From NCBI GenBank assembly GCA_035602245.1, contig DATNMO010000029.1, positions 3,965-67,964 of the forward strand: a DNA stretch of 64,000 nucleotides. The letters run 5' to 3'. The notes under the pieces are model-generated. The model searched no databases and had not been told where the DNA came from. It saw only the letters and a list, made by a program, of their open reading frames with translations. Shown here one piece after another: positions 1-64,000 of this stretch (positions within the stretch are counted from its first letter, which is position 1; the number at the start of each line of letters is the position of its first letter). Position numbers and translations under genes: made by a program. Origin of the DNA: Gemmatimonadales bacterium. Lineage in GTDB: Bacteria > Gemmatimonadota > Gemmatimonadetes > Gemmatimonadales > GWC2-71-9.

Positions 1-655
1 CGGCGCTTCCGGGCAGATCCTCCGTTCGGCCGCCGCGGGTGATCTGGACGTCGTACTCACGCACGCACCCAGTCTCGAGCAGCGGCTGCTCCTCACGCCG
101 GGGCATGCCGCGTTGCGTTGCCCCTTCGTGGCAAGCCGCTTCGCGATCGTAGGACCCGCCGCCGACCCGGCGCGCGTCGCCGCAGCACGCACCGCGGCCG
201 AGGCGTTCCAGCGCATCGCTACGGCGCGAGCGGCGTTCGTGTCCCGCGGTGATTCCTCCGGGACCCACGTGAAGGAGCTCTCTCTGTGGAAAGCGGCCGG
301 GCTGAGCCCTGGAGAACGGGACAGCTGGTACGTGCAGGCGGGCGTTGATCAAGCCGCGACGCTCCGGATTGCCGACGAGCGACACGCGTACGCGCTCGCG
401 GACCTGCCGACGTTCACGCGTCTCCGAGATCTCGATTTGCAGGTGCTGTTCGCGGCCGACACCGTACTCGCCAATCCCTATACGTTGTACGTTATGCGAT
501 CGCCATCCGCGCATCCCGCCGCTGCGCGGTTCGCCGCCTGGGCGCTGACCGATTGGCGCGCTCGGCTGCTCGCGCTCCGGTTGTCCGGTGGCGCTGCGGC
601 GTTTGCGCCGCTCGCCGGTGGGTGCATCGCGCCCCCCCCGGTGGCCGCACCGTAG
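1..655 (+). CDS. Periplasmic anion-binding protein, tungstate/molybdate type (TupA / PBP_like_2-like); 5' end lies outside the window
   Basis: The frame of the 113..655 ORF stays open back to base 2 (GASGQILRSAAAGDLDVVLTHAPSLEQ...), so the gene enters from upstream. The GDLDVVLTHAP ... RFAIVGPAADPA ... SRGDSSGTH pattern resembles tungstate/molybdate PBPs. A ModE-like regulator follows. Confidence 0.55.
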   Translation, partial: GASGQILRSAAAGDLDVVLTHAPSLEQRLLLTPGHAALRCPFVASRFAIVGPAADPARVAAARTAAEAFQRIATARAAFVSRGDSSGTHVKELSLWKAAGLSPGERDSWYVQAGVDQAATLRIADERHAYALADLPTFTRLRDLDLQVLFAADTVLANPYTLYVMRSPSAHPAAARFAAWALTDWRARLLALRLSGGAAAFAPLAGGCIAPPPVAAP

Positions 656-663
656 GAGGTCGT

Positions 664-1035
664 ATGCTGTTCCCTGATCTCGTCCCCAGAGCGAGCGTCA
701 CCCTGATGCGTCGCGGCGTTCCGGTGATCGGCGAGCGCGAAGCGCGGTTGCTCGAGGCGGTGGAACGCGTGCAGTCGATCAAGGACGCGGCGGCCGCAAC
801 GGGAATCAGCTACCGCACTGCGTGGAGCGCGATTCAGCAGATGGAGAAGGCGCTCGGGCGGCCCATGGTCGCATCGCGCGCCGGTGGGCCCGGCGGTGGC
901 GCCACCACGCTGACCGATGAGTGCCGGCGGCTGCTGGGCGTCTACCAGGATCTGCGGCGCCGGCTCGATGAAGAGCTCGGGCGCGTATGGGAGGCGCGAG
1001 CGGCGCAGCCGCCCGACGGCGAAGCGGGGAGCTAG
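664..1035 (+). CDS. ModE N-terminal-like winged-helix (LysR-type HTH) molybdenum-responsive regulator
   Basis: ATG at 664 is preceded by TAGGAGG. GEREARLLEAVERVQSIKDAAAATGISYRTAWSAIQQMEKALGRPMV matches the ModE-type HTH. It is short and has no Mop domain. Confidence 0.65.
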   Translation: MLFPDLVPRASVTLMRRGVPVIGEREARLLEAVERVQSIKDAAAATGISYRTAWSAIQQMEKALGRPMVASRAGGPGGGATTLTDECRRLLGVYQDLRRRLDEELGRVWEARAAQPPDGEAGS

Positions 1036-1430
1036 CGGATCACCGCGAGCGCGTATCCGCCGGGTAGAGGTCGCAGCTGGTAGTTCGGTAGCGCCACGCC
1101 ATCGACGCTGCCGCTGTACTGGCTCACCGCGTTGACGTCCGCGACCCCAACCGTGAGAATGGTCGCGTTGCTGTTCAACTGGCCCACGAGCGCAAAACGC
1201 GTGGTGCTTCCCAACGTTTGCTGGAACAGGCGGAGTCCCGGTCCCGGTGTGGCACTCGTGAGTGCGGTCGGGCCCGTGATCGTGATCACGATCGCCGAGT
1301 CCGCGCCCGAATTGGGCGAGATAAGCCGCACGTTCAGATTTCCCGCCGTGGGGCCCGTGCCGCTCTTGCCACAGCTGAGACCCGCTACGACCACCGCAAC
1401 AGCAGCTGCGACTCCCCAGATGCGCCTCAT
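1032..1430 (-). CDS. Hypothetical lipoprotein
   Basis: MRRIWGVAAAVAVVVAGLSCGK is a signal peptide plus lipobox. The ATG overlaps the stop of the upstream M6 protease gene (ATGA at 1427..1430). Confidence 0.55.
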   Translation of the reverse strand: MRRIWGVAAAVAVVVAGLSCGKSGTGPTAGNLNVRLISPNSGADSAIVITITGPTALTSATPGPGLRLFQQTLGSTTRFALVGQLNSNATILTVGVADVNAVSQYSGSVDGVALPNYQLRPLPGGYALAVIR

Positions 1431-3727
1431 CGCCGGTCTCCCTTCGCGGCACCGACCTGCGCCATGAGTGCCGCGCTCAGCGGCGCGCCTGTCGCCTTCA
1501 CCCACGCGAGGAAGTCACCGATGTCGAACAGGCCGTTGTTGTTGCCGCGGGAATCCAGGTACTGGATTTGCGCCTGGGTGAGCGGAGCGGTCGGGCCCAG
1601 CAGTTGGGCAACCACGTCGGCGGTCGCGAGCGGTGTGGCGAAATTGGCCACCACGGTGTACGGTCGCCCCATCGGCAGCCTGATGACGAGATTGCTCGAC
1701 GACGTGTCGCCCGACCAGCCGAAGAACGCCATGCCAGGGTTGGGCGTAGCGGTGAGCTGCACCGCCCTGCCCTCGACGATGAACGTACCGGCGAGGTTGA
1801 TGGCCGTATCCGACGTGATCGTTCCGCCGGCGGTCGCGGTGGCGATCAACATCAAGTCGCGATTCAGCGTGGCCGTGAACGTTCCCCCGGCGAGGCTGCC
1901 GGTGATCGTATGCGTTCGCGGCTGCGCGTCGGACCAGGAGACAAAATGGAACCGGCGTCTCCCGTCTATCGAAGTTTGCGGGTCGGCGATGCTCACCGTA
2001 TGGGTCGACCCGTTATCGAGCAAATCGCGGAAGACGTTGTAGTTCGTGCCGTCTACCTGTAGCACAGAGGTGGTGTCAGTACCGCGCACTACCGTCACTC
2101 CGCCGAATCGCAAGCGAAACGCCATCTCCCCACCCGTCAGGACCTGACGAATCGAGTCGATGGCGAATCCCGCAAACGTGTTGTCCACGTTCTTGAGCGG
2201 CGCGGGATTGGTGCGGGGGGTGAAGGCTGTATTGCCGGTCACGCCGGGATACGGATCACCCGCGTCGCCGCGCCGCCTCGGGTACGTCGCATTCGGGTCG
2301 TCCAGCTGCCCCAGCCCATCGGCCTGCATCAACCGCAGGCCATGGATCGGACCCGAGTTGACCCTATTGCCGGCATGGAAGCCGTACGCGGCAATCTGAG
2401 TCTGGTCCACGTGCCAGATGAGGAGGCCGCCGTTACATGCGGGCGGGGGGCCGAAGCCCGATCGAGCGCAATGAATGCGGATCAATGCCGTATCGGCTAG
2501 GGACGCCTGGCGATTCTCGATGAGAAACGACTCGGCCCGCGGGTTCGCGCCCTGTACATTGACGAGGAACGCCGTATCGGACACCGGGGCCGCGCCCACG
2601 TGATAGGTCCCGGCCGTCGTGAGCGGCACCACGGTCACCCACCCCAGCTGATTAAGCGACCAGGCCTCATAGCGGGCGGGACTTGAGGCGCTCGTGTAAT
2701 TCCCGGAGCCCATCAGGCCCCACTGGCCGATGCCCTCGGTGGGACCACGCGTGTCATACAAGTCAGGCAGGCCGAGCGCGTGGCCGAATTCGTGGGCGGC
2801 GGTGCCGATCGGCATGATCTGGGTGCTGTCGCAGGACGTCGTCCCGCCCAGGCCGCTCGACATGAAGTAGTCGCTGATGCGGATGTTGCCGAAGCCGGGC
2901 TTTGCAGACAGATCGTTGGTGACGAAGTCCTGATAATAGGTCTGCGTGGAATCCACCAACACGTAGCGGTGTGACCAAATGTGATTGTTTGACGAGCCGC
3001 CACAGGCTCCGTCGCGCGTGGCGTGCGCGAACATGATCATGTCCACGTAACCGTCATCATCACCGGAGTTGGGGATTCCGTCCGGCCCATCGTTGTCGAA
3101 CTGGCCGAAGTCGACCGTGGCATCGAGGCGCGATAACGCCAAGCGCATCCCGCCCTGCATCCCCTTCACCGCCGCGTCACTGAAGATCCCGTTGCAATTC
3201 GTCGTTCCGAACGGATTGCCCGTGCAGCTGCCCGCCGTGCCGGTGTAGGAGGACTCCGTGTTGTCGAGCCGCACCCAGCCCAGCACCTGGCCCTGCATGG
3301 TCAGCAAGCCGTTCGACAACTCCTGGTAGAACGTGCGAACGGTGTAGGGATTGGTTCCGGGAGGCGTCGTGCCGAACAGCACCGTCGCGTATTGAGAGGG
3401 AGCACGCATGAACTGCGCTGAGTCGATTCCTTGATAACTGAAGAGCACCGCCGGGACGGTGTGCGTCGCAGCGAAGGCGGCGGCTGAGGAGCTGGAGATT
3501 CCCTGCGCCATCGGCGCGTTGAGCGCCGAAAAATTTCGGCTCGTCATGAGCTGGCTGCGAAGGGCTGCCACACGCTCGGCCCTGACGCGCCAAGCCCCGT
3601 TGGGGCGGAAGTCGAATCCGGGGATCTCCCAGCGGGGATGCATCTGGTTTTGCGCAGCGGCTGCGACGGGAAACGCAAACAGACACAGGGCAGCAGCGCC
3701 CAATGATCTCACGACGTGTGATCTCAC
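1427..3727 (-). CDS. M6 family (immune inhibitor A-like) secreted zinc metalloprotease with C-terminal repeat domains
   Basis: It has the HEFGHALGLPDLYD zinc motif and an N-terminal signal peptide (SLGAAALCLFAFPVAAAAQ). Two FxxWSxD-type repeat modules and a terminal DSRGNNNGLFDIGDFLAWV Ca-loop/dockerin-like motif follow. The GTG at 3727 sits 6 nt after GGAGG; the track start at 3730 is TTG. Confidence 0.85.
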   Translation of the reverse strand: MRSHVVRSLGAAALCLFAFPVAAAAQNQMHPRWEIPGFDFRPNGAWRVRAERVAALRSQLMTSRNFSALNAPMAQGISSSSAAAFAATHTVPAVLFSYQGIDSAQFMRAPSQYATVLFGTTPPGTNPYTVRTFYQELSNGLLTMQGQVLGWVRLDNTESSYTGTAGSCTGNPFGTTNCNGIFSDAAVKGMQGGMRLALSRLDATVDFGQFDNDGPDGIPNSGDDDGYVDMIMFAHATRDGACGGSSNNHIWSHRYVLVDSTQTYYQDFVTNDLSAKPGFGNIRISDYFMSSGLGGTTSCDSTQIMPIGTAAHEFGHALGLPDLYDTRGPTEGIGQWGLMGSGNYTSASSPARYEAWSLNQLGWVTVVPLTTAGTYHVGAAPVSDTAFLVNVQGANPRAESFLIENRQASLADTALIRIHCARSGFGPPPACNGGLLIWHVDQTQIAAYGFHAGNRVNSGPIHGLRLMQADGLGQLDDPNATYPRRRGDAGDPYPGVTGNTAFTPRTNPAPLKNVDNTFAGFAIDSIRQVLTGGEMAFRLRFGGVTVVRGTDTTSVLQVDGTNYNVFRDLLDNGSTHTVSIADPQTSIDGRRRFHFVSWSDAQPRTHTITGSLAGGTFTATLNRDLMLIATATAGGTITSDTAINLAGTFIVEGRAVQLTATPNPGMAFFGWSGDTSSSNLVIRLPMGRPYTVVANFATPLATADVVAQLLGPTAPLTQAQIQYLDSRGNNNGLFDIGDFLAWVKATGAPLSAALMAQVGAAKGDRR

Positions 3728-3932
3728 CAAAAACCTCCGGGGGTACGAAGCGCCGGTCGCGCATCCGCAATCTAGACTAGGGGGTCACGGCCGCGGAAGC
3801 TGTGCGGGGCCTCACACGCTGAAACGCGCGAGCCCCCGACACCGTAGCTAACTCCAGTAGCGACTCACCCTTGCCAATTCCGGACCGCTGGGCTAACCTG
3901 TACCACCGCTCATCATAGGGATTCGAGGCCGC

Positions 3933-5138
3933 GTGCGCACAGAGACCCTGCAGCACATCGCGCTGTTCGACAAATGCAAGAACTTCACCCGGGCGCGCGA
4001 AGTCCAGGCTGCCGGGCTGTATCCGTACTTCAAACCCATCACCCGCTCCGAAGACACGGTCGTCATCATCGAGGGCCAAGAGCGGATCATGATGGGCTCG
4101 AACAATTACCTCGGGCTCACCCACCATCCGGACGTACTGGCCGCGGCCAAAGCGGCGTTGGAGCGTTACGGCTCCGGCTGCACCGGCAGCCGCTTCCTCA
4201 ACGGCACGCTGGATCTGCACGAGCAGCTCGAGGCCGAGCTGGCGGAGTTCTTCGGCAAAGAGTCCTGTCTCGTCTTCTCGACCGGGTACCAGGCCAATCT
4301 CGGCGTCATCTCCGGCCTCGTAGGCCGCAGCGACGTGGTGTTCTTGGACAAGCTGGACCATGCCTCGATCGTGGACGGCGCGAAGATGTCGCACGGCGAG
4401 ACCGTGCGCTTCAACCACGGCGACCTGGTGAGCCTCGAGCGGAAAATGCAGCGGATGCCTGAGGGCACCGGCATGATGATCGTCGTGGATGGCGTGTACT
4501 CGATGGAAGGCGACATCGCGGACGTGCCCGGCCTGCTCAAAGTCGCCCAGAAATACGGCGCCGCGCTCGCGGTTGATGACGCCCACTCCGTCGGCGTGCT
4601 CGGCCCGCGCGGGGACGGCACCGCGGCGCATTTCGATGTCGTCGACGATGTCGATCTGATCGTCGGCACGTTCTCCAAATCGCTGGCGTCGATCGGCGGC
4701 TTCGCGACGGGGACCGACTCCGTCATTCATTATCTGCGCCACCACGCCCGCCCGATGATTTTCACCGCTGCCCTGCCCCCGGCCAACACCGCCGGCGTGC
4801 TGGCCGCCCTGCACGTGATGCAGCGCGAGCCCGAGCGGCGGGAGCAGCTGTGGATCAATACCCGCCACCTGCAGGACGGCCTCCGCTCTCTGGGCTTCGA
4901 CATCGGGCCCACCGAGACGCCCATCGTGCCGGTCCTGATCGGTCCGCTCGAGAAGACGTTCCTGTTCTGGCGGCACCTGTTCGACGCCGGGGTCTTTACC
5001 AATCCTGTGGTGCCGCCCGCGGTGCCGCCGTCCCAGTGCCGGCTGCGCACCAGCCTGATGGCGACCCACACGGCCGATCAGATCGACCTCGCCCTCGAGG
5101 TCTTCGGCCGGCTGGGGAAAGAGCTGGGGGTTATCTGA
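3933..5138 (+). CDS. Alpha-oxoamine synthase family PLP enzyme, serine palmitoyltransferase-like (automatic annotation would probably say 8-amino-7-oxononanoate synthase or glycine C-acetyltransferase)
   Basis: GLYPYF, GSGCTGSRFLNGTLDLHEQLE, the PLP lysine in GTFSKSLASIGGF, and C-terminal RLRTSLMATHTADQID closely resemble bacterial SPT sequences as I remember them. Confidence 0.85.
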   Translation: MRTETLQHIALFDKCKNFTRAREVQAAGLYPYFKPITRSEDTVVIIEGQERIMMGSNNYLGLTHHPDVLAAAKAALERYGSGCTGSRFLNGTLDLHEQLEAELAEFFGKESCLVFSTGYQANLGVISGLVGRSDVVFLDKLDHASIVDGAKMSHGETVRFNHGDLVSLERKMQRMPEGTGMMIVVDGVYSMEGDIADVPGLLKVAQKYGAALAVDDAHSVGVLGPRGDGTAAHFDVVDDVDLIVGTFSKSLASIGGFATGTDSVIHYLRHHARPMIFTAALPPANTAGVLAALHVMQREPERREQLWINTRHLQDGLRSLGFDIGPTETPIVPVLIGPLEKTFLFWRHLFDAGVFTNPVVPPAVPPSQCRLRTSLMATHTADQIDLALEVFGRLGKELGVI

Positions 5139-5143
5139 CCGCA

Positions 5144-6256
5144 GTGGAGATCGTGCCCGTCTCCGACGGGCGCGGTCTCGATCGATTCATCGCCTTCCCG
5201 TACCACCACTACCGCGACGATCCCCTGTGGGTGCCGCAGCTACGCCGCGACATCCATACGCTGCTTTCGCCGAAGAAGAATCCGTTCTTTGAGCATGCCG
5301 AAGCCCGGTACTTCCTGGCGGTCCGACGGGCCGACGGGAAGGTGGTCGGGCGCATTGGCGCCATCAAGAACGACGCCCACAACCGTGAGCATAACGATCG
5401 CGTGGGGTTCTACGGATTCTTTGAATCCATCGACGATCAAGCCGTCGCAAACATTCTCTTCGATACGGCGGCCGCCTGGCTGCGGGCGCGGGGCTTCGAT
5501 ACCATGCGCGGTCCCATGAGTCCCTCGATCAATGACGAGTGCGGTCTGCTCCTCGAGAACAACGGCACGCCACCCTCGCTGATGATGCCCTACAACCCGC
5601 CTTACTATCGCGCCCTGCATGAGCGGTATGGGTTCACGAAGGCGAAGGACCTGCTCGCGTTCGAAGGGGGCGGAGCCACGGCGCCCGAGCGACTCCTGCG
5701 CCTCGCCGGGCGCGCCGCGGAGCGAGCCGGCGTCACGCTGCGCCCGCTCGAGATGAAGCGCTTCGCCGCGGAAGTCGAGTTGGTCAAGGCGCTATACAAT
5801 CGCGCCTGGGAGAAGAATTGGGGCTTCGTACCGCTGACCGAAGCGGAGATCGACCACCTCGCCAAACAGCTGAAGCCGATCGTCGTGCCGGATCTCGTGG
5901 TGTTCGCCGAGCGCGCGGGCGAAGTCGTGGGATTCGGCGTCGGCCTGCCCGACTTCAATCTCGCGCTCCTGCACAACCGATCGGGGCGGCTGTTCCCCGG
6001 GATCCTCAAGGTGCTGTGGCACGCCCGCAAGATTCATCGCGCCCGCATCCTGCTGCTCGGCGTCATTCCCGAGCTTCGCGGCCGCGGGATCGACGGCGTG
6101 CTGTACCACTGGGTGTGGAATGCGTGCGTCAAGCACGGCATGCCGCAGGGCGAAGGCGGCTGGATCCTCGAGGATAACGCGCCCATGGTCAAGGCCGCCG
6201 AGCAGCTCGGCTTCCACGTCTCCAAGGTTTACCGCGTCTACGACAAGCCGCTGTGA
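5144..6256 (+). CDS. GNAT-like N-acyltransferase (candidate bacterial ceramide synthase)
   Basis: The ORF frame continues right after the upstream stop, and I chose the GTG at 5144 (start uncertain). It is about 370 aa and reads FIAFPYHHYRDDPLWVPQLRRD...GRIGAIKNDAHN...GFYGFFES. The acyl-CoA N-acyltransferase-like C-terminal half contains RGRGIDGVLY. Confidence 0.6.
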   Translation: MEIVPVSDGRGLDRFIAFPYHHYRDDPLWVPQLRRDIHTLLSPKKNPFFEHAEARYFLAVRRADGKVVGRIGAIKNDAHNREHNDRVGFYGFFESIDDQAVANILFDTAAAWLRARGFDTMRGPMSPSINDECGLLLENNGTPPSLMMPYNPPYYRALHERYGFTKAKDLLAFEGGGATAPERLLRLAGRAAERAGVTLRPLEMKRFAAEVELVKALYNRAWEKNWGFVPLTEAEIDHLAKQLKPIVVPDLVVFAERAGEVVGFGVGLPDFNLALLHNRSGRLFPGILKVLWHARKIHRARILLLGVIPELRGRGIDGVLYHWVWNACVKHGMPQGEGGWILEDNAPMVKAAEQLGFHVSKVYRVYDKPL

Positions 6257-7224
6257 ACATCTTCGTGACCGGTGGCACCGGCTTTGTCGGTGCCCACCTG
6301 GTGAACGCGCTGCGCGCGCGCGGGGACTCCGTCACTTGCCTCGTACGCCGGCCGGCGCTGGCCGAGCGGCTCGGCTGGGGCGAGGGCGTGCGGCTCGTGC
6401 GCGGGGATCTCGATGATGCGAACGCATTGCGGCAGGGATGCGCCGACGCGGATATCGTGTTTCACGTCGCGGGAAAGATCGCGGCCCGGGACGCGGTCGA
6501 GTTCATGGCAACGAACCGCGACGGCACAGCCAACGTGCTCGAGGCGGCCGGAGAACAAGGGGTGGGGCGCTTCGTGCTCGTCTCCTCGCTCGCCTCGGCG
6601 GGGCCTACCGTGCCCGGTCAGCCGATCGATGAAACCCGTCCGCCCGCTCCGGTCACCGACTATGGGCGATCGAAACTCGCCGCCGAGGTGCTGGTGCGCG
6701 CGATGCGGGTGCCGTGGACCATCGTGCGTCCGCCAGTGGTGTATGGGGAATGGGACCGTGGCACGCTCAAGATCTTCCAGCTCACCAAGCGCGGCGTTGT
6801 GCCGGTGTTCGGCGACGGCTCGCAAGAGTTGTCGGTGATTCATGCCGAGGACCTCGCGCGCGCGCTGATCGCCGCTGGTAAGGGGGCGGCGGCCGCCGGC
6901 CACGTCTACTTCGCCGCCCATCCCGAACCGACGACCAGCCGCGAGCTCGTTCTGGCCTGCGGCCGGGCCCTCGGAACCACGCCGCGCGTCCTCCCCGTGC
7001 CCCCATTCGTGGCGCGCGGCGTGCTGTGGGTGGCCGGAGCCCTTGCGCATCTGGCCGGCCGCGCCACCTTGCTGTCGGCTGACAAGGGGAACGAATACCT
7101 CGCCCCGGCGTGGACGTGCCGGAGCGATGCGCTCACGCGCGATACCGGCTGGCGCGCCGAGATCGGCCTCGACGCGGGATTGCGCCGCGCCGCCGACTGG
7201 TACCGGGAGGTGGGATGGCTTTGA
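6253..7224 (+). CDS. NAD(P)-dependent epimerase/dehydratase family SDR (candidate ceramide/3-ketosphinganine reductase)
   Basis: NIFVTGGTGFVGAHLV is a Rossmann motif. There is a GTGA overlap with the upstream stop. Confidence 0.85.
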   Translation: MNIFVTGGTGFVGAHLVNALRARGDSVTCLVRRPALAERLGWGEGVRLVRGDLDDANALRQGCADADIVFHVAGKIAARDAVEFMATNRDGTANVLEAAGEQGVGRFVLVSSLASAGPTVPGQPIDETRPPAPVTDYGRSKLAAEVLVRAMRVPWTIVRPPVVYGEWDRGTLKIFQLTKRGVVPVFGDGSQELSVIHAEDLARALIAAGKGAAAAGHVYFAAHPEPTTSRELVLACGRALGTTPRVLPVPPFVARGVLWVAGALAHLAGRATLLSADKGNEYLAPAWTCRSDALTRDTGWRAEIGLDAGLRRAADWYREVGWL

Positions 7225-8150
7225 GCGGGCGGAAGTGGAGCGGAGGCGCGACACTGTGGCGATGTTTCACGGCAATCGACCTCGCCACGCTTGCCTATGT
7301 GGCAATCGCGACCGGCGCCGTGACCATTTCGTTCGAGGGCGACGCCATTCCCGGTTGGCCGTGGCTACTCACGGCGCATACGCTGATCGTGGTGCTGGTC
7401 GTGCTCGCCCCGCGGGCTCGCGCCGCCGGACCGGTGGGCCGGTTCCTCGGCGACTGGTATCCGATGCTGCTGTTGGGCGCGTTGTACGCAGAGATCGGGG
7501 TGCTCACGCTCGACGCCGGCTTCCAGAACGACCTGCCGATCCAACGGCTCGAAGCGTGGGTGTTCGGGTCGCAGGTCTCTTATCGCTGGATCCGCGAGTC
7601 GGCGAGCCCCCTGTTATCGTGGATGCTGCACGCGTGCTACGTCGCGTATTACCCGATTCTGTACGCCTCACCCCTGGGCCTGTGGATCGTCGGCCGGCGC
7701 GACGCGTCGCGGCACACGATCTTCGCGGTCATGGCCACGTTCTACCTCTGCTACGTCGTGTTCCTCTTTTTCCCGGTGGCGGGTCCGCGGTACGCATTCG
7801 ACGCCGCGCACAATGTCGCCACTGAGGTCTGGCCGGCGCGCTTCGCCTCCTGGCTCCTCGACCGGGGTGACTCGTGGGGTGCCGCCTTCCCGTCGTCCCA
7901 CGTGGCGGCGTCGGTGGTGGCCACCGGAATGGCCCTGCGCTACTGGCGCACTCTGGGGCTCGTGCTCCTGCCCTTCACCGCGGGCCTGCTCCTGGCTGTC
8001 GTGTACGGGCAGTTCCACTACGCGGTGGACGCGCTCGCGGGGTTGATGGTCGCCGCGCTGATGCTGGGCATCATGCAGACGGCCGAGGCCGCCGAGCGCC
8101 GGCGAGTGCCCGTCGGGGACTACGGCGTCGAGCGGGAGAGCAGCGCCTAG
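7215..8150 (+). CDS. PAP2 (lipid phosphate phosphatase / Aur1-like PAP2_3) family integral membrane protein
   Basis: It is a multi-TM protein with FPSSHVA (C2 motif) and FHYAVDALAG (C3 motif). The ATG at 7215 overlaps the upstream gene by 10 nt. Confidence 0.8.
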   Translation: MALSGRKWSGGATLWRCFTAIDLATLAYVAIATGAVTISFEGDAIPGWPWLLTAHTLIVVLVVLAPRARAAGPVGRFLGDWYPMLLLGALYAEIGVLTLDAGFQNDLPIQRLEAWVFGSQVSYRWIRESASPLLSWMLHACYVAYYPILYASPLGLWIVGRRDASRHTIFAVMATFYLCYVVFLFFPVAGPRYAFDAAHNVATEVWPARFASWLLDRGDSWGAAFPSSHVAASVVATGMALRYWRTLGLVLLPFTAGLLLAVVYGQFHYAVDALAGLMVAALMLGIMQTAEAAERRRVPVGDYGVERESSA

Positions 8151-9256
8151 TGCCCCGCGTGCTCGTGCATGTGCGCGAGTGGGGGACCTATGCCGAGGAA
8201 GTGCCGCAGGTCCTGCTGATACAGTGAGTCACTGGGGTCGGCGCTCGGCCATACAGCGCCGCGATCGGGAATGAACAGCCCCGCCACCACCCCCATCCCG
8301 CCGGCGGACACGACCTGTCCGGTAGGATTGTCATACACGACGCGCACACGATAGCGATGAGCGGGCGTAATGTGCGCGCCTCTCCGCGTGAGACCGTACA
8401 GCTTCCCGATAGGCACCGCCCCCTGTTTGCCGGTCGCACTGGACGCGGGCTCCCCATGCCACATCAGCTCCCCGGTCGTCGCATCCCACAACTCGATCGT
8501 CTGCCCGTATTCGTGCAGGTGCCCGCCGATGACGACGAGATCCCCTGGTACCGCCGGACTCCCCTCGTACGAGCGCTCACTGCGCCCCGGCGGCAAGTCG
8601 AATGACTTGTCGCCCACGGGGAAGGCGACGTCGAGCTGCCACCCAGATCCGGCAAACAGCGGCCAGGGACGGCCCTCGGGGATGTAATTCACAACCATGC
8701 GCACCCGCACGCCGCGATAGGCTTCACCCGTTGGATTGTGCAGCATCGCGTTGGCGAGGATGCGTTCCCCTTGCCTGAAGCGCGAGCCCACGAGGAGCCA
8801 GGGAAGCCGGACCACGCCCGTCTCCTGACCGGTCGCGAGCACACGCCGGGCAATCGGCAGGAACAGCTCGCGCTCGGACGGCTCCATCACATTGAAGTGA
8901 TGGATCGCGGCCGCGGGGAGCTGGCGCCCGGTCTCATCCACGGCTTCGGTACGAAATCCGAAGATGGCACCGGTGACCGGAAACTCCCCCACCGAGGCGG
9001 GGCGCTCCACACCGTGGTGGCCGGCCGCGCCCGCCGGCAAATCCACGGGCGGCAGCTCGATCGTGAGCTCGCCGCGGCCGGGATCCGCAGTGATCACGGC
9101 GGCCGGTAAGGCGCTCCAGTCCATGGTCGGCGGCGGCTTGTGCGTGAGCGTCGCAGCGGGAGCGGCGCTCCTCCACGCGGCGTAGCCGAGCCCGGCGACG
9201 AGGAGCGCGGCCAGCGCGACTGTGGATCGGCGAGCGATCAGTCTGAGGGTCGTCAC
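8147..9256 (-). CDS. Secreted or anchored hypothetical protein with PHM/DBH-like copper monooxygenase ligand pattern and a His-rich tail
   Basis: An N-terminal hydrophobic anchor is present. The pattern is HH (119-120), H173, HLH (246-248) and M321. The C-terminus is HMHEHAGH. Confidence 0.6.
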   Translation of the reverse strand: MTTLRLIARRSTVALAALLVAGLGYAAWRSAAPAATLTHKPPPTMDWSALPAAVITADPGRGELTIELPPVDLPAGAAGHHGVERPASVGEFPVTGAIFGFRTEAVDETGRQLPAAAIHHFNVMEPSERELFLPIARRVLATGQETGVVRLPWLLVGSRFRQGERILANAMLHNPTGEAYRGVRVRMVVNYIPEGRPWPLFAGSGWQLDVAFPVGDKSFDLPPGRSERSYEGSPAVPGDLVVIGGHLHEYGQTIELWDATTGELMWHGEPASSATGKQGAVPIGKLYGLTRRGAHITPAHRYRVRVVYDNPTGQVVSAGGMGVVAGLFIPDRGAVWPSADPSDSLYQQDLRHFLGIGPPLAHMHEHAGH

Positions 9257-9316
9257 GACTTCAGCGGGCTCCGGTGTGGAGTTCAGAGAAACCTGGTATG
9301 CGGCACTAGCTTCGCC

Positions 9317-11230
9317 TCAGGACCCCATGTTGCGCAAGCGGTGCCGCTGACCGGGGGTGACGAGGTCCCGTTCCACCGTGTCACGAACGACGCGCGCCAG
9401 GAAGGCATACCCACGGGGCTCCGCAACTAGCCAGCGCGCCCACTCGAGTTCGTCGAGCGCGGCCGCCAACTCTTCCTCCCCGAGACCGGTCGCGCGGCCG
9501 AGCCGGGCCGGGGTCACCCGCTCACCCAGCGCCGCGGCCGCCGCCAGGACCTGTTGTGCCGCGAGCGGGAGCCTGCGAAATCCTACACGAATCGCGCCCA
9601 CGACCGCCTCGGGCAAGTCCCCGGGGAGCGTCTCATCGAGCGTGTGCAGTGGCCGCGGCCACGCCGCCCGTGTTCGGTCGAGGTCGAGACCGAGCGCGAC
9701 GGCATGGAGCAGCTCGACGGCGAGCAGCGGCAGCCCCGCGGAGTCGGTGGCGATGCGGCGCGTGACCCGGTCCAATTCGTCCTCGCCGTAGCGCGGCAGA
9801 GCCCAGCGCGCCAGCTCGCGCAAGGCCTCCGGGGACAGCGGGGCCAGGCGCAGCACCACCCCGGGCACGTCACGGCCGATGCGCGACTGGAGATCATCGA
9901 GCTCCGCGCGCTCCGGGTGGAAGGCGCGCGTGAGCAAGAGGCACAGCGGCGCGGTGGCGAGGTCCCGCGCGGCGGCGACGAGGGCGAGCAGTGACTCGCG
10001 ATCGAGCCAGTGCGCGTCGTCCACCAGGAGCAGGACTGGCTGCTCCGCGGTGACGGCGCCGAGCACGTCCCGCAGCGCGCGACCGGGAGGGATCATGTCC
10101 GCTACGACGTCACGCACGGCCGATCCGAAACGCTCGGCCCATTCGGGAACGCGCGCCGCGAACGCGGCGAGCGCTGGTGCGGGAGCAGCCGCGACTCCCG
10201 GGACGTCGAGCAATCCACCCCGCGCCAATGCGAACACCCCGCTCCACGGCTCCCCTGCGTCCGCCTCGACCGCGCGCACGACAGCGCTGGCGGCGCCGTC
10301 CAGCTGTGCCCGCGCCCGCGCCTCCTCCGCGAGACGACTCTTTCCCGTTCCCGCATCACCCGAAACGAGCGCCACCGTCCCGCGCCGGTCCCGCCGACAG
10401 TCGCCCCAGACGCTCGCCAGCCGCTGGAGCTCGGCCTCCCGCCCTACGAGCGGCGCGCGCCGCGACTCGGCGCCTCTGGGCGAAGGGTCGTCGGGCCGGC
10501 GGCGGAACTGTCCCCCTCCCCGCTCGCGCCCAATCCGGTCCGCGAGCGTCTTCGTCTCGGCGTCGGGAGTACTTCCCACGTCTGCCGTGAGCCGCGCGAC
10601 AAACGCCTCGTAGGCGGCCGATGCGGCCGCGCGGTCGCCCGCCAGCGCAAGCGCACGCATGGTCGTGCGGATGACGACATCGGCGTGGGGGTCGAGCGCG
10701 AGCGCGCGGCGCGCCAGTCCCACCGCTTCCGTGGCCTGCCCGCGGGCGAGCTGCACTTCGGCCTGCCGCGTCAGCGCGTCCACCGCTCGCGCGCGCCACA
10801 GCGTCCGTTCAGCCGCCAGCCAGTGCTCGAAATCGGAGACGCCCGGTACGGTGAAGCCTTCGAGGAACTCTCCGGCGATCAGCTCGCACGCTCCTGGCCA
10901 GTCGCCCGCCGCCGTCAGCTGCTCGAAGCGCTCGGTGTCCAGCTCGACGCTGGTCGCCGCCAGGCGAATCTGATCGGCGCGGGTCTCGATCCCGGCCTTG
11001 CCCGTCGCGCGCCGCAGCACCCCCAACGCCACGTTCAACGAATGGCGCGCCTTCGATTCGGGCTTGTCCGGCCAGAAGAGACCTATGAGGTGATCGCGGG
11101 CGCGGGCGCCTTTCGGGGAACGCGCGAGATAAAGGAGAAGCGCAAGGTTTTTGCGCCACAAGAGCCTCGCCGGCGCCGCGTCGCCGTCCACGCTGACCTC
11201 CACGGTACCGAGGGTGCGGCAGCGGATCAC
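9317..11230 (-). CDS. SARP/BTAD-domain transcriptional regulator fused to an AAA/STAND-type ATPase
   Basis: The GTG at 11230 overlaps the kinase stop (GTGA). The BTAD region reads LLWRKNLALLLYLAR...FEHWLAAERTLWRARAVDAL. The Walker A is SGDAGTGKSRLAEE, followed by a helical C-terminal region. Confidence 0.8.
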   Translation of the reverse strand: MIRCRTLGTVEVSVDGDAAPARLLWRKNLALLLYLARSPKGARARDHLIGLFWPDKPESKARHSLNVALGVLRRATGKAGIETRADQIRLAATSVELDTERFEQLTAAGDWPGACELIAGEFLEGFTVPGVSDFEHWLAAERTLWRARAVDALTRQAEVQLARGQATEAVGLARRALALDPHADVVIRTTMRALALAGDRAAASAAYEAFVARLTADVGSTPDAETKTLADRIGRERGGGQFRRRPDDPSPRGAESRRAPLVGREAELQRLASVWGDCRRDRRGTVALVSGDAGTGKSRLAEEARARAQLDGAASAVVRAVEADAGEPWSGVFALARGGLLDVPGVAAAPAPALAAFAARVPEWAERFGSAVRDVVADMIPPGRALRDVLGAVTAEQPVLLLVDDAHWLDRESLLALVAAARDLATAPLCLLLTRAFHPERAELDDLQSRIGRDVPGVVLRLAPLSPEALRELARWALPRYGEDELDRVTRRIATDSAGLPLLAVELLHAVALGLDLDRTRAAWPRPLHTLDETLPGDLPEAVVGAIRVGFRRLPLAAQQVLAAAAALGERVTPARLGRATGLGEEELAAALDELEWARWLVAEPRGYAFLARVVRDTVERDLVTPGQRHRLRNMGS

Positions 11231-14028
11231 CGCGCGCAGCTCCCTTCCCCGCGCAGCCGCCGCGCCTCCGCAACGAGGGGTTCGTACGACCGCTCTGCAT
11301 GCACCCACAGTTCGAGGATGCGTCCGAGGTATTCGCAGCTGCCCCGCGCATTGCCGGCCCGTTGCGCCAGCGTGCCCCGGCGCCACCGGCTCCACGCGCC
11401 CAGCGCCCAGTCGATCTCCACCGCCTGGAGGGTGTCGCTGAGCCATCCGGCGAAGTCCGAGTTCTCATACCACAACCACGAGCGGTTAGCGGAGTCGGCG
11501 CGACTCCGTCCCTCGAGCCAGTCGGCGCGTCGGACATGCAGCACGGCGCGCGCAAAGGGGTCGCCGAGGTGCCGCCACTCGTCGAAGCGGAGGAGTGGCG
11601 CGGTTCGGGCGAGGGCCGCCTCCACGTCGCCCCGCGCGGCGAGCTCCAGGCCCGCAAGCAGCTCATCGAGCCGTTCCCACGCCGAATCGCCGGCCGCGAT
11701 GCCACGGAGGCGACTGCGCCACCGGCGTCCGGCGGACGAATCGCCGCGCGCGTACGCGTCCACGGCGCTCGCCCACGCCGCGCGTGCGGCGACGGGGCCG
11801 CGCCTACGAGCGGCAGCTGCCAGGCCCCTCCGGCCGCGGTCCACTTCCACGGGCGGAGTTCCCGGCACGCCGAGCGCGGCCGCCAGCACCCGCCACTCCA
11901 ACGCCTCAAGCTGCCCAGCAGGTGTCCCGACGAGCGTGGCGGTGGAGTCGAAGTGCGCCACTGCCGCGGCCGGGCGGCCAAGCTCCACGAGCGCCAAGGC
12001 CTGTGCTTCGTGTCCCGCAGCGCCGGACAATTTCCTGCCCAACGCGAGCTGGAGCTCGGGAACGTCGAATCCCAGCCCGAAGCGCGCCGTGCGCGCCACA
12101 TCGCGTTCAACGTCGCTCGGCATAGGCGGCAGGCTCTCCGGCGTGAATCGCGCTGCGTACGCGACTTCGAGACTCGCGGCGATGCTGAGATCGGGTTCGT
12201 CGCCCCCCAGACCCGATCCCCGCGCCTGTTTCAACCGGTCGAGCGCGCGCCGCGCGTCGTCCCGACGGCCCAGCCGGATCAGCGCCCACACGAGTTGATC
12301 GTGCGCAGGAGCGAGAGATGGATCCTGCGCGACAGCCTGTTCGAGCACTGCGGCGCCGCTGTCGAGCGGGATGCCGGCCAGCGGACCCCGGTGCATCAAT
12401 TCCGCTCCATACAAGAGCCGCGCGTACGGCTCCCTGGGATACAGTGCAAGCGCCTGTTGGTAGATCCGGTAGCGAGGTTCTCCGTGTGGAGCGAGCTCGG
12501 CCGCGATCAGCAGAGAATCCAGAGGATTGAGATAGCGGCTCTGGCGCGCCAAGACGTCGCGCAAGTCCACGCCCGGCGGCATGCGGCGCCACCGCTGCGC
12601 GTTGGCAAGCCGCCACGCCGCTCGCGCAAAGCTCGGATCGAGCTGCAGCGCCTGACGAAAGTGCCGCGCCGCCTCACTCCAGGCATCACGCCGGAAGGCA
12701 TCCTCGCCCTGGAGGAATTCGGCGAGGGCCGCCGCATTGAGGCCCCAGGTCGGCCGCGGCCCGTACTTTGCCAGCAACTCCGGATGAAACCAGCGCAACA
12801 GCTGCATGACGATTCTGTCCGCCAACTCCACCTCGGTGCCCGCCGGGCCGGCCACGGAGGCGCTGTACAGCCGTCGATCCAACGAGTCGCGCACCTCGAG
12901 GCGCACGAACAGCGAGTCGTTGCGCTCCGCGACCGACCCACCGACGCGAGCGGCGACGCGAACCGGCACCGCGACTTTGGCCCCGGCGTGTGCCTCGCGT
13001 TGCTTGAACGCCACGTTCCTGGGCACGAGGGCGATTTGCGGGAACAGCGCGAGTTTGTCGGACACGATCCAGGCGAGCTCGTTGCCGACGCGCGGCGGCG
13101 TCACACCCTCGACGTCGAATGGCACCACCATGAGCTCGCGGAACGAGCTCGTCGGTGTGCAGAAGCCGAGCCGCTCGCAAAACACGAAGACTCCCACGAC
13201 GACCGCGACAAAGGCCAAGACGAGCACGGCGGGCCACACGAGCGGCTGCGGACGAGGAGCCCACAAGGCACGCTGGAACGCAGCCGCGTCCGCGAAGCGG
13301 TCTCCGGGATACCACGCCAGGGCTTTGCGCAGGGCGCGGCGGAGGGGGCGCGGAATGCCGGACCAATCCGCCGCTTCGGGACGACTCAAGATCGACCAGT
13401 GCCGCCCGGTGATCGCCTCGTACACCACCATCGCGACGGCGTACAGATCCGTGCGCGCGGTGACCTCGCCGCCCGCCGCCTGCTCCGGCGGCATGTATTC
13501 GAGCGTGCCCGGCGTCTGACCGGGCGTGGTGAGCGGCGGCGCTCCCGCGGATTTCGCGATCCCGAAGTCGGTGAGGATCGCCCGCTCTAGCTCGAGAATG
13601 ATGTTGTCCGGCTTGACGTCGCGATGCACGATGCCGTGGGCGTGCGCGGCCTCGAGCGCCGACAGAATGTCGCGGGCGACTTGCACCGCTTGACGGACCG
13701 ACAAGGGGCCGCGGCTCAACCTGTCGGCGAGCGTCTCACCTTCGAGATGCGCCATCACATAGAAGGAAATGCCCTGCCGGTCGTCGACGTAGTGAATGGG
13801 GACGATGCTCGGGTGCTTAAGCTTGGCGAGGAGCTGCGCTTCGCGCACAAACCGCTCGGTTGCCTGCGCGCTCGCGAGTTCAGGCCGGAGGACCTTGATG
13901 GCGACGAGCCGATCGAGACGCGTATCCCGGCCCAGAAAGACCATTCCCATCCCGCCACTGCCGAGCTCGCGCTCGACCTCGTACTCGGGCGCCAAGGCGG
14001 CGCGGAGCCGCTCGAGGAAGGTGCTCAT
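11227..14028 (-). CDS. Membrane Ser/Thr protein kinase with large TPR-like extracytoplasmic/C-terminal region
   Basis: The kinase signatures are ELGSGGMGMVFLGRD, VAIKVL, HRDVKPDNI, DFGIAK and YMPPE. One TM segment (WPAVLVLAFVAVVVGVFVF) is followed by helical repeats. Confidence 0.9.
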   Translation of the reverse strand: MSTFLERLRAALAPEYEVERELGSGGMGMVFLGRDTRLDRLVAIKVLRPELASAQATERFVREAQLLAKLKHPSIVPIHYVDDRQGISFYVMAHLEGETLADRLSRGPLSVRQAVQVARDILSALEAAHAHGIVHRDVKPDNIILELERAILTDFGIAKSAGAPPLTTPGQTPGTLEYMPPEQAAGGEVTARTDLYAVAMVVYEAITGRHWSILSRPEAADWSGIPRPLRRALRKALAWYPGDRFADAAAFQRALWAPRPQPLVWPAVLVLAFVAVVVGVFVFCERLGFCTPTSSFRELMVVPFDVEGVTPPRVGNELAWIVSDKLALFPQIALVPRNVAFKQREAHAGAKVAVPVRVAARVGGSVAERNDSLFVRLEVRDSLDRRLYSASVAGPAGTEVELADRIVMQLLRWFHPELLAKYGPRPTWGLNAAALAEFLQGEDAFRRDAWSEAARHFRQALQLDPSFARAAWRLANAQRWRRMPPGVDLRDVLARQSRYLNPLDSLLIAAELAPHGEPRYRIYQQALALYPREPYARLLYGAELMHRGPLAGIPLDSGAAVLEQAVAQDPSLAPAHDQLVWALIRLGRRDDARRALDRLKQARGSGLGGDEPDLSIAASLEVAYAARFTPESLPPMPSDVERDVARTARFGLGFDVPELQLALGRKLSGAAGHEAQALALVELGRPAAAVAHFDSTATLVGTPAGQLEALEWRVLAAALGVPGTPPVEVDRGRRGLAAAARRRGPVAARAAWASAVDAYARGDSSAGRRWRSRLRGIAAGDSAWERLDELLAGLELAARGDVEAALARTAPLLRFDEWRHLGDPFARAVLHVRRADWLEGRSRADSANRSWLWYENSDFAGWLSDTLQAVEIDWALGAWSRWRRGTLAQRAGNARGSCEYLGRILELWVHAERSYEPLVAEARRLRGEGSCAR

Positions 14029-14083
14029 GGACCGCGGGCGAATGTAACCGTTCGTCGCGACGCCCGCCGGACCTCTCGCCGGG

Positions 14084-14127
14084 CCCACAGAAAAACAAAG
14101 CGGCCCCGGGGGCTTCCCCGGGGCCGC
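14084..14127 (-). terminator. Rho-independent terminator downstream of the cupredoxin gene
   Basis: A perfect 12-bp GC stem (GCGGCCCCGGGG, loop GCTT, CCCCGGGGCCGC; 14100..14127) is followed on the minus strand by CTTTGTTTTTCTGT. Confidence 0.75.
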
Positions 14128-14141
14128 GCGTTCACAACTGC

Positions 14142-14603
14142 CTACTGTACCTTGATCGTGATCCTCATCCCGAGCGCCAGGTGCGGCGTGCAGTACCCTT
14201 TGTAGGTCCCCTTCGGCGCATTGGCGAACGACACGTCATAGGTGTCGTTAGGCTGCGTCAGGAACGCGCCCGACAGATTGTCGACTGTGTTCTTCATGCC
14301 GGCGTTGAGCGCTGCCGCTCCGCCCGCCGGGATGGAATCCGGCCAGAACGCGATGTTGTGCGGACCGCCCGACACGTTGATGAAGCGTACCGTCGTACCC
14401 GGCGCGATCGTGAGCGTGTTCGGATCGAAGGCGCCGCGGGTGGTGCCGTTCCCCGTCATCTTGACCTCGACGACCGGACCGGCGGGCGCCGCTGCAGCCG
14501 GTGGTGCGGCCGGAGGCGCCATCTGCGCCTGGTTTTGGTCGGCCTTCTTCCCACAGGCGATCGCGCCGAGCGCGACCACTGTCGTGAGCAAAGCAAAGCG
14601 CAT
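14142..14603 (-). CDS. Plastocyanin/azurin-like type-1 copper lipoprotein (cupredoxin)
   Basis: MRFALLTTVVALGAIACGK is a lipobox signal. The copper ligands are GPHNI ... YCTPHLALGM (H, C, H, M). Confidence 0.85.
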   Translation of the reverse strand: MRFALLTTVVALGAIACGKKADQNQAQMAPPAAPPAAAAPAGPVVEVKMTGNGTTRGAFDPNTLTIAPGTTVRFINVSGGPHNIAFWPDSIPAGGAAALNAGMKNTVDNLSGAFLTQPNDTYDVSFANAPKGTYKGYCTPHLALGMRITIKVQ

Positions 14604-14779
14604 CGCTGGACTCCTCCCGAGACGTTGGCTGGTGTCGCTTGTGAACCGATTCACAATACGCCGCTCAATATAGATGGGGTCCCGCAAAACGGGAGTCCCG
14701 CAAAGCCATTGCGTTTCCGGTCCTTTCTCCAATATTGGGGCCGCCTTTTTCCAGTCTCCCAACAGTTCGGAGGAATCAC

Positions 14780-15895
14780 GTGCGGAGAATGTTCGCAATG
14801 TTCGGCCTGGTGGTTGGTGTGACGACGAGCGCACTGGCGCAACGGGTCTGGCAATCGGAAATCGGCATCCAGGGCGGGTTTGTCCGTGTCAAACCTGCCG
14901 GCACCGGACTGGCCGACCAGATCGATGTGTTCGCCATTCCCGGCGCAAACTACGTTCTCGGCCTGCTCAGCGAGGGCAGCGTGTACGCGATCATCCCATG
15001 GTTCGATAAGCTTGCAATCGAACCCTCGTTCGTGGTGAGCCAATTGCAGGCGAATACCAGTAACACCACTGGCCGGCTGGGGCTGCGCGCCAACTACGCG
15101 ATCACGTCGAAACTGTACGCGTCGGCCGGCGCGGTTCTGCTCTACATCGACGCGACGTCGCAGCACGTGAAACAGCTCGGCCTCCAAGGCGCCGTTGGCT
15201 ATCGCCTGCATCTGGCGGGGAGTCTGAACGGGCGGGTCGAGGCGAACTTCTCGACGACCAAGAAGGTCAAGGATCTCAATCCCTTCATTGGATACGGCGT
15301 CCTGTTCGGCGTCTCCTCGCCCCTGAATGGCGCGGGCGCGGCGGCCCCGCAGCCCACCGCTCCCGAGCGCGCGTGGCATGCCGTGCTCGGCGTGCAAGGA
15401 GGCTATCTGAGCGCGCATACCGTCGGTGGCGGCCAGGACATCGCCGGGTTCGCTGTCCCGGGGCTCGGCGGCTCGCTCAGCGGCATCGGGCCGGCAAACT
15501 TCATCCCGGGCCCGCCGACCATGTTTGTGATTCTTCCGATCAGCAACAAAATCGCCATCGAGACGGGCTTCGATATCGTGCGCGTGCAACAGGCGCAATC
15601 GAGCTCGACCGGCTTCAGCGGCAACTTTTCTGCTCGCGTGAACTATGCCGTCAGGGGTTCGTGGTACGGCGCGGCAGGTGCAAATCTCAACTACCTCAAG
15701 TACACGTCGGGCTCCGGGACGATCACCGGCGCCAACATCGCCTGGGGCTATCGTTTCGGGTTGGGCAGCAACTGGGGAGGGCGCGTGGAGCTCAACTACT
15801 CCCTGTTCGGTAAGAAAGACAATTCCGGTACCGGTCTCAGTGTCGCACCGCAGAACGTCGTTGGATTGTTATTCGGCGCGGCCGTACCGCTCTAG
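14780..15895 (+). CDS. Outer-membrane beta-barrel protein built from two tandem homologous halves
   Basis: GGAGGA lies 4-5 nt before the GTG at 14780. The signal peptide is MFAMFGLVVGVTTSALAQ. Amphipathic strands alternate, and each half ends in an aromatic-containing terminal motif (GVLFGVSSPL / GLLFGAAVPL). Confidence 0.65.
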   Translation: MRRMFAMFGLVVGVTTSALAQRVWQSEIGIQGGFVRVKPAGTGLADQIDVFAIPGANYVLGLLSEGSVYAIIPWFDKLAIEPSFVVSQLQANTSNTTGRLGLRANYAITSKLYASAGAVLLYIDATSQHVKQLGLQGAVGYRLHLAGSLNGRVEANFSTTKKVKDLNPFIGYGVLFGVSSPLNGAGAAAPQPTAPERAWHAVLGVQGGYLSAHTVGGGQDIAGFAVPGLGGSLSGIGPANFIPGPPTMFVILPISNKIAIETGFDIVRVQQAQSSSTGFSGNFSARVNYAVRGSWYGAAGANLNYLKYTSGSGTITGANIAWGYRFGLGSNWGGRVELNYSLFGKKDNSGTGLSVAPQNVVGLLFGAAVPL

Positions 15896-15920
15896 CAGGC
15901 CGCGACGACACTAAGGCCCT

Positions 15921-17072
15921 ATGCCGGACCCCTCCCTCCCACAGATCCCACCGCAAGAGCTTGCCGAGCGGCTCGACCGGGGGGAGTCTGTGCAGGTGCT
16001 GGACGTGCGCGGCGCCGATAGGGTCGCCCAGGGCCGCGTCGCCTTTGGGCGCGAGCTCGAGTTTCACGCGCTGCCGAACTCGACGATCTTCGCGCTTCCA
16101 GACGTCGCCGCGCTGGAGCTCGACCCCGCGCGGCCCGTGGCAGTGATCTGCGGGCACGGCAACTCGAGCAAACAGGCGACGGCCTACCTGCGAGAGCGCG
16201 GGTACGACGCGTACTCGGTGACCGGTGGGATGGCGGCGTGGGAAGCGGTGTACGTCGCCCGGCGGCTGGTGCCAACCCCCTCGCTCGCGCACATCGTGCA
16301 GCTCGACCGCGTAGGGAAGGGCGCGCTCAGCTACGTCCTCGTGAGCGACGGCGACGCCGTAATCGTCGATCCCGGCCGGCACATCGGCCGCTACGACGCC
16401 CTGCTCACGGAGCTGGGCGCCACGCCCGCCGCCGTGGTGGACACCCATCTGCATGCCGATTACCTCAGCGGGGCGCGCGCCGCCGCGGCCCATTGGCAGG
16501 TGCCTTACTTCCTGCATCCCGACGATGCGATCTCCCCGTATGACGGCACACCGGGCCGGCTCGCCTATCAGCCGCTGGCCGACGGCGATACGATCGCCTT
16601 CGGACATGCCACGCTGCGCGCCGCGCACATGCCCGGGCACACGCTCGGCAGCGTGGCGCTCCTCGCCGACGACGGCCTCGTGCTCACCGGTGACTTCCTG
16701 TTCGTGCAATCGGTCGGTCGTCCCGACTTGGCCGGACAGACCGAGTCCTGGGCCAAGCTCCTCTGGCACAGCCTGGAGCGCGCCCGGAGCGCTTGGCCGG
16801 GCGACTTGCTGGTCCTGCCCGCGCACTATGCCAGTGAAGCGGAACGCCGCGCCGATCGCGCGATCGCAGCGCGGTTCGATGTGATCGCCGCCACCAACGC
16901 CGCCGCCGCGATCCAGGACGAGCGGACGTTTCTCCAGTGGATTGCGGACCGCAGCACGGGCTTCCCCGATGCGTATCGCACGATCAAAGAGGCCAATCTT
17001 GGGCTGGCCGATCTCGCCGACAGCGAGGCGGAAACCCTGGAATCCGGGCCTAATCAATGCGCGGTGAGATAG
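15921..17072 (+). CDS. Rhodanese domain fused to an MBL-fold metallo-hydrolase (persulfide dioxygenase-like)
   Basis: The rhodanese loop is AVICGHGNSSK. The MBL motif is THLHADYLSG, with later PGHTLGS and TGDFLF. Confidence 0.8.
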   Translation: MPDPSLPQIPPQELAERLDRGESVQVLDVRGADRVAQGRVAFGRELEFHALPNSTIFALPDVAALELDPARPVAVICGHGNSSKQATAYLRERGYDAYSVTGGMAAWEAVYVARRLVPTPSLAHIVQLDRVGKGALSYVLVSDGDAVIVDPGRHIGRYDALLTELGATPAAVVDTHLHADYLSGARAAAAHWQVPYFLHPDDAISPYDGTPGRLAYQPLADGDTIAFGHATLRAAHMPGHTLGSVALLADDGLVLTGDFLFVQSVGRPDLAGQTESWAKLLWHSLERARSAWPGDLLVLPAHYASEAERRADRAIAARFDVIAATNAAAAIQDERTFLQWIADRSTGFPDAYRTIKEANLGLADLADSEAETLESGPNQCAVR

Positions 17073-17133
17073 CCTAAAGCGGCGGTGTGCAACTTCCGGG
17101 GGGATGCCCGTCTCTCATGGCGTCTCCAACCGG

Positions 17134-19326
17134 ATGGTCACTATGCAGACGCCGCGCCGCGTGCTGGGACTCGCCGTCCTCCTTGTCAGCACGCTCTCGT
17201 CTTCCCTCCTCGCCCAGGGCTGGATCGATCCGATCCGGCCGATTCCCAACGGGCGGATCGAGCGCATCCGCAGCACCGTGCAAGTCAGCATCGCTGGGCG
17301 CGTGGCGCGCGTGACCGTGGAGGAATGGTTCCGCAACGCCGGCCCGGCCATGGACGAGGGGATGTACCACTTCCCGCTCCCCGGCGAGGCCGTGTTCTCG
17401 AGCTACTCCCTCTGGCAAGGCGACCAGGAGCTGCGCGGCGAGGCCATGGACGCCGCCCAGGCGCGCGCCATCTATGAATCGATCGTCCGCCAAAAACGCG
17501 ATCCCGCGCTGATCGAGCTCGCCGGCCAAGGCCTGATCCGTGCACGTGTCTTCCCGATCAATCCGGGCGAGACGCGGAAAATCACGCTCAAGTACACGCA
17601 ACTGCTCGACCGCGCGGGCGATGCCTGGCGCTTCCGCTACCTTGGCGACCGCGGCCGCCAGAGCGCGCCGCGCAGCTTCCGCCTCGAGGTGGACAGCGCG
17701 AGCCGCTTTGGAGACCCGTATTCCCCGACGCACCAGGTGCGGGCCACGCGAACCGGAGACCGGCTGGAGGTCACCCTCGGTGATAGCGCCGCGGGTGGAG
17801 ACTTCGAGCTGCTCCTGCCGCTCGCGCGCGGCCTCGTGGGCCTGTCGCTCGTGCCGCATCATCCGATCGGCGAGGATGGTTACTTCATGCTGCTGCTCAC
17901 GCCTGGTGCGGCCGCGAATGTCGTCGTCTTGCGCCGCGACGTGGTCGCCGTCATCGACGTGTCGGGCTCCATGTCAGGCGAGAAGCTCGCGCAAGCGAAA
18001 GCGGCGCTGATCCAGCTGCTCGGCTCGCTGCGCGAGGAGGATCGCTTCCGCCTCGTCGCTTTCGCAAGCGGCGTGCGCCGCTTTGCCGAAGGGTGGACGG
18101 CGGCGACGGTTGATCGGCGGCGCGACGCCGCAGCCTGGATCCGCAGCCTCGAGGCCGAGGGCGGCACCAACATCGCAGGGGCGCTGGCGGAGGCGTTCGC
18201 CCAGGCGCCGGCCGAGCCGGCCCTCGGCGTCGTGGTGTTCCTCACCGACGGCCAGGCGAGCGCCGGTGAGACCGATCCGGAGCGCATCGCGGAGCGCGCC
18301 GAACAGGGTCGCGGCCGCTTTCGCGTGTTCTCGTTCGGGATCGGCGACGACGTGAATACCTACCTGCTCGACCGGCTCACGGAGCGGGCTCGGGGTACCA
18401 CGGAATACATTCGGCCCGGTGAGGACATCGAGCGCGCGGTCGGGTCGCTGGCCGCCAAGGTGGCGAGCCCTGTGCTCACCGACCTCAGCGTTTCGGCTGC
18501 TGCAGGCGTCGAAGTGTACGACGTGCAGCCGGGAAGTCTTCCAGATTTGTTCGCCGGCGACGAGTTGGTGCTGTTCGGCAGGTATCGGGGAGTGACGAGC
18601 GGGGAGTGGTCTGTGACGGTCCGTGGCCGGCGTAACGGACGGCAGGAAGAGTTCAGCACCACGGTGGGCGAGCGCGAGAGCGGCGACGCGCGGTACATCG
18701 AGCAGCTGTGGGCCGCTCGCAAAGTGGGCGCGCTGTCCCGGGAGATCCGGCTGCGTGGACAGACGCGCGAGCTGATGGATGCGTTGAAGCAGTTGGCCCT
18801 GCGCTATGGGATCCTCACGGAGTACACGGCGTACCTCGTCCAGGAGCCGAACGTCGTCGCGCGGCGGGTAGCGGAGGAGCGCAGCTTGAATGCACCAGCG
18901 GCCGCGCCCCGCGACCAGGCAGGGGCGGGAGCTATTTCGAAATCGGCCCGGGATGGTTACATGAGCGGTGCCACTCATCTGGACGCGGTGACTGTAACGG
19001 TGGATGCGGCGGAGCTGGACAACGTCCGCCGGGCGCGCTCCGGCATCAACCCGACGCAGCGTGTCGGTGGCCGGCTGTTCATCTGGCGCGACAGCACGTG
19101 GACGGACCTCGGCCACGGCGATTCGCTGCACGTCGTGACGGTGGCACCCTACAGCGATGCGTACTTCGCGCTGCTGCGGGCTCTGCCAGACCTCGTGCAG
19201 CCCGCCGCGCTCGAGCCGGCCGTGCTGATGGCCGGACGGCACGCCAGCATCAAGATTGGAGCGGGGGGCAAGACTCGCTGGCTATCCGGCGAACTGGAGC
19301 GACTGGTGCGCGAATTCCGGAGTTGA
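17134..19326 (+). CDS. Secreted VIT domain - von Willebrand factor A domain protein
   Basis: The signal peptide is RRVLGLAVLLVSTLSSSLLAQG. The N-terminus is VIT-like (VQVSIAGRVARVTVEEWFRN). The vWA MIDAS motif is VIDVSGSMSG with later GGTNI. The start could be 17134 or 17143. Confidence 0.8.
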   Translation: MVTMQTPRRVLGLAVLLVSTLSSSLLAQGWIDPIRPIPNGRIERIRSTVQVSIAGRVARVTVEEWFRNAGPAMDEGMYHFPLPGEAVFSSYSLWQGDQELRGEAMDAAQARAIYESIVRQKRDPALIELAGQGLIRARVFPINPGETRKITLKYTQLLDRAGDAWRFRYLGDRGRQSAPRSFRLEVDSASRFGDPYSPTHQVRATRTGDRLEVTLGDSAAGGDFELLLPLARGLVGLSLVPHHPIGEDGYFMLLLTPGAAANVVVLRRDVVAVIDVSGSMSGEKLAQAKAALIQLLGSLREEDRFRLVAFASGVRRFAEGWTAATVDRRRDAAAWIRSLEAEGGTNIAGALAEAFAQAPAEPALGVVVFLTDGQASAGETDPERIAERAEQGRGRFRVFSFGIGDDVNTYLLDRLTERARGTTEYIRPGEDIERAVGSLAAKVASPVLTDLSVSAAAGVEVYDVQPGSLPDLFAGDELVLFGRYRGVTSGEWSVTVRGRRNGRQEEFSTTVGERESGDARYIEQLWAARKVGALSREIRLRGQTRELMDALKQLALRYGILTEYTAYLVQEPNVVARRVAEERSLNAPAAAPRDQAGAGAISKSARDGYMSGATHLDAVTVTVDAAELDNVRRARSGINPTQRVGGRLFIWRDSTWTDLGHGDSLHVVTVAPYSDAYFALLRALPDLVQPAALEPAVLMAGRHASIKIGAGGKTRWLSGELERLVREFRS

Positions 19327-19333
19327 GGGATCG

Positions 19334-19843
19334 GTGCCCGAGGACATCGCCGACGTTTACCGCAGCACCTACCGCGCGCTCGTGCGGTTCCTGTACCGCA
19401 AGGTCTGGGATGCCGAGCGCGCGGAGGACCTCGCCCAGGAAGCGTTCGCCCGGGCGCTGGTGCACAAACCGGAGAACGCCCGGGGCTGGCTGTTCATCGT
19501 CGCCGCCAACATGGCGAGAGACGAGGCCCGCCGCGCGGCGCGGGAGCGCAAACATCTCACGCTGCTGAAGAATGAGCCGGATGCGGTGCACAGCTCGCCG
19601 GAGGATGAGATCGACGCCGACACCAGACGCACGCAGGTACGGACGGCCCTCGATCAGCTGACGCCGCGGGACCGGGAAGCATTGCTGTTGTGGGACGCAG
19701 GCATGTCATACGACGAGATCGCTGCGCAGACCGGACTGGCGCGCGGCGCAATCGGAACCACGTTGGCGCGCGCGCGCCGGAGATTGGTCGAAGCCTATGA
19801 CACCGCAAGCGAGGGGGGAGGGCAACATGTCGCACGTGGATGA
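19334..19843 (+). CDS. ECF (sigma-70 family) RNA polymerase sigma factor
   Basis: The GTG at 19334 follows GAGGGA. Region 2 is DLAQEAFARAL. Region 4 is LTPRDREALLLWDAGMSYDEIAAQTGLARGAIGTTLARARRRL. Confidence 0.85.
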   Translation: MPEDIADVYRSTYRALVRFLYRKVWDAERAEDLAQEAFARALVHKPENARGWLFIVAANMARDEARRAARERKHLTLLKNEPDAVHSSPEDEIDADTRRTQVRTALDQLTPRDREALLLWDAGMSYDEIAAQTGLARGAIGTTLARARRRLVEAYDTASEGGGQHVARG

Positions 19844-20801
19844 GGGCGCCCTGCACGCCTACCTCGATGGAGAGCTCCCACCGGCGGAGCGCGCAGCCCT
19901 CGAAGCGCACGTGGCGGAGTGCCCGGCCTGTCGCGCCCGGCTCACCGAAGAGCGCGCGCTCCTGGAGCGGGCGAGCCAGCTTTTGGGGTTGGCCCAACCG
20001 CTCGAACGCCCTGCTCCGCCGCTGCACCAGCTGCGCCAGCGGCGTGTGGTACGGCGCCTGCGCCTGCCGTTCGCCTGGGCGGCGTCAATCGTTCTCGCCG
20101 TGAGCCTCGGCTACTACCTGCACGGAACGGACTCCGGCGTCGTGCCGGAGGTGCGCTCGCGAGCTAGCTCCGCCGAAGAGGATCGGGCCGCGGCGCCGCC
20201 AGTGGCCGTCGACGCGCCGCGCCGATCGCCCCCACCCAGCACCCCTCAGCGACCGTCGGAGCGGCGGCAGGTTAACGCGCCCCAGAAGCTCGCGGACGAG
20301 CCGACGGGAGCGGCAACCGCGAAAGCCCGCGCCGATGCGGTCACACCGACCGCCGATGCGATGGCGATCCGTTTAGAGGCCCAGTTGCGCCGCGGCGCTC
20401 CCCCGCCCATTACCGGTGTCGCCCCGCGTGTCGAGGTGAGTGCGGGCGGCACGGATTGGCCGCTCGTCCGCCGGGAACAGGTACGCCAGATGTTGGGATC
20501 CGAGCCGGTGGGCATCCCTTCACTGCCCGTCCGCAGTATTCGACGGGACCCGGTCGGTGATGGCGGCGTGCTTGTGGAGCAGGAGCTCGATTCGGCTACG
20601 GTGATCCAGCTATTCGAGCGGCCCGCGACTGCGGAGCGCCCAGCAAGTGGTCTGGTGAATCGCTCCGCCGCGCCAGCGCGGCAATTCAACTACACGGATC
20701 GATTGGCGCGGTTCGTTGGGACCCTGCGAGTGGAGATTGCCGGACCGCTGTCGCCGGATTCGTTGAACCGGCTGCTCGAGCAGGTGAAGCCGCTTCCCTA
20801 G
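19827..20801 (+). CDS. Anti-sigma factor (zf-HC2 type) with one TM segment and an uncharacterised extracytoplasmic domain
   Basis: LHAYLDGELPPAERAALEAHVAECPACRARL is a zf-HC2 motif. It overlaps the sigma gene by 17 nt. The TM segment is FAWAASIVLAVSLGYYL. Confidence 0.8.
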   Translation: MSHVDEGALHAYLDGELPPAERAALEAHVAECPACRARLTEERALLERASQLLGLAQPLERPAPPLHQLRQRRVVRRLRLPFAWAASIVLAVSLGYYLHGTDSGVVPEVRSRASSAEEDRAAAPPVAVDAPRRSPPPSTPQRPSERRQVNAPQKLADEPTGAATAKARADAVTPTADAMAIRLEAQLRRGAPPPITGVAPRVEVSAGGTDWPLVRREQVRQMLGSEPVGIPSLPVRSIRRDPVGDGGVLVEQELDSATVIQLFERPATAERPASGLVNRSAAPARQFNYTDRLARFVGTLRVEIAGPLSPDSLNRLLEQVKPLP

Positions 20802-21757
20802 TCTCCAGTTCGGCGCCAGGCAATCAACTCGGCCACGACGCTGACGGCGATTTCCTCCGGAGTGACGGCGCCAATCGCGAGCCCCACGGGCACGCGCACC
20901 CGCTGGAGACTTTTCGCCGGCACGCCCCCGGCGGTGAGCCCTTTCGTCACGACCACCTTCTTGCGCCGACTCCCCAACAGCCCCACGTAGCCCGCTGGGG
21001 ACGTCGTGACGCGCTCGAGGATCAGTGCGTCGTTGCGGTGGCCGCGCGTGGCGATGACCACTGCGTCAGCTTCCGTGAGGGGGAAGCGGGCGAGTGCGGC
21101 GTCGACCTCCGCGGCGACCACCCCGATGCCGCCGGCGAAGCGGGACGGGTCGGCGTACTCAGCGCGATCGTCGATGATCGTGACGCGGAACCCCGCGGCG
21201 GCCGCCGCCTGCGCGATCGCAGCGCCGACATGCCCTGCTCCAAACACAAAGACCCGGGGCGCCTGAGTCAGCCGTTCCTCCATGAATCGGCCATCGCGAG
21301 TAAGCGTCGCCGCGGCTCGGGATGCTCCGCCCTGCGGCAGCGGCTCGAACGTCTTGACGGGTCGCCCACCCTCCCACGCCACCGCGGTGCGCACCAGACC
21401 CGACTCGGCGCCAGCCGCCGCCTCGAGCACGCGAACATATGCGTCGTCGGCGACGAGGGGCTCGACGAAGATGTCCACGGTGCCCCCGCAGGAGAGGCCG
21501 AGGTCCCCCGCCAGATCGGCGTTGAGGCGGTGCGTGACGAGCGCAGGCCGGCGTTGTGCCTGAGCGTCGAGCGCCGCGCCGATGACGTCCGCCTCGACGC
21601 AGCCCCCGCCAACCGTGCCGACGAGCCGGCCTTCCGCGCCCACGAGCATCTTGGTTCCCGCCGGAACGGGCGTGGACCCGCGCACGCGCGCCACTGTCGC
21701 AATGGCTCCGCGTGTGCCCGCCCGCGCGAGATCAGCGGCAGCCCGCCAGATGTTCAT
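20798..21757 (-). CDS. XdhC/CoxI family molybdenum-cofactor insertion accessory protein
   Basis: ATVARVRGSTPVPAGTKMLV...GTVGGGCVEADV is followed by the Rossmann-like motif VFVFGAGHVGAAIA. Confidence 0.85.
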   Translation of the reverse strand: MNIWRAAADLARAGTRGAIATVARVRGSTPVPAGTKMLVGAEGRLVGTVGGGCVEADVIGAALDAQAQRRPALVTHRLNADLAGDLGLSCGGTVDIFVEPLVADDAYVRVLEAAAGAESGLVRTAVAWEGGRPVKTFEPLPQGGASRAAATLTRDGRFMEERLTQAPRVFVFGAGHVGAAIAQAAAAAGFRVTIIDDRAEYADPSRFAGGIGVVAAEVDAALARFPLTEADAVVIATRGHRNDALILERVTTSPAGYVGLLGSRRKKVVVTKGLTAGGVPAKSLQRVRVPVGLAIGAVTPEEIAVSVVAELIAWRRTGD

Positions 21758-21825
21758 GTTTGGAAACCTAAGCTCCCGGAGCGAAATCTGCCCCGGGAGC
21801 CATCTCCCTCTGCCTTATCCTCGTG

Positions 21826-22173
21826 TTATTGAACGACGATCGTCCCGTTCATCCCGCTGTGTATGGTGCAGTGGTACGTGTATGTCCCCACGACGAGCGT
21901 CGCCGGGTAGGTTCCCGTCGTCATCGTGGACGAGTTCGTGGGCAATGTGCCCGGTCCGGTCAGCCACGTCACGTTGTGACCATTCGAAGCTGCGGTCCAC
22001 GTGAACGTCACTTGGCCTGCAGGCACTGTATCGGGTGTCGGACTGAAGCTGTTGTTTGTCACCGTGAGCGCCGTGCTGTGTCCGCCGCCGCTACTGCCAG
22101 ACGGGCTGGTGCTGCTGCTGCATGCGGCTGCTACGGTCAATGCCCCGATCATCACAAGACGAATCACCGGCAT
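21826..22173 (-). CDS. Small type-1 copper lipoprotein (cupredoxin) immediately downstream of actF
   Basis: The lipobox is LTVAAACSS. The copper ligands are GHNVTW ... YHCTIHSGM (H, C, H, M). GGAGG lies 6 nt before the ATG. Confidence 0.8.
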   Translation of the reverse strand: MPVIRLVMIGALTVAAACSSSTSPSGSSGGGHSTALTVTNNSFSPTPDTVPAGQVTFTWTAASNGHNVTWLTGPGTLPTNSSTMTTGTYPATLVVGTYTYHCTIHSGMNGTIVVQ

Positions 22174-22229
22174 AGCGCCTCCGCGGAGGAGAGGGTGAGC
22201 CGGTTCCTACACCTGCGGGAGGAAAAAGC

Positions 22230-23438
22230 TCAGTGCTGCTCGCGCTCCAGCGCGTCCGCAGCCAGACGAGGAGAGATGATCGGGTAGCGGGCCGCAAACC
22301 AGGCCCAAGACAAGAGGAACAGTCCGGCAAAGAAGAGGGTTGTGCCGATTTCGGGAATGCCAATCGCCGGACCCGCCCCATGATTGATCGACGGGACGAT
22401 CTCGAGGTAGCGCTCCAGCCAGATTCCCACGAGGCTCACGAGCGCGAAGCCCAGCAATGTAGGTGGGTACTTCTTGGGCGTCTCGCCGAGCAATCCGATG
22501 AACGGGATCACGAAGACAAGGCAGAAGACCGTGATGCCGATGGGCCGCCAGGCACCATATAGCCGGTAAAAGATGAAATACGTCTCCTCGGGAAGATTGC
22601 CGTACCAGATCACGAGGAACTGCGACCACATGAGGTAAGCCCAGAACACCGTGAACCCGAAGCACAGCTTGGCGAGGTCATGCTGCTGCTTCCGCGAAAA
22701 GATGTCTCCCAGGCCCATGGTGCGGCGGAGCACGACGCCCAGCACCGCCAGCATCATCAGCGCGGCGAGGAAACTGCCCATGAAGTAGAACCCGCCGAAC
22801 AGGTTGCTCACCCACTTGTGCGCAAGCGACATCACGAGGTCATAGCCGAGCATGCTGTAGCCGAAGGCGTAGGCGAGGATGAGGAAGGCCGCGTCGCGCG
22901 AGATCCGGCCCGCATCCTCCTTGCGATCCACTGCCTCACCCGTCGCCAGCTCCCGCACGTCGGGGGCGACTTCGTGCCGCACGAACCGCCACGACAACCA
23001 CGACAACGCGACGAGGATCGCCCCGTTGCGCAGGAAGAACCACCTGGTCGTCAGCCAGCCGCCGATCTCGGGGCGCGGCTCGTGCAGCCAGGTAAAGATG
23101 TGCTGGCGTCCGAAGAACAGCCCGAGGAACAGGACGACCGAAACGGTCGTGAACGCGGCGCCGGCTTCTGCGAAGCGGATGAGGACGCCGGACCAGTGCC
23201 CCTTGGCGAGCTTCTGGGTGGCGGCGAATACGACCATGCCCTGCGCCAACCCCGCCCAGAAGACGAAATTCGCGTGGTAGGCCCACCAAGTGCGCTCGGG
23301 GTGGCCGCCGAGCAACCCCATCACGAAGACGATGAGGCCGAGCGCCACGGCCACGGCGCCGACGAGCGTGAACCGCGTCACCGGGGCCTGGCTCGCTTTC
23401 TGGGCGAGATCGGAGCGGCTTGCCACCGCCACGGTCAC
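22230..23438 (-). CDS. actF: Alternative complex III subunit ActF (NrfD/PsrC-like membrane subunit)
   Basis: It is polytopic and paralogous to ActC. The GTG at 23438 overlaps the actE stop (GTGA). It occupies the last position in the act operon. Confidence 0.8.
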   Translation of the reverse strand: MTVAVASRSDLAQKASQAPVTRFTLVGAVAVALGLIVFVMGLLGGHPERTWWAYHANFVFWAGLAQGMVVFAATQKLAKGHWSGVLIRFAEAGAAFTTVSVVLFLGLFFGRQHIFTWLHEPRPEIGGWLTTRWFFLRNGAILVALSWLSWRFVRHEVAPDVRELATGEAVDRKEDAGRISRDAAFLILAYAFGYSMLGYDLVMSLAHKWVSNLFGGFYFMGSFLAALMMLAVLGVVLRRTMGLGDIFSRKQQHDLAKLCFGFTVFWAYLMWSQFLVIWYGNLPEETYFIFYRLYGAWRPIGITVFCLVFVIPFIGLLGETPKKYPPTLLGFALVSLVGIWLERYLEIVPSINHGAGPAIGIPEIGTTLFFAGLFLLSWAWFAARYPIISPRLAADALEREQH

Positions 23439-23977
23439 GGCGAGGCTCCTCCGCCGCGGGCGAGGACCTGTAGGCTGCGCACATAGTTCACGAGGTCCCA
23501 CCGATCCAGGCCGTGGATCTTGTCACCGTAGCGCGGCATCAGCCCGCGCCCCATGCGTTGCGCGTCGACGATCATGCCGTAGATCGCCCCCTCGCTCAGG
23601 TGCGGACGCGCGGGATCAACGAGGGATGGAACGCCCGGGAACGGCCCGCCCCCGGCGAGCGATACCGGGCCGTCGCCGCGCCCGCGCTCGCCATGGCAGA
23701 CCAGGCAATACGTTTGATAGACCCACTCCCCGCGATTGATCGATTCGGCGGTGCGGGTGCGCGGATTCGTGACGCGGTCGGCGTTGTCACGGGTGACGGG
23801 CAGCTCACCGCCCGTGACGGGCACGGTGCCGGCGACCGCTGGAATCGGCCGCGCGTATGGCTTGATGTTCCGCTGGTGTCGCATCGTGGCGAACCAGCCC
23901 ACCTTGTGGACCACCGTGTCGGGATTGCAGGCGCCGAGCAGCAGCAATCCGGCCACGAGCAGTGCGCGCCTACCCAC
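23435..23977 (-). CDS. actE: Alternative complex III subunit ActE (monohaem cytochrome c lipoprotein)
   Basis: It has a single CLVCHG haem motif and the lipobox LLLLGACN. The GTG at 23977 is preceded by GAGGAGG and overlaps the actD end. Confidence 0.8.
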   Translation of the reverse strand: MGRRALLVAGLLLLGACNPDTVVHKVGWFATMRHQRNIKPYARPIPAVAGTVPVTGGELPVTRDNADRVTNPRTRTAESINRGEWVYQTYCLVCHGERGRGDGPVSLAGGGPFPGVPSLVDPARPHLSEGAIYGMIVDAQRMGRGLMPRYGDKIHGLDRWDLVNYVRSLQVLARGGGASP

Positions 23978-24518
23978 GGCGCACCTCCTCGGCGCCGGCG
24001 CCGCGCAGCAGCGCTTCGACGCTGCCGGCTTTGTCGGAGCCCGCGGGGACGAACACGCCGAACTTGTCGTTCGTGAACCGTGGGTCCGTCTGAATCGTGC
24101 CGAGGCGCCGTGCGGCGAACGCCGCATTGAACAGGATCCCCAGGATGGTGGACAGCGCGCCGAACAGGATCGTCATCTCGAACATGATGACGACGTAGGG
24201 GGGCACCGATCCGATCGGCTTTCCCCCCACCACGAGAGGCCAGTCATACGACATCCACAGCGTCAGCCACGCACCGACGGCGCAGCCCACGATGCCGCCA
24301 ATCAGCGTGAACATCCGTACCGGGCTGACCGGTTGCCCGAGCGCGGCTTCGATTTCGTGACGCGGGATCGGCGAGTACACCGTGAAATCGGTGTGCCCGC
24401 CCGCACGAAGCTTCTGGATCGCCTCGAGGGTGCCGTCGAGGTGGCCGAACACACCCAGGACGCCGGGCGTGGGCGGCGGGCGGAAGATGTCGTGCAGCGG
24501 CTTGGGCAACGGGATCAT
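23970..24518 (-). CDS. actD: Alternative complex III subunit ActD (DUF3341-like membrane subunit)
   Basis: The 182-aa protein begins MIPLPKPLHDIF...GVLGVFGHLDGTLEAIQKLRAGG and has two TM segments. There is an ATGA overlap with the actC stop. The track ORF 23970..25649 is an artefactual upstream extension. Confidence 0.8.
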   Translation of the reverse strand: MIPLPKPLHDIFRPPPTPGVLGVFGHLDGTLEAIQKLRAGGHTDFTVYSPIPRHEIEAALGQPVSPVRMFTLIGGIVGCAVGAWLTLWMSYDWPLVVGGKPIGSVPPYVVIMFEMTILFGALSTILGILFNAAFAARRLGTIQTDPRFTNDKFGVFVPAGSDKAGSVEALLRGAGAEEVRRG

Positions 24519-25852
24519 CGGTGCGCCCTCGCCGCGGCTCGCCGGGGCGGGGCGAGCACTTCCTTGACCTCGGTGATCGAGACCGCGGGGAAGTTCTTCA
24601 CGAACAGGAGGAACCACATGAAGAACCAACCGAAGCTGCCGGCCATGATGCCCCAATCGGCCCATGTCGGGTTGTAGACGGCGTTCGCCCACGGCTCGTA
24701 CGGCTCGCCGGCCAGCGACACGACGATGATCACGTAGCGCTCGAACCACATCCCGATGTTCACGAAGATCGAAATCACGAACAGGGCGGTGAGATTGGTA
24801 CGGATTTTCTTGATCCACAGGAGCAACGGCAGGAACGCGTTGCAGATGATCATCGTCCACGACGCCCACCAGTACGGCCCGAAGGCCCGGTACCAAAAGG
24901 CGGCGCGCTCGCTGGGATTGCCGGAGAACCAGGCGATGAAGTACTCGCACACGTAGGCGTAGCCGACGATCGAGCCCGTCAGCAGGCAAAGTTTCGCCAG
25001 GTTCTCGAAGTGATGCCCGGTGACGAGGTCTTCGAGGTGAAACAGTTTCCGGATCGGCACGAGCAGCGTGATCACCATCGCGACGCCCGAATAGATGGCG
25101 CCGGCGACGAAGTAGGGGGCGAAGATCGTGGCGTGCCAACCGGGGACGATGGCCATCGCGAAGTCCCAGGACACGACGCTGTGCACGGACAGCACGAGCG
25201 GGGTGGCGAGCGCGGCGAGGTACAGATAGCCGCGGGTGTAATGGCGCCACTGCTCGTTCGTGCCCGCCCAGCCAAGCGAGGTGAGCGTGTACAGTTTCTT
25301 GCGCCACCCGGTCGCGAGATCGCGGATCGCCGCGATGTCGGGGATCAAGCCCATGATCAAGAACACGGTCGAGACGGTGAAGTACGTCCCGATCGCGAAC
25401 TCGTCCCAGATGAGCGGCGACTTGAAGTTGGGCCACAGGCCGCGCTCGTTGGGATACGGGATCAGCCAGTAGAAGTACCACTGCCGGCCAATGTGGATCA
25501 GCGGAAACAGCCCGGCCGTCATCACGGCGAACACCGTCATGGCTTCGGCGGTGCGGTACACAGCGGTGCGCCATCCGGAGCGGAACAGGAACAGGATTGC
25601 CGAGATCAGCGTCCCCGAGTGCGCGATACCCACCCAGAACACGAAGCACGTGATGAATACCGCCCAGTACACCGGGTGCGAGTAGCCCGCGAGCCCGAGG
25701 CCGTAGCGGAGCAGGTAGATCAGCGTGATGATCCCGACCGCGAGCAGCGCCACGGCGGCGCCGAGCAGCAGGAAGTAGCCCCGGCTGGGGTTGCCGAGCG
25801 TCCGCGCGATCGTGCGCGTGACGTAGTCGTACGTCAGGCGCGGCTCAGCCAT
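24515..25852 (-). CDS. actC: Alternative complex III subunit ActC (NrfD/polysulfide reductase-like quinol-interacting membrane subunit)
   Basis: It is a 445-aa polytopic protein. It overlaps the actB end by 8 nt. Confidence 0.85.
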   Translation of the reverse strand: MAEPRLTYDYVTRTIARTLGNPSRGYFLLLGAAVALLAVGIITLIYLLRYGLGLAGYSHPVYWAVFITCFVFWVGIAHSGTLISAILFLFRSGWRTAVYRTAEAMTVFAVMTAGLFPLIHIGRQWYFYWLIPYPNERGLWPNFKSPLIWDEFAIGTYFTVSTVFLIMGLIPDIAAIRDLATGWRKKLYTLTSLGWAGTNEQWRHYTRGYLYLAALATPLVLSVHSVVSWDFAMAIVPGWHATIFAPYFVAGAIYSGVAMVITLLVPIRKLFHLEDLVTGHHFENLAKLCLLTGSIVGYAYVCEYFIAWFSGNPSERAAFWYRAFGPYWWASWTMIICNAFLPLLLWIKKIRTNLTALFVISIFVNIGMWFERYVIIVVSLAGEPYEPWANAVYNPTWADWGIMAGSFGWFFMWFLLFVKNFPAVSITEVKEVLAPPRRAAARAHR

Positions 25853-28832
25853 CGGCGACGACGCGCGCCAGGTAGGTGACGGCGGGCTTCGTATTGAGGC
25901 CGGCCAGCACGTGGTAGCCGCGCGGGTTCCCGGCCAGGCGGTAGACCTCGGAGCGGCGGTCGTTCAGGTCGCCGAAGACGATCGCCTCCGACGGACACGA
26001 CTGCGCGCACGCGGGCACGATGTCGCCGTCGCGCACATTGCGGTCCTGGATCCGCGCCTGGTTCTGCGCCCCGCGGATCCGCTGCACGCAGAACGTGCAC
26101 TTCTCCATCACGCCCTTCTCGCGCACCGTCACGTCGGGGTTGAGCAGCATCGACAGCGGCTCCGGCCACGCCTCCCACTCCCCGCCGCGCTCCGCGTAGT
26201 TGTACCAGTTGAAGTAGCGGACCTTGTAGGGGCAGTTGTTGGAGCAGTAGCGCGTGCCGACACAGCGGTTGTAGACCTGACCGTTCAGGCCATCGGGCGT
26301 GTGGTAGGCCGCATACACCGGACACACCGGCTCGCACGGCGCGTTGCCGCACTGCTGGCACATCATCGGCGAGTTGACGGCGCCCTGCGGCTGGCCGTGC
26401 TCGTCGGTGAGCCAGTAGCGCTCGATGCGGATCCACGACATTTCGCGGCCGCGCTGCATCAGGTCCTCGCCCACCGTCGCGAGGTTATTCTCGGCGTAGC
26501 AGGCGGTGACACAGGCCGAGCAGCCGGTGCATTTCGAGAGGTCTACGGCAAGCCCCCACCGGGGCTGCTCACCGCGGTAATCCCCGAGCTCCGCTTTTTC
26601 GTGTTGCCGTTCGGCCCACCACTCGACCGCTTCGGCCGCGTACTCCGGCGTCTCCGGATGGTGGAACGGGGCATCGCCCGCCCGGAGCGACTTGGCCCGC
26701 GCGACGCTGAGCACCTCCACGGTGCCTTTGCCGCGTTCGCGGGGGCTGCCCTCGGTCGTCACGATCGTGCGATGGTCGCCAGTCTTGGTCGCCGTGGCGC
26801 GGACGGCGAAGTTGCGGCCGCCGTAGCCGTTCGCCTCCGCGCCCAGCAGCTCGAAGGCATTCGCGGACCGGTCCTTGGCGTAGCGGCCGTAAGCCGAGTG
26901 CCCCTGCCCTGTGGGGACCGCAAGAACGTCCGGCCGCACCGAGTGGGTGATCCAGGCCGGGAATTTCTGCGCGCCGAACGGCGACTTCAGCAATAGAAAG
27001 TCGCCCGTCGCCACGCCCCACTTGGCCGCCGTGTCGGGATGCACCTCCACCCAACTATGCCAAGCGATCTTCGAGACCGGGTCGGGGAGCTCCTGCAGCC
27101 ACGGTTTGTTGGCGCCGCGGCCGTCATGGAGCACGGGATGGGGGAAGACGACGACCGTTTGCTCGGTCTCACCCCCCGGAGTGACAGGCGAGAGCGCAGG
27201 GTCGATTCCGGCGGCGGTGTCCGCAAGGCGCACGGCGCGCGTCGGCGCGGCGCCATACCGCCCGCCATACTGAACCGCTTCCATCCAGAACTGCTCGAAG
27301 CTCTTCCCCGTACCGAGGCGCCGATGCAGCTCGCGCCACTTGGCCTGGACGTAGTCCTGGAACGTTCCCACGCGGCCCGCGAGGCCGAGCACCACGTCGC
27401 CTGTGGGGCGCGTGTCGAACACCGGCTGTACCACCGGCTGCTGGAGGGCATACACGCCCGCGCGGGGCCGGCTGTCTCCCCACTGCTCGAGCGGGTGGTG
27501 ATCGGGCAAGATCAGGTCGCAGGCGGCCGCGGTTTCGTCCATGTAGGACGAGAAGCTCACCTTGAATGCGACTTTGCCGAGCGCCTGCTGGAACGCTCCG
27601 GGAAGTGAGTGCGCCGGGTTCGCACCGTGCACCAGCAACAGCGCAACGCTGCCCGCCGCCATGTCGGTGGTGAGCTTCGCCAGGTCGCCAAACGTGCCCG
27701 CCTCGCCGATTGCCAGATCGGCGCCGAACCGCACCAGCGTGCCGACGCCCCCGACCACGTAGTTGAGAATATTGACGGCGGCGACGATCTCGGCGCCGTT
27801 CGGGTATTGGGCCGCCATGCCGCCGGCGACGGCGAGCCCGCCTTTGGCGTTGGCGAACTCCTTCGCCAAACGCACGATCGCTGCTTGCTCCACACCGATC
27901 GCGGCGGCGACGGCACGCGGCGTGTGGCGCCCCAGCAGGGCCGCCAGGCGTCCGACGTCGGCCGGGACGGGCGCGAGGCGTTGGCTGACGATCACCTGCG
28001 CGAGGGCCAGCGCGAGCGTCCCCTCGGTACCGGGCAGTGTGGCGACCCACTCGTCGGCGTTCATGCCGGTGAGTGACATCCGCGGGCCCACGTACACGAA
28101 TTTCGCCATCGACGCGGGCCGGCCTGCGTCGAATCCGTGGGCGCGTGCGAAGCCGTTCTGGAACTCGACCGGCGACAGCCAGGTGTCGAGGAGATCGGCG
28201 CCGAACGACAGCACGTACTTTGCGTTGGCGAAGTCGTAGGATGGTACCGCCGCCGTCCCAAAGGCGAGACGGTTCCCGGCACGCAACGCTTCGAAGCCGA
28301 ACGGCTCGTAGCTCAGGCGGCGGCCGCCCACCTGCTTCATCCACTCGTCCACCAGATCGCCGAACGACGACGCCTCGGCGCCGCTGAGAAAGACGATGCC
28401 CTTCCCCCGTGCCTCACGGACTTTCGCCCCGAGCCGCTGGATCGCGCCTTGCCAGTCCATCGCCTCGAAGGCGCCGCTCGCGTTGCGCACCATCGGATTC
28501 GTAATCCGGTCGGGATTGTACAGCCCCTGGATTGCCGCCTGCCCGCGCGCGCACAGGCGGCCGCGGTTGATCGGCGACTCGGGGTTGCCTTCGAGCTTGA
28601 CGGCGCGCCCTTCGCGCACGCGCACCTGGATCCCGCAGCCGGCGGCGCACTCGCGGCAGGTCGACGCGTAGTACGTGGCAATGCCGGGGATCTGATCCTC
28701 AGGCTGGATCAGATAGGGGATCAGCTTTTCCGTGGGCTCGGGGCCGATGCCACAAGCGGAAAGGGCCGCGGCGCCGACGCTCGTGACGCCGAGAACTTTG
28801 AGGAACCGTCTGCGATCGATCGCGTCGCTCAT
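25845..28832 (-). CDS. actB: Alternative complex III subunit ActB (molybdopterin-oxidoreductase-like domain fused to a 4Fe-4S ferredoxin domain)
   Basis: The Tat signal is DRRRFLKVLGVTSVGAAALSAC. An MopB-like N-terminal two-thirds is followed by cluster motifs CTGCSACVTAC, CQQCGNAPCEPVC, CSNNCPYK and CAQSCPSEA. Confidence 0.9.
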   Translation of the reverse strand: MSDAIDRRRFLKVLGVTSVGAAALSACGIGPEPTEKLIPYLIQPEDQIPGIATYYASTCRECAAGCGIQVRVREGRAVKLEGNPESPINRGRLCARGQAAIQGLYNPDRITNPMVRNASGAFEAMDWQGAIQRLGAKVREARGKGIVFLSGAEASSFGDLVDEWMKQVGGRRLSYEPFGFEALRAGNRLAFGTAAVPSYDFANAKYVLSFGADLLDTWLSPVEFQNGFARAHGFDAGRPASMAKFVYVGPRMSLTGMNADEWVATLPGTEGTLALALAQVIVSQRLAPVPADVGRLAALLGRHTPRAVAAAIGVEQAAIVRLAKEFANAKGGLAVAGGMAAQYPNGAEIVAAVNILNYVVGGVGTLVRFGADLAIGEAGTFGDLAKLTTDMAAGSVALLLVHGANPAHSLPGAFQQALGKVAFKVSFSSYMDETAAACDLILPDHHPLEQWGDSRPRAGVYALQQPVVQPVFDTRPTGDVVLGLAGRVGTFQDYVQAKWRELHRRLGTGKSFEQFWMEAVQYGGRYGAAPTRAVRLADTAAGIDPALSPVTPGGETEQTVVVFPHPVLHDGRGANKPWLQELPDPVSKIAWHSWVEVHPDTAAKWGVATGDFLLLKSPFGAQKFPAWITHSVRPDVLAVPTGQGHSAYGRYAKDRSANAFELLGAEANGYGGRNFAVRATATKTGDHRTIVTTEGSPRERGKGTVEVLSVARAKSLRAGDAPFHHPETPEYAAEAVEWWAERQHEKAELGDYRGEQPRWGLAVDLSKCTGCSACVTACYAENNLATVGEDLMQRGREMSWIRIERYWLTDEHGQPQGAVNSPMMCQQCGNAPCEPVCPVYAAYHTPDGLNGQVYNRCVGTRYCSNNCPYKVRYFNWYNYAERGGEWEAWPEPLSMLLNPDVTVREKGVMEKCTFCVQRIRGAQNQARIQDRNVRDGDIVPACAQSCPSEAIVFGDLNDRRSEVYRLAGNPRGYHVLAGLNTKPAVTYLARVVADG

Positions 28833-28848
28833 CGCTGTCCCGCTCCGT

Positions 28849-29493
28849 CTAGTAGTGACACACGGTGCAGTCGCGGCTCACCTTGTTCTCCACATGGCAG
28901 CGCACGCACCACCCCATGCGCAGCGTCGAGACCTGGTACACCTGCGGCATTCGCTGGACGTCACCGTGGCACTTCGTGCACGCCTGCGTCCCCAGCGCCT
29001 TGATGTGGCGTTGGTGCGGGAAACGCACGAAGCCGGGGAGCGCGTGGATGCGCGTCCATTCCGGCGGCTTCTTCTCCCGCCACGCATCGCGGACCTTCGT
29101 GATCTCGGCTTGGTGCGACGGCGTCGAGCCGCCGATCAGCTGATGGCAACCAAAACACGTCTGCAGCGAGGGGATGCCCGGCTCACTCGCCACCGCGGCC
29201 GAGTAATGGCAATACATGCACGGGATCTGGTCTTGGCCGGCGTGAATGTCGTGGCGGAAGAAGATCGGCTGGCGGGGACCCTCGAGATCGCCGGTGTCGC
29301 TGACGACCGGCGCCTGGTAGCGACCCGCAGGAGTCTGGGCCGCCAAGGGGAAGGCGAGAACCAGCGACACCACGACCGCAGCTGAACGCAGATGGCCTCG
29401 ATGACGAAGCAGTGGTTCGGTTCGGTGTGGCCCAACAACGACGCGCAGGCCCCCGAATTTATCCTGGCCGGGGAACGGCGCACAAGACGTCAT
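28849..29493 (-). CDS. actA: Alternative complex III subunit ActA (pentahaem cytochrome c)
   Basis: There are five CxxCH motifs (CMYCH, CFGCH, CTKCH, CVRCH, CTVCH). The hydrophobic anchor is AAVVVSLVLAFPLAAQ. The only ATG is at 29493, directly after the upstream stop, so the start is uncertain. Confidence 0.8.
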   Translation of the reverse strand: MTSCAPFPGQDKFGGLRVVVGPHRTEPLLRHRGHLRSAAVVVSLVLAFPLAAQTPAGRYQAPVVSDTGDLEGPRQPIFFRHDIHAGQDQIPCMYCHYSAAVASEPGIPSLQTCFGCHQLIGGSTPSHQAEITKVRDAWREKKPPEWTRIHALPGFVRFPHQRHIKALGTQACTKCHGDVQRMPQVYQVSTLRMGWCVRCHVENKVSRDCTVCHY

Positions 29494-29951
29494 TCCGGGC
29501 GCGCCAGCAGTTGATACTTCAGCCGGACGACGTCCACGAACGCTGCGACGGCGTCGAGATCGGCAAACTCCATCCAGCAGTGGCGCACGCCTTCGAACCG
29601 GACGCCATCGCGCACGGCCTGCTTGATCGTGCGGGGCAAGCCGTTCGTCGCGCCGATTTCCTGCTCCTCCATCTCGGACAACACAAACGTGCCGCTCACC
29701 CCCGACTCCATCGGATGGAGGTAACCGAGCTTGCGTCCCCCGACCTCGTACATCCAGACCCATTTCCACGTGGTGCCGAGGTAGACGACCTGCTCCGTCA
29801 CATGCCGCAAGCTGCGCAATTCTTCACGGGCTTTCTTGAATCGTTGCGCGGCGCGCGGGGGAAGGTCGCGGACCGGCTGGTCGGCCTTGGGCCGCTGACG
29901 CGGGCTCAGATAGAGATGGGTGGCCCAGTACCCGGCGGGGGGTTTGGTCAT
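29490..29951 (-). CDS. Hypothetical cytoplasmic protein immediately upstream of actA
   Basis: This 153-aa ORF has no motif I recognise. Its amino-acid composition looks plausible. Its stop abuts the actA ATG. Confidence 0.45.
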   Translation of the reverse strand: MTKPPAGYWATHLYLSPRQRPKADQPVRDLPPRAAQRFKKAREELRSLRHVTEQVVYLGTTWKWVWMYEVGGRKLGYLHPMESGVSGTFVLSEMEEQEIGATNGLPRTIKQAVRDGVRFEGVRHCWMEFADLDAVAAFVDVVRLKYQLLARPE

Positions 29952-29975
29952 CGCGCCCCAATACTACAGGCGCGG

Positions 29976-31115
29976 TCAAGACCCCACGAGCCGGGCGGCG
30001 GCTCGGAATCGCCCAGGATCCAGCAGGCGCCCGCAAGACTGTTGCGGGACCGCCATGCGGCCGTCCTTCCCCATCGCCAGTTTGATGACGTCGCCGTTGC
30101 GGCCGTACCAGCGCGTCGAGGGCTCGAGGTCGGACGGGTACACGAAACGCGGTAGGGCCGCCGCGGCCAGCGCTGCCTGCGAGCCGATCCCCGATTCCGG
30201 CATCGTCCCGGCCCACAGCTGGGCTCCGTACTCCTCCGCCAAGCGGTAGATGCGGCACACTTCGCTCAGCCCGCCGACCCGCTGGACCTTGATGTTCCAG
30301 ACCTTGGGGCCGTCGAGCGCCATGATCTGCCGCGCGGCGCGCGCGTCGCGCAGCGTCTCGTCGAGACACACGGGCGTGCGCAGCGTGTGCGCGAGCCGGG
30401 CGTGGCCGACCAGCTCATCGGGGGCGAGCGGCTGCTCAATGTAGAGGAGGCCTGCGTCGTCGAGGCCACGGAGCGCCGCCTCGTCGCGGGGCCACTCATA
30501 GGCGCCGTTCGCATCCACCGTCAGCGGCAACGCCGTGCCCATTCCCGCCCGTGCCGCCGCGACCGCCGCCGCATCCCAGCCGGGCGCGACCTTGATCTTG
30601 ACGCGACGGTAGCCGCGCCGCACCGCCTCGTACACCCATTTGGTGAGCACCTCGGCCCGGTGATCCGGCGGGATGCCGAGCGCGACGCCGCAGTCCACCG
30701 CGCCGGCCAGGGTGGTCCCTAGGCGTTCGCCGAGGAGCGCCGCCAAGCCCACCCCGCGGGCGTGCGCCTCGAGATCCCACGCGGCAGTCTCGACGCCGGC
30801 GCGCGCGAACCAATTGCCGCGCACGCCGTCGCGCAAGACGCCATCTATCGCCTCGGGCGAATCGAACTCCTGCCCGACGACGCGCGGCAGCAATACCCGC
30901 TGGATCAAGTCGCGGGCGCCCGCCAGTGTTTCCTCGGAGTAGAACGGCAACTGAAACGGCGGCGACTCACCGTAGCCCACGTGGCCGGCGTCGTCGTGCA
31001 GCACGACGATGAGCGAACGGCGTTCCGCGATGGTGCCGCCCGAGATGACGAACGGCTCGATCAGCGGGAGGGCCAGCTCGTACAACTCAGCGCGAGCGAT
31101 CCGCATCGCGGGCAA
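29976..31115 (-). CDS. Enolase-superfamily enzyme, MLE subgroup (o-succinylbenzoate synthase / N-acylamino-acid racemase / dipeptide epimerase-like)
   Basis: The KxK motif is RRVKIKVAPG. The metal ligands lie in LTVDANGAY, LYIEQPL and VCLDETL. The second catalytic Lys is in VWNIKVQRVGG. Confidence 0.8.
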   Translation of the reverse strand: MPAMRIARAELYELALPLIEPFVISGGTIAERRSLIVVLHDDAGHVGYGESPPFQLPFYSEETLAGARDLIQRVLLPRVVGQEFDSPEAIDGVLRDGVRGNWFARAGVETAAWDLEAHARGVGLAALLGERLGTTLAGAVDCGVALGIPPDHRAEVLTKWVYEAVRRGYRRVKIKVAPGWDAAAVAAARAGMGTALPLTVDANGAYEWPRDEAALRGLDDAGLLYIEQPLAPDELVGHARLAHTLRTPVCLDETLRDARAARQIMALDGPKVWNIKVQRVGGLSEVCRIYRLAEEYGAQLWAGTMPESGIGSQAALAAAALPRFVYPSDLEPSTRWYGRNGDVIKLAMGKDGRMAVPQQSCGRLLDPGRFRAAARLVGS

Positions 31116-32199
31116 TGTCGAGAAAATGCAGCTCGCCTTCCCGGCGCTCCAGCGCGCCGCGGCCTTCGAGATCCAGCATCGTGGCGATCAGGCCGTGCTC
31201 AGGATGGAAAACGAGCTGGTGCAGCGCGCGCGCGGTGCGGGAGCCGTGCGTCGCGGAATACTCCTCGAGAGGGAGTTGAAAGAAGGTGTGGAGTTGGACG
31301 CTCGTGCAGCCGCGGCGGGCGTAGTCGACGATCATTCGGCCGGAGCAGATGTTGCCAGTGCCGGAGAGCTCTGGGAGCCCCGGGGTCAGCCGAGCAAGGA
31401 CCCGCAGGTTGCGATCACTCAGGTCGGGCCCGCCGTACGCCACCATTTGCTCTGGATCGAACAACCGATTGAAGACGACAAGCGCGTCCGCGCTCCCCGC
31501 TGCCGTCACCATCTCCAGCTGAAAAGCGTCGTCGAAACGAGCGTTCATCACCTTCACGGCGAGCCGCACCGGAGCGTGAGCCCGGATGCGCTCAGGCACC
31601 TCCCGCAGCCAGCGCAGGATCTGGGTCTTCTCGTCGGCCAGCGGATCCCCGGCGAGCGTAGGCGAGAAGTCCTTCTCGAGAAGTAGCGGAGGCTCGCCCC
31701 ATGCATCTGCGAGCCCTCGCGTAGTGAACGCGTACTCGGCATCCCGAAACGCCTCATCCAGCCGCGGCAGGTGATACTTCACCGACGGCACCGCGAGCAG
31801 CCGTGCCGCGCGGGTGAGATCGCGCGCCACGCGTACCAGGGCCAGGTAGTCCTCGAACGAGCGATCCCACCCCCTGCCCTTCCACGTCACCGTCCACCCC
31901 TCTCCGCGCCGCTCGACCTTCATTTTGGTTTCATGAATCGCCCACGCGGCCATCGATTGCGCGCCCGCCGCGTCCTGGGCGATGACGGTTTTCAGCACCG
32001 CGAATGCGAGACCGGCCTCCGCGTCAGTCTCGAGCTGACCCGCGTTGAGCGACAGCTGGCCAGATCCTTTGCCGATCGGATGCGGGATCGTCTCGCCGAG
32101 GTAACGCCCGGACAGGTCGATACGGTAGGTATCGCGCACGTGAGCTGGAAAATCGCGGGGTAGCTCCCGCTTGAACCGCTCGAAGTCTCTAGTGAGCAA
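31087..32199 (-). CDS. Dihydroorotate/dihydropyrimidine dehydrogenase-like TIM-barrel oxidoreductase
   Basis: IPHPIGKGSGQLS...FAVLKTVIAQD resembles the DHOD-like fold. There is no in-frame ATG near the 5' end, so I chose the TTG at 32199, which overlaps the upstream gene by 11 nt. Confidence 0.45.
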   Translation of the reverse strand: MLTRDFERFKRELPRDFPAHVRDTYRIDLSGRYLGETIPHPIGKGSGQLSLNAGQLETDAEAGLAFAVLKTVIAQDAAGAQSMAAWAIHETKMKVERRGEGWTVTWKGRGWDRSFEDYLALVRVARDLTRAARLLAVPSVKYHLPRLDEAFRDAEYAFTTRGLADAWGEPPLLLEKDFSPTLAGDPLADEKTQILRWLREVPERIRAHAPVRLAVKVMNARFDDAFQLEMVTAAGSADALVVFNRLFDPEQMVAYGGPDLSDRNLRVLARLTPGLPELSGTGNICSGRMIVDYARRGCTSVQLHTFFQLPLEEYSATHGSRTARALHQLVFHPEHGLIATMLDLEGRGALERREGELHFLDIARDADRSR

Positions 32200-33388
32200 A
32201 GCGGGAGAGCCGGAATTGCGGGTCCGGTGCCTCCCCGGTGAGTACCAGCCGAGCGACGAGCTCCCCCACCGCGGGGCCGTGCTTGAAGCCGTGCCCTGAG
32301 CCCCCGCCCACCAGCCACGTATTCGCCGCCGCCGGGTGCCGGTCGATGATGAAATGTTCGTCCGGTGACCCTTCGTACTGGCAGACGCGCGATTCCAACA
32401 GTGGAGCACCCTTCAATCCAGGAAAGCGGTACGCGAGGTAGTCGCGGGCAGTCTGTAGGCCCTCCGGGCTGGGAGTTCTCTCACCGTTCGTGGGATCGAA
32501 CACGGGCCCGCGGGTGTCGTCCGCAACCTTGAAGCCCCGCCACTCGTTGCCGGGAATACCGTACATGAAACGCGTGCCATGATCCGCCCAGACGGGCAGC
32601 GCCTCCTCCGTGAAGCGCCGGTCGCCGGGCGGCGCGCCGAAGAAGAACACTTCCTGGCGCGTGGCGCGTACGCGGTCGCCGATCACGTCGGGGAAGAGGG
32701 ACCCAAGCCAGGGGCCGCAGGCGAACACGAACCGGTCGCCCGTGAGGGTCGTGCCGTCGGACAGCGTCACGCTGCGAAGCTCGCCTCCCCGGGGGAGCAG
32801 GTCCGGTTGGACGGCGAGCTGGCGGTACTCGCCTCCCTCCGCGAGGAAGCCCTCGAGCACGGCTGCGCACGCCCGTCGCGCCGTGAGATAGCCGCCATCC
32901 TTCTCGAAGATGGCCCAGCTCAGTCGCTCGCAGTTGATCTGCGGGTAACGCCGCGTGACCTCGGCGGCCGTCAGCTCTTCGAACGTGACCCTCGCGTCCC
33001 GCAATACCGGGAGCGCCGCCTTCTCGTACTGGTCGTCGCTTTCGGCCAGCCACAGCACGCCGATCCCATGGTACAGCTGCCGGTGCCAGCGCCGCTCGTG
33101 CTCTTTCCAAAGGGTGAGCGCACGCGCCGCTAGGCGCGTATAGATCTCGCGGGGGCCATAGGTCGCGCGGATGACCCGCGTCTCGCCGCCCGAGCTCGCG
33201 CGGGAGTTGCCGGGCCCCCAGCCGTCGAGCAACGTGACGCGGGCGCCCCGGCGCCGCAGGTGGAGCGCGGTCCAGCCGCCGAACGCTCCCGCCCCAACCA
33301 CCACCACGTGCGGTTGCTTGCTCATGGGAACCAGGCCTCCGAGCGCGATGGCCGCGCACGATTGGAGAAATGAGCGCCGCTCTAGCAT
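32189..33388 (-). CDS. FAD-dependent oxidoreductase (DAO / sarcosine oxidase-like) with a Tat-type signal
   Basis: The N-terminus is MLERRSFLQSCAAIALGG. The FAD motif is VVVVGAGAFGGWTALHLRRRGARVTLLD. Confidence 0.8.
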   Translation of the reverse strand: MLERRSFLQSCAAIALGGLVPMSKQPHVVVVGAGAFGGWTALHLRRRGARVTLLDGWGPGNSRASSGGETRVIRATYGPREIYTRLAARALTLWKEHERRWHRQLYHGIGVLWLAESDDQYEKAALPVLRDARVTFEELTAAEVTRRYPQINCERLSWAIFEKDGGYLTARRACAAVLEGFLAEGGEYRQLAVQPDLLPRGGELRSVTLSDGTTLTGDRFVFACGPWLGSLFPDVIGDRVRATRQEVFFFGAPPGDRRFTEEALPVWADHGTRFMYGIPGNEWRGFKVADDTRGPVFDPTNGERTPSPEGLQTARDYLAYRFPGLKGAPLLESRVCQYEGSPDEHFIIDRHPAAANTWLVGGGSGHGFKHGPAVGELVARLVLTGEAPDPQFRLSRFAH

Positions 33389-34275
33389 GTGCCACGAGCC
33401 TCGCACACGGCCTGGCGCACGGCCTCCCGGTCGGCCGCCGGGAGTACCGGCCCCCAGGGATCGTCGCACGCTTCGTCCGGGATCACGCCATCCGCGGCAA
33501 GCGCCCAGAGCATGCGGCGAATGTAGCCTTCCATCGGGGGCACGAACGTCGACTGCGCAAAGGCGTCCAACTGCGTGGAGAGGCGTGTAAATGCGTGGGC
33601 GTCGCCGCTCGCGAACGAGCTCACGAGCGCTGCCTGCAAGTCCGTGAGCGCTGCCCCCATACCGATGAGCGCCGCGCGGGCGCCCAGCATGAGCGAGTAG
33701 CCGAGGAACCGGTCTTCGCCCGTGATGAGAAGCTTGTCCGGATGATCGCGCATCACCGCGACGATTCGCTGGAACGTCATCACGGAATCGAGCGTCGCGA
33801 CCTTGATACCGATCACGCCCGGCAGCGAGAGGATCGCGTGCAACGTGACATCGTCATAGGCTACTCCGCCTGCCGCTTCGTACAGGTAGAACGCGATGAC
33901 CGGCAGCTCCTGCGCCAACGCGTCATGATACGCGACCGGATCGTCGCGGTGCGGGAACGCGAGCAGGGCATCGGCCCCTCCCTGCTTCGCGTCGCGCCCC
34001 ATCGCGACCGCATTCGCGCCCGCAATGATCACCTTGTCCGGGAGGGCGGCGCGCCACGCGGCCAGCACGATCCGGCGCTGCTCGGCGGAGAGGTGTGGAC
34101 CTCGTCCCGTGTGAGCCCAGACGGCCACACCGGTGACCAGCTGACGCGCCATCCAGCGCGCATAGTCGCGCTGCGCCGCTTCGTCGATCGTTGAGCCACG
34201 GAACGGCACGGGGACGGCGGGAATCAGTCCCCATTCCAGACGGCGACGGACGGACGCACTGTCGGACGGACGCAC
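33382..34275 (-). CDS. Dihydrodipicolinate synthase (DapA)/N-acetylneuraminate lyase family class I aldolase-like protein
   Basis: GLIPAVPVPF... and IGIKVATLD (Schiff-base Lys context) support the family. The start is either the GTG at 34275 (4 nt after the upstream stop) or the ATG at 34305. Confidence 0.65.
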   Translation of the reverse strand: MRPSDSASVRRRLEWGLIPAVPVPFRGSTIDEAAQRDYARWMARQLVTGVAVWAHTGRGPHLSAEQRRIVLAAWRAALPDKVIIAGANAVAMGRDAKQGGADALLAFPHRDDPVAYHDALAQELPVIAFYLYEAAGGVAYDDVTLHAILSLPGVIGIKVATLDSVMTFQRIVAVMRDHPDKLLITGEDRFLGYSLMLGARAALIGMGAALTDLQAALVSSFASGDAHAFTRLSTQLDAFAQSTFVPPMEGYIRRMLWALAADGVIPDEACDDPWGPVLPAADREAVRQAVCEARGTC

Positions 34276-34279
34276 GGTC

Positions 34280-35053
34280 CTACGACGCCGCGAGGCGACG
34301 GACATTCTCGGACTCGATCGCGTTGCGCCGCTCGGGAGGCAGCTCGAGCAGGTCGAGCTTCGCGATGCTGTTTTCCGGAATCCGCAGCGGCTGCCCCGTC
34401 CCGAAGACGAATCGCTCGATCCCGACTGTCTCGAGCAGCGTCTCGAGATGGTCCTCGGGTGGACCCCAGATCCAGCAGATGTCCCACCAGATGCGCCGGG
34501 CCTCTTCGGGCGTAGAGCCGAAATGCACCTCTTCGACGAAGCCGCGATCGGCATGCGTGACGAGGAGACGCACATCCGCATCGCTGCGGATCAAGGCGCG
34601 GACGGCTGCCGCCGGGAGCTCGGGGACCCGGTCGTTGGGATGACGTTGGCGGCCATCCTCGAGGCGGACCGCGAGCAGCAACGGAATCCGCGCGGCACCG
34701 CAGGCGGCGGCCAATACGCGCATCTCCCCACCGGTGGGGTCGAGCCCCAGGTACAGCGGGTCGCAGCGCACGGCGGGCGCCCCGGCGTTGACCGCGTCCG
34801 CGAGCACCTGCTCCCACTGCGCGAGCGCCGGGTGAACGACCGGGACGGGTTTGAAGCGCCGCTCTGTGCGCGCGGTGTCGAGCAGCCACGCGTTTCCCTC
34901 CGTGGGGTCGCGCCAAAAGAGACTCGGCAAGTGTGAGATCCACGCGATGTCGATGTCGGCCCGATCGAGCGCCTTCGCCAACGCCTCCGGCGACGTGCCG
35001 GGGACTTTGCGCCACGGGTAGGCGCCCAGGAACGCGTTGACGTCAACGCGCAT
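34280..35053 (-). CDS. Amidohydrolase_2-like TIM-barrel protein with a degenerate metal site
   Basis: It begins MRVDVNAFLGAYPW where the upstream paralogue has IDVHAHF. The TGATG junction shares 1 nt with the upstream gene. Confidence 0.6.
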   Translation of the reverse strand: MRVDVNAFLGAYPWRKVPGTSPEALAKALDRADIDIAWISHLPSLFWRDPTEGNAWLLDTARTERRFKPVPVVHPALAQWEQVLADAVNAGAPAVRCDPLYLGLDPTGGEMRVLAAACGAARIPLLLAVRLEDGRQRHPNDRVPELPAAAVRALIRSDADVRLLVTHADRGFVEEVHFGSTPEEARRIWWDICWIWGPPEDHLETLLETVGIERFVFGTGQPLRIPENSIAKLDLLELPPERRNAIESENVRRLAAS

Positions 35054-35853
35054 CAATCGACCGGGAACGCGCCGCGCGGGAAGATGCGGGCGGCGTTCTT
35101 CCAGCGGATCATCGCCATCTCGTCCTTGTTGAGCAGCGTCTCGAGATAGCGGAGCTTGGCCCAGCCGGTGTCCATCGTGAGATCCGTGCCCCACAGCAGC
35201 CGGCTCACGCCGGCCGCCGCGACGCAGGCCTCGAGCATCCCGCCGTCCACGCCGCTGCCCGACAAGTCCACATATACGTTGGACACGTCAGCGACGGCAT
35301 GGAGCGAGTGCAGCCAGTCGCCGCCACCGCCGATGTGCGCCAGGATGAACGCGACGTCCGGGTGGCGCCGGGCCAGGGTGCACAGCTCGCCGGCATCCGA
35401 GGCTTCCTGGCCGGGCCAATCGCGGCGGCGGTGCTGCCAGACGTGCTGGAGCACGGGGACGCCCCGCTCCCCAGCCAGCACGCCGATCGGATCGAGCAGC
35501 GGATCGTCCGCGCGGCGGCTCGCCGCCAGCTTGATCCCGATCATTCCCGCGTCGAGGCAGCGGACGATCTCGGCGCGAGCGTGCGCGCTGTAGTTCGGAT
35601 TGACGCATACATATCCGCGGATCCTGGCAGGATGCGCCCGTTGCAGCACCAGCAGGGCGTCGTTCCCCGCGGTCACGTCACGCTGCGAGGGGAAGTAGAT
35701 GGGCGACGTCAGCCCCCAACTGCCGAGGATCGACGCCACATGGACCGAAATCCCGATCTTCTCCCCGGCCGCCAGCCTGCTGGCGTTGCGCTCGCGCCAG
35801 TCGGCGCGGGGGGTGCGGTCGTGAAGGAAATGAGCGTGGACGTCGATGAGCAT
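35053..35853 (-). CDS. Amidohydrolase family (Amidohydrolase_2 / ACMSD-like) metal-dependent hydrolase
   Basis: MLIDVHAHFLHD carries the HxH motif. Later His and Asp ligands occur in ILAHIGGG and WGTDL. Confidence 0.75.
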   Translation of the reverse strand: MLIDVHAHFLHDRTPRADWRERNASRLAAGEKIGISVHVASILGSWGLTSPIYFPSQRDVTAGNDALLVLQRAHPARIRGYVCVNPNYSAHARAEIVRCLDAGMIGIKLAASRRADDPLLDPIGVLAGERGVPVLQHVWQHRRRDWPGQEASDAGELCTLARRHPDVAFILAHIGGGGDWLHSLHAVADVSNVYVDLSGSGVDGGMLEACVAAAGVSRLLWGTDLTMDTGWAKLRYLETLLNKDEMAMIRWKNAARIFPRGAFPVD

Positions 35854-35864
35854 GCCGAAATACT

Positions 35865-35894
35865 AGACGCGCAGACGCCCAGACGCCAAGACGC
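35865..35894. repeat. Four tandem AGACGC hexamers at an 8-bp period in a divergent intergenic region
   Basis: The sequence reads AGACGCgcAGACGCccAGACGCcaAGACGC. It begins 12 nt upstream of the amidohydrolase ATG (minus strand) and lies about 70 nt upstream of the Yip1 gene start. Confidence 0.8.
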
Positions 35895-35963
35895 ACCACG
35901 AAAAGCTGGCGCGGAGCCGCCGCACCCCTATCTTGGTGCTCGACTTGCTCGAGGAGGGCAGCC

Positions 35964-36536
35964 GTGACGCGATCGATGATCAGCCGGGTGAAGTACATTC
36001 TGCTCCAACCACGCATCAGTTGGAAGGAGATCGACCGCGAGTTCACGAAGCCCAGCGAGCTGTGGGGGAAATACATTCTGCCGCTGGCGGTGATCGGGCC
36101 GCTCTGCGGCACCATCGGCAGGGTGCTCTTCGGCGCGCGGATTCCCCTGACCAGCCTGACCAACCCCGTACCCCTCTCCACCGCGATCACGTGGGGCGTC
36201 GCTGCTTACGTGCTCTCGCTCATCGGCCTCTTCGTCACCGCGCAGATCGTCAATCTCCTGGCACCGGGATTCGGCGGGCAGAAGAATGACGTGCAGGCGC
36301 TGAAGGCGGCAACCTATTCCAGCACGGCGCACTGGATCGGCGGCGTGTTCACACTCGTCCCGGCGCTCGCGCTCGTGAGTCTGATCTTCTCGCTCTACAG
36401 CGTCTATCTGCTGTTCCTCGGGCTGCCGGTCGTCATGAAGGTGCCCGAGGACCGATCGATGGGATACACGGCGGTCGTCCTCATCGCGTCGATTGTCGTG
36501 TTCCTGATCTTGGGGGCGGTCCTCAGCGCCTTCTAG
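35964..36536 (+). CDS. Yip1 family membrane protein
   Basis: The GTG is preceded by GGAGGG. The N-terminus is VKYILLQPRISWKEIDREFTKPSELWGKYILPLAVIG, followed by 4-5 TM segments. Confidence 0.7.
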   Translation: MTRSMISRVKYILLQPRISWKEIDREFTKPSELWGKYILPLAVIGPLCGTIGRVLFGARIPLTSLTNPVPLSTAITWGVAAYVLSLIGLFVTAQIVNLLAPGFGGQKNDVQALKAATYSSTAHWIGGVFTLVPALALVSLIFSLYSVYLLFLGLPVVMKVPEDRSMGYTAVVLIASIVVFLILGAVLSAF

Positions 36537-37330
36537 GCCCCCCCGCGGAAAGCGGTGCGGGTCACCCCGCCCTCGCGGGCGAGCAACGCTGCCCCCCCGA
36601 GCAGCCCGGCCACGGCGAACGCCACCAGCGCTGCGATGTCGAGCGCCAGCGGCAGCTCGCCGCCGTAGCCCGCGCCCCGCCATCCGCCCAAGAGGGCGTG
36701 CTTAAGCAGATCGACTCCGTAGGCCAGCGGGTTGAGATACACGAGCGCCTGCAGCGCCGAACCCAGCCGGCGCACCGGGTAGAGCGCCCCCGAGAGAAAC
36801 AGCATCGGGAAGACCACGAAGTTCATCACGCCCGCGAAGTTCTCGATCGAGCGGATGCTCGCAGCCAGGACCAGCCCCAGCGCGCCCATCGCGAGACTCG
36901 ATAACACGACGCCCGCGAGAGCCAGGAGCAGCGACTGGGGGCCCGGCCACAGCTGCACGAGCGAGAGGAGAATCACACCGACCGCAACGGCCTGGGTCGT
37001 TCCGAGCAGGGTCGCCCCCAGGATTTTGCCGAGCGCGACCGTGCTGCGGCGAATGGGCGCCACGAGAACCATGCGCAGCACCCCAGCGTCGCGGTCCGTC
37101 ACGGTGGAAAGCGCCGCGAGCAGCGACCCGAACATCACGACCATGCCGAGCAACCCCGGCGCCATGTAACGCCGGTAATCGATCTCTCCCGCACCGGTGA
37201 AGACGGTCGCGAACCCGGCGCCGGCGAAGATCAGCCACACGAACGGTCGCGCCAGACTCGCCAGGACGCGACCCCGTTGTCGCCAAAAGCGCACCAGCTC
37301 GCGCACGACGATCCCGAATACCGGTCGCAT
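36533..37330 (-). CDS. ABC-2 type transporter permease
   Basis: MRPVFGIVVRELVRFWRQRGRV... is a typical ABC-2 N-terminus, followed by six TM segments. It starts 2 nt after the ATPase stop. Confidence 0.85.
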   Translation of the reverse strand: MRPVFGIVVRELVRFWRQRGRVLASLARPFVWLIFAGAGFATVFTGAGEIDYRRYMAPGLLGMVVMFGSLLAALSTVTDRDAGVLRMVLVAPIRRSTVALGKILGATLLGTTQAVAVGVILLSLVQLWPGPQSLLLALAGVVLSSLAMGALGLVLAASIRSIENFAGVMNFVVFPMLFLSGALYPVRRLGSALQALVYLNPLAYGVDLLKHALLGGWRGAGYGGELPLALDIAALVAFAVAGLLGGAALLAREGGVTRTAFRGGA

Positions 37331-37332
37331 CG

Positions 37333-38085
37333 TCAGGCCGCGCTCGGCTCGGCGAGCGGATGGCCGGTGCGCGCGAGAAACACCTCCTCGAGCGAATTCA
37401 CGGCCGCGGCCCGCTTGAGCTCGGCCGGCGTCCCCAGCGCGACGAGCCGCCCGCCGTCGATCACCGCGACGCGGTCGCACGGCTCCGCCTCCTCGACGTA
37501 GTGCGTCGTGAGGAAAACGGTGAGCCCGGACGCCCGGCGCAGCTGCCGGATCAGCTCCCACAACGAGCGCCGGGCGCGGGGATCGAGGCCCGCGGTGGGC
37601 TCGTCAAGGAACAGCACCCGCGGCTGGTGCAGGATGCCGCGGGCGACGTCGAGGGCCCGTCGCATGCCGCCCGACAGCGCGCGCACGGGATCGCGCCGCC
37701 GCTCGAGCAACCCGAATTGGCCGAGCAGCTCGGCAATCCGCGGGGCAGCCAGCCGGCCCGGCAGGCTCCACAGCCGCGCCGCGAAGTGGAGGTTTTCTTC
37801 CACCGTGAGATCGCGGTCGAGCGTCGTCTCCTGGAACACGAGGCCGATGCTGCGCCGAGTGCGGAGGTCGTCGCGCACGACGTCATAGCCGGCGACCCGG
37901 GCCGTGCCGCGCGTCGGCTTGAGGAGGGTGGCGAGCAGATGGACCGTCGTGGTCTTCCCGGCGCCGTTCGGCCCCAGGCAACCGAAAAACTCGCCTTCAT
38001 GCACGGCGAGGTCGAGCTTGTCGAGCGCGCGGATCGAGCCGAAATCTTTGCCGAGACCGCGGGCTTCGATGGCGGGTGCGGTCAT
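37333..38085 (-). CDS. ABC transporter ATP-binding protein (ABC-2 exporter type)
   Basis: The Walker A is GPNGAGKTT, the signature is LSGGMRR and the Walker B is VLFLDEPT. The ATG overlaps the pqqE stop (ATGA). Confidence 0.9.
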   Translation of the reverse strand: MTAPAIEARGLGKDFGSIRALDKLDLAVHEGEFFGCLGPNGAGKTTTVHLLATLLKPTRGTARVAGYDVVRDDLRTRRSIGLVFQETTLDRDLTVEENLHFAARLWSLPGRLAAPRIAELLGQFGLLERRRDPVRALSGGMRRALDVARGILHQPRVLFLDEPTAGLDPRARRSLWELIRQLRRASGLTVFLTTHYVEEAEPCDRVAVIDGGRLVALGTPAELKRAAAVNSLEEVFLARTGHPLAEPSAA

Positions 38086-39206
38086 TCCTTCGTGGCGAGC
38101 GCGCGCGAGGCGGGCGCCGCGCGGTAGGTCCACTCTTCGGGCGTCACTTCCGCCGCAGCGGCCCGCTCGACCTCGGCGATGGTCGCGTCGATCAAGTGCC
38201 GGCGCGGCGAGAGCGAACACACCGGATCGGTGACGCCCGCGTCGCCGGCGACGAGGAACGCCTGGCAGCGACAGCCACCGAAATCGACCTCCTTACGCGG
38301 GCAGGACCGGCACGGCTCGGGCATCCACGAATCGCCGCGGAAGCGGGTGAACGCGTCCGATTCCTGCCAGATCCACTCCAGCGACCGCTCGCGCACGTTG
38401 TCGAACCGAAGCGTCGTGATGCGTCCCGCCGCGTGGCACGGCCACACCTCACCGGCCGGCGTCACCGTCATGTACGAGCGCCCCCATCCCCCCATGCACG
38501 GCTTGGGGAACTGCTCGTGATAGTCGGGGAGGACCCAGACGATCTCCAGCCGGCTCCCGAGGCGCTGGCGCTCGCGCTGCACGACGGCCCACGCCGCCTC
38601 GAGCTGGGCCTTTGTAGGCATCAGGGTTTCGCGGTTGTGGAACGCCCAGCCGTAGAACTGCGTGTTGGCGAGCTCGATGCGCTCGGCACCGAGCGATTCG
38701 GCAAGCCGGATGAGCGCCTCCACCTGATGCAGGTTGCGGCGGTGCAGGACGACGTTGACGGTGAGGGGGAAGCCAAGCTCGCGCGTGTAGTGGTAGGCGG
38801 CGATCTTGTCGCGGTACGACTTGGTCCCGGCGATTTCGTCAGACAGCTCAGCGTCGGCGCCCTGGATGCTGATCTGTACGTGGTCGAGGCCCGCCTGCTG
38901 CAACGCGGTGAGCCGGTCCTTCGTCAGCCGATACGCCGACGTGATCAACGAGGTGTAGAGTCCGAGCCCATGCGCGGTACGGACCAGCTCCTCCAGGTCG
39001 GCACGGAGCGTCGGCTCGCCACCCGACAACCCGAGCTGCAGCACGCCGAGGGCCTTGGCCTCACGGAAGACGCGGCACCATTCCTCGGTCTTCAGCTCCT
39101 GCTTGAAGCGGCCGCCCGCGAAATCGAGCGGATTAGAGCAGTACGGGCATTGGAGTGGACACTTGTAGGTCAGCTCGGCAAGCAGCCACAGCGGCTTAGG
39201 GTCCAT
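38082..39206 (-). CDS. pqqE: PQQ biosynthesis radical SAM protein PqqE
   Basis: PLWLLAELTYKCPLQCPYCSNP is the CxxxCxxC motif. A SPASM-type Cys-rich C-terminus is present. The gene follows pqqD. Confidence 0.9.
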   Translation of the reverse strand: MDPKPLWLLAELTYKCPLQCPYCSNPLDFAGGRFKQELKTEEWCRVFREAKALGVLQLGLSGGEPTLRADLEELVRTAHGLGLYTSLITSAYRLTKDRLTALQQAGLDHVQISIQGADAELSDEIAGTKSYRDKIAAYHYTRELGFPLTVNVVLHRRNLHQVEALIRLAESLGAERIELANTQFYGWAFHNRETLMPTKAQLEAAWAVVQRERQRLGSRLEIVWVLPDYHEQFPKPCMGGWGRSYMTVTPAGEVWPCHAAGRITTLRFDNVRERSLEWIWQESDAFTRFRGDSWMPEPCRSCPRKEVDFGGCRCQAFLVAGDAGVTDPVCSLSPRRHLIDATIAEVERAAAAEVTPEEWTYRAAPASRALATKE

Positions 39207-39465
39207 AGAGCACCAGTCCCTTCGCCGCGAGCCCGTCCAGGAGCGTGCAGACGTCCGGCTCCAGGCCGGTCGCTCCGTACCGTTGCTCGAGGGTCGCCAC
39301 GATGGCGGCGAGCGAACGAACCCCATCGCACAGCCCCAGGATCTCCGCTCCAGTGGGGTTCAGAATGACGAGTCCCTCGGGATACAGCAGGACGTGGCGT
39401 TTGCGGACATCGTCCCATTGCAGCCGCGCCTTCGCCGCGATCCGGGGCACGGCCGCCGCGCCCAC
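39196..39465 (-). CDS. pqqD: PQQ biosynthesis peptide chaperone PqqD
   Basis: This ~89-aa protein reads ...LLYPEGLVILNPTGAEILGLCDGVRSLAAIVATLEQRY. The start is the GTG at 39465 (or the TTG at 39474). It overlaps pqqE by 11 nt. Confidence 0.85.
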   Translation of the reverse strand: MGAAAVPRIAAKARLQWDDVRKRHVLLYPEGLVILNPTGAEILGLCDGVRSLAAIVATLEQRYGATGLEPDVCTLLDGLAAKGLVLYGP

Positions 39466-39470
39466 GCTAC

Positions 39471-40232
39471 TCAAGCGTCCGACCCCGGGAGCGACCCTCG
39501 CGACACCGCGTCGAGCAGGCACCACAGCACGTCGCACTTGAAGTCGAGCGCCGCGACGGCCCGGTCCTGCTCCGCGCGACTCCGGAACCGCTGGGTCACG
39601 AGCGCGAGCGCGTACGCCGCATCCCGCGGCGCCTGCGTCAGTCGATTCCTGAAGTATTGGAGGCCGTCGGGATCGACCCACTTGTAGTGGCTGAGGATCG
39701 CCGCGAGCCGCTCCTGCACGATGAGCGGCGCGAACAGCTCGGTCAGCGACGCGGCGACCGCCTCGAGCCACGGCCGCGTTCGACAGAAGTTGACGTAGGC
39801 GTCTACCGCGAAGCGCACGCCCGGCAGCAGTCGGCGTTGCGTCTGCAGATCGTCGCGCGATACCCCCATCGCCTCGCCGAGGCGCAGCCATGCCTCGATC
39901 CCACCCTCCTCGCCCGGCCGGCCGTCGTGATCGACGATCCGCTGTATCCACTGTTGGCGGACTTCACGCTCGGGGCAGTTGGCAAGGATGAGTGCGTCTT
40001 TGATGGGGATGTTGACCTGATAGTAGAAGCGGTTCGCGACCCAGAGCTGGAGCTCGGCGCGCGACAGCTCACCGCGGTGCATTCGTTGGTTGAAGGGATG
40101 CAGATGATGGTAACGGCGCTCCAGTACGGCGCGCAGCCGGTCCACTAGCTCGCCCTCTGCTGCGCCCTGTGACAAAAGGGCCGGGTTCGTCACCCGGCCC
40201 TTCTGTTGGCTACGACGGCTCGACTCACGCAT
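39471..40232 (-). CDS. pqqC: Pyrroloquinoline-quinone synthase PqqC
   Basis: YHHLHPFNQRMHRGELSRAELQLWVANRFYYQVNIPIKDALILANCPE...WIQRIVDHDG supports the call. An alternative GTG start at 40193 would give a more typical N-terminal length. Confidence 0.9.
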   Translation of the reverse strand: MRESSRRSQQKGRVTNPALLSQGAAEGELVDRLRAVLERRYHHLHPFNQRMHRGELSRAELQLWVANRFYYQVNIPIKDALILANCPEREVRQQWIQRIVDHDGRPGEEGGIEAWLRLGEAMGVSRDDLQTQRRLLPGVRFAVDAYVNFCRTRPWLEAVAASLTELFAPLIVQERLAAILSHYKWVDPDGLQYFRNRLTQAPRDAAYALALVTQRFRSRAEQDRAVAALDFKCDVLWCLLDAVSRGSLPGSDA

Positions 40233-40299
40233 TACCGGCGTAAGCGCCGACTTCCATCCCCAGCTCGACCACTTCGTACTCAGGCTTGGTCCACGACAT
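40225..40299 (-). CDS. pqqA: PQQ precursor peptide PqqA (24 codons; absent from the ORF track)
   Basis: My own translation of the minus strand gives MSWTKPEYEVVELGMEVGAYAGNA-stop. It has the W-x-K-P N-terminal motif and an E-x-x-x-Y pair (E16, Y20). GGAGG lies 7 nt upstream of the ATG. It sits immediately 5' of pqqC. Confidence 0.8.
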   Translation of the reverse strand: MSWTKPEYEVVELGMEVGAYAGNA

Positions 40300-40353
40300 T
40301 GAGAGCCTCCAGAAACAATGGTTGATCAACCGTTGCCAACCGCCAGCATATGA

Positions 40354-40369
40354 AGCACGCTGCGTGCCA
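40354..40369 (-). promoter_or_regulatory. Sigma-54 (-24/-12) promoter upstream of pqqA
   Basis: The minus strand reads TGGCACGCAGCGTGCT. Against the consensus TGGCACG-N4-TTGCW it matches 11 of 12 defined positions. The element lies about 55 nt upstream of the pqqA ATG, directly downstream of a sigma-54 activator gene. Confidence 0.6.
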
Positions 40370-40496
40370 GCCCTGACCGTGCCGATGCAACATCACAACC
40401 CATTGCTCTGCGTACGATTATCCCATTTTCGTAGAGATGGACCACTCCCAGCCCGAGGGCTAGTGCTGAGGCTTTTCACCCAGTACGTGGGTGGAA

Positions 40497-41918
40497 TCAC
40501 CCACCCAGCCCGAACTTCTTCAGACGATAGCGCAGTGTATCCCGCGAAATCCCGAGACGCTGGGCCGCCTTCGTCTGGTTCCCGCCGGCTTCGCGTAGCG
40601 CGCGTTCGATCATGGATCGTTCCCACTGCCCCAGGTCGACCCCCTGCGGCGGCAACGCCGGCGCGCCGGCTGCCGCTCCCGGTTCGAGCGGCGGGCCGTC
40701 GGCCGTGGTCAGCGCGTCCGCGTCGATCGACTCGGCACCTCCCGGGCTCGTCAGCGAGAGATGCGCGACGTCCAACGCGGGCCCGCGACTCCACAGGACG
40801 GCTCGCTCGATGACGTGGCTCAGCTCGCGCACGTTCCCCGGCCAGGGATAGGCGAGCAATAGATCGCGCGCCGGGGCGCTGATCTCTCGCACGGTCTTCC
40901 CGTACTTGGCGTTGAAGCGCCCCAGGAAATGCTCCGCCAGCTGGAGCACGTCCTCCCCGCGCTCGCGCAGCGGCGGCACCTGCAGGACAATCACCGCGAG
41001 GCGGAAATAGAGATCATTCCGGAACCGCTCCCGCCGCACCTCGCGCTCGAGATCGCGGTTCGTCGCGGCGATGATGCGCAGGTCCACCTTGCGCTCGCGG
41101 ACGCTCCCCACGCGCCGCACGGTGCGCTCCTCGATCGCTCTGAGCAGTTTCCCTTGCAGCGAGAGGTCGACGTCGCCGATCTCGTCGAGAAAGAGGAATC
41201 CGCCCTCAGCCGCCTCCATCAGACCGGGCTTCGACTCCTTGGCATCCGTGAACGCGCCGCGCTCGTGGCCGAACAGCTCGGACTCCATGAGGTTCGCGGG
41301 AAGCGCGGTGCAGTTGACCTCGATGAACGGCCGCGTGGCGCGGGGACCGGAGGCGTGGATCGCGTGGGCCAGGAGGCCCTTGCCCGTGCCCGTCTCGCCC
41401 GTCAGGAGCACCGGGGGCGTCTCGTCGAGCGCGGCGATCTGCCGTGCCCGCTCGAGGACCGCGCGGATCGCGGGCGACGCGCCGATCATGCCCGCGAACC
41501 CGACGTCCCGCGTCGCGCGCTGGCGGTAGTAGGACAGCTCCTGCTTCAGCAGGCGATCCGCACGCGCCCGCTCGGCGAGGAGCTTCAGCTCCTCCAGGTC
41601 CACCGGCTTCTTTACGTAATCAAAGGCGCCGAGCTTCACGGCTTCCACCGCACCCTCGATCGTGCCGTAGGCCGTCACCATGACGACCGGGAGCACCGGA
41701 TCGAATTCGCGGATGCGCTTGAGCAGCTCGATGCCGCTCATGCCCGGGAGACGGACGTCGGCAAATACCACGTCCGGCTGCACGCTGGCGAGCAGCTCGA
41801 GCGCCTTCTCTCCGGTGCTCGCGACCGCCGTCTCGTAGCCGTGGTCCGTGAGGTAAGCCTGGGCGGATCGCGCCAGGGTGTGTTCGTCATCGACGATCAG
41901 CACAGTGGCTCCGCTCAT
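40497..41918 (-). CDS. NtrC-family sigma-54-dependent response regulator (REC - AAA+ - Fis-type HTH)
   Basis: The REC domain is VLIVDDE...DVRLPGMSG. The AAA+ domain has GETGTGKGL and ESELFGHERGAFTDA (a GAFTGA variant). The C-terminal HTH is QTKAAQRLGISRDTLRYRLKK. There is an ATGA overlap with the kinase gene. Confidence 0.9.
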   Translation of the reverse strand: MSGATVLIVDDEHTLARSAQAYLTDHGYETAVASTGEKALELLASVQPDVVFADVRLPGMSGIELLKRIREFDPVLPVVMVTAYGTIEGAVEAVKLGAFDYVKKPVDLEELKLLAERARADRLLKQELSYYRQRATRDVGFAGMIGASPAIRAVLERARQIAALDETPPVLLTGETGTGKGLLAHAIHASGPRATRPFIEVNCTALPANLMESELFGHERGAFTDAKESKPGLMEAAEGGFLFLDEIGDVDLSLQGKLLRAIEERTVRRVGSVRERKVDLRIIAATNRDLEREVRRERFRNDLYFRLAVIVLQVPPLRERGEDVLQLAEHFLGRFNAKYGKTVREISAPARDLLLAYPWPGNVRELSHVIERAVLWSRGPALDVAHLSLTSPGGAESIDADALTTADGPPLEPGAAAGAPALPPQGVDLGQWERSMIERALREAGGNQTKAAQRLGISRDTLRYRLKKFGLGG

Positions 41919-43375
41919 GCGCCGTTCGCCACCGGCAGCCAGATCCGTACGGTGGTACCGCGGGCGACCACGCTCGCGATCTCCAGGCGGCCTCCCGCCT
42001 CTTCGACGTAGCGTTTGGCGATCGCGAGTCCGAGACCGGTGCCCTCAGGCCGCGTGGTGACGAAGGGCTCGCACACGGTCGGGAGGATCTCGGCGGGAAT
42101 CCCGGAGCCCGAGTCGGCAATCTCGATGGTAACTCCTCCCCCGTCCGAGCCGGTCTCGCCCGGTTCGGTCCGGGCTGCGATCGCGAGGCGTCCTCCCTCG
42201 GGCATGGCGGCGAGCGCGTTGGAGACGAGCTCCGTCAATGCCTGCTCGAGACGCATAGGGTCCACCAGAATCTCGGGGAGCCCCGCCGGAAAGCTGAGCT
42301 CCAGCTCGACGCGACGCTCGTGGAGCAGCGCGGAGAAGCCCGAGAGCGCCCCATCCACCAGCGCTCGCGCGCTGTCGCGCAGCGGATGGAAGGAGGCGGG
42401 CCGGGAGAACGCGAGCAAGTGGGCAATCCGGAGATCGAGCCGGTCCACCTGCTCGACGATGGCGTTCAGCTGCTCGCGTGCCGCGGGGACCTCCACTCGG
42501 TGTCGCGCGAGCTGCGCCGCGGCGCGCAGGCTCGCGAGCGGATTACGGAGGCCGTGCGCCACCGCCGCCGCCATCTGCCCGATCGAGGCGAGCTTCTCGG
42601 ACTGCACCAGCCGCGCGCGCGATTGGCGCAGCTGCTCCGTCATCTGGGCGAAGGCGCGCGCCAGGTCGCCAATCTCGTCACGGGATCGCGGCTGCATCAC
42701 ATGGTCCAGGTCGCCCGCACCCACGACGGCCATCGCTTGCCGCAGCTCGTTGAGCGGGCGCACCAGACTGCGTGAAATGAGCCACGACGCGACGAGGCCG
42801 GCGACGGCGGCGACCGCGATGATCACCCACAGAATCCGTCGTTCTGTCTCCACGATGCCGCGCACCTGCGCGAACGCTCGCTGCACGCTGAACACACGCG
42901 CCTGGCGATAGATCTCGCGGTTCACCTCCGCCAAGGCGGGCTGCAGACGCTCCACCAGCTCGTGGCGCGCGGTGCGATAGGCCGCGTCGCGCTGCCCCGC
43001 GTCGTAAAGCCTGAACACGCGATTGGCAACCGCCCGGATCTGGCCTTCGATATCGCGGACGCCGGTCGCGACCTTCATTTCATCGGAGGGAAGCCCGGCG
43101 GTCCAGCGCTCAAGCCAATAGTCCACGACCTGTTCGGTGAGCGGAAATTCCTGCTTCGCCCTGAGGTCTCCACCGAGGTAGCGCCAGACCACCTGGGATT
43201 GGTTGAACATGGCGTTTTCCACTTCGGCGTAGGTGCGCGAACGCGCCAGGCGTTGGCCTAGCTCCTCCAGCGTCGCCTGCTCGAGCGCGTTGCTCCGAAC
43301 CGCCTGGATCCCGACGAGCAAGGCAGGGACAACCATGAGCGAGAACCCCAGCAGCAGCTTGCGCTGGAGTGTCAC
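41915..43375 (-). CDS. Sensor histidine kinase (periplasmic/helical sensor - HAMP - HisKA - HATPase_c)
   Basis: The GTG at 43375 lies 7 nt after the pqqB stop. There are two TM segments. The H-box is SIGQMAAAVAHGLRNPL. The ATP-binding region is DSGSGIP...GTGLGLAIAKR. Confidence 0.85.
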   Translation of the reverse strand: MTLQRKLLLGFSLMVVPALLVGIQAVRSNALEQATLEELGQRLARSRTYAEVENAMFNQSQVVWRYLGGDLRAKQEFPLTEQVVDYWLERWTAGLPSDEMKVATGVRDIEGQIRAVANRVFRLYDAGQRDAAYRTARHELVERLQPALAEVNREIYRQARVFSVQRAFAQVRGIVETERRILWVIIAVAAVAGLVASWLISRSLVRPLNELRQAMAVVGAGDLDHVMQPRSRDEIGDLARAFAQMTEQLRQSRARLVQSEKLASIGQMAAAVAHGLRNPLASLRAAAQLARHRVEVPAAREQLNAIVEQVDRLDLRIAHLLAFSRPASFHPLRDSARALVDGALSGFSALLHERRVELELSFPAGLPEILVDPMRLEQALTELVSNALAAMPEGGRLAIAARTEPGETGSDGGGVTIEIADSGSGIPAEILPTVCEPFVTTRPEGTGLGLAIAKRYVEEAGGRLEIASVVARGTTVRIWLPVANGA

Positions 43376-43382
43376 GCGCGCC

Positions 43383-44300
43383 TCACAGTTCGAACTCCAT
43401 GCCGTCCTCTCCCACCTCGAGGCCAGCTGCCTCGACCTGGGCCCGCTCGGCCGAAGTGCGGCACAAGATCGGATTGGTGTTGTTGATGTGCACGAGCACG
43501 GTCCGCTTCGCGCCGGCGCGCGGCAGCAGCTCGATGCCCCCGGCAGGCCCGCCCACCGGAAGATGCCCCATCTCGCGCGCCGTGGGCGCGTCCACCCCCG
43601 CTGCCCGCAACTCGTCGTCCGCCCAGAACGTGCCGTCGAACAGCAGCACATCCGCTCCGGTCGCGGCGGCGCGGACCGCATCGTCGACCGCACCCGCCGT
43701 GGGAATATAGGCGAGCGTTCCCCCCGTCCGCTCATCGCGCAGCCGCAGGCCGACGTCGAACGTTGCCGCCGTTGCCCCGCGGGCGTAGCGGGGCGGCCGG
43801 CGCGCAACCGGAAACGCGGTGCACTGAACGCCGAGCGACTCGCCCTGCGCGTTGGTGAGCTGGAGTGGCCGGCCGCCGGGGCCGCCGTCGGGGATGATGC
43901 GGGCGTCCACGCCCGCATACGCGGCGAGCACGCGGTACAGCGGCCACTCCGCGCCGAGCAGCGCGGCGACGCCCGCCGGCGCGTAGACGGGCAGCGTAGC
44001 GGCGCTCTCGCGCAACAACAAGAGGCCGAGCGTGTGGTCGATCTCGCCATCGGTGAGCATCACGGCCTGAATGGGCGTGCCGCGGGCGCCCCGCGGCCAC
44101 AGCGCCGGGTGAGCGGCGAGCTGCACGCGCAGGTCGGGCGAGGCGTTGAGGAGAATCCAGCGCTCACCATCCGCGCTCACGGCGACCGACGACTGAGTGC
44201 GCCCGGCGCCGTCGGCGCGCGCCGCACGGCAATTGGCGCAGCCGCAGTTCCACTGCGGCAGCCCTCCACCCGCCGCCGACCCGAGGATGATCACTCGCAT
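43383..44300 (-). CDS. pqqB: PQQ biosynthesis protein PqqB (MBL-fold)
   Basis: MRVIILGSAAGGGLPQWNCGCANCRAAR... is the typical PqqB N-terminus, and ...VLVHINNTNPIL is present near the C-terminus. Confidence 0.9.
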   Translation of the reverse strand: MRVIILGSAAGGGLPQWNCGCANCRAARADGAGRTQSSVAVSADGERWILLNASPDLRVQLAAHPALWPRGARGTPIQAVMLTDGEIDHTLGLLLLRESAATLPVYAPAGVAALLGAEWPLYRVLAAYAGVDARIIPDGGPGGRPLQLTNAQGESLGVQCTAFPVARRPPRYARGATAATFDVGLRLRDERTGGTLAYIPTAGAVDDAVRAAATGADVLLFDGTFWADDELRAAGVDAPTAREMGHLPVGGPAGGIELLPRAGAKRTVLVHINNTNPILCRTSAERAQVEAAGLEVGEDGMEFEL

Positions 44301-44307
44301 CGCAGCG

Positions 44308-45474
44308 TCATCCCACGGCTCCGAGCGTCTCCGCCAAGGCTTCCAGCGTCCGGTCCACCGTCGCCTCGTCGTGCGCGAGGGAGACGAAATTGTAGGCGGT
44401 GCGCTTGAACAAGAGGCCGCGTTTTGCGGCGCCGAGCGCCACGGACCACGCCAGCTCCTCCGTCGCGTAGTGCAGGAAGCACATCTCCGCCATCCCGGCG
44501 ACGCCGGTGATGGCGGTGGGGTGATGGCGCTGCAACTCGTGCAGGCCGTGCAGCAGCCGCGTGCCCACACGATGCAGATGGCCGCATACGTCCTCCCGCT
44601 CGAAGACCTCTAGCGTCGCCCGCGCCGCCGCGAGAGCCACGCCTTCAGTCGCCAGCGTCGAGGAAATCCAGGTGCGCGTCGCCTCCGCCATCAGGTCCGC
44701 CCGTCCCCCGACGACCGCAAGGGGAAATCCATTCGCCAGTGCCTTGCCCAGCACGGCCAGGTCGGGCCGCACGCCGTAACGCTCGGCGGCGCCGCCGACG
44801 GCCAGCCGGAAGGCGGTTTTGATTTCATCGAAGACGAGCACAGCGCCCGCGCGCTCGGTCTCGGCGCGCAAGACCTCCAGCCACTCCCGGCTTGGCTCTG
44901 TCACCACGACGGGCTCGATCACCACCGCGGCGAGACTGCGGCCGCGTTCCCGGATCATCTCCCGGGCCGTCGTTACGTCGTTGAAGGGCAGCTCGGCGAA
45001 CAACGAGCGGATGGCGGCTGGAATGCCTTCCGTCCCGCCCTGGCACCAATCGAGCCAGCCGTGGTAGCCGCAGCCGAGGACGTGGTCGCGCCCGGTGGCA
45101 ACACGCGCGAGCCGCACCGCGGCCGCCACCGCTTCCGCCCCGGTCTTGAGGAAACGCACGCGCTCCAGCCACGGGATGCGGGCGGCGAGCGCCTCGGCGA
45201 GCTCTTGCTCGGCAACCGGCGGTAGCGGCCCCACGACGCCGGCGGCGATGGCCTCCTCGGCCGCCCGGTTCACGGCCGGATGCCCGTAGCCGAGCGCGAC
45301 AGCGCCCAGCGCCATCACGTAGTCCACGTACTCGCGCCCGGAACGGTCCCACACGCGGCAGCCGGACGCCCGCACCAGCTGCGTCGGCGCGTCGGGGCCC
45401 GGATCGGGTCCGAACAGGGCGTCGGGCCGCTTACTACCGGTCGACGTGAAGCCCGGAACGCGCCAGTCGCTCAC
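44308..45474 (-). CDS. Class III PLP aminotransferase (glutamate-1-semialdehyde aminomutase-like)
   Basis: FTSTGSKRP, GYGHPAV, FDEIKTAF and the PLP Lys in AVLGKALANG support the class. It ends 7 nt before pqqB. Confidence 0.8.
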   Translation of the reverse strand: MSDWRVPGFTSTGSKRPDALFGPDPGPDAPTQLVRASGCRVWDRSGREYVDYVMALGAVALGYGHPAVNRAAEEAIAAGVVGPLPPVAEQELAEALAARIPWLERVRFLKTGAEAVAAAVRLARVATGRDHVLGCGYHGWLDWCQGGTEGIPAAIRSLFAELPFNDVTTAREMIRERGRSLAAVVIEPVVVTEPSREWLEVLRAETERAGAVLVFDEIKTAFRLAVGGAAERYGVRPDLAVLGKALANGFPLAVVGGRADLMAEATRTWISSTLATEGVALAAARATLEVFEREDVCGHLHRVGTRLLHGLHELQRHHPTAITGVAGMAEMCFLHYATEELAWSVALGAAKRGLLFKRTAYNFVSLAHDEATVDRTLEALAETLGAVG

Positions 45475-46180
45475 TGTATTTCACCACTTCGATGGCCATC
45501 GCGCGGAGCAACTTGACCTCGCGGGCGTCGAGCGGCGCGCGATGCACCAACTCGCGCATCGTGCGCATGATGCCGTCCGCGTTGCGCGTCTTGAAGAAGT
45601 CGATCGTCGTGAGGGCGCGAGCGACATCGTCGAATAGACGCTCCAGGTCCTCCACCGCAGCGGGCTCGGCGGGGCGGCGGGGAGCCTTGAAGGGCAACGT
45701 CTCCGCGCCGCGGGCCAACGCGAGCTCGTAGAGCATCACGATCACCGCGTGCCCAAGGTTGAGCGACGAATACGACGGATCGCTGGGAATCGTCACGATG
45801 CGGTGGCAGCGGTCCAGGGCGTCGTTGGAGAGTCCCTTGTCCTCGCGGCCGAAGAGCAGCGCGACCGGACCGCCGTCCGCGAGCGCCGTGACCTCGGCCG
45901 CGGCCTCGCGCGGGCGCTGCAGGTTACGCTTGGCCGTGCGGCCGCGCGCCGTGAACCCGACGACGTGCACGCAGTCGGCGAGCGCTTGCTCGAGGGATTC
46001 GTACGTGCGCACGCGCGCCAGCACATCCTGCGTCTGGTGCGCAATACCCTCCACGCGATACGCCTCGTATTCGAGCGGATTCACGAGTCGCAGATCGCGG
46101 CAGCCGAAATTCTTCATGCCGCGCACGACGTGCGCGATGTTCACGAGATCCTGGGGCTCGTGGAGGACGACGACGATCAT
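45434..46180 (-). CDS. SpoU/TrmH/TrmJ family RNA 2'-O-methyltransferase
   Basis: MIVVVLHEPQDLVNIAHVVRGMKNFG...LLFGREDKGLSN...IPSDPSYSSLNLGHAV supports the family. There is an ATGA overlap with the upstream gene. Confidence 0.8.
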   Translation of the reverse strand: MIVVVLHEPQDLVNIAHVVRGMKNFGCRDLRLVNPLEYEAYRVEGIAHQTQDVLARVRTYESLEQALADCVHVVGFTARGRTAKRNLQRPREAAAEVTALADGGPVALLFGREDKGLSNDALDRCHRIVTIPSDPSYSSLNLGHAVIVMLYELALARGAETLPFKAPRRPAEPAAVEDLERLFDDVARALTTIDFFKTRNADGIMRTMRELVHRAPLDAREVKLLRAMAIEVVKYSERLARSGLHVDR

Positions 46181-48957
46181 GCGACCAGCTCCAGGACGCC
46201 GAAGCGCGCCGGATCCTGCCGATCGCCGCGCAACCAGACCCACCCGTCGCCGCCGCTCCAGACAAGCTGGCCCACGCGCCGCACCCGGCCAGGAAGCATT
46301 TCGTTAATGATAAGGTCAAAGGCAACGCGGGCGCCCGCGTGGGGGCGCACATCCGCGGGCCAAGGAATCCCGACGGTCACCCGATAGCCCGCCTCAGTGC
46401 GCCGCCAACCACCGCGCACGGCGTTGGGGTTCCCCTCTCCCTGCGTATCGCTCGTCGTCCGCACCCGCACCCCGCGCCCACCCTGCTCGGGCACGATCAG
46501 ATAGCCGACGGCCCCGTGCCCCGCTCCCGGGTTCCCCGCCACGTAGACCTGCAAACCATCGGAATGGATGTCGTCGGCCTCGTTGTCGAGCCGTAGCGGC
46601 GGCGCGTCACCTGGACGAAGGCGGAGGTCCGGCTTCGTGATGTCGACGGCAAGGTAGAGCGCCGCCTCGTCCCACGCAGCATAAGCGAGCGCGGAAAAAT
46701 CGTCGGGCCCGGGATAGACGTCTTCACTGCGGCGGTACTGGTCCTCGAGCCCCAGATGGAGCGGCTCCGCGACATCGAACCCGTCTAATGTGCCGTCCAG
46801 CGGCGGCGGAGCGCCGACCCGGAAGGCCGGGGCCACGACGGGAACGGGCGGATCGAGCTCGAGCAGCGGCGTGAACGGCGGCTGGATGTCTCGGGCGCCG
46901 CGCAGCGCGCGAGGAATGCCGTCGCCTTGCTCAATGGTCAATTCGAGACCGGCGAACCGGTGCCGGTCGATGCCGGCAGCCGTCTCGACCTCCACATTGT
47001 CGCCGCTGGCGCGTACGGCGCGGACCTGCGGCTCGGCGGCGTGCGGCTCCACGACCGTCACGATCCGCACATTGCGGCCCCGGGCCCGCACAACGCAAAA
47101 CGGCGCTCGCGCCATTCCCTCCCGCCCCGGTAGCCCCGGGGCTTCCGCGCGCAAGAGCTCGCCTTCGAACATCAGGTGCGCAGTGAGCCGTGCGTGCTGC
47201 GCCGTGTGCATGATGACGATCGGTCCGGCTTCGTCGGGCACGAAACGTTCCGCGCGCGTCACGAACTCGTCGGGTATCTCATCAGTGACCCAACGGCCCT
47301 TCGTTTCTACGTCGCCCCGACCAGCGAGATGCCAAGGCAACTCGACGACGTGCTCCTCGCGTCCCGTGAGCTCCACGACGTCGAGCACGTATTCGGGACC
47401 CGCGACGACCGTTCGCACCAGGTTGCCATAGCGGCCCCGCACCCACGCCCACCCCTCCTGTTCGTCGAAAGCCTCGCAGACGGCGTCGCCCGGCGGCTGG
47501 GACTCTCCGTCCAACCGCGGCGCGTTGTGCGCCAGCGTGGACCGGTACCAGAACAGCTCGCGTGCGACGTACGACCCCGTGCCGGGGTCCGCGAGCCAGT
47601 GAACCCCGCCGGCGTGTAGCGTGAGGTGCAGCCGGTCGGGATGCCCGTGCCCTCCGCCGTACGGGCCGCACTCGAGACTCACGTAGCGATCCTCGGCGCG
47701 GAGGACCGCCAACCCCTGGCTCTCGAGGAGCACGCTCGGCGGGTTCCACGGCTGCTCGGCCGGCGGAAGGTCGGGCAGCATCTCGAGGAGCGACCACCAC
47801 GAAAGCTTCGTACGGGTGGGGGGAACGGGGACCGATTCGATCGGCGCATCATGCAAGTACGCCTCGATGAGCTCGGGTTTCACGGCGGACACGGCATAGA
47901 GCGCATGCAGCCAGGCCGCGAGGTCGTTGCCTCCCGATCTCGCCAAACCGATCTCCCACAACTCGAGATACATCGGCTGCGCGAGCGAGATGCCGAACCG
48001 CGCGTCCTTGCGCGCTGGAAAGGTGAGGTCGGGAAGGGCCGAGAGCGCCGGCGCCCGGAGCGCCGCAGCCAACCGTGCCGCCACGCGGGGGTCGGCGGTG
48101 AAGTCCACGCCGGCGAGCCTCGCCCATCCCGCCCCGGTGAGCATCCCACGCAAGGCGAAGAGGTGGTAGTTCTCGCCCTCGTACCACATACCGTCCCGTC
48201 CGTAGCCGCGCATCAGGTGAGCCAGGAGGCCGGTCGGCCCCTCGATGGCCCGCTGGGCGAGCTCCTCGTCCTCGAACCACACGGCGACGGCGGCGAGCGC
48301 GGCATTGTTCCACGTCTGCCGGTTCGAAAACGCCTCATCGTAGTCGCCGATCAAGGTTGCGGCTTCCTCGGCAACCTGGTGCACGGCACGCCCCGCGGCG
48401 GGGTCGAGCAGGTCCGCGTCGCGCAGCAGCACAGCCGCGGCGACATAATTGCAGACCCACAACGACTCGAGATAGGTCGAGAAGAATAGGCGGCTCGGAC
48501 CAAGCACGTTGTCGCGGTTGGGATACCGCCAATAGCGCTCCGCGTAGGCACCTAGGATGTCGCGCGCCCGCGCGGCAGCGGGAGCATCGTCGCGGCCACC
48601 GATCGCCGCGATGGCGGCGAGGTGGGCAGCGCGCTCGGCCAGCCACAGGTGCTGGTAGCGCGCCCAGTGCTGGTCGTGGCGCTCGCCCGTCCAGGTCTTG
48701 CCGCAACGAGGACAGCGGTGCGCCGCCGAACTCCAGGGATCGAACGTCAACGCGGTCCCATCCTCGGGGCACACGCCGCCATCGGTCGAGAGCAACGCCT
48801 TGTGATCGGGAATAGTCGGCATGCGTTCCAGCACGGGGCGTGCGCGCGCGCGCAGATGCGCGAGCAGCGCCTGGAGATCACGCGACCCGCTGACTATCTG
48901 ACGTCGCGCCGCGAGCTCTGCCGCCGTCACCACGAGCGCATTCCTTCCGCCGCCCAT
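46177..48957 (-). CDS. Heparinase II/III family protein with an N-terminal zinc-ribbon-like motif and a C-terminal carbohydrate-binding-like domain
   Basis: The zinc-ribbon-like motif is CPEDG...HRCPRCG. The alpha/alpha toroid-like middle carries GMWYEGENYH. The heparinase II/III motif is YGGGHGHPDRLHL, and the C-terminus contains AYAAWDEAALYLAVDI. Confidence 0.7.
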   Translation of the reverse strand: MGGGRNALVVTAAELAARRQIVSGSRDLQALLAHLRARARPVLERMPTIPDHKALLSTDGGVCPEDGTALTFDPWSSAAHRCPRCGKTWTGERHDQHWARYQHLWLAERAAHLAAIAAIGGRDDAPAAARARDILGAYAERYWRYPNRDNVLGPSRLFFSTYLESLWVCNYVAAAVLLRDADLLDPAAGRAVHQVAEEAATLIGDYDEAFSNRQTWNNAALAAVAVWFEDEELAQRAIEGPTGLLAHLMRGYGRDGMWYEGENYHLFALRGMLTGAGWARLAGVDFTADPRVAARLAAALRAPALSALPDLTFPARKDARFGISLAQPMYLELWEIGLARSGGNDLAAWLHALYAVSAVKPELIEAYLHDAPIESVPVPPTRTKLSWWSLLEMLPDLPPAEQPWNPPSVLLESQGLAVLRAEDRYVSLECGPYGGGHGHPDRLHLTLHAGGVHWLADPGTGSYVARELFWYRSTLAHNAPRLDGESQPPGDAVCEAFDEQEGWAWVRGRYGNLVRTVVAGPEYVLDVVELTGREEHVVELPWHLAGRGDVETKGRWVTDEIPDEFVTRAERFVPDEAGPIVIMHTAQHARLTAHLMFEGELLRAEAPGLPGREGMARAPFCVVRARGRNVRIVTVVEPHAAEPQVRAVRASGDNVEVETAAGIDRHRFAGLELTIEQGDGIPRALRGARDIQPPFTPLLELDPPVPVVAPAFRVGAPPPLDGTLDGFDVAEPLHLGLEDQYRRSEDVYPGPDDFSALAYAAWDEAALYLAVDITKPDLRLRPGDAPPLRLDNEADDIHSDGLQVYVAGNPGAGHGAVGYLIVPEQGGRGVRVRTTSDTQGEGNPNAVRGGWRRTEAGYRVTVGIPWPADVRPHAGARVAFDLIINEMLPGRVRRVGQLVWSGGDGWVWLRGDRQDPARFGVLELVA

Positions 48958-49955
48958 GTGACTGGAAGGACGGTCGCGCCGACGCGCTCGGCGGCCGCCG
49001 CGGCCGCGCGCGCGTCGCCTTTCATCACGAAAAACATCGAGCCGCCGGCGCCGGCGCCCGCCGCCTTGCCGCCGAGCGCGCCGGCCGCGGCGACCGCCTC
49101 CTCGAGCCGCGCCATCTCGGCCGTGCGCATCCCGGGGTCGAGCGCTTGTTGGTGCTTCCAGTTCTCGCTCAATAGAGCGCCCATGCGCGCGAGATCCGCA
49201 CTCCGGAGGGCTTCGACCATCGCGTCCGCCAGGTCCTTCAGTGCGCGCAAGGCGCCGGTGACTTTGCGGTCGCCGCGTTCGTAGGCGCCCATTACGCGGA
49301 CGATCGTGTCACCCGACACGCGACTCTTGTTGGTGTAGCACAGCAGCGTTTGGCGCTCCAGGGCGGCTGCGAACGCGGGATCCAGCGTCAGCGGCTCGAC
49401 GCCCACGTCGGGATCCCGGAAGCTCAAGCGATGAAAACCGCCCAGTGCTGCCGCATATTGGTCCTGCCTCCCACCTGGGATCTGCGCCTCGACCGCCTCG
49501 ACCTGCCAGGCCTGCTCGGCCACTTCGCGCTCGCCGAGACGCTCCAGGCGTGCGTGCGTCAGCGCACCCACGAGGGCGACGCCGAGCGCGCCCGAGCTGC
49601 CCAGCCCCGAGCCGGGCGGCGCATCGGCGCGCGTCGTGAGCGCAAAGCCCCCCAGCACGGGGAACATCCGCAGCGCGGCCTTCAGGAGACTCAGCTTCCC
49701 GCCGGGGCCGAGGCCACCCGAGTTCGCGCATTCGAGCGTCTCCCCCAGTTCTTCGGAAACGAGTCGCAGCAGCGTGCCGCCGAGCTGGAGCGCGACGTGA
49801 GCCCGGAGGCCGATGGCGCCGTTCACCACGACGCCGCCTTCGCGCGCTGAGAATGGCGGCACATCGGTCCATGCGCCGGCGAAGTCGAGCCGCAGCGGCG
49901 CATGTGAGTGGAAGGCAGTGGGCAGCTCCCGCCGTCTCACGGGCTGACCCGCCAC
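48927..49955 (-). CDS. GHMP family sugar kinase
   Basis: PLRLDFAGAWTDVPPF is present, as is the GHMP motif APPGSGLGSSGALGVALVGAL. Confidence 0.8.
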   Translation of the reverse strand: MAGQPVRRRELPTAFHSHAPLRLDFAGAWTDVPPFSAREGGVVVNGAIGLRAHVALQLGGTLLRLVSEELGETLECANSGGLGPGGKLSLLKAALRMFPVLGGFALTTRADAPPGSGLGSSGALGVALVGALTHARLERLGEREVAEQAWQVEAVEAQIPGGRQDQYAAALGGFHRLSFRDPDVGVEPLTLDPAFAAALERQTLLCYTNKSRVSGDTIVRVMGAYERGDRKVTGALRALKDLADAMVEALRSADLARMGALLSENWKHQQALDPGMRTAEMARLEEAVAAAGALGGKAAGAGAGGSMFFVMKGDARAAAAAAERVGATVLPVTWAAEGMRSW

Positions 49956-51379
49956 GTGGCGACCGTGGGGAGCTCACCCCGCACGTCCATTCGCACGCCG
50001 AGTACCCGTTGGTTCATCCCCTGCACTCCCCGCGCGTGGTAGAGCCAGACCACCGGCAGCCGCTCGGCAAAGAGCCGTTGCGCGGCGACAGGATCGTCCG
50101 GCACCGGCATTCCCGTGAGATCTCCCAGCGGCTGGAGAAAGCCGAGCCCCGGATCGCCCGGGATGCCCATCACCGCGGCCATGAAGTCGTGCCGCGGCCC
50201 ATAGACCCGATCGAGAAACGCCGACAGCTCGAGCTGGCGAATCGATACCTCGAACCCGACGGCCGCGAGCCGGGCCTGGAGCATCTGCTCGAGCGCTGCC
50301 TCCCCGCTGCCGACCGTGAGAATGTCGAACCGCGGATGCCGACCGGCGAGGAGCCGGCGCGCAGAGTCGGGCGCCAACGGCACCCCGGGCACCGGAACAT
50401 ACCGGGGAAGCCCGGGCGGCACCGGGCCGTCGGCGACGGCGGCAAAACCGAAGAGATAGCCGTCCACGATCTCGCGGCGGTCGATCGCCAGCGCGGCGGC
50501 GAGGCGGACGCGCGCGTCGTCGAACGGCGCGCGCCGCGTGTTGAACACGAGACCGTAGGGGAATATCAGAGGGTAGTCCTTGATGGCGAGCGCGGTGTGC
50601 CGGCGCACGAACGCCGCATGCTGAGGGCTCACCCCGGCGAAATCGAGCTCGCCCGCCACGAGCGCGGACAGCTTGATCATCGGTTCATCCACCACGACCA
50701 CGATGAGGCGCTCGATCTGGGGCGGGCCGCCCAGCCCCGCGGGAAAGTCCGGGTTCGCCGCGAACACCCAGCGGCGGTTCGGCTCGTGAGTCACGAAGCG
50801 AAACGGCCCGTTCCCCACGGGATGGACGTTCCAGTCCGCCTCTCGCAAACGCGCGTGCGGAACGCTGTCCAACAGATGCGCGGGCAGGATCGCGAGATCG
50901 GTGAGCACGTCGGGAAACGCATCCGGCGCGAATGGCCGGGTAAACCGCAGGACCACCGTCGAATCATTCGGCGCGGCGACGGACGCAACCGCGCGGAGGT
51001 CGTTGAGGCGCGGATACCCGGTCGCCGGATCGCGGGCCGCGGCCAGGGTCCAGGCGACATCGCGCGCCGTCGTGGGCGTTCCGTCGTGCCAGCGCACGTC
51101 GCCGCGCAGTGAGAATGTCAGCGTGCGGCCGCCATCGGACCAGTGCCAGGCGCGCGCGAGATAGGGGCGCGGCACCAGCGCCGTGTCGTAGCGCGCGAGC
51201 GTCGTCAGGAGCACGTAGCGTTGCACTTGCCGCGCGAGCGGATGGACGGTGAGGAGTGGGTTGATGCTTTGGAGATCCGCCCCCGAGGCAAACAGCACCG
51301 TAGGGCCGCGGCGCGGGGCGGCCCCGCACGCGGGCAGCATCGCCACGGCGAGCAGGATCGGAACGAACGCTCGCGGCAC
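49937..51379 (-). CDS. ABC transporter substrate-binding lipoprotein, family 5 (peptide/nickel, DppA/OppA-like)
   Basis: The lipobox is LAVAMLPACG. The protein is 480 aa and contains FASGADLQSINPLL...VRWHDGTPTTARDV. Confidence 0.8.
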   Translation of the reverse strand: MPRAFVPILLAVAMLPACGAAPRRGPTVLFASGADLQSINPLLTVHPLARQVQRYVLLTTLARYDTALVPRPYLARAWHWSDGGRTLTFSLRGDVRWHDGTPTTARDVAWTLAAARDPATGYPRLNDLRAVASVAAPNDSTVVLRFTRPFAPDAFPDVLTDLAILPAHLLDSVPHARLREADWNVHPVGNGPFRFVTHEPNRRWVFAANPDFPAGLGGPPQIERLIVVVVDEPMIKLSALVAGELDFAGVSPQHAAFVRRHTALAIKDYPLIFPYGLVFNTRRAPFDDARVRLAAALAIDRREIVDGYLFGFAAVADGPVPPGLPRYVPVPGVPLAPDSARRLLAGRHPRFDILTVGSGEAALEQMLQARLAAVGFEVSIRQLELSAFLDRVYGPRHDFMAAVMGIPGDPGLGFLQPLGDLTGMPVPDDPVAAQRLFAERLPVVWLYHARGVQGMNQRVLGVRMDVRGELPTVATWRVSP

Positions 51380-51425
51380 GCCCGCATTCTAGCGGCGACC
51401 GGTGGGCCGCGCGAGATTCCCGCCG

Positions 51426-52397
51426 ATGCTCGCCAGGCTGGGACACCGTCTGCTCGCCGGCCTCGCCGTCGTGTTTGGCGTGGTGACTCTCACGTTTCTC
51501 CTGCTGCACCTCGCGCCCGGCGACCCGGTGGACCTGATGCTCGGCCCCACGGCAACGGCGGAGCAGCTCGCCGCGCAACGGCAGGCCCTGGGGCTCGACA
51601 AGGCCCTCCCAGCGCAGTTCGCCGCCTGGCTGGGACGGTTCGCGCACGGCGACTGGGGAACCAGCATCGCCAAGGGCCGCCCGGTACGCGCGGTGCTCGG
51701 CGCCGCCTGGCCCGCGACGGTGCGGCTCGTTGCCCTATCGCTGCTGCTCAGCTACTTGCTCGGCATCGTCGTCGGCGCCGTGCAAGCGGCCCGCAGCGCC
51801 TCCCGCCTCGACACCGTCCTGTCGGTCGTCACCGTCACCCTGTTCGCAGTGCCTGGTTACTGGCTAGGGCTCATGCTCGTGCTGCTGTTCACCTATTGGG
51901 CGCGCCTCCTCCCGGCGTTCGGCGCAGCCGGGCTCGACGGCGACTATCTGACCGGCGGGGCGTGGCTCGTCGATCGACTCCGTCATCTCGCCCTCCCGCT
52001 CGCCACGCTCACCCTGATCGGCGTGGGTGGCGCCGCGCGCTTCGTGCGCGGCGCGATGCTCGAAACGCTCGCGCAACCGTTCATCACGACGGCACGGGCG
52101 AAGGGGGTGTCGCCAATCCAGGTCGTGGGACGCCACGCGCTGCGCAACACTCTGACGCCTGTCGTCACCCTGCTGGGGTTGTCGCTTCCGGCCTTGTTCT
52201 CGGGCGCGGTCTTCGTCGAGGCGGTGTTCGCCTGGCCGGGCGTCGGACGCGTCCTCGTGGAAGCGGTCCAAGGGCGGGATTATCCCGTCGTGATGGCCGC
52301 GACCGCTGTGAGCGCCGGACTCGTGGTCGCGGGCAATATGCTCGCGGACATCCTCGCAGCCTGGCTCGATCCCCGCATCCGGACGCGGGAAACATGA
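51426..52397 (+). CDS. ABC transporter permease (DppB/OppB-like)
   Basis: MLARLGHRLLAGLAVVFGVVTLTFLLLHLAPGDP is a typical N-terminus. The EAA-loop region is FITTARAKGVS. The track start at 51402 is a GTG, so I preferred the ATG at 51426. Confidence 0.85.
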   Translation: MLARLGHRLLAGLAVVFGVVTLTFLLLHLAPGDPVDLMLGPTATAEQLAAQRQALGLDKALPAQFAAWLGRFAHGDWGTSIAKGRPVRAVLGAAWPATVRLVALSLLLSYLLGIVVGAVQAARSASRLDTVLSVVTVTLFAVPGYWLGLMLVLLFTYWARLLPAFGAAGLDGDYLTGGAWLVDRLRHLALPLATLTLIGVGGAARFVRGAMLETLAQPFITTARAKGVSPIQVVGRHALRNTLTPVVTLLGLSLPALFSGAVFVEAVFAWPGVGRVLVEAVQGRDYPVVMAATAVSAGLVVAGNMLADILAAWLDPRIRTRET

Positions 52398-53242
52398 CGC
52401 GCGTGCTCCGGGATCGCCGCGGCGCGTTCGGCGCGCTCGTCCTGCTGGTCATGATTGCCTGCGCGACTGCGGCGCCGCTCGTCACGAGCGGCGACCCCAG
52501 CGCCCAACGCGACATCGTAGCAACGCGGTTCCTCCCGCCCCTCGCGACCGACGCGCATGGAGCGTTCCACCCGCTGGGGACGGACCGGTTCGGGCGCGAC
52601 GTGTGGACGCGCCTCGTGTACGGCGCGCGCATCTCGATGGGCGTGGGGGCGCTGGCGGTGCTCGTCTCGGTGGCGCTAGGGCTCGCGGTCGGCGCCGTCG
52701 CGGGCTACTGGCGCGGACCGCTGTCGATCACGCTCCTCGGCCTGACCGACTTCGCCCTCGCGCTGCCGCGCGTCGTGCTCCTGCTCCTGCTCGCGGCGCT
52801 ATGGCGGCCCAGCACCGCTCTCGTCGTCGTGGTGCTCGGCCTCACAGGCTGGATGAGCGTGGCCCGGCTCGTCCATGGAGAGGTGCGTGCCCTGGCCGCG
52901 CGGCCGTTCGTCGAAGGTGCGGTGGCGCTGGGCGCACGGCGTTTGCGCGTGTTGGCACGACACATCCTCCCAAACGCGCTCACCCCCGTCATCGTCGCCG
53001 CCGCGCTCGGCGTGGGCAACGCCATCATGCTGGAAGCCGGCCTCTCCTTCCTCGGCCTTGGCGTCCAGCCTCCCACACCGTCCTGGGGCAACATGATCGC
53101 GTCGGGGCGCGACACGCTCGTCAACGCGCCCTGGGTCGCCACGGCGCCGGGCGTCGCACTGGTCCTGGTGGTGGTGGCGTGTACGATGCTCGGTGACGCG
53201 TTGCGGGATGTGCTGGATCCTGGGATGCGCTCTTCTACGTGA
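52394..53242 (+). CDS. ABC transporter permease (DppC/OppC-like)
   Basis: The ATG overlaps the upstream stop (ATGA). PLGTDRFGRDVWTRLVYGARISM and FVEGAVALGARRLRVLARHILPN support the family. The track ORF 51143..53242 is an artefactual extension. Confidence 0.85.
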   Translation: MTRVLRDRRGAFGALVLLVMIACATAAPLVTSGDPSAQRDIVATRFLPPLATDAHGAFHPLGTDRFGRDVWTRLVYGARISMGVGALAVLVSVALGLAVGAVAGYWRGPLSITLLGLTDFALALPRVVLLLLLAALWRPSTALVVVVLGLTGWMSVARLVHGEVRALAARPFVEGAVALGARRLRVLARHILPNALTPVIVAAALGVGNAIMLEAGLSFLGLGVQPPTPSWGNMIASGRDTLVNAPWVATAPGVALVLVVVACTMLGDALRDVLDPGMRSST

Positions 53243-53876
53243 GTTTCTTGAGCGTAGGCTCGTGAATCTCGTGACCACCTTCGAACGATACTAGCTCATA
53301 GGCAATGCCGTGCTCGCGGAGCCGCGACTCCGTGGCAGCAACGATCTTCGGTGTGAAGAACTCATCGCGCGTCCCATACACGAGCATCAGACGCGCGATG
53401 CGCAGCCGTTCCGCCGCGCTCCCTCGCGTGAGATCAAGATCGGGCGGGATCTCTCCGCCCCACACGATCAGGCGATCGACGCGCGACGCCCCCATCGCCA
53501 CCCAGCGGCACACGGTGGCGGCTCCTTGTGAGAACCCGAGGGCCGTGATGGTGGCGCCGGGTGGAAGGACCTGTTTGTAGACGGCGTCGAGGTAGCGGAC
53601 GTAGTCCTCGATCTCGTGTAGCCGGTCTTCGCGCGTCATCCAGCTGGCGCCGACGCGTCGCTCGGCGGGGCTCTCCGTCGCATAGAACCGCGACAGTCCC
53701 TCAGGCGCCACGATGTAGCGGTATTCATCTTCCAGCGGCAGGAAACGTTCGAGAAACCGCGCCGCCAGCTTCCCGTAGCCGTGGCAGACGATCCAGACGT
53801 CGCGGGCATGCTCGGGCGACCCCAGCGTGAAGTAGCGCGCCGTGCGCGAGACGGGGAGATGGTGTTCTTGCATCAC
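53235..53876 (-). CDS. Alpha/beta hydrolase (phospholipase/carboxylesterase family)
   Basis: VWIVCHGYG is present, and the nucleophile elbow is GFSQGAA. It overlaps the GH38 gene end. Confidence 0.7.
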   Translation of the reverse strand: MMQEHHLPVSRTARYFTLGSPEHARDVWIVCHGYGKLAARFLERFLPLEDEYRYIVAPEGLSRFYATESPAERRVGASWMTREDRLHEIEDYVRYLDAVYKQVLPPGATITALGFSQGAATVCRWVAMGASRVDRLIVWGGEIPPDLDLTRGSAAERLRIARLMLVYGTRDEFFTPKIVAATESRLREHGIAYELVSFEGGHEIHEPTLKKLT

Positions 53877-56518
53877 GTGACCAGAATCGTGACGATCTGG
53901 TGCGGCTCAGCAACGAAGCGCACGGTGCGGCCGCGCTGCTCGAGCACGAGGGCCACTGCTTCCCGCTCGTCCGCCCGCACCCGATGAGCGGTCTTCACGC
54001 CGTCCGCGAATCGCCAGGCGCCTGCCGCCTTTCGTCCGGTGGCGTTGTAGCAACGCAGCACCATCGGAGACCCGGCCTGGGCCGGTTTGATTGCCGAGAG
54101 CACGAGCCCTGTTCCTTCGAGGGTGACGTCCACGGGCGCGAGCTTGAGCGCGCCCGCATCGCGCAGCCACGTGCCTTTGAGCGGGAGAAACGCATCTTCC
54201 CACAGCTCCGGCACGGTATCGCCGCGGTCCACATCTCCCGACGAGACCGGCGCGAACGCCAGGTCGATGCGGCTCCGGCCGAGGCACTGAGCGCCTGGAA
54301 TCGCGGTGGGCCATCCGGCGTGACCAGGACGTGTGGACACATCGCCGCGCGACAAATCCCCCACCGCCCGGATCAGGGTGAGAAGCAGATCGCCTTGCGG
54401 GGTCCACTCGTACTCGAAGAACGCCGGTGCTAAGAGCGCGAGCCCGCGCCCGCCGCGCGCCGCGGCCACGAAGCGCTGCGCCGGCGCGGTGCGGGCGGGC
54501 GTTTCGCGCGGGTAGGCTGCGGCGTCCACCGTCAGCGCCGCGCGTTCCACGGTCCCGAAAGCAGCGCCTGCAACGGCGGCCACGCCGGCAAGCCCGGTGG
54601 GCAGGCGCGCGCGCAGCCGGTGGTGCAGCTTGCGGTTGTCGAGCTCGAGACTGCAGCGGACGATCGGACTGTCCGCATACAGCTGCACGACCAGGCGGGC
54701 ATCGATTCCGCGTGTCACCGCCCAGCGCGCCTCCAGCGCCGCGACCAACGGCCCCGCCGCGAGCCGTCGTACGGTGATCGGCCCCCGGCTGCGGGTCACG
54801 CGCTCGCGAACCGGCGGACAATACGTGTAGGCGTCGCCCGCGTCGCCTGCGTCCTCGAGCCGCAACAGGCCCGCATAGCGTTCGCCGCGGCGGCGATCGA
54901 CCAACGTCAACGCGCCGGTCGGCTCGAGCGCGACCTCGACGAAACGGTTTTCGAGCGCGCGACCCCGCACGCGCGCGTCCTCGCCCCGGGCAAACGGCAC
55001 CGGAGCGCCCGCGGTCAACGCGGTCAGCCCCAGACCCGGCGCGGGCGGCGCGCGGAAGGCGATGCGCACCTGATCCACCTCGTCTTGATCGGGATAGTGC
55101 CGCGTGGCATCAATCCGCTCCTGCGTGACCCGCTGTGCCAGGACTTGCACGGGAATAGCGCGGCCATCGCGGCTCGCCAGCGCGAACGGCCGGTACCCGG
55201 GCCCGACGCGTGGCGAGCGGTCGCTCCCCCCGCCCCCCCCGCCCGGTGGTCCAACCAGCACGTCGCGTCGAAAGAAGGTGACATCGGCGACCGTTACGCC
55301 GCCGCGGCCGCGGGCCGCGGGATTCCAGAGCACCAGCGCTGGCGCGGCCGCCTCCACGCGCTCACGGGCCGCGTCGGGATCGTGGCCCGCGAGATCATAG
55401 AGGGCGCCGCGGATGATCTCCCCGGCGTATGCCGCGATTTCCGTGAGGCGGCATTCCGCCGCGGCCGCGACGTCATCGGCCGTACAGCCGGCGATCGTGT
55501 CGTGGAATTGCGTGCGCACCAACGTGCGCCATGCAGTCTCGAGCAGCGGCCGCCGATCGCGGCTCCCACCGACGGCCCAGCGCGCAAGCGCCGCCAGCGG
55601 TTCCGCGATCCGCTCGAGCCACAGCTCGACGTCGCCGTGGCGGCGCTTGAGCGGCGCGCGCGTCCCGTGGACGCCCTGCAGTGTCCAGGTGTAGCCGTAC
55701 GACCAGCGCAGCTCCCCCGCGACGGGCCGGGCGGGCGTACCCTCGGCTGCTTGGAAGAACTCGTCGAGCCGGGAAATGCGGAAGCCGCTGGCGGGCTCGA
55801 GATCGGCGAGTATGTCGCGCAGCCGCACCAATCCCGGGTGGGGCGCGTGGTGATCGGCGCCGATGAACACCGGGACGTGCTTCCCCGCCGCTCGTTCGAT
55901 CAGCGCTGCGCGGACCCGCGGCCACACTTCCGGGAGCCGCGCCCCGGCACCGGGTAATACCGCACCGATCTCGTAGCCATCCGGGGGCAGATGCCACAAC
56001 AGCACTTCCCGCCCGTCGGGCCCACTCCAACGATACAGGTCGCGCTCCTGGCCCGGCCGGCCGCCCAGTCCCCGCCACACGACGCCGAACTTGATGCCAA
56101 ACTCCCGCGCGAGGCTGGGCAATACACCGGGATGACCGAACGCGTCGGGCGAGTACAGGACGTCGAGCCGCGCGCCGAGCCGGTCGGCATCCGCCGCGCC
56201 GAGCAAGAGGTTCCGGGTCAGCGATTCCCCCGAGGGGATGAACTCGTCGGCCAACACGTACCAGGGCCCAACCTGGAGCCGGCCGGTCCGCACGAGGGCT
56301 TTCACGTCGGTCTCACGCTCGGGCCGCGCGCGCAGGTAGTCCTCGACAATCACCGTCTGCCCGTCGAGCAGGAAGCTCCGGAGCGCCGCGTCAGCGTGCA
56401 ACCGCTCGATGAGATCATCGAACATCGGGACGAGGCGCGCATGAAACGCCGCGCGGGGGAGGTACCACTCGCGGTCCCAATGCGTGTGGGCAATGAGATG
56501 GAAGATCTGTGCGGTCAC
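53873..56518 (-). CDS. Glycoside hydrolase family 38 (alpha-mannosidase / mannosylglycerate hydrolase-like)
   Basis: FHLIAHTHWDREWYLP is the GH38 N-terminal signature, with later SPDAFGH. The protein is 881 aa. Confidence 0.85.
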   Translation of the reverse strand: MTAQIFHLIAHTHWDREWYLPRAAFHARLVPMFDDLIERLHADAALRSFLLDGQTVIVEDYLRARPERETDVKALVRTGRLQVGPWYVLADEFIPSGESLTRNLLLGAADADRLGARLDVLYSPDAFGHPGVLPSLAREFGIKFGVVWRGLGGRPGQERDLYRWSGPDGREVLLWHLPPDGYEIGAVLPGAGARLPEVWPRVRAALIERAAGKHVPVFIGADHHAPHPGLVRLRDILADLEPASGFRISRLDEFFQAAEGTPARPVAGELRWSYGYTWTLQGVHGTRAPLKRRHGDVELWLERIAEPLAALARWAVGGSRDRRPLLETAWRTLVRTQFHDTIAGCTADDVAAAAECRLTEIAAYAGEIIRGALYDLAGHDPDAARERVEAAAPALVLWNPAARGRGGVTVADVTFFRRDVLVGPPGGGGGGSDRSPRVGPGYRPFALASRDGRAIPVQVLAQRVTQERIDATRHYPDQDEVDQVRIAFRAPPAPGLGLTALTAGAPVPFARGEDARVRGRALENRFVEVALEPTGALTLVDRRRGERYAGLLRLEDAGDAGDAYTYCPPVRERVTRSRGPITVRRLAAGPLVAALEARWAVTRGIDARLVVQLYADSPIVRCSLELDNRKLHHRLRARLPTGLAGVAAVAGAAFGTVERAALTVDAAAYPRETPARTAPAQRFVAAARGGRGLALLAPAFFEYEWTPQGDLLLTLIRAVGDLSRGDVSTRPGHAGWPTAIPGAQCLGRSRIDLAFAPVSSGDVDRGDTVPELWEDAFLPLKGTWLRDAGALKLAPVDVTLEGTGLVLSAIKPAQAGSPMVLRCYNATGRKAAGAWRFADGVKTAHRVRADEREAVALVLEQRGRTVRFVAEPHQIVTILVT

Positions 56519-57858
56519 GGCGTGGGCTGCAGCTGCTCGAGTTCGGCGAGGTTGGAGAGATGGACGTGTGCCACCCGGCGCCCACGCGCCAGGAGGGCAC
56601 GCACGTCACCGCGGGCCGCCGCGTGGTGCAGCTCGCCGAACGTCCGGCCCATCTCCGGAATCTCGATGTCCTCGCCGACATCCGTCGTGATCACGAGGAA
56701 CAACCCGGTATTCGGGCCGCCTTTGTGCAGCTGGCCGGTGGAATGCAGATAGCCCGGGCCGATGCCGAGCGTCGTGGCGCACCCGATCGTCCGGCTCCAC
56801 GCCGCGCGCAGCCGTTGGAGTCGCCCGATCACGTCGGGGGCGGGCGGCATATATGCCAGGATTGCGAAATAGTCCCCCGGCCGGGCTTGGCGACGCAGGT
56901 CCGCAGGTGTCAGGGTATGGAGGGGCGCAGCATGCTGCGCCCCTTCACCCGCGCGCCCGCCTTCCAGTTCCAGCCGCGCGAGTCGTTTGGCCTCTTCCAC
57001 ATCGGGCTGGTCGAAGGCGTTCACACCCAGCTGCTCGCATAGCTCGGCGGTCGCGTACTCCCACTGCAGAAATTCGGCGCCCAGGTCGAGCGGATCAGCC
57101 GAGAAACTCGTCGGGGTGTGCACGTCTGGCAACGTCACGTCCATGGGATGGTCGACGAGCGGGATGATCCCCCGGCCGTCCTTCCCCGAGCTTTCGGCAA
57201 CGAGCTGTTCGATCCAATTCGCTAGCGAGGCGACCGGAGCGGGGGGCGCCAGCAGCAGCTTGTCCCGACCGAGCCGCGCGGCGGCGGCGATCGCGCGCCC
57301 CAGCGCCCGCGCCCGCGCGATGTCGATGCGGCGCGCCCGCTCGAGCAGCGTCCGGCCGTCCAGGCCGATGAGCGCGGCGGGCAGCATGCCGACGGCGGTA
57401 AGCGCCGCGTAGCGTCCCCCCACGTCGGGAGGGTGGGGCACAATCGCCCGAAAGCGCCGCTCGCGGGCGAGCGCCTCGAGCGGCGTGCCGGGATCAGTGA
57501 TGGCGATGAATTGCTCGGGCCGAGCGCGCCGCGCGAAGTGGCGGTAGAACGCGAGCGTCTCGACCGTGGTGCCGGACTTGCTCACGATGAGAAACAGCGT
57601 CCGAGCGAGATCATGCGCCTGCTCCGCCGCGCGGACGGCGGCGGGGTTGGTGCTGTCCAGCACCTGCAACGCGGTCGCCCCCGCGCTGGCCGCCAGCACC
57701 TGGGGTGCCAGACTCGATCCGCCCATCCCGCACACCAGCGTGCGCACGAGGCCGTCGGCGCGGGCGGCGGCGGCGAGTGCGGTGTAGCCGTCCCACTGCG
57801 CCAGCGAGAGCTCCGGGGCGCGCTTCCAGCCGAGTGGATTCATTGGCCGGGCAAACAT
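56515..57858 (-). CDS. Glucose-6-phosphate isomerase (SIS-domain, short bacterial/archaeal type)
   Basis: The motifs are GMGGSSLAP, VSKSGTTVET and DVGGRYAALT. Confidence 0.8.
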   Translation of the reverse strand: MFARPMNPLGWKRAPELSLAQWDGYTALAAAARADGLVRTLVCGMGGSSLAPQVLAASAGATALQVLDSTNPAAVRAAEQAHDLARTLFLIVSKSGTTVETLAFYRHFARRARPEQFIAITDPGTPLEALARERRFRAIVPHPPDVGGRYAALTAVGMLPAALIGLDGRTLLERARRIDIARARALGRAIAAAARLGRDKLLLAPPAPVASLANWIEQLVAESSGKDGRGIIPLVDHPMDVTLPDVHTPTSFSADPLDLGAEFLQWEYATAELCEQLGVNAFDQPDVEEAKRLARLELEGGRAGEGAQHAAPLHTLTPADLRRQARPGDYFAILAYMPPAPDVIGRLQRLRAAWSRTIGCATTLGIGPGYLHSTGQLHKGGPNTGLFLVITTDVGEDIEIPEMGRTFGELHHAAARGDVRALLARGRRVAHVHLSNLAELEQLQPTP

Positions 57859-57912
57859 AATGCGGTTAGGTTAGCCGCGGACTCCCTCGTGATCCTCCCC
57901 GGACTGGCCGGC

Positions 57913-59574
57913 ATGAACGGCATGGCGATCGTGGCGGTCACCGTCGCCATTGTGCTGGTAATCCTCGGCGCGCGTGTACTCTATTCGTTGCGCGCGGACC
58001 GGCGCTACGCCCAGCTGCTCGAGGACGAGGTCGCGAACCAGACGCGCTCGCTGATGAGCTCGCTCGCCGCTACGGCATCGGCGGAGCGCAATCTGCGTCT
58101 GGTGATGGAATCGGTCCCCGATGCGATTGTCGTGCTCGACCACGACGGCCGCGTCCTTGACGCAAACGCGGCTGGCCGCGCCCTCGCGGCCTTGCCGGAA
58201 GACGGCGGCCACATGCAGTCCGGACTCGAGTGGCTCGACGCCACCGCCGCGCGGATGGCACGGGCCAACCTCGCGGCCGCCTTCGGGGGCGAGGTGCGGC
58301 GATTCGAGGTCCCGTTTCAGCGACCCGACGGCACCGAGGGCACGAGCCAGGTGCTCTACGCGCCCGTTCGCGAAGGCGACCGCATTCCCAAGGTGCTGGC
58401 ACTCGCCCGCGACGTCACGGAGCAGCGCCGCACCCAGACGCAGCTGCAGCAGGCCGAGAAACTCGCCGCAATGGGACAACTCGTCAGCGGCGTCGCGCAC
58501 GAGATCAACAACCCTGCGGCGATCATCTCGGGATTCGCCCAGACGCTGCTGCTCGACCAGCTCACGCCGGAGCAGCGCGAGACGATTCAGATGATGTACG
58601 ACGAGGCGACGCGCATCGGGCGGATCACGTCGAACTTGCTCGCGTTCGCGCGCGCGGGAAGCAAAGAGCGGACGCTCGTGGATTTGAACGACCTCGCGCG
58701 CCGTACGTTTGCCCTCCGCTCCTATCACCTCGCCACCCTCAACATCACCGTGAATCTCGATCTCGACGAGGACGATCCCAAGGCGTGGGCGAACGGGTCG
58801 GAGATGCAGCAAATGCTTCTCAACCTGCTGATCAACGCCGAGCAGGCGATGACGGGGGCGACGGGACGCCGCGCGATCACCATCCGCACCTCGGCGGCCA
58901 ACGATCGCGTGCAGTTGCAGCTCGCCGACACCGGGCCGGGGGTCGCCGCCGAGATTCAGGAGAAGATCTTCGATCCGTTTTTCACGACGAAGCCGGAGGG
59001 GGCGGGCACCGGGCTCGGCCTGTCCATCTGCTACGGAATCGTACAGGATCACGGCGGGCGCATTTGGCTCGACTCCGACCCCGGCCGAGGCGCGGTGTTC
59101 AGCGTCGAGCTGCCGCGCGACGCCCGCGCCCGCCCACGGCTCACCCCCGCTCCGACGGCCGCGCCCCAGACTCCCCCGGTACGGGGGAGCCAGCTGTCCG
59201 TGCTGCTGATCGACGATGAGGAGGGCCTGCGGCGCGCGGTGTTGAATTTCCTGAAGCGCCGTGGCATGCACGCGGTCGCCGTGGGCGATGGGACCGACGC
59301 TCTGAAAGCGCTGCGGCACCAGCGCTTCGACGTCATCGTCTCGGATGTGCGCATGCCGGGGATGAGCGGGCGGGAGTTCCTCGAACGGTTGCGGCAGGAG
59401 CATCCCGCGATAGTGAGCCGGCTGGTGTTCTCGACCGGCGATACGTTCGACCCTGACACGGCCTCGTTGCTGCGGGAATCCGGCGTGCCGTCACTCGTGA
59501 AGCCCTACGATTTCGCGAAGCTGGAGACCCTGCTGCACGAAGTCGGCGGCGGCACCGCTAAAACCTCGGCCTGA
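57913..59574 (+). CDS. Hybrid sensor histidine kinase (TM - PAS - HisKA - HATPase_c - REC)
   Basis: The PAS region is MESVPDAIVVLDHDGRVLDAN. The H-box is GQLVSGVAHEINNP. The ATP-binding region is DTGPGV...GTGLGLSICYG. The REC domain is VLLIDDE...SDVRMPGMSG. Confidence 0.85.
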   Translation: MNGMAIVAVTVAIVLVILGARVLYSLRADRRYAQLLEDEVANQTRSLMSSLAATASAERNLRLVMESVPDAIVVLDHDGRVLDANAAGRALAALPEDGGHMQSGLEWLDATAARMARANLAAAFGGEVRRFEVPFQRPDGTEGTSQVLYAPVREGDRIPKVLALARDVTEQRRTQTQLQQAEKLAAMGQLVSGVAHEINNPAAIISGFAQTLLLDQLTPEQRETIQMMYDEATRIGRITSNLLAFARAGSKERTLVDLNDLARRTFALRSYHLATLNITVNLDLDEDDPKAWANGSEMQQMLLNLLINAEQAMTGATGRRAITIRTSAANDRVQLQLADTGPGVAAEIQEKIFDPFFTTKPEGAGTGLGLSICYGIVQDHGGRIWLDSDPGRGAVFSVELPRDARARPRLTPAPTAAPQTPPVRGSQLSVLLIDDEEGLRRAVLNFLKRRGMHAVAVGDGTDALKALRHQRFDVIVSDVRMPGMSGREFLERLRQEHPAIVSRLVFSTGDTFDPDTASLLRESGVPSLVKPYDFAKLETLLHEVGGGTAKTSA

Positions 59575-62287
59575 GCCGAATCTCCAGGTCCGAGCGTCCC
59601 ACGCCGTTGGGCGTCGGGGCCAGGGTGAACCACAACGGTTCGGCATCCACGGCAAGCGCGTCGAGCACCTGCGCCTGCACCGCCAGTTCGTAGTCCCCGG
59701 GCTTCACGCCCAACAGATAGAATGCGCCGTCGGTGAAGGTCACGAGCGTCTGTCTCGCCCCGGAGCGCCGCTCGGTGAGCAGCAAGGTGACGCCCCCGAC
59801 CCCACGCCCTTCTCGCACGACGCGCCCTTCGATCACGCCCGCCTGAACCACCGGGATGTCGAGGCTGCGGAACCGGTTCGGCCCGGGCACGATACTCGCC
59901 CGCGCGAACAGTGGCACGAGCAAGGGAGATTCGAGCGACAAGGAGTCGACGCTCACCAGGATCGGCTCGAACGGCACGAGATCCCACACCCGGTAGGCAC
60001 CGTCCGAATCGCTGCGGACGGCGTTCGCCCCGACGAGGACCCTGACGCCGGCGATACCCGGCTCGCCGATGTCACGCACGCCGTTTCCGTTCTCGTCCAG
60101 GAACACGCGCCCCGACAAGCCTGAGCGCTCGAGTGAGGGGCCCGGCGCGACACCCAGCCTCCCTGCTTGTCGATCCCACAAGACGGAGCCCTGAACAAAC
60201 TGCGTTCCCGCCACCGGACCACCGGGCGGGGCCAGGAGGGCGGTGATGGCGCGGGCGGCCGCGAAGTACGACGTCAGGGTCAGGCTGTAAGTGATTCCGC
60301 CCGGCGCGCCGGGCATGGTGCGCTCCCACGTCGCGCCGACCTCGACGCGCACCCCGCGAGAGATGGGGCGCGCCGCGAATGCCGACCACGAGACGAGACC
60401 CGCGCGCCGCTCCAGCTCGGTCGCGGTACGGATCAGGAGGACATTGAAGAACGCGCCCAACCCAGGCCGCGGCACGACGAATGTGTTGAGACCGGCGAAG
60501 GCGCGGCTTGTGCCGGGGTCGTGCTGCGTGCGCACGTAGGGGAGGAATCGGATCTCGGCCGTCTGCGCGGATGCGCCGAGGCGCGTCCGAGTAGAGCTTC
60601 CCGTGGCGGACATCACCCGATCCACACGCGCATCGAAGAAGAAGTACCCCTTGGCCGGCGAGGGGCGGAGGAACCCGCCCACCCCCCACTGCGCGCGACG
60701 GCCCAGGGGTGCGAAGATCGAGAATGAATCACGCGTGAAGCGCGTGTAATCGCCTTCGAGCCGGAAGTCCACCGACGGCTCGTAGCGCACGCCCCCGTGG
60801 GCGAGACCCCGGCCCACGAGCTCGCCCTCGAGCGCCCAGGAGTTGGTGGGATTGGCCACAACGCCCGCGTACGGATGCAGGCGGTCGGGCGCGGTGTCGC
60901 GCCAGAATTGGTCGAGGCCGCCTTGCACCGTCCAGCCGCGCGTCACACCGTAGCGCATGTCGACGTTAGCCGTCGCGCGGCACTGCGCTCCCCCGCCGCG
61001 GCACTGCCCAGCAGAGAGCCCGTACTCGAAACGGCGGGGAGGCAGGATGTCCAAGAGGACGCGGTAGGTGCGGTTGAAGTGGCGGATCTCGCCGAACGGA
61101 CCATAGGCCACGAAGTCCACGGGATTCTCCCCGTAGCGCACCGGCAGGTTGATCGCGAAGCGGCCGGCAGCGTCCGCGGAGTCGTAGGCGACGAGGTCGC
61201 CGCCGCGGTAGGCCTCGACGGACCAACCCGGTTCTAGCCGCCCGTCGTAGCGCAATGCGCCGACGAGCGACGGGCGCACGAAGGGTGCGTTGGTCACGGA
61301 GAAGCCGAGGAGCGCCCGCCCCCGCGGTCCCGTGGAACTGCCGTCGCCGAGCCGCACCTGTTTCACCCAACGCCGCTCGCGCCACACGCCGGTCCACGAG
61401 GCGTTCGTGTGCGCCCGGCCCGCTCCCGCCGGCCCAACGCTCTGCGTCAGCACCTCCAGCGATCCGCCGGCGAGGTCGGCGCCGAGGCCCATCGTGTAGG
61501 CGGCCCCGGCGAGGGGATCGGGAGACGGTGAGAACACCGAGTAGTCGACGACCACGCCATCCCACTGCGGCCGCTCGAGCCCGAGGGTGACGTCAGCACG
61601 CACGCCCTCCGCGCGCCTGAGGTACGCCTCCCGCGCCCCCTCGCGGGCGACCCGGCGGGCGATGGGGAGGTCGCGCGGATCGACGACCGTGACGGTCAGC
61701 TCCGCCCAGTTCACCGCAAACATCAGTCCGAACAGATCGCCAAGCCGCTCGGCGCCGATGTAGACCTCGGCTCCGTCGAAGTAGCGGAACTCCGGCTCGA
61801 TGTGCACGCGGCGCTCCCCGAACTGCATCGTGTCGGTCCGGGCGTCGATCACGATGCTGCGGTTGCCCGGATCCATCGTGGCCTCGACGCGGCCGTCGGA
61901 CGACACGCGATACCGGATCTCGACGAGCTGAAACAGCTGCGAGAGTGGGATCAACACCTCGGACCGGACCCGGTAGGCCGCTACGGTGGCGCGCGCGAGG
62001 CGCCCGATCTGCAGCTCGATGATCACGGGCTCGGGGGCAGTATCGGGCACCGTCGTGTCCACGATCGACCGGAATCGGAGCGGGAGTACCGCGCTGGCGG
62101 GCTGCGGGACGATCGGCGCCAGGCCATCAGCGTGTCGCAGGTTCGTGCGCCCGTGCTGGGAATGCCCCGCGGTGGCCGCGGGTGCCGGAGGCGGGGCGAC
62201 CCGCGGGTGCGCCGGCCGATTGGGTGCGGGAGACTGGATTACCACGGCGCCGAGGCTCACCGCGAGCAGGAGCGCCAGGCCGCGCAT
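59558..62287 (-). CDS. Outer-membrane usher-like protein with C-terminal CarboxypepD_reg / SdrD-B-like beta-sandwich domains
   Basis: It has a signal peptide. The N-terminal region (IIELQIGRLARATVAAYRV...LIPLSQLFQLVEI) resembles usher N-domains. A long beta-rich middle follows. The C-terminus reads SGRVFLDENGNGVRDIGEPGIAGVRV... and GVIEGRVVREGRGVGGVTLLL. The gene follows a PapD-like chaperone gene. Confidence 0.6.
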   Translation of the reverse strand: MRGLALLLAVSLGAVVIQSPAPNRPAHPRVAPPPAPAATAGHSQHGRTNLRHADGLAPIVPQPASAVLPLRFRSIVDTTVPDTAPEPVIIELQIGRLARATVAAYRVRSEVLIPLSQLFQLVEIRYRVSSDGRVEATMDPGNRSIVIDARTDTMQFGERRVHIEPEFRYFDGAEVYIGAERLGDLFGLMFAVNWAELTVTVVDPRDLPIARRVAREGAREAYLRRAEGVRADVTLGLERPQWDGVVVDYSVFSPSPDPLAGAAYTMGLGADLAGGSLEVLTQSVGPAGAGRAHTNASWTGVWRERRWVKQVRLGDGSSTGPRGRALLGFSVTNAPFVRPSLVGALRYDGRLEPGWSVEAYRGGDLVAYDSADAAGRFAINLPVRYGENPVDFVAYGPFGEIRHFNRTYRVLLDILPPRRFEYGLSAGQCRGGGAQCRATANVDMRYGVTRGWTVQGGLDQFWRDTAPDRLHPYAGVVANPTNSWALEGELVGRGLAHGGVRYEPSVDFRLEGDYTRFTRDSFSIFAPLGRRAQWGVGGFLRPSPAKGYFFFDARVDRVMSATGSSTRTRLGASAQTAEIRFLPYVRTQHDPGTSRAFAGLNTFVVPRPGLGAFFNVLLIRTATELERRAGLVSWSAFAARPISRGVRVEVGATWERTMPGAPGGITYSLTLTSYFAAARAITALLAPPGGPVAGTQFVQGSVLWDRQAGRLGVAPGPSLERSGLSGRVFLDENGNGVRDIGEPGIAGVRVLVGANAVRSDSDGAYRVWDLVPFEPILVSVDSLSLESPLLVPLFARASIVPGPNRFRSLDIPVVQAGVIEGRVVREGRGVGGVTLLLTERRSGARQTLVTFTDGAFYLLGVKPGDYELAVQAQVLDALAVDAEPLWFTLAPTPNGVGRSDLEIRLRPRF

Positions 62288-62291
62288 GTTG

Positions 62292-63119
62292 CTACGGCAC
62301 GACCAGCTGCACAGAGTCGCGCACCGTCGGCGCCTTCAACACGACAGCCGGGTCGAGGTCCTCGCGCTCGGCGGCGACCTCGTAGCGGAGCCAGTAGCGA
62401 CCGCGGGGCAGCCGGCCGACGACGACGGCGATGCGTGGCTCCATCGTGAAGTACACGCCGAGGGGCGAGGTGAACGATGCTCGGACCGCGCGGGTCGAGT
62501 CCACGAGCGTGCCGCGCACGACGCCCACGAACGCGGCATTGCCGCGGCGTTCGAGCCGGCCCCACGTGAAGAGTGTGTCGCCCTTGAGCTGCGCGCGCAC
62601 GTTCGACAACGCGACGCCGGTGCTCACGGCCCCCTTCCGATACGCCACGCCGATCACGGTGCGCACTTCGAGGGTGAGTCCCACTTGAATGCCGGAGCTG
62701 TCCGGTATGCCGGTGACGGGCACCTGACCGCCTTTCGCGGCGATGACGAGCCGGAGCCAGTACTCGCCGTCGGCGAGAGCCGCGGGGGGCCGGCCGAGCA
62801 GGCGCACGGTCTGCCGCTCCAGCGGCGCCACCGTGAGCCGCCGCGGAAACGCCTGCACCCAGGCCAGGGCCGAGGGCTGCGTGGAGTCTGGGGCCTCGAC
62901 GGTCCGGAGCATGATCGTGCCGGTCGAATCGGTCACGGGGTATCCGAAGAACGTGGAGATCGTGACCTCCACGGGCTCGGTCCCCGGATTGTAGAGCAGC
63001 ACGGAGCCCGAGCGAACGCGGTGATCGATGTAGACGGCGTGCGGCGCTACCATGACCCCTTGGGCGTCCAGCGACGTGGCGAACAGCCCCACGGCGACGA
63101 GCCACGAAGCGTGTTTCAC
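62292..63119 (-). CDS. PapD-like periplasmic pilus chaperone
   Basis: A signal peptide is followed by VMVAPHAVYIDHRVRSGSVLLYNPGTEPVEVTIS, a typical chaperone N-domain pattern. The protein has two Ig-like halves. There is a GTGA overlap with the upstream subunit gene. Confidence 0.6.
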   Translation of the reverse strand: MKHASWLVAVGLFATSLDAQGVMVAPHAVYIDHRVRSGSVLLYNPGTEPVEVTISTFFGYPVTDSTGTIMLRTVEAPDSTQPSALAWVQAFPRRLTVAPLERQTVRLLGRPPAALADGEYWLRLVIAAKGGQVPVTGIPDSSGIQVGLTLEVRTVIGVAYRKGAVSTGVALSNVRAQLKGDTLFTWGRLERRGNAAFVGVVRGTLVDSTRAVRASFTSPLGVYFTMEPRIAVVVGRLPRGRYWLRYEVAAEREDLDPAVVLKAPTVRDSVQLVVP

Positions 63120-63592
63120 TGAAGCACCGTGACGGTGAGGGTAATGGTTCCGGCGTACGCCCCCGCCCGTTGATTCGTCGCCGGGTTCGCGCGGCCGCCC
63201 AAGAACACGGAGCAGCGGCCGTTGTTCGGGAGTGCCTGGTTGAACGGGGTCCTCGGATCGAAGGCCACCTGGCCGTTGATGTTCTGCGTCGCGGAAAAGC
63301 CGGCGTCTGCCGCGCCGAACACCAACGGCATCTGCGCGCCGGCTGGTCCGATCATCGCCGCCGGAAGTGTAAACGTCATCCGGATCTGATTCCCCTGCTG
63401 GTCGGAAAAGATGTTAAACCGCCCGGCATTCGCCGGGTCCGTGCGGCTGATCACACTCGACACGCCCGGCAACACGGTGCCGAATGTGAGATTGTGCGCT
63501 CCGGTCACGGTGAGCACCTGGCCGTGCCCCACGGAGGGAGTCAACGCGCACAGCAAGGTCATACCGATCACCAGCCAGCCGCATCGCGTCAT
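63116..63592 (-). CDS. Secreted DUF4402 / spore-coat-U-like pilus subunit candidate
   Basis: The signal peptide is LVIGMTLLCALTPSVGHGQ. The sequence contains LTFGTVLPG, NAGRFNI, MTFTLP and the C-terminal AGAYAGTITLTVTVLQ. Confidence 0.6.
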   Translation of the reverse strand: MTRCGWLVIGMTLLCALTPSVGHGQVLTVTGAHNLTFGTVLPGVSSVISRTDPANAGRFNIFSDQQGNQIRMTFTLPAAMIGPAGAQMPLVFGAADAGFSATQNINGQVAFDPRTPFNQALPNNGRCSVFLGGRANPATNQRAGAYAGTITLTVTVLQ

Positions 63593-63619
63593 GGTCTTTA
63601 TCAGTCTCCCCTTGCGATA

Positions 63620-63654
63620 CGCGCCGGCAGAGGAAGGTTCACCCTCTGCCGGCG
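63620..63654 (-). promoter_or_regulatory. Perfect 13-bp GC-rich hairpin between the two subunit genes
   Basis: The hairpin is GCGCCGGCAGAGG - aaggttcac - CCTCTGCCGGCGC. No T-tract follows on the minus strand. It lies 30 nt after the stop of the first subunit gene and about 28 nt before the ATG of the second. Confidence 0.7.
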
Positions 63655-63683
63655 CGTCATCGACTCGACTCCCGACCCCGTGG

Positions 63684-64000
63684 TTAGTAGATCACCGTCA
63701 GGGTGATGGAACCGCTGTAGGCACCGGCCGCCTGGTTCGTCGCCGGCTGCACCTGCGCGCCGATCCACACATACAGCTGGCCTGTCCCGCTCAAACTGGT
63801 CGTGGAGCTCGCCGACGGCGCGAAGGCAACGCCGCCCGCCTGCGAGACCAACAGCGCGTGAATGCCCGTGAAGCTGGTAATGGGCATCGTATTGCCGCCG
63901 GACGACAACGTCGCCGGCAGGGTGAAGGATAGCGTCACCGGGGTGCTCGCCTGGCCTGCCACGTCAAAGCGACCGGCGTTGGTGAGGTCGGTCGCGGCGA
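63684..64000 (-). CDS. Second DUF4402 / spore-coat-U-like subunit paralogue; 5' end lies outside the window
   Basis: The frame stays open to base 64000 (…TDLTNAGRFDVAGQASTPVTLSFTLP…), parallel to NAGRFNI…MTFTLP in the neighbouring gene. The C-terminus is AGAYSGSITLTVIY. The M in the track at 63962 is an internal GTG. Confidence 0.6.
   Translation of the reverse strand, partial: AATDLTNAGRFDVAGQASTPVTLSFTLPATLSSGGNTMPITSFTGIHALLVSQAGGVAFAPSASSTTSLSGTGQLYVWIGAQVQPATNQAAGAYSGSITLTVIY

Follow-up and report, generated by a model that had tools for sequence, protein, structure and literature searches.

In bacteria, sphingolipids influence the outer membrane, sensitivity to phages and antibiotics, and host signalling; to our knowledge, the enzymes that attach their head groups are known from no more than a few model species. 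In Caulobacter crescentus, ceramide is made by the products of spt (CC_1162), cerS, also called bcerS (CC_1154, CCNA_01212), and cerR (CC_1164, CCNA_01222), and the head group is built by a ceramide kinase and further enzymes, which yield ceramide phosphoglycerate without a PAP2 protein (PMC11087976, PMC11324152). A different kind of head-group enzyme is BT_1522 of Bacteroides thetaiotaomicron, an AUR1 homologue and genetically validated inositol phosphorylceramide (IPC) synthase, whose gene lies apart from spt, in a cluster that also encodes MIPS, a PIP synthase and a phosphatase for inositol/PI synthesis (PMC9246714, PMC8791184). The view of the sequence-only reading of the DNA studied here, that the head-group step is not well defined in bacteria, is thus outdated. 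[quoted passage not shown]

Here we describe four genes found in a 64,000-nucleotide stretch (the window) from a soil bacterium of the order Gemmatimonadales. Gemmatimonadota is a major soil phylum that is poorly cultured, and we found no literature report of sphingolipids in it. The locus is probably a phosphosphingolipid operon; the type of pathway would be ordinary, the phylum one for which no report of it was found.

Layout of the four-gene locus

The four plus-strand open reading frames are present at positions 3933-8150 as had been proposed, and Pfam places their products in the proposed families:

3731-3932, plus strand: upstream intergenic region, about 200 nt without an ORF, presumed promoter region from its position only
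3933-5138, plus strand: gene 1, spt-like alpha-oxoamine synthase (AOS) gene, 401 aa, Pfam Aminotran_1_2
5144-6256, plus strand: gene 2, bcerS-like GNAT N-acyltransferase gene, 370 aa, Pfam Acetyltransf_1
6253-7224, plus strand: gene 3, cerR-like extended SDR gene, 323 aa, Pfam Epimerase
7215-8150, plus strand: gene 4, gene of an AUR1-like PAP2_3 integral membrane protein, 311 aa with 8 TM helices, Pfam PAP2_3

All three junctions claimed earlier can be read directly in the sequence. The TGA stop codon of gene 1 (5136-5138) is followed, after a 5-nt gap, by the GTG start codon of gene 2 at 5144; genes 2 and 3 share the start/stop overlap GTGA at 6253-6256 (-4 nt); and the ATG of gene 4 at 7215 precedes the stop codon of gene 3 at 7222-7224, a 10-nt overlap. 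An alternative GTG start of gene 2 at 5153, picked by some gene callers, gives a 367-aa form. The intergenic region 3731-3932 separates the genes from a divergent M6 peptidase gene, and a scan of it with the sigma-70 consensus returned no promoter match. GC3 of all four genes is 0.83-0.88 (genome GC, 68%).

The window contains no paralogues of the four genes, and the databases hold hundreds of homologues of each protein at 70% identity or more. Other Gemmatimonadales species, with PAP2 proteins as little as ca. 40% identical, have the four genes in the identical order and with identical overlaps, so the arrangement is far beyond chance. As the sequence-only reading had stated for the adjacent genes, no ACP or acyl-ACP synthetase gene is present, in this case within 10 kb of the operon. 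No kinase, nucleotidyltransferase or inositol gene was found to accompany the PAP2_3 gene, and the window carries no inositol-synthesis genes.

Genes 1-3 and their probable part in ceramide synthesis

The best PDB match of the gene 1 product is the serine palmitoyltransferase (SPT) of Sphingobacterium multivorum (3a2b/8guh; 439 bits), and the second SPT score is 318 bits; other AOS enzymes follow at 302 (BioF/Kbl-type), 283 (Kbl), 247 (cysteate-C-fatty acyltransferase) and 214 bits (BioF). Among NCBIfam models the best match is SerpalmtaseCFB with 539 bits, ahead of the Spt Beta model (434), bioF (397), Kbl (384) and the Spt Alpha model (369). The score is under the equivalog cut-off of each Spt model (640 for CFB, 500 for Beta and 670 for Alpha), and the phylum differs from that of S. 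multivorum. K249, H143, D215, H218 and R372 of gene 1 align with K265, H159, D231, H234 and R390 of S. paucimobilis SPT. A PLP-binding Lys and catalytic His, Asp, His and Arg are common to all AOS enzymes. The position of S. paucimobilis Arg378 is occupied by Val, not Arg, in gene 1, as in the S. multivorum enzyme. In the window gene 1 adjoins bCerS and CerR homologues, and 53 of the best 80 related loci have the three kinds of gene side by side; such AOS-GNAT-SDR co-localisation has been used as the criterion for calling Spt-like proteins (PMC11334938). By these comparisons, gene 1 probably codes for a serine palmitoyltransferase of the CFB/acyl-CoA type, and its serine specificity is not assured because its 539 bits compare with an equivalog cut-off of 640.

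The Acetyltransf_1 match of gene 2 spans residues 217-357. The protein belongs to a GNAT family of 2261 clusters at 50% identity (E<=1e-30), for which there is no PDB entry or NCBIfam model, and in which natural fusions of AOS with GNAT, of GNAT with SDR and of GNAT with an AMP-binding enzyme (AMP-ligase) occur. Gene neighbourhoods were counted in the 80 loci with the best matches, among which Caulobacter is absent. An AOS gene lies directly upstream of the GNAT gene in 60 of the 71 informative loci, from many phyla; 57 of the 80 have an SDR gene next to the AOS-GNAT pair; and the complete trio is present in 53 of the 80, from more than 10 phyla.

The link with Caulobacter runs through syntenic homologues, the gene order of Caulobacter-type clusters being taken from PMC11324152. 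Over its full length, the GNAT is 43% identical (E 1e-82) to the product of a Roseomonas gene at the cerS position, where the pRo-1 order (LptF/G-like, desaturase, GNAT, nucleotidyltransferase) mirrors CC_1156 to CC_1153. With E. coli YghO, whose gene adjoins an acyl-AMP ligase/SDR/ACP/AOS operon of the aasR-cerR-acpR-spt type, its identity is 35%. These likenesses suggest that the syntenic counterparts of CerS in Caulobacter-type clusters, such as those of Roseomonas and E. coli (YghO), are members of the family, and gene 2 is accordingly annotated here as a predicted bCerS-like N-acyltransferase, linked to CCNA_01212 via these homologues.

Gene 3 matches Pfam Epimerase with 134 bits and carries the Rossmann motif GGTGFVG at its N-terminus. 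It aligns over its full length (residues 5-311) with the SDR of the E. coli aasR-SDR-acp-AOS operon (29% identity, E 9e-34), which points to a CerR-like reductase, with this E. coli homologue as the predicted link to CCNA_01222. A periplasmic location has been reported for Caulobacter CerR (PMC11087976); gene 3 starts directly with the Rossmann strand, with no evident N-terminal signal peptide, and the E. coli homologue starts likewise.

The Spt, bCerS and CerR assignments of the sequence-only reading thus find support in the Spt scores, in the homology to cerS-position genes and in that to the E. coli cluster reductase. Both Caulobacter and the Gemmatimonadales operon combine an AOS, a YghO-type GNAT of ca. 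370 aa and an extended SDR, with homology traced via the Roseomonas and E. coli clusters. Unlike Caulobacter, the operon has no AcpR or AasR, the acyl donor presumably being acyl-CoA as in Bacteroidota, and its GNAT gene lies in the spt operon, whereas alpha-, beta- and gamma-proteobacteria are stated always to have cerS in an operon separate from that of spt (PMC11324152).

Gene 4 compared with AUR1 and PAP2 phosphatases

The gene 4 product matches PF14378 (PAP2_3) with 62 bits (cut-off 27), and an AUR1 fragment scores 87 bits with the same model; no NCBIfam model matches gene 4. PF14378 is a broad and mostly uncharacterised family. The C2 (PSSH) and C3 (HYAVD) motifs claimed earlier are present at residues 226-229 and 268-272, and both are invariant in the family. 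A cross-phylum profile of gene 4 aligns with yeast AUR1 along 235 of its 292 positions (E 9e-7), whereas phosphatases match over only ca. 70 residues (LpxE, E 2e-5, over C2-C3).

The AF2 model of gene 4 (pLDDT 88) has as its top Foldseek matches the AUR1 structures 9vj4_A (E 5.5e-4) and 9ivc_A (E 6.6e-4), with moderate, not strong, TM scores of 0.52-0.61 (0.55/0.61 over 291-301 columns), so that the likeness to Aur1 reaches past the PAP2 core of five helices. Phosphatases are also retrieved, namely LpxE, which fits the catalytic core well (E 0.014; TM 0.71 on the 165 residues of LpxE), B. subtilis PgpB/YodM and acid phosphatases, in alignments of 170-240 columns as against nearly the whole length for AUR1. 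The earlier likening of gene 4 to Aur1-type enzymes is therefore borne out to the extent that, among solved structures, AUR1 ranks first for it in the profile search as well as in the fold comparison. The similarity, as judged from sequence and model, is remote: identity is ca. 15%, and hhalign against the single AUR1 sequence gave a probability of 24%.

Residues H229, H268 and D272 of gene 4 align with H255, H294 and D298 of AUR1 and are invariant in the cross-phylum alignment (A5). The His-His-Asp triad is also common to PAP2 phosphatases. The C1 motif KxxxxxxRP is absent from gene 4, and no K or R position in A5 is invariant; R242 alone comes close, and it stands just past C2, at a predicted cytoplasmic helix end. 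The C1-equivalent loop of the family reads FPVAGP(R/N/Y/H), R192 not being conserved. Neither does gene 4 have the C3 motif SRxxxxxHxxxD with its phosphate-binding Arg: six residues before H268 stands the nearly invariant V262, where LpxE has Arg and AUR1 has Thr. By the positive-inside count (15 vs 6 K/R), the predicted topology places C2 and C3 in the periplasm.

In genomic context, gene 4 homologues adjoin ceramide genes in 26 of the 29 Gemmatimonadota loci among the best 80, and in 11 of the 51 loci from elsewhere, the other 40 having no adjacent PAP2_3 gene. The phyla with a PAP2_3 gene beside ceramide genes are Gemmatimonadota, Acidobacteriota, Eisenbacteria, Planctomycetota, Cloacimonadota and Latescibacterota.

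Gene 4 and Aur1 thus share PF14378, the motifs FPxxxP and FPSxH...HYxxD, the H-H-D triad and a similar multi-helix architecture; they differ in their low identity, in the absence of a Kei1-like partner gene and in the predicted location of gene 4 in the bacterial inner membrane. With BT_1522 gene 4 would share the character of a bacterial AUR1-like protein, a likeness drawn by description, gene 4 being predicted to add a phospho-head group to dihydroceramide. Unlike BT_1522, it is translationally coupled to ceramide genes, and inositol genes are not nearby. A bacterial AUR1-type enzyme being already known in BT_1522, gene 4 would add another candidate, and we predict from its sequence and model that it is a ceramide phospho-head-group transferase.

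Proposed pathway and its alternatives

On balance, we favour the reading in which the operon is a co-transcribed four-gene phosphosphingolipid pathway, whose most likely product would be ceramide with a phospho-head group taken from bulk phospholipid. We infer the enzyme activities, substrates, topology and head group as follows. Spt would condense L-serine with a long-chain acyl thioester to 3-ketosphinganine, the donor probably being acyl-CoA since a dedicated ACP and acyl-ACP synthetase are absent. The bCerS-type GNAT would N-acylate the long-chain base and the CerR-type SDR would reduce the 3-keto group to give dihydroceramide, in an order borrowed from the Caulobacter model. The AUR1-like enzyme, with its His-His-Asp site at the periplasmic face of the inner membrane, would then take a phospho-head group from a glycerophospholipid (PE, PG or PI) via a phospho-histidine intermediate and pass it to the C1 hydroxyl of ceramide, releasing diacylglycerol. 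The absence of kinase, nucleotidyltransferase and inositol genes fits a donor drawn from bulk phospholipid.

The most serious competitor, itself rather unlikely in our estimation, accepts ceramide synthesis by genes 1-3 and makes gene 4 a lipid phosphate phosphatase, with ceramide-1-phosphate, sphingoid-base phosphate, PGP, undecaprenyl-PP or lipid A as candidate substrates. Membership in the PAP2 superfamily with its shared triad, the LpxE, PgpB/YodM and acid phosphatase matches by fold, the LpxE profile match over C2-C3 and the source annotations, which name gene 4 a membrane-associated phospholipid phosphatase, all agree with it. Yet neither the C1 Lys/Arg nor the C3 Arg is conserved in the gene 4 family, phosphatases align over a part of the protein where AUR1 spans almost all of it, no ceramide kinase that could supply a monoester substrate was found near the operon, and a housekeeping phosphatase would hardly be expected to keep a translational coupling to ceramide genes from phylum to phylum.

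Two further readings concern the lipid base. That the AOS uses another amino acid (e.g., alanine or glycine, giving a 1-deoxy-type base), so that an N-acyl amino-lipid of a different kind is made and gene 4 acts elsewhere, we regard as improbable. In its favour, the AOS scores under the Spt equivalog cut-offs, the very large YghO-type GNAT family has members in E. coli, with no established sphingolipid, and, according to the supplement of PMC11334938, the same enzyme set can yield 1-deoxyceramides from alanine. Against it, the AOS is much nearer to the characterised SPTs than to members of other AOS classes, its co-localisation with GNAT and SDR is the literature criterion for Spt-like function (PMC11334938), and a phospho-transferase acting next in the pathway would require a C1 hydroxyl, which no base but a serine-derived one supplies. 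Very improbable is the sulfonolipid (capnine-type) pathway offered as an alternative by the sequence-only reading, in which the AOS would be a cysteate acyltransferase, the SDR CapC-like, and the GNAT would N-acylate capnine. Both pathways use an AOS and an SDR, and the cysteate-C-fatty acyltransferase is detectably related to gene 1, but at 247 bits against 439 for SPT; moreover, no cysteate synthase (CapA-like) gene is present in the operon or its flanks, and the sulfonate at capnine C1 would leave an AUR1-like enzyme without an acceptor.

Under the favoured phosphosphingolipid reading, the operon is a minimal, self-contained candidate pathway of four genes in which ACP, kinase and nucleotidyltransferase are not needed, and it could therefore be moved into E. 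coli as one piece. It would offer a tractable bacterial model in which to study phospho-transfer of the AUR1/SMS type, its genes would mark phosphosphingolipid producers in genomic data, and Gemmatimonadota would contribute to the sphingolipid pool of soil lipidomes. More tentatively, the PAP2_3 subfamily of gene 4 may be a bacterial ceramide phosphoethanolamine or ceramide phosphoglycerol synthase, not an IPC synthase, that uses bulk PE or PG at the periplasmic leaflet. This suggestion draws on the lack of an NCBIfam match, the remote relation to AUR1 and the adjacency to ceramide genes in at least six phyla. A BLAST search with eukaryotic EPC synthase gave no candidate in Bacteroides (PMC8791184), and we found no literature report of a bacterial EPC synthase identified later. 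If PE or PG is indeed the donor, the abundant soil phyla Gemmatimonadota, Acidobacteriota and Eisenbacteria would be phosphosphingolipid producers.

Operon structure and surroundings

Four plus-strand open reading frames were confirmed at 3933-8150, with the packing proposed in the sequence-only reading:

3933-5138 (+), alpha-oxoamine synthase (AOS) resembling serine palmitoyltransferase (Spt), gene 1
5144-6256 (+), GNAT acyltransferase, gene 2
6253-7224 (+), SDR reductase, gene 3
7215-8150 (+), PAP2 protein, gene 4

The TGA of gene 1 (5136-5138) is followed after 5 nt by the GTG start of gene 2 at 5144 (some gene callers choose a second in-frame GTG at 5153), genes 2 and 3 share a GTGA at 6253-6256 as stop and start, and the ATG of gene 4 at 7215 lies 10 nt upstream of the gene 3 stop, giving a 10-nt overlap. 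GC3 is 0.83-0.88 for all four genes; the GC content of the window is 68%. Close homologues bear names that assign the organism to the Gemmatimonadales. No paralogues of the four genes and no further lipid genes were found in the window, and no ACP or acyl-ACP synthetase gene lies within 10 kb of the operon, whose neighbours encode an M6 peptidase, a hypothetical protein, a BTAD/AAA regulator and a Ser/Thr kinase. A promoter and terminator scan returned nothing informative.

Other features of the window were as follows:

8147-9256 (-), 369-aa open reading frame without a Pfam match, convergent with the operon and overlapping its stop by 4 nt
9317-14088 (-), BTAD/AAA_16 regulator and Ser/Thr kinase with TPR repeats, downstream of the operon
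24515-28877 (-), NrfD-family membrane subunit and molybdopterin/4Fe-4S oxidoreductase, resembling part of an alternative complex III-type module
37333-39359 (-), ABC transporter ATPase beside a radical SAM/SPASM protein, a possible pair for peptide maturation

Related contigs (L001-L003) also carry the 369-aa frame close to the operon. The regulator and kinase are absent from a related species, where a PF01663 type I phosphodiesterase gene directly adjoins the PAP2 gene (L001, 10929-12365). In locus L087, ActD and cytochrome c genes accompany the NrfD/oxidoreductase pair.

The Spt-, bCerS- and CerR-like enzymes

The best solved-structure match of gene 1 in a PDB search was the SPT of Sphingobacterium multivorum (439 bits), followed by Sphingomonas SPT (318), a BioF/Kbl-type enzyme (302), Kbl (283), cysteate acyltransferase (247) and BioF (214). 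The proposed affinity to Spt rather than to BioF/Kbl is thus borne out by the PDB scores (439 versus at most 302 bits). Among NCBIfam models, two Spt models (539 and 434 bits) outscored bioF (397) and Kbl (384), while the third (369) did not, and gene 1 falls below the equivalog cut-off of all three. Gene 1 retains the PLP lysine and the catalytic residues His, Asp, His and Arg. At the position of S. paucimobilis Arg378 gene 1 carries Val, as does the Sphingobacterium enzyme. These features and the lack of ACP and AasR genes suggest an Spt that uses acyl-CoA, the type described for Bacteroidota (PMC11324152).

The only Pfam match of gene 2 is a C-terminal Acetyltransf_1 domain. No solved structure of the ceramide synthase bCerS or the reductase CerR was found in the PDB, which returned generic GNAT and epimerase matches alone. 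Gene 2 was linked to characterised bCerS indirectly, through syntenic homologues, using tblastn against plasmid records, with two informative matches. A GNAT on Roseomonas plasmid pRo-1 (43% identity, E 1e-82, full length) is flanked by LptF/G-like permeases and a desaturase on one side and a nucleotidyltransferase on the other, an arrangement that matches Caulobacter CC_1156, CC_1155, cerS CC_1154 and CC_1153 (PMC11324152). The other match, E. coli YghO (35% identity, full-length homologue), lies beside a cluster with the aasR-cerR-acpR-spt arrangement, i.e., a Caulobacter-type sphingolipid cluster in E. coli strains. These two homologues indirectly support the suggested kinship with bCerS; the ceramide-pathway enzymes of Caulobacter and B. 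fragilis are experimentally supported (PMC11087976; bioRxiv 10.1101/2023.05.23.541633).

In the E. coli record (L085, NZ_MG591698.1, 4525-10122) YghO is divergent from a fatty acyl-AMP ligase/SDR/ACP/AOS operon and is accompanied by lptF/lptG paralogues. The Roseomonas gilardii plasmid pRo-1 (L086, 424 kb) carries at 1776-10901 a Caulobacter-like sphingolipid cluster of acylglycerol kinase, CDP-alcohol phosphatidyltransferase, LptF/G-like permeases, a sterol desaturase-family protein, the CerS-type GNAT and a nucleotidyltransferase; its CerS-type gene is labelled "dATP pyrophosphohydrolase", a name that is probably wrong.

Searched with a profile, 1.8 billion cluster representatives yielded 2261 clusters of the gene 2 family (E<=1e-30), and almost all are 365-390 aa long. 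Three natural fusions among metagenomic proteins tie this family to the ceramide pathway: AOS+GNAT (780 aa, P0256), GNAT+AMP-binding enzyme (940 aa, P0374) and GNAT+SDR (467 aa, P0346), the last of which could be a gene-calling artefact. Genomes were also scanned for gene 2 relatives, one genome per species, and the best 80 loci came from Gemmatimonadota, Ignavibacteria, Bacteroidota, Eisenbacteria, Zixibacteria, Planctomycetota, Acidobacteriota, Cloacimonadota, Latescibacterota, Binatia, Chloroflexota and others. Among these loci, an Spt-like gene was located directly upstream of the GNAT gene on the same strand in 60 of the 71 with room upstream, an SDR gene flanked the AOS-GNAT pair in 57 of 80, and the AOS-GNAT-SDR trio was present in 53.

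Gene 3, by Pfam an extended SDR of the epimerase/dehydratase family, belongs to the type that accompanies the AOS-GNAT pair across phyla. It aligns over its full length with the E. coli cluster's SDR (29% identity, E 9e-34), which upholds the assignment as CerR counterpart. No signal peptide is visible in the gene 3 protein sequence; Caulobacter CerR is reported to be periplasmic.

Family, motifs and predicted fold of gene 4

Gene 4 matches PF14378 (PAP2_3) with 62 bits and matches no NCBIfam model; a fragment of AUR1, the yeast IPC synthase, matches PF14378 too. Homologues in other Gemmatimonadales are ~80% identical, and a second clade at ~40% identity keeps both the four-gene order and the 10-nt overlap. 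A cross-phylum alignment, with members drawn from neighbours of ceramide genes, revealed invariant D22, Y28, P83, D106, Y142, P187, G190, F225-P-S-x-H229, H268-Y-x-x-D272 and G276. The top solved-structure sequence retrieved with the resulting profile was AUR1 (E 9e-7, profile positions 47-281), whereas LpxE and PgpB matched over only ~70 residues spanning motifs C2-C3. AUR1 was reached with the cross-phylum profile alone, PDB searches with the single sequence or a shallow 20-sequence profile returning only chance LRRC8A matches; when hhalign compared the family with one AUR1 fragment, the match was weak (probability 24%, E 8e-4). Residues H229, H268 and D272 align with the AUR1 triad H255, H294 and D298, which is essential by mutagenesis (PMC13133130).

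The C1 motif KxxxxxxRP is absent from the gene 4 family. The family likewise has no Arg six residues ahead of the C3 His; LpxE has Arg at that position, AUR1 has Thr and gene 4 has Val. Lys and Arg number 15 in short loops and termini versus 6 in long loops, a distribution from which an N-in, C-in topology is predicted, C2 and C3 facing the periplasm.

An AlphaFold model built with a 118-sequence alignment (pLDDT 88, pTM 0.87) contains eight long helices and was used for Foldseek comparison; a shallow-alignment model (pLDDT 59.5) was discarded.

Foldseek comparison of the gene 4 model with solved structures
AUR1 9vj4_A: E 5.5e-4; TM-score 0.55/0.61; 291 columns
AUR1 9ivc_A: E 6.6e-4; TM-score 0.52/0.49; 301 columns
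LpxE: E 0.014; TM-score 0.71 on LpxE's 165 residues; 170 columns
SMSr: E 0.028; TM-score 0.36/0.41; 255 columns
B. subtilis PgpB/YodM: E 0.037; TM-score 0.42/0.61; 239 columns

Linkage to ceramide genes and the proposed pathway

When every retrieved locus was scanned with a profile, a PAP2_3 gene adjoined the ceramide genes in 26 of 29 loci from Gemmatimonadota and in 11 of the 51 that came from other taxa.

PAP2_3 genes adjoining ceramide genes outside Gemmatimonadota
Acidobacteriota: L023, L076
Eisenbacteria: L029, L037
Planctomycetota: L072
Cloacimonadota: L067
Latescibacterota: L062
Unclassified MAGs: L052, L061
Weak matches: Zixibacteria L077, Cyclobacteriaceae L082

The genes beyond PAP2_3 in other phyla are unrelated and vary by taxon (peptidases, sensor kinases, Rce1-like proteases, radical SAM enzymes); no kinase, nucleotidyltransferase, CDP-alcohol transferase or inositol-phosphate synthase was among them in the loci examined. 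AUR1 and sphingomyelin synthases draw their head group from phospholipid already in the membrane, and the lack of head-group genes beyond PAP2_3 fits a similar source for gene 4. In two loci distant from each other, Longimicrobiales L070 (12078-12797) and unclassified MAG L052 (6593-7438), the gene after PAP2_3 is of the Rce1-like CAAX protease family.

We propose, from homology and conserved synteny, that Spt would condense serine and acyl-CoA to 3-ketosphinganine, that the GNAT would N-acylate it and that the SDR would reduce the 3-keto group to yield dihydroceramide. A fourth step is proposed from distant homology, the fold, the pattern of motifs and the linkage of the genes. In this step, located at the inner membrane's outer leaflet, D272 would activate H268 to attack the phosphodiester of PE, PG or PI, with release of diacylglycerol, and H229 would help the C1 hydroxyl of ceramide to accept the phospho-head group.

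The main alternative, which we consider rather improbable, is that gene 4 is a phosphatase, as its PAP2 superfamily membership and good core match to LpxE would allow. In hydrolases of this superfamily, basic residues of C1 and C3 hold the phosphomonoester; the lack of these residues here, the AUR1-like architecture over the full length and the lack of a ceramide kinase gene nearby speak against a phosphatase. It is also possible that the AOS uses a different amino-acid substrate. The capnine (sulfonolipid) pathway, raised as an alternative in the sequence-only reading, was rejected as unlikely on both scores and chemistry, since gene 1 is far nearer to SPT than to cysteate acyltransferase (439 versus 247 bits), the operon and its flanks lack a cysteate synthase, and the gene 4 enzyme would find no hydroxyl on capnine.

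The three ceramide enzymes are well known, and their genes have been seen clustered in many phyla (PMC11334938). The view that the head-group step is not well defined in bacteria is only partly true, because BT_1522, the AUR1 homologue of Bacteroides thetaiotaomicron, is a validated IPC synthase (PMC9246714, PMC8791184). In the literature searched, which left out the 2022 nine-phyla survey, no report linked Gemmatimonadota to Spt or sphingolipids, and this phylum appears to be new as a carrier of the pathway. The operon layout also appears new, in that a cerS-type gene shares an operon with spt, in contrast to the proteobacterial rule (PMC11324152), as does an AUR1-like gene translationally coupled to ceramide genes and recurring in several phyla. 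The gene 4 subfamily could possibly be the missing bacterial phosphoethanolamine- or phosphoglycerol-ceramide synthase.

Follow-up and report, generated by a model that had tools for sequence, protein, structure and literature searches.

A two-gene ABC-2 transporter closing a Gemmatimonadales pqq operon is a candidate PQQ exporter

PQQ is a small tricarboxylate and a public good among microbes. It is synthesized in the cytoplasm but functions in the periplasm (PMC12124388), and Gemmatimonadetes carry periplasmic XoxF3 quinoproteins (PMC10875860). How PQQ crosses the inner membrane is the question raised by the pqq locus of an uncultured soil Gemmatimonadales bacterium, in which genes for an ABC ATPase and an ABC-2 permease directly follow pqqE. 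The initial annotation proposed this pair as an exporter of PQQ or of an intermediate, and stated that the inner-membrane export step lacks an established transporter. The searchable literature agrees with the latter statement: no established PQQ exporter was found in it, and the only proposal is an untested idea concerning a fused ABC protein of Methylorubrum (PMC7391723). The stretch of DNA analysed (64,000 nucleotides; hereafter, the window) contains the following features, given in the direction of the operon.

43383..44300, minus strand: pqqB (TIGR02108, 359.7 bits, cut-off 245; gene call with PF12706).
41915..43375, minus strand: sensor histidine kinase (HAMP-HisKA-HATPase), 486 aa (Pfam and NCBIfam matches; gene call).
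40497..41918, minus strand: sigma-54-dependent response regulator (REC, AAA+ sigma-54 activator and Fis-type HTH; PF00072, PF00158 and PF02954; AtoC/NtrC-like).
40354..40369, minus strand: putative sigma-54-type -24/-12 promoter element, TGGCACGCAGCGTGCT, ~55 nt upstream of the pqqA ATG.
40225..40299, minus strand: pqqA, precursor peptide MSWTKPEYEVVELGMEVGAYAGNA with an E-x3-Y motif (read from the sequence).
40172..40206, minus strand: hairpin followed by UUUU, 3' of pqqA, attenuator or terminator-like (folding).
39471..40148, minus strand: pqqC (TIGR02111, 322 bits, cut-off 240; gene calls).
39196..39474, minus strand: pqqD (TIGR03859, 86 bits, cut-off 46).
38082..39206, minus strand: pqqE, radical SAM/SPASM PqqA peptide cyclase (TIGR02109, 526 bits, cut-off 381).
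37333..38085, minus strand: ABC ATPase gene, 250 aa (PF00005, 103 bits).
36533..37330, minus strand: ABC-2 permease gene, 265 aa, six transmembrane helices (PF01061 ABC2_membrane, 122.7 bits, cut-off 26.9).
35964..36536, plus strand: convergent Yip1-family gene, overlapping the permease stop by 4 nt.

The locus has the make-up of a canonical PQQ cluster, with an E-x3-Y motif in PqqA and scores above the equivalog cut-offs for each of PqqB, PqqC, PqqD and PqqE. The initial annotation described it as pqqACDE; those four genes stand, but pqqB, which is displaced upstream of the two-component genes and lies 7 nt before the kinase gene, had been missed. Its observation that a pqqF/G-type peptidase is missing from the window was reproduced, no M16 peptidase being found among the window ORFs scanned (small ORFs were not exhaustively covered), and no quinoprotein was found among the window ORFs tested. 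The start of pqqC is uncertain (gene callers give 40193 or 40232). The PqqA peptide family is present in 30+ related loci, and a histidine kinase gene adjoins the pqq genes in most Gemmatimonadales loci. The element upstream of pqqA is the sole -24/-12 match in the window, compared with 0.03 expected, and probably works as a sigma-54 promoter; an equivalent element lies upstream of pqqA in relatives that possess the kinase and regulator, whereas it is absent from those that lack them. The hairpin downstream of pqqA has a minimum free energy of -34.3 kcal/mol (z = -4.7; 0 of 200 shuffled sequences as stable) and is kept in all related loci.

At the junction of pqqE and the ATPase gene, the minus strand reads AAGGAATGACC, in which the pqqE stop codon TGA (38084-38082) and the ATPase ATG (38085-38083) share the 4-nt sequence ATGA (38082-38085). 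The ATPase stop codon TGA (37335-37333) is followed by CG and then by the permease ATG at 37330, leaving a spacer of 2 nt. Both junctions had been described in this way in the initial annotation, and independent gene calls for four public contigs with identical DNA give the same gene boundaries. Because the convergent Yip1-family gene overlaps the permease stop, the permease gene is the last of the unit and the pair forms the end of the operon. The region 36000-40700 yielded no sigma-70-like promoter, and terminator-like sites are no more numerous than expected by chance (2 found, 2.1 expected), the sole one on the operon strand being a weak 5-bp stem within the ATPase gene. From the ATGA coupling, its conservation (see below) and the lack of a detectable sigma-70-like promoter, we infer that the pair is co-transcribed with the pqq genes as the distal part of the operon, as the initial annotation had supposed. 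ATGA overlaps are common in operons, and it is the conservation of this overlap, not the overlap alone, that goes beyond chance.

Every one of the 42 Gemmatimonadales species genomes that could be assessed (loci holding both genes) has the order pqqE-ATPase-permease with the identical 4-nt overlap, and of 17 loci from proteobacteria or Entotheonella in which both genes are present, 13 show the overlap as well. The gap between the ATPase and permease genes ranges from -7 to +5 nt, with five exceptions among the Gemmatimonadales, proteobacterial and Entotheonella loci. Among the best 80 permease relatives in 185,579 species genomes, pqq(B)CDE lies directly upstream in every Gemmatimonadales locus with enough upstream DNA, and likewise in MAGs of Burkholderiales, Rhodocyclaceae and Gammaproteobacteria and in two Candidatus Entotheonella genomes, the permeases of which show just 40-47% identity; relatives at 32-38% identity (Bacillota, Acidimicrobiales and archaea) lack pqq genes. 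These neighbourhoods were confirmed by independent gene calls with Pfam labels. In a pqqE-based survey of metagenome contigs that encode a PqqE of 70% identity or more and extend far enough downstream, the pair directly follows pqqE in 39 of 49 contigs. The phylogenetic co-occurrence check proposed in the initial annotation is thus positive in Gemmatimonadota, Pseudomonadota and Candidatus Entotheonella. Horizontal spread of the cluster as a unit is possible and would inflate the apparent independence of the three phyla.

Three loci keep the link in other arrangements. A gammaproteobacterial locus (L049) contains a sigma-54-like promoter, pqqA, a hairpin, the ATPase gene and the permease gene, with no pqqBCDE in 19 kb; in a second locus (L072), the pair lies ~6 kb upstream of pqqABCDE; and in a third (L011), genes for a methanol/ethanol-family quinoprotein and a cupredoxin begin at the permease stop. 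Where the pair is present, identities are 70-89% for the ATPase, 64-89% for the permease and 78-88% for PqqE, and both transporter proteins are conserved to the same degree as the Pqq enzymes. It is very improbable that the two genes encode a general efflux pump unrelated to PQQ metabolism, inserted after pqqE by chance and travelling with the cluster. Such an origin fits the best ATPase match (the DrrA drug-efflux subfamily, see below), the frequency of ATGA overlaps in operons and the loss of the pair in some relatives without visible change in the rest of the locus. However, the link persists at 40% permease identity across three phyla and in three settings (behind pqqE, behind pqqA by itself, and upstream of the cluster), the two proteins match the Pqq enzymes in conservation, and DrrAB-like pairs that have no pqq neighbours group separately, with 100% support, in neighbour-joining trees.

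The pair is absent from 10 of the 49 close, otherwise syntenic relatives (~20%), and in these and one further locus (L096) pqqE is directly followed, within an unchanged neighbourhood, by the convergent Yip1 gene. In one relative (L068), only an in-frame deletion remnant of the pair is left, and in another (L041) the permease is disrupted; for the next PqqE group (56-63% identity), the count of cases lacking the pair is 0 of 10. We know of no such pair in the pqq operons of the classical producers (Klebsiella, Pseudomonas, Gluconobacter, Acinetobacter and Methylobacterium), and Escherichia coli equipped with pqq clusters from other organisms still supplies PQQ both to the glucose dehydrogenase in its periplasm and to the medium; a further export route must therefore exist. 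Judged from gene content, the pair is dispensable for the pqq operon, and the pump would be an accessory that boosts or secures export, not an indispensable step of the pathway.

All ATPase motifs are intact in the translation (Walker A GPNGAGKT, Q-loop VFQE, signature LSGGMRR, Walker B LFLDEP and H-loop TTH), and the closest solved domains to the nucleotide-binding domain are those of ABCA1/3/4/7. Among curated families, drrA ranks first (294.5 bits, cut-off 312.45) and PedB (TIGR03864) second (241.7 bits, cut-off 302.25), both scores being below the cut-offs. The match is confined to positions 1-219 of the DrrA model (302 positions), and the C-terminal domain is therefore absent. DrrA-type and proteobacterial pqq-linked ATPases carry a C-terminal extension of ~60 aa, which this ATPase lacks. 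For the permease, PedC (TIGR03861) is the top-scoring curated family (162.1 bits, cut-off 241.35); drrB scores 159.4 bits (cut-off 223.05), and both scores are again below the cut-offs. An AlphaFold2 model of the permease (pLDDT 86.9, pTM 0.86) was matched by Foldseek to ABCG25 (an abscisic acid exporter), ABCG2, ABCH, KpsM and NosY (E 1e-5 to 1e-6), and all solved type V matches are exporters or non-importers; the permease is accordingly modelled as a type V (ABC-2/ABCG-like) exporter fold. No binding-protein gene was found around the pair in the gene calls, and neither the window nor any of ~170 loci contains a PedA1-type binding protein (TIGR03863); the window encodes a single binding protein (family 5, 49937-51379), which lies 12 kb from the pair, beside a binding-protein-dependent permease gene. 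The pair thus combines a competent nucleotide-binding domain, a six-helix ABC-2 membrane domain and the lack of a co-encoded binding protein, the make-up of a type V exporter; the initial annotation had likewise called it an ABC-2 exporter.

This architecture, like the linkage to the pqq genes, would also suit the export of another product of the pathway, such as remnants of the PqqA peptide, a reactive intermediate or a by-product, by a pump for clean-up or self-protection resembling the immunity pumps of peptide-derived natural product clusters. The locus in which the pair is linked to pqqA alone fits a peptide-related substrate, and dispensability fits a protective accessory; the failure to find a PqqF/G-type peptidase in the window also counts in favour of this alternative. 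On the other hand, the transporter carries no peptidase domain, short peptides are normally disposed of by cytoplasmic peptidases, and we know of no evidence for toxic by-products of the PQQ pathway. Explaining less than PQQ export does, this alternative is regarded as quite unlikely.

The nearest characterized relatives of the pair, and the sole characterized ones, are PedBC and LutEF, to which genetics assigns lanthanide uptake as parts of PedA1A2BC in Pseudomonas putida and LutAEF in Methylorubrum extorquens (PMC6839425; PMC7391723). In neighbour-joining trees, PedBC (Thioclava, Azospirillum and Sinorhizobium) and the pqq-linked pairs form one group against DrrAB-like pairs (100 of 100 bootstraps) and share seven derived, otherwise clade-specific residues (R28, W32, F67, N164, N170, F171 and Y184); PedBC is monophyletic by itself (100 of 100 bootstraps), and no branching order inside the wider group is supported. 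The Gemmatimonadales ATPase and PedB are both short (242-263 aa) and lack the C-terminal domain, and a PedA2-like YVTN propeller is encoded downstream of the pair in one Burkholderiales subgroup. Together with the rankings of PedC and PedB among the curated families, these findings speak for a working counterpart of PedBC/LutEF that transports lanthanide or calcium, as the metal or as a metal-chelator complex, for PQQ-dependent dehydrogenases, with a binding protein encoded elsewhere or not needed.

By score, however, the pair does not belong to the PedC and PedB families: both subunits lie far below the cut-offs, whereas the Thioclava PedC used as a positive control scores 399.2 bits against TIGR03861. 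True Ped clusters carry both PedA1 (TIGR03863) and the YVTN propeller PedA2 (TIGR03866); homologues of neither were found in the window by tblastn with the Thioclava and Azospirillum proteins, and the binding protein is also missing from the fetched loci. In addition, the genes lie within the biosynthesis operon, fused to pqqE, and not beside a PQQ-dependent alcohol dehydrogenase gene, a placement seen in one relative, L011; one locus ties the pair to pqqA alone; and every solved type V match is an exporter or non-importer. A role in metal transport is therefore considered unlikely.

The best reading is that the pair exports PQQ, to which a probability of about one half is assigned. The proposal of the initial annotation is thus upheld in its linkage and exporter make-up, while the substrate is a matter of pure inference, and the lanthanide uptake of the nearest characterized relatives and the dispensability of the pair count against it. 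The pair is the best genomic candidate so far for the exit of PQQ from the cytoplasm, both its function and the direction of transport being predicted. Under PQQ export, the kinase and regulator encoded nearby would control the sigma-54 promoter and thereby pqqA expression, and part of the transcripts would read through the hairpin into pqqC, pqqD and pqqE. Ribosomes ending pqqE would restart at the overlapping ATPase start codon and then translate the permease, so that the exporter would be made together with the PQQ-synthesis enzymes. Two ATPase and two six-helix permease subunits would form a homodimeric, ATP-driven type V (ABC-2) exporter without a binding protein, which would carry finished PQQ, or a product of a late pathway step, across the inner membrane, where exported PQQ would load periplasmic quinoproteins or be released. 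An operon-embedded transporter kept in three phyla makes the question of PQQ export experimentally simple, and the natural presence/absence polymorphism of the pair in soil Gemmatimonadales is a ready-made comparison. If the reading is true, the pair could raise yields in industrial PQQ production.

Several known systems resemble the pair. The daunorubicin exporter DrrAB and other ABC-2 pumps of biosynthetic clusters are likewise composed of an ATPase and an ABC-2 permease encoded by two genes in the cluster of their presumed export product; nevertheless, a DrrAB-type drug exporter (TIGR01188/TIGR01247) was rejected because both subunits score below the cut-offs (294.5 vs 312.45 and 159.4 vs 223.05), the ATPase lacks the C-terminal domain and DrrAB-like pairs are the outgroup. 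MexAM1_META1p2359 of Methylorubrum extorquens AM1 is the ABC transporter that was suggested as a possible PQQ exporter (PMC7391723), and no follow-up of this suggestion was found in the searchable literature. [quoted passage not shown] CcmAB and NosFY share the ABC-2 architecture and act in periplasmic cofactor assembly and in maturing the redox enzymes there; the fold matches include NosY, and proteobacterial pqq-linked permeases give weak CcmB (PF03379) matches. The similarity is distant, however, and their partners and cofactors differ (haem and copper), so that the analogy is one of role only. The best structural matches of the permease model, ABCG25 and ABCG2 (E ~3e-6, query-normalized TM-score ~0.65), belong to the type V exporters of eukaryotes, with small anionic or aromatic compounds as substrates, and demonstrate that a transporter of this fold can export small carboxylates, abscisic acid being an example, but they are fused ATPase-permeases with 15-20% identity and have no evolutionary or genomic link to PQQ.

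PedA1A2BC and LutAEF share with the pair the gene order (a single ATPase gene, then a single ABC-2 permease gene), a genomic association with PQQ systems and, in PedB, a short ATPase without the C-terminal domain. They differ in possessing a binding protein and a YVTN propeller, in lying beside a dehydrogenase gene, whereas the pair lies inside a biosynthesis operon and is coupled to pqqE, and in being assigned to lanthanide import, whereas export is the expected direction here. It is tentatively proposed, with less assurance than PQQ export itself, that the pair represents a dedicated, operon-encoded family of PQQ exporters, the first transporter for the inner-membrane step, and a binding-protein-free core from or alongside which PedBC and LutEF arose, so that one ABC-2 group would serve PQQ-enzyme systems. 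Closest relatives that lack a binding protein also offer insight into the PedBC/LutEF lanthanide transporters themselves.

The 3' end of pqqE reads GAAGGAATGACC, with the stop codon TGA at 38084-38082 and the ATG of an ABC ATPase gene at 38085-38083, and the two codons therefore overlap. The end of the ATPase gene reads TGA-CG-ATG, so that 2 nt separate it from an ABC-2 permease gene. The features of the cluster that includes this ATPase-permease pair, and of its downstream flank, are as follows.

24515-35853, minus strand: conserved gene run downstream of the Yip1-family gene, starting with two amidohydrolase_2 genes
35964-36536, plus strand: Yip1-family gene, convergent to the permease gene and overlapping its stop
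36533-37330, minus strand: ABC-2 permease gene (PF01061 match)
37333-38085, minus strand: ABC ATPase gene, all catalytic motifs present
38082-39206, minus strand: pqqE (TIGR02109, 526 bits against a cut-off of 381)
40172-40206, minus strand: very stable GC-rich hairpin of 15 bp plus U-tract, immediately 3' of pqqA (-34.3 kcal/mol, z = -4.7)
40225-40299, minus strand: pqqA, 24 residues, MSWTKPEYEVVELGMEVGAYAGNA
40354-40369, minus strand: sigma-54-type element TGGCACGCAGCGTGCT before pqqA, the sole such match in the window
40497-41918, minus strand: sigma-54-dependent response regulator gene, directly upstream of the element and pqqA
41915-43375, minus strand: histidine kinase gene, upstream of the regulator gene
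43383-44300, minus strand: pqqB (360 bits against a cut-off of 245), upstream of the kinase gene

Public gene calls on four contigs carrying the same DNA give the same boundaries, and the overlap and 2-nt spacing described in the initial annotation are thus borne out by both the sequence and independent calls. The search for signals separating the pair from pqqE also left its proposal of a single transcript standing: no sigma-70-like promoter was found in 36000-40700, and the single terminator-like site on the minus strand is a weak 5-bp stem within the ATPase gene, such sites being about as many as chance predicts. Because the Yip1-family gene overlaps the permease stop, the pair forms the end of the transcription unit. 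We infer from this arrangement that the pair is co-transcribed with the pqq genes; the public sequencing runs matching the sequence are all DNA metagenomes. The gene run beyond Yip1 continues from the amidohydrolase_2 genes with a DHDPS-family gene, an FAD amine oxidase gene and an enolase-superfamily racemase/cycloisomerase gene and ends with a cytochrome c7-like, molybdopterin oxidoreductase and NrfD set; these genes have no evident tie to PQQ.

Upstream of pqqE on the minus strand lie pqqD, pqqC and then pqqA. The initial annotation had wrongly left pqqB out of the cluster; in the window, as in its closest relative (L041), this gene precedes those for the kinase and regulator, with 7 nt separating it from the start of the kinase gene. 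The usual order pqqA-pqqB-pqqC is found in most relatives (compare L005-L040), and the placement of pqqB with the regulators in the window is a local rearrangement. An element of the form TGGCAC-N5-TGC occurs upstream of pqqA in loci containing the kinase and regulator (L005-L047 and L049) and is absent from all eight Gemmatimonadales loci lacking both. This predicted sigma-54 promoter seems to drive the pqq operon under the control of the adjacent kinase and response regulator. Every Gemmatimonadales locus keeps the hairpin 3' of pqqA, and proteobacterial pqqA genes are followed by analogous ones; the hairpin probably acts as an attenuator, in which case the pqqA message would outnumber those of the downstream genes.

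Among the ORFs scanned in the window, neither an M16 peptidase nor a quinoprotein was found, in agreement with the earlier remark that the window contains no pqqF/G-type peptidase. Burkholderiales-type clusters carry, upstream of and divergent from pqqA (L051 500-5530, L061 19-2690 and L088-L093), genes for a prolyl aminopeptidase-like hydrolase (TIGR01249, above the cut-off), a long TonB-family protein and a PAS histidine kinase. Where PqqF/G is absent, this hydrolase is a candidate for the peptidase that processes PqqA. A second, inverted pqqA copy lies upstream in six of the loci scanned for PqqA.

A permease alignment was used to scan 185,579 species, each represented by a single genome; this identified 532 relatives, and the window proteins were mapped onto the best 80 of these 532. 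Among these 80, the Gemmatimonadales loci (permease 64-89% identical) show the order pqqC-pqqD-pqqE-ATPase-permease wherever enough upstream DNA is available, and in 42 of the 42 that hold both genes, pqqE and the ATPase gene overlap by exactly 4 nt. The 40-47% identity tier of the same set comprises MAGs of Burkholderiales, Rhodocyclaceae and Betaproteobacteria, one Gammaproteobacteria MAG and two Candidatus Entotheonella genomes; here pqqBCDE lies immediately upstream of the pair, with the 4-nt overlap in 13 of 17 loci containing both genes. On further contigs, independent gene calls with Pfam labels give the order pqqA-B-C-D-E-ABC_tran-ABC2_membrane. At the loci of the 32-38% relatives among the best 80 (Bacillota, Acidimicrobiales, archaea and others), pqq genes were not found. 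The co-occurrence that the initial annotation had put up for checking was thus observed in Gemmatimonadales, Proteobacteria and Candidatus Entotheonella, and the coupling and linkage of the pair to pqq genes are conserved. The closest database proteins bear names that place them in Gemmatimonadetes or Gemmatimonadales MAGs, the loci of near relatives all derive from uncultured soil Gemmatimonadales, and the carriers found for the pqq-linked pair are without exception uncultured MAGs. The phyla may be less independent than they seem if the whole cluster was passed on by horizontal transfer. Two database proteins (P0339, 505 aa; P0357, 455 aa) combine PqqE domains with an ABC_tran domain in a fusion-like manner; a frameshift or gene-call artefact is likely, because the pqqE and ATPase frames differ.

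The converse scan of metagenomes with PqqE yielded 80 loci, 49 of which encode a PqqE at least 70% identical to that of the window and extend at least 900 nt downstream. The pair directly follows pqqE in 39 of these 49. In the remaining 10, the convergent Yip1 gene comes directly after pqqE, and the surroundings are unchanged otherwise (kinase, regulator, pqqA-E, Yip1, two amidohydrolases and a DHDPS-family gene), and a clean absence was also found in L096. Approximately 20% of the close relatives thus lack the pair (L096, L101-L103, L108, L112, L123, L134, L145, L154 and L155). L068 retains an in-frame deletion remnant (9985-10330) in which the first 8 ATPase codons are joined to the last ~110 permease codons, and the permease gene of L041 is disrupted near the first helix (9957-10640), possibly through an assembly error. 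Of the 10 loci in the next PqqE group (56-63% identity), none contains the pair. Where present, the pair is as conserved as the Pqq enzymes, but it is missing or decayed in some close relatives and is therefore a common accessory module rather than an obligatory one. The possibility that the pair varies together with the convergent Yip1 gene as a single cassette was rejected, Yip1 being equally diverged (37-44% identity) with and without the pair.

The linkage between the pair and pqq genes survives rearrangement in three contexts. In L049, a gammaproteobacterial MAG, a divergent sigma-54 regulator and kinase are followed by the TGGCAC...TGC element, pqqA, the hairpin, the ATPase and the permease (from the sigma-54-like promoter to the pair, 7440-9545), and no pqqBCDE genes occur anywhere in its 19 kb. 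In L072, a distant Gemmatimonadota genome, the pair lies ~6 kb upstream of pqqABCDE. In L011 (Gemmatimonadales), genes for a methanol/ethanol-family quinoprotein (466 bits against a family cut-off of 480) and a cupredoxin start at the permease stop (10776-13361). Two sisters of L049, namely L050 and L052, carry the pair without a detectable pqqA, the contig of L050 ending 233 nt upstream of the pair; around L049 and L052, both gammaproteobacterial, no PQQ-related neighbours beyond pqqA were found. In L070, genes for an S9-type peptidase and a quinoprotein follow the permease (1176-4926). The W-D-x-x-G pattern, which covers the lanthanide-type WDxDG motif, has no match in the L011 or L070 quinoprotein.

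The ATPase scores highest on the DrrA subfamily (294.5 bits, cut-off 312) and second on PedB, the ATPase belonging to the PQQ-dependent alcohol dehydrogenase system (TIGR03864, 241.7 bits, cut-off 302), and the permease scores 162 bits on PedC (TIGR03861, cut-off 241) and 159 bits on DrrB (cut-off 223). No curated family cut-off is reached by either protein, and those of Burkholderiales and Entotheonella likewise miss them. The nucleotide-binding domain most resembles those of ABCA1/3/4/7. The permease as modelled with AlphaFold2 (pLDDT 86.9, pTM 0.86) matches the membrane domains of ABCG25, ABCG2, ABCH, KpsM and NosY, and the predicted fold is type V; the solved type V proteins either export or belong to machines that do not import. 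Near the pair, no binding protein was found in the window or its relatives. The pair has the architecture, and the modelled permease the fold, of an exporter. The ATPase is 241-256 aa long in Gemmatimonadales, PedB being similarly short (242-258 aa), and 307-319 aa in 20 of the 21 pqq-linked loci of readable length from Proteobacteria and Entotheonella (L048-L069), whose C-terminal extension resembles DrrA-type proteins.

In neighbour-joining trees of ATPase and permease (100 bootstraps), the pqq-linked pairs together with PedBC are separated from DrrAB-like pairs in 100/100 bootstraps, and a hitch-hiking drug pump is a highly improbable reading, less likely than a metal transporter. Four robust lineages were obtained: core Gemmatimonadales, Proteobacteria with Entotheonella, PedBC (100/100 each) and the single locus L072. 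A grouping of pqq-linked pairs apart from PedBC received bootstrap support of only 17-18%, and the claim of their monophyly was therefore dropped. R28, W32, F67, N164, N170, F171 and Y184 are common to pqq-linked permeases and PedC and differ in the outgroup. In a Burkholderiales subgroup (L059, L061, L063 and L067), genes for a multicopper oxidase and a YVTN beta-propeller lie directly downstream of the permease (e.g. L061 7284-10182); the propeller (224 bits on TIGR03866, cut-off 287; 31-35% identical to PedA2) hints at a bridge to Ped-type systems.

PedA1A2BC and LutAEF have been assigned to lanthanide uptake by genetics (PMC6839425; PMC7391723), and we take the selective effect seen there to speak against a role of the Ped system in PQQ export. 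The main rival reading, that the pair is a Ped/Lut-like transporter of a metal or metal chelate, draws on the kinship with PedBC/LutEF and is nevertheless unlikely, given that the proteins fall outside the Ped/Lut families as curated, that a binding protein is lacking (no PedA1-like protein was found in the window) and that the pair sits inside a biosynthesis operon.

Its conserved coupling and linkage, its exporter fold and a product made in the cytoplasm and needed in the periplasm lead us to infer export of PQQ, which is the most likely substrate, with a probability of about one half. On the most economical reading, the pair would be an ATP-driven exporter whose production keeps pace with PQQ synthesis. 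Export of another pathway-derived compound is a doubtful alternative, less likely than metal transport. Classical PQQ producers are not known to carry such a pair; since it is also dispensable, another export route must exist, and the pair may at most be a lineage-specific, dedicated solution to PQQ export.

PQQ is made in the cytoplasm and then moved to the periplasm (PMC12124388); the secretion work that this article cites is an omics screen in Gluconobacter. The one explicit export proposal was made for MexAM1_META1p2359, an ABC protein in which ATPase and membrane parts are fused and which is essential for growth on methanol; it was suggested to export PQQ because it lacks a binding component (PMC7391723), and no follow-up was found in the literature. 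Nor was any description found there of an ABC-2 pair inside a pqq operon, and we likewise found no account of a pair that lacks a binding protein, is fused to pqqE and is kept in three phyla. ABC-2 transporters tied to PQQ systems are already known as PedBC/LutEF. In Ped-type clusters (Thioclava, Azospirillum and Sinorhizobium plasmids), however, the ATPase and permease are accompanied by a binding protein and a YVTN propeller beside PQQ-dependent dehydrogenases, and the true Ped-type proteins score above the curated cut-offs (PedC 399 bits, binding protein 465 and propeller 516).

Follow-up and report, generated by a model that had tools for sequence, protein, structure and literature searches.

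The window analyzed here, the whole 64-kb stretch of DNA of an uncultured soil Gemmatimonadales bacterium known from a metagenome assembly, quite likely carries a two-component switch, dependent on sigma-54 and dedicated to PQQ biosynthesis, which would be common to a family-level group of soil Gemmatimonadales (~30 species). The case is built on phylogenetic footprints over 29 species-level loci: a −24/−12 element, two upstream palindromes, and a hairpin after pqqA. PQQ serves as cofactor in periplasmic dehydrogenases that act on alcohols, sugars, or, depending on lanthanides, methanol; such enzymes are frequent among soil Gemmatimonadota and Acidobacteria (PMC10875860). Judged by its sequence, the locus is well supported as a new regulatory variant of known parts. 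All its genes are encoded on the minus strand, in the order aminotransferase, pqqB, kinase, regulator, spacer, pqqA, pqqC, pqqD, pqqE, ABC-2 pair:

44308..45474, minus strand: class-III (HemL-like) aminotransferase (PF00202, E 3.8e-48)
43383..44300, minus strand: pqqB (TIGR02108, 359.7 bits, cut-off 245)
41915..43375, minus strand: membrane sensor histidine kinase, 486 aa (Pfam HAMP, HisKA, HATPase_c)
40497..41918, minus strand: NtrC-class response regulator / enhancer-binding protein (PF00072, PF00158, PF25601, PF02954)
40306–40310, minus strand: ribosome-binding site GGAGG ahead of pqqA, read from sequence
40225..40299, minus strand: pqqA, 24 aa, MSWTKPEYEVVELGMEVGAYAGNA (TIGR02107, 27.9 bits, cut-off 20)
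39471..40145, minus strand: pqqC (TIGR02111, 321.8 bits, cut-off 240)
39196..39465, minus strand: pqqD (TIGR03859, 86.3 bits, cut-off 46; gene call in L001)
38082..39206, minus strand: pqqE, radical SAM/SPASM (TIGR02109, 526.4 bits, cut-off 381)
36533..38085, minus strand: ABC-2 transporter pair (ATPase 37333–38085, permease 36533–37330)

PqqA to PqqE, five of five, score above the curated equivalog cut-offs. The PqqA peptide contains the Glu-X3-Tyr motif as EVGAY and is almost identical across 29 loci; pqqC likely starts with the GTG at 40145, which has GAGGG in front. Gaps of 7 nt separate pqqB from each of its neighbors, the GTG start of the kinase gene following 7 nt past the pqqB stop, and the regulator gene overlaps the kinase gene by 4 nt (ATGA). 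The aminotransferase, under all NCBIfam equivalog cut-offs in the profile comparison, is the conserved gene upstream of the kinase in all relatives, its stop overlapping the kinase start (GTGA) in L017, L021, and L034. The ATPase gene of the ABC-2 pair overlaps the pqqE stop; hence, the pair probably forms the tail of the pqq operon, and it is found 3′ of pqqE in nearly all relatives. Its proteins are DrrA/DrrB-like and, below cut-off, match the ABC families TIGR03864 and TIGR03861, which belong to the PQQ-dependent alcohol dehydrogenase system. Gene calls, profile scores, and coordinates thus bear out the genes, gaps, and motif position given in a preliminary description of this DNA.

The kinase has an outer domain of ~150 aa, all-helical and placed between two hydrophobic segments, followed by HAMP, HisKA, and HATPase_c; its sensor part has no match in Pfam and no sequence match in the PDB. 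The regulator combines REC, Sigma54_activat (PF00158, 218 bits), AAA_lid_14, and a Fis-type HTH (HTH_8), with Walker A GETGTGKG and Walker B FLFLDE read from the sequence. AtoS/AtoC and NtrC are the best-scoring curated families for these proteins, far under their cut-offs: the kinase is rejected as AtoS (208.6 bits, cut-off 646), the best NCBIfam match, and the regulator both as AtoC (448.8 bits, cut-off 714) and as NtrC (401.1 bits, cut-off 558.6). By sequence, the pair would work like AtoS/AtoC and NtrB/NtrC, yet is a member of neither and forms a separate orthologous group; orthologs of the kinase fall into more than 120 clusters with 75–89% identity, and those with a taxon name are all from Gemmatimonadales or Gemmatimonadetes. 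The L1 loop of the regulator reads GAFTDA in 32/32 orthologous copies, the canonical form being GAFTGA. GAFTDA is among the listed natural variants of Desulfovibrio vulgaris sigma-54 activators, e.g., DVU2106, and is listed as compatible with activation there (PMC4641369); according to the VfmH paper, the consequence of the G-to-D change in that protein for the sigma-54 contact is not established (PMC10714721). Across genomes, sigma-54 and its activators go together with hardly an exception; hence, the presence of the activator predicts rpoN (PMC3162934). An rpoN probe gave no match in the 64 kb of the window and the loci of the relatives, the DNA covered by this search.

The regulator gene and pqqA are separated by a spacer of 197 bp (40300–40496), with GC content of 55–58%, compared with ~70% in the surroundings. 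It contains the candidate promoter:

40354..40369, minus strand: sigma-54 type −24/−12 element TGGCACGcagcGTGCT, one mismatch to TGGCACG-N4-TTGCW

The element TGGCACGCAGCGTGCT, noted in the preliminary description as a match at 11 of 12 positions, indeed has this position and score, and is the sole match with at most one mismatch in the window. Its GG and GC dinucleotides are exactly 10 nt apart on the same strand as pqqA, and the −12 GC lies 56 nt from the pqqA ATG. The expected number of such motifs by chance is 0.53 per 64-kb window, and at least one occurs in 45 of 100 shuffles; the motif alone, within 64 kb, is not significant, and three features lend it weight: the location within the 197-bp spacer, the strand, and the retention in relatives. 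TGGCAC-N6-TGC recurs just once in the window, at 57696–57710, within a PGI-like coding region.

Conservation was assessed in 823 kb of DNA covering 31 orthologous loci of Gemmatimonadales genomes at species level; 29 loci, that of the window among them, were aligned. The pattern TGGCA[CT]-N6-TGC occurs 28 times in these 823 kb; 27 occurrences are in the regulator–pqqA spacer, all on the coding strand and 48–63 nt ahead of the pqqA ATG. The element is kept in 28/29 aligned loci, the copy of the window included, the exception being L014 with CGGCAC in place of TGGCAC. In the information profile of the 29 loci, the TGGCA and TGC blocks are invariant, while the intervening bases are free to vary. 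One could still suppose that the element is a look-alike and not a working promoter, that pqqA and pqqCDE are transcribed by read-through or from an unrecognized promoter of the housekeeping type, and that the two-component pair controls other targets. Besides the lack of significance of the motif taken alone, this is favored by the co-directional, tightly packed genes, by the poorly known promoter rules of Gemmatimonadota, and by a scan that found no terminator between the regulator gene and pqqA, so that upstream read-through could also transcribe pqqA. In favor of the sigma-54 reading, a simple scan for sigma-70-like promoters in the region found none. Neither chance nor neutrality can explain two invariant blocks with a variable middle, kept at a constant distance from pqqA in 28/29 loci and confined to the spacer in 27 of 28 copies, and the invariant palindromes at enhancer distance, one of them without a second exact copy in the window, would be left unexplained. 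We therefore regard this alternative as unlikely and retain the sigma-54 reading.

Further elements of the spacer and its borders are as follows:

40488..40503, minus strand: candidate activator site 1, perfect palindrome TGGGTGATTCCACCCA, core GGGT..C.CCC invariant in 29/29 loci
40467..40482, minus strand: candidate activator site 2, TGGGTGAAAAGCCTCA, TGGGTGA...C.CA kept in 25–29 of 29 loci per position
40396..40421, minus strand: A/T-richer stretch, ATAAT then CAA-N4-TTG, between enhancer and promoter
40320..40331, minus strand: conserved palindrome within the predicted 5′ untranslated region, reading GGTTGATCAACC in the window and GTGGTCGACCAC in most relatives

Across relatives, two tandem palindromes, TGGGTGAnnnCACCCA followed by TGGGTGAAAnnnCYCA, are almost invariant, and likely represent the activator sites. 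Site 2 starts 21 bp past the start of site 1, or approximately two helical turns, and site 1 starts 134 bp upstream of the start of the −24 element in the window and 76–146 bp upstream in relatives. The sequence TGGGTGATTCCACCCA has no second exact match in the window, and GGGT-N6-ACCC is found 36 times in spacers vs. five times elsewhere in 411 kb. Of the activator sites proposed in the preliminary description, GCAA-N12-TTGC (40387–40406) is kept in the nearest relative only, and CCCA-N5-TGGG, present in the sequence, is the junction of the two adjacent conserved palindromes and not a site of its own. Conservation of the A/T-richer stretch is limited to “AA” and “GTTG”; similarity to the IHF core WATCAANNNNTTR suggests, though weakly, that DNA might be bent here by an IHF-like protein. 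The palindrome at 40320..40331 has no Rfam match, and its RNA fold is no better than that of shuffled sequence.

The two tandem palindromes might instead be bound by some other regulator, e.g., a repressor, or have a role connected with the regulator gene's 3′ end, with the NtrC-type protein binding elsewhere or acting from solution. Indeed, site 1 overlaps the last codons and the stop of the regulator in the window's lineage, and the conserved palindrome at 40320–40331 reveals the action of one or more additional factors or structures. Yet both sites are still conserved in loci where they are wholly 3′ of the stop codon, and tandem inverted repeats approximately two turns apart, 80–150 bp before the −24/−12 element, are the standard layout for NtrC-class activators with a Fis-type HTH, making this explanation quite improbable compared with binding of the adjacent regulator.

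The last footprint follows pqqA:

40174..40200, minus strand: hairpin GGGCCGGGU-GACGA-ACCCGGCCC, then UUUU, by predicted fold

With −41.1 kcal/mol over an 86-nt stretch (z −3.8), it resembles an intrinsic terminator or attenuator; it is kept in 29/29 aligned loci, being directly 5′ of pqqB in relatives.

Kinase and regulator genes are directly ahead of pqqA in all 31 orthologous loci. Among the 26 relatives with a contig extending to pqqC, 25 have the order aminotransferase–kinase–regulator–pqqA–pqqB–pqqC–pqqD–pqqE, the exception being the nearest one, L003. The contiguous order pqqA-B-C-D-E, typical of operons and not needed for the pathway, is thus seen in these 25 relatives and not in the window; pqqB upstream of the kinase is specific for the window's lineage, nearest relative included (L001, L002, L003). 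Hence, the comparison indicates that pqqB was relocated recently, upstream of the kinase, in the window's lineage. The preliminary description saw a two-component system embedded in the pqq locus and splitting it; as the relatives have kinase–regulator–pqqABCDE, the pair was not inserted into the cluster. Gene order identifies the pair as the conserved upstream neighbor of a canonical pqqABCDE operon. The comparison strongly backs the regulatory part of that description and does not support its structural part, the split locus. That the displaced pqqB is an artefact of the metagenome assembly or of a chimeric contig, the true genome having pqqABCDE, is hardly credible, given the identical order in L001 and L002, which were assembled independently from different samples, and in L003, a genome of a separate study with 89% kinase identity, and the clean junctions, where the gaps are 7 nt long and nothing of pqqB is left between pqqA and pqqC.

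Signal-dependent control of pqqA by an NtrC-type protein and sigma-54, as proposed earlier, is strongly supported by the footprints in 29 loci. Genes, domains, motifs, and motif conservation are observed directly; the events linking them would be the following. The membrane kinase would sense a signal via its helical outer domain and phosphorylate the receiver domain of the regulator; the latter would assemble on the two palindromes ~110–135 bp upstream of the promoter and, using ATP, open the closed complex of sigma-54 RNA polymerase at TGGCACG-N4-GTGC. Transcription is predicted to start near 40343, 10–13 nt downstream of the −12 GC. The transcript would carry pqqA, and the hairpin with its U-run probably halts most transcripts, so that the precursor peptide would be made in excess and pqqC, pqqD, pqqE, and the ABC-2 transporter would be supplied by read-through. 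Since pqqB belongs to a packed aminotransferase–pqqB–kinase–regulator string, with 7-nt packing on both sides, it is probably made together with the sensor pair, consistent with the single transcript suggested previously; in the window's lineage, it is probably independent of the sigma-54 promoter and the hairpin.

A more far-reaching interpretation joins all these parts in a PQQ-dedicated module without a described counterpart: the new outer sensor domain would read a cue of PQQ need (substrate alcohol or sugar, lanthanide, free periplasmic PQQ, or apo-enzyme) and pass it via sigma-54 to precursor-peptide synthesis; the ABC-2 pair would act either as the PQQ exporter that has long been sought or as a carrier of metal for PQQ enzymes; and pqqB would have moved because PqqB is required ahead of induction. 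As a whole, this is speculative and rather doubtful. In any case, the relocated pqqB is a natural experiment and a lead on the role of PqqB, and the transporter fused to pqqE, a lead on PQQ or metal transport. The promoter, enhancer, and activator form a compact, fully specified, conserved set that could be rebuilt in a laboratory host, which would let sigma-54 control in Gemmatimonadota and the signal of the kinase be probed.

Compared with the canonical pqqABCDE(F) operons of Klebsiella pneumoniae, Methylorubrum extorquens, and Pseudomonas, the locus encodes the same five gene products and has the same small pqqA followed by a hairpin; the older literature links this hairpin, in Klebsiella and Methylorubrum, to a surplus of the short pqqA transcript. 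The relatives of the window keep the A-B-C-D-E order, whereas in the window pqqB is detached and upstream of the regulators. Unlike these operons, the locus lacks a pqqF/G protease, has a DrrAB-like ABC pair joined to its end, and has a promoter that appears to be of the sigma-54 type; our literature search found no sigma-54 promoter described for pqqA. The PQQ regulators described to date, all of Pseudomonas or Methylorubrum, belong to another class: AgmR/ErbR, PedS2/PedR2, EraSR, and MxbDM/MxcQE are LuxR/OmpR-type and act at sigma-70 promoters, and none of them is known to be an enhancer-binding protein adjoining pqqA. The Pseudomonas pqq operon, e.g., is activated by the LuxR-type AgmR/ErbR (PMC12997753). 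Two-component signaling coupled to PQQ-dependent metabolism is shared with these systems, and, as in PedA1A2BC of Pseudomonas putida, an ABC transporter is genetically linked, here with a below-cut-off PedC-like permease. The closest likeness in layout is to NtrB/NtrC, AtoS/AtoC, and ZraS/ZraR, with the same domain architecture of both proteins, translationally coupled genes, and a −24/−12 element with tandem inverted-repeat enhancers (candidate sites here) ~100–150 bp upstream; the system considered here differs in the sensor domain without a family match, the GAFTDA loop, and the target, the biosynthesis of a cofactor.

The minus strand over 36.5–46.2 kb carries a densely packed, co-directional string of genes (Pfam, NCBIfam), modelled from Pfam and NCBIfam scans together with the gene calls of the same contig in the public assembly (L001, the organism's own locus).

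Genes of the pqq locus
45434–46180, minus strand: TrmJ-like methyltransferase
44308–45474, minus strand: class-III aminotransferase
43383–44300, minus strand: pqqB
41915–43375, minus strand: HAMP/HisKA/HATPase histidine kinase
40497–41918, minus strand: NtrC-class response regulator
between the regulator gene and pqqA, in the minus-strand string: spacer, 197 bp
40225–40299, minus strand: pqqA
39471–40145, minus strand: pqqC
39196–39465, minus strand: pqqD
38082–39206, minus strand: pqqE
36533–38085, minus strand: ABC-2 transporter pair

All five products, PqqA to PqqE, exceed the curated equivalog cut-offs of NCBIfam. The genes, junctions, spacer, and promoter-like element of the preliminary description are confirmed: the kinase GTG lies 7 nt downstream of the pqqB stop, the regulator and kinase genes are coupled by an ATGA overlap, and the spacer has a GC content of ~55–58% against ~70% in its surroundings. 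The window comes from an uncultured soil Gemmatimonadales bacterium, and the closest relatives of the kinase (75–89% identity) are, wherever a name exists, assigned to Gemmatimonadales or Gemmatimonadetes. The longest ORF across the kinase (41915–44050, minus strand; 711 aa, ATG at 44050) crosses pqqB in another frame, so that gene callers could make the kinase too long; a relative of 635 aa in the databases may be a case of this.

Gene order was compared by using the kinase as query against one genome per species (GTDB), which yields 31 Gemmatimonadales loci with 64–89% kinase identity, and by mapping the proteins of the window onto these loci. The kinase and regulator genes lie directly before pqqA in every relative whose contig extends far enough; hence, the pair is no isolated insertion. 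All sufficiently long loci, except that of the nearest relative (L003, 89% kinase identity), show the order aminotransferase–kinase–regulator–pqqA–pqqB–pqqC–pqqD–pqqE–ABC. Only in three loci, L003 and the two contigs of the window organism, which come from two samples (L001, L002), is pqqB found between the aminotransferase and the kinase. In the window it occupies precisely the aminotransferase/kinase junction, with 7-nt gaps on each side (44301–44307 and 43376–43382), and no remnant of it is seen between pqqA and pqqC at the window junctions, which are clean. The preliminary description took the locus to be split by an embedded two-component pair; since the relatives keep canonical pqqABCDE behind the regulators and the junctions hold no pqqB remnant, the split reflects a recent relocation of pqqB, not regulators embedded into the cluster. 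The aminotransferase–kinase–regulator unit looks ancestral, as in several relatives (L017, L021, and L034) the stop codon of the aminotransferase gene shares bases with the start codon of the kinase gene (GTGA).

Candidate regulatory elements around pqqA
40488–40503, minus strand: palindrome TGGGTGATTCCACCCA (site 1), from aligned spacers
40467–40482, minus strand: palindrome TGGGTGAAAAGCCTCA (site 2), from aligned spacers
40354–40369, minus strand: sigma-54-type element TGGCACGCAGCGTGCT, at most one mismatch to TGGCACG-N4-TTGCW
40320–40331, minus strand: 5'-UTR palindrome GGTTGATCAACC (GTGGTCGACCAC in most relatives), conserved at the same position in the related loci L003–L034
40174–40200, minus strand: hairpin and T-run after pqqA (86-nt stretch, −41 kcal/mol, z −3.8)

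TGGCACGCAGCGTGCT is the sole match within one mismatch of TGGCACG-N4-TTGCW in the window. The chance expectation is 0.53 matches per 64 kb, with at least one match in 45 of 100 shuffles; by itself, the −24/−12 motif is unremarkable in 64 kb. The profile of information content per column in 29 aligned spacers shows conserved islands sharply set off from variable sequence. TGGCAC (−24) and TGC (−12) are invariant save T/C at two positions, while the intervening bases vary freely; the exception at the first position is CGGCAC in place of TGGCAC in one related locus (L014). In 823 kb of related loci, both strands included, TGGCA[CT]-N6-TGC occurs 28 times, and 27 of these occurrences fall in the spacer before pqqA, on the coding strand, 48–63 nt upstream of the pqqA ATG. 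A scan of 38000–46500 for sigma-70-like promoters gives no match. The looser pattern TGGCAC-N6-TGC finds a second copy in the window, TGGCACCCCAGGTGC (57696–57710, minus strand), in a region annotated by Pfam only; it sits in a phosphoglucose-isomerase (PGI)-like coding region, is most likely a chance match, and can be set against the pqqA element as a negative control.

Upstream, the two tandem palindromes begin at or just past the regulator stop codon in the 29 aligned spacers, and the cores of both are invariant or nearly so. GGGT-N6-ACCC has 36 copies in the spacers versus 5 in the remaining ~400 kb. Site 1 starts 76–146 bp upstream of the −24 block across loci, the usual enhancer distance for NtrC-class activators. 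Neither activator site suggested previously holds as such: GCAA-N12-TTGC is confined to the window and L003, with no wider conservation, and is rejected, while CCCA-N5-TGGG is actually the junction between the two conserved palindromes. In the A/T-richer stretch 40396–40421 only "AA" and "GTTG" are conserved, hence an IHF-like bend site is but weakly indicated here.

The regulator comprises REC, AAA+ sigma-54 interaction, AAA lid, and Fis-type HTH domains (Pfam), with intact Walker A and Walker B, and is the only enhancer-binding protein encoded in the window. Its sigma-54-contacting loop, ELFGHERGAFTDA, contains GAFTDA instead of GAFTGA, as do all orthologous regulator copies (32/32). GAFTDA is listed as a natural variant considered activation-compatible in Desulfovibrio vulgaris, e.g., in DVU2106 (PMC4641369); a paper on a different protein calls the effect of this loop variant unknown (PMC10714721). 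Among curated families, AtoC/NtrC and AtoS score highest, all far below the cut-offs; by analogy, the two-component system would work like AtoS/AtoC and NtrC, but is a member of neither. No rpoN match is found in the related loci or in the 64-kb window, as expected at that size, and the sole support for rpoN here is the near-perfect co-occurrence of sigma-54 and its activators across genomes (PMC3162934). In the kinase, a region of ~150 residues is flanked by two hydrophobic segments; this sensor region lacks any Pfam match up to E 10, has no sequence relative in PDB, and is all-helical in a single-sequence AlphaFold model of low confidence (mean pLDDT 62).

The preliminary description stands in its regulatory part: control of pqqA by the NtrC-class pair via a sigma-54 promoter is a prediction well supported by conservation, while the split by inserted regulators gives way to the move of pqqB. 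From the established behavior of the NtrC class, the phosphorylated regulator would oligomerize on the two palindromes, touch the sigma-54 holoenzyme at the −24/−12 element, possibly assisted by a bend in the stretch 40396–40421, and then open the promoter. Transcripts from near 40343 would encode PqqA; the conserved hairpin probably ends most of them, leaving the peptide in excess of the enzymes, and read-through past it would yield pqqCDE and the ABC-2 pair. In the window lineage, expression of pqqB would instead go with that of the aminotransferase, kinase, and regulator genes. As no terminator is found between the regulator gene and pqqA, read-through from upstream genes may provide basal pqqA transcription.

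The GGAGG ribosome-binding site and pqqA are both conserved in the aligned loci. The post-pqqA hairpin is kept in every aligned locus and in relatives immediately precedes pqqB; a comparable hairpin in Klebsiella and Methylorubrum is credited, in older literature, with producing more peptide than enzymes. The symmetry of the 5'-UTR palindrome is maintained by paired changes. A reading as an RNA structure gains no support, since the palindrome folds no better than shuffles and matches no Rfam family; it points to another factor or structure acting here, and is a candidate operator for a second regulator.

The ABC-2 pair is DrrA/DrrB-like and comes after pqqE in nearly all relatives; in the window, its ATPase gene begins before pqqE has ended. 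It hits, below their cut-offs, two ABC families linked with alcohol dehydrogenase systems that depend on PQQ, TIGR03864 (242 versus 302) and PedC-type TIGR03861 (162 versus 241), and is a candidate for a transporter related to PQQ or to metals. Elsewhere in the window, an alternative-complex-III-like cluster (~21800–29300, minus strand; molybdopterin/4Fe-4S subunit, NrfD, ActD, c-type cytochromes) is adjoined by cupredoxin and XdhC-like genes; farther upstream lie a Ser/Thr kinase, a BTAD/AAA_16 regulator, and an ECF sigma/anti-sigma pair.

In soil Gemmatimonadetes, XoxF-type PQQ enzymes are reportedly common (PMC10875860), hence PQQ has an obvious use there. A full-text literature search finds no sigma-54/RpoN promoter or enhancer-binding protein described for pqqA. 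A Burkholderia symbiosis island carries both pqq genes and a sigma-54 regulator, with no link made between them. In Pseudomonas, the activator of the pqq operon is the LuxR-type AgmR/ErbR, and the sigma-54-dependent CbrB features solely as a global regulator acting at a distance (PMC12997753), whereas in the window an NtrC-class regulator and a sigma-54-type element precede pqqA. The parts, a pqq operon, an NtrC-class two-component system, and a sigma-54 promoter, are all of known kinds; their combination, conserved across roughly 30 species of a clade that is uncultured, is new, and would be of little surprise to a specialist, yet it makes a clean and specific case that is open to direct testing.
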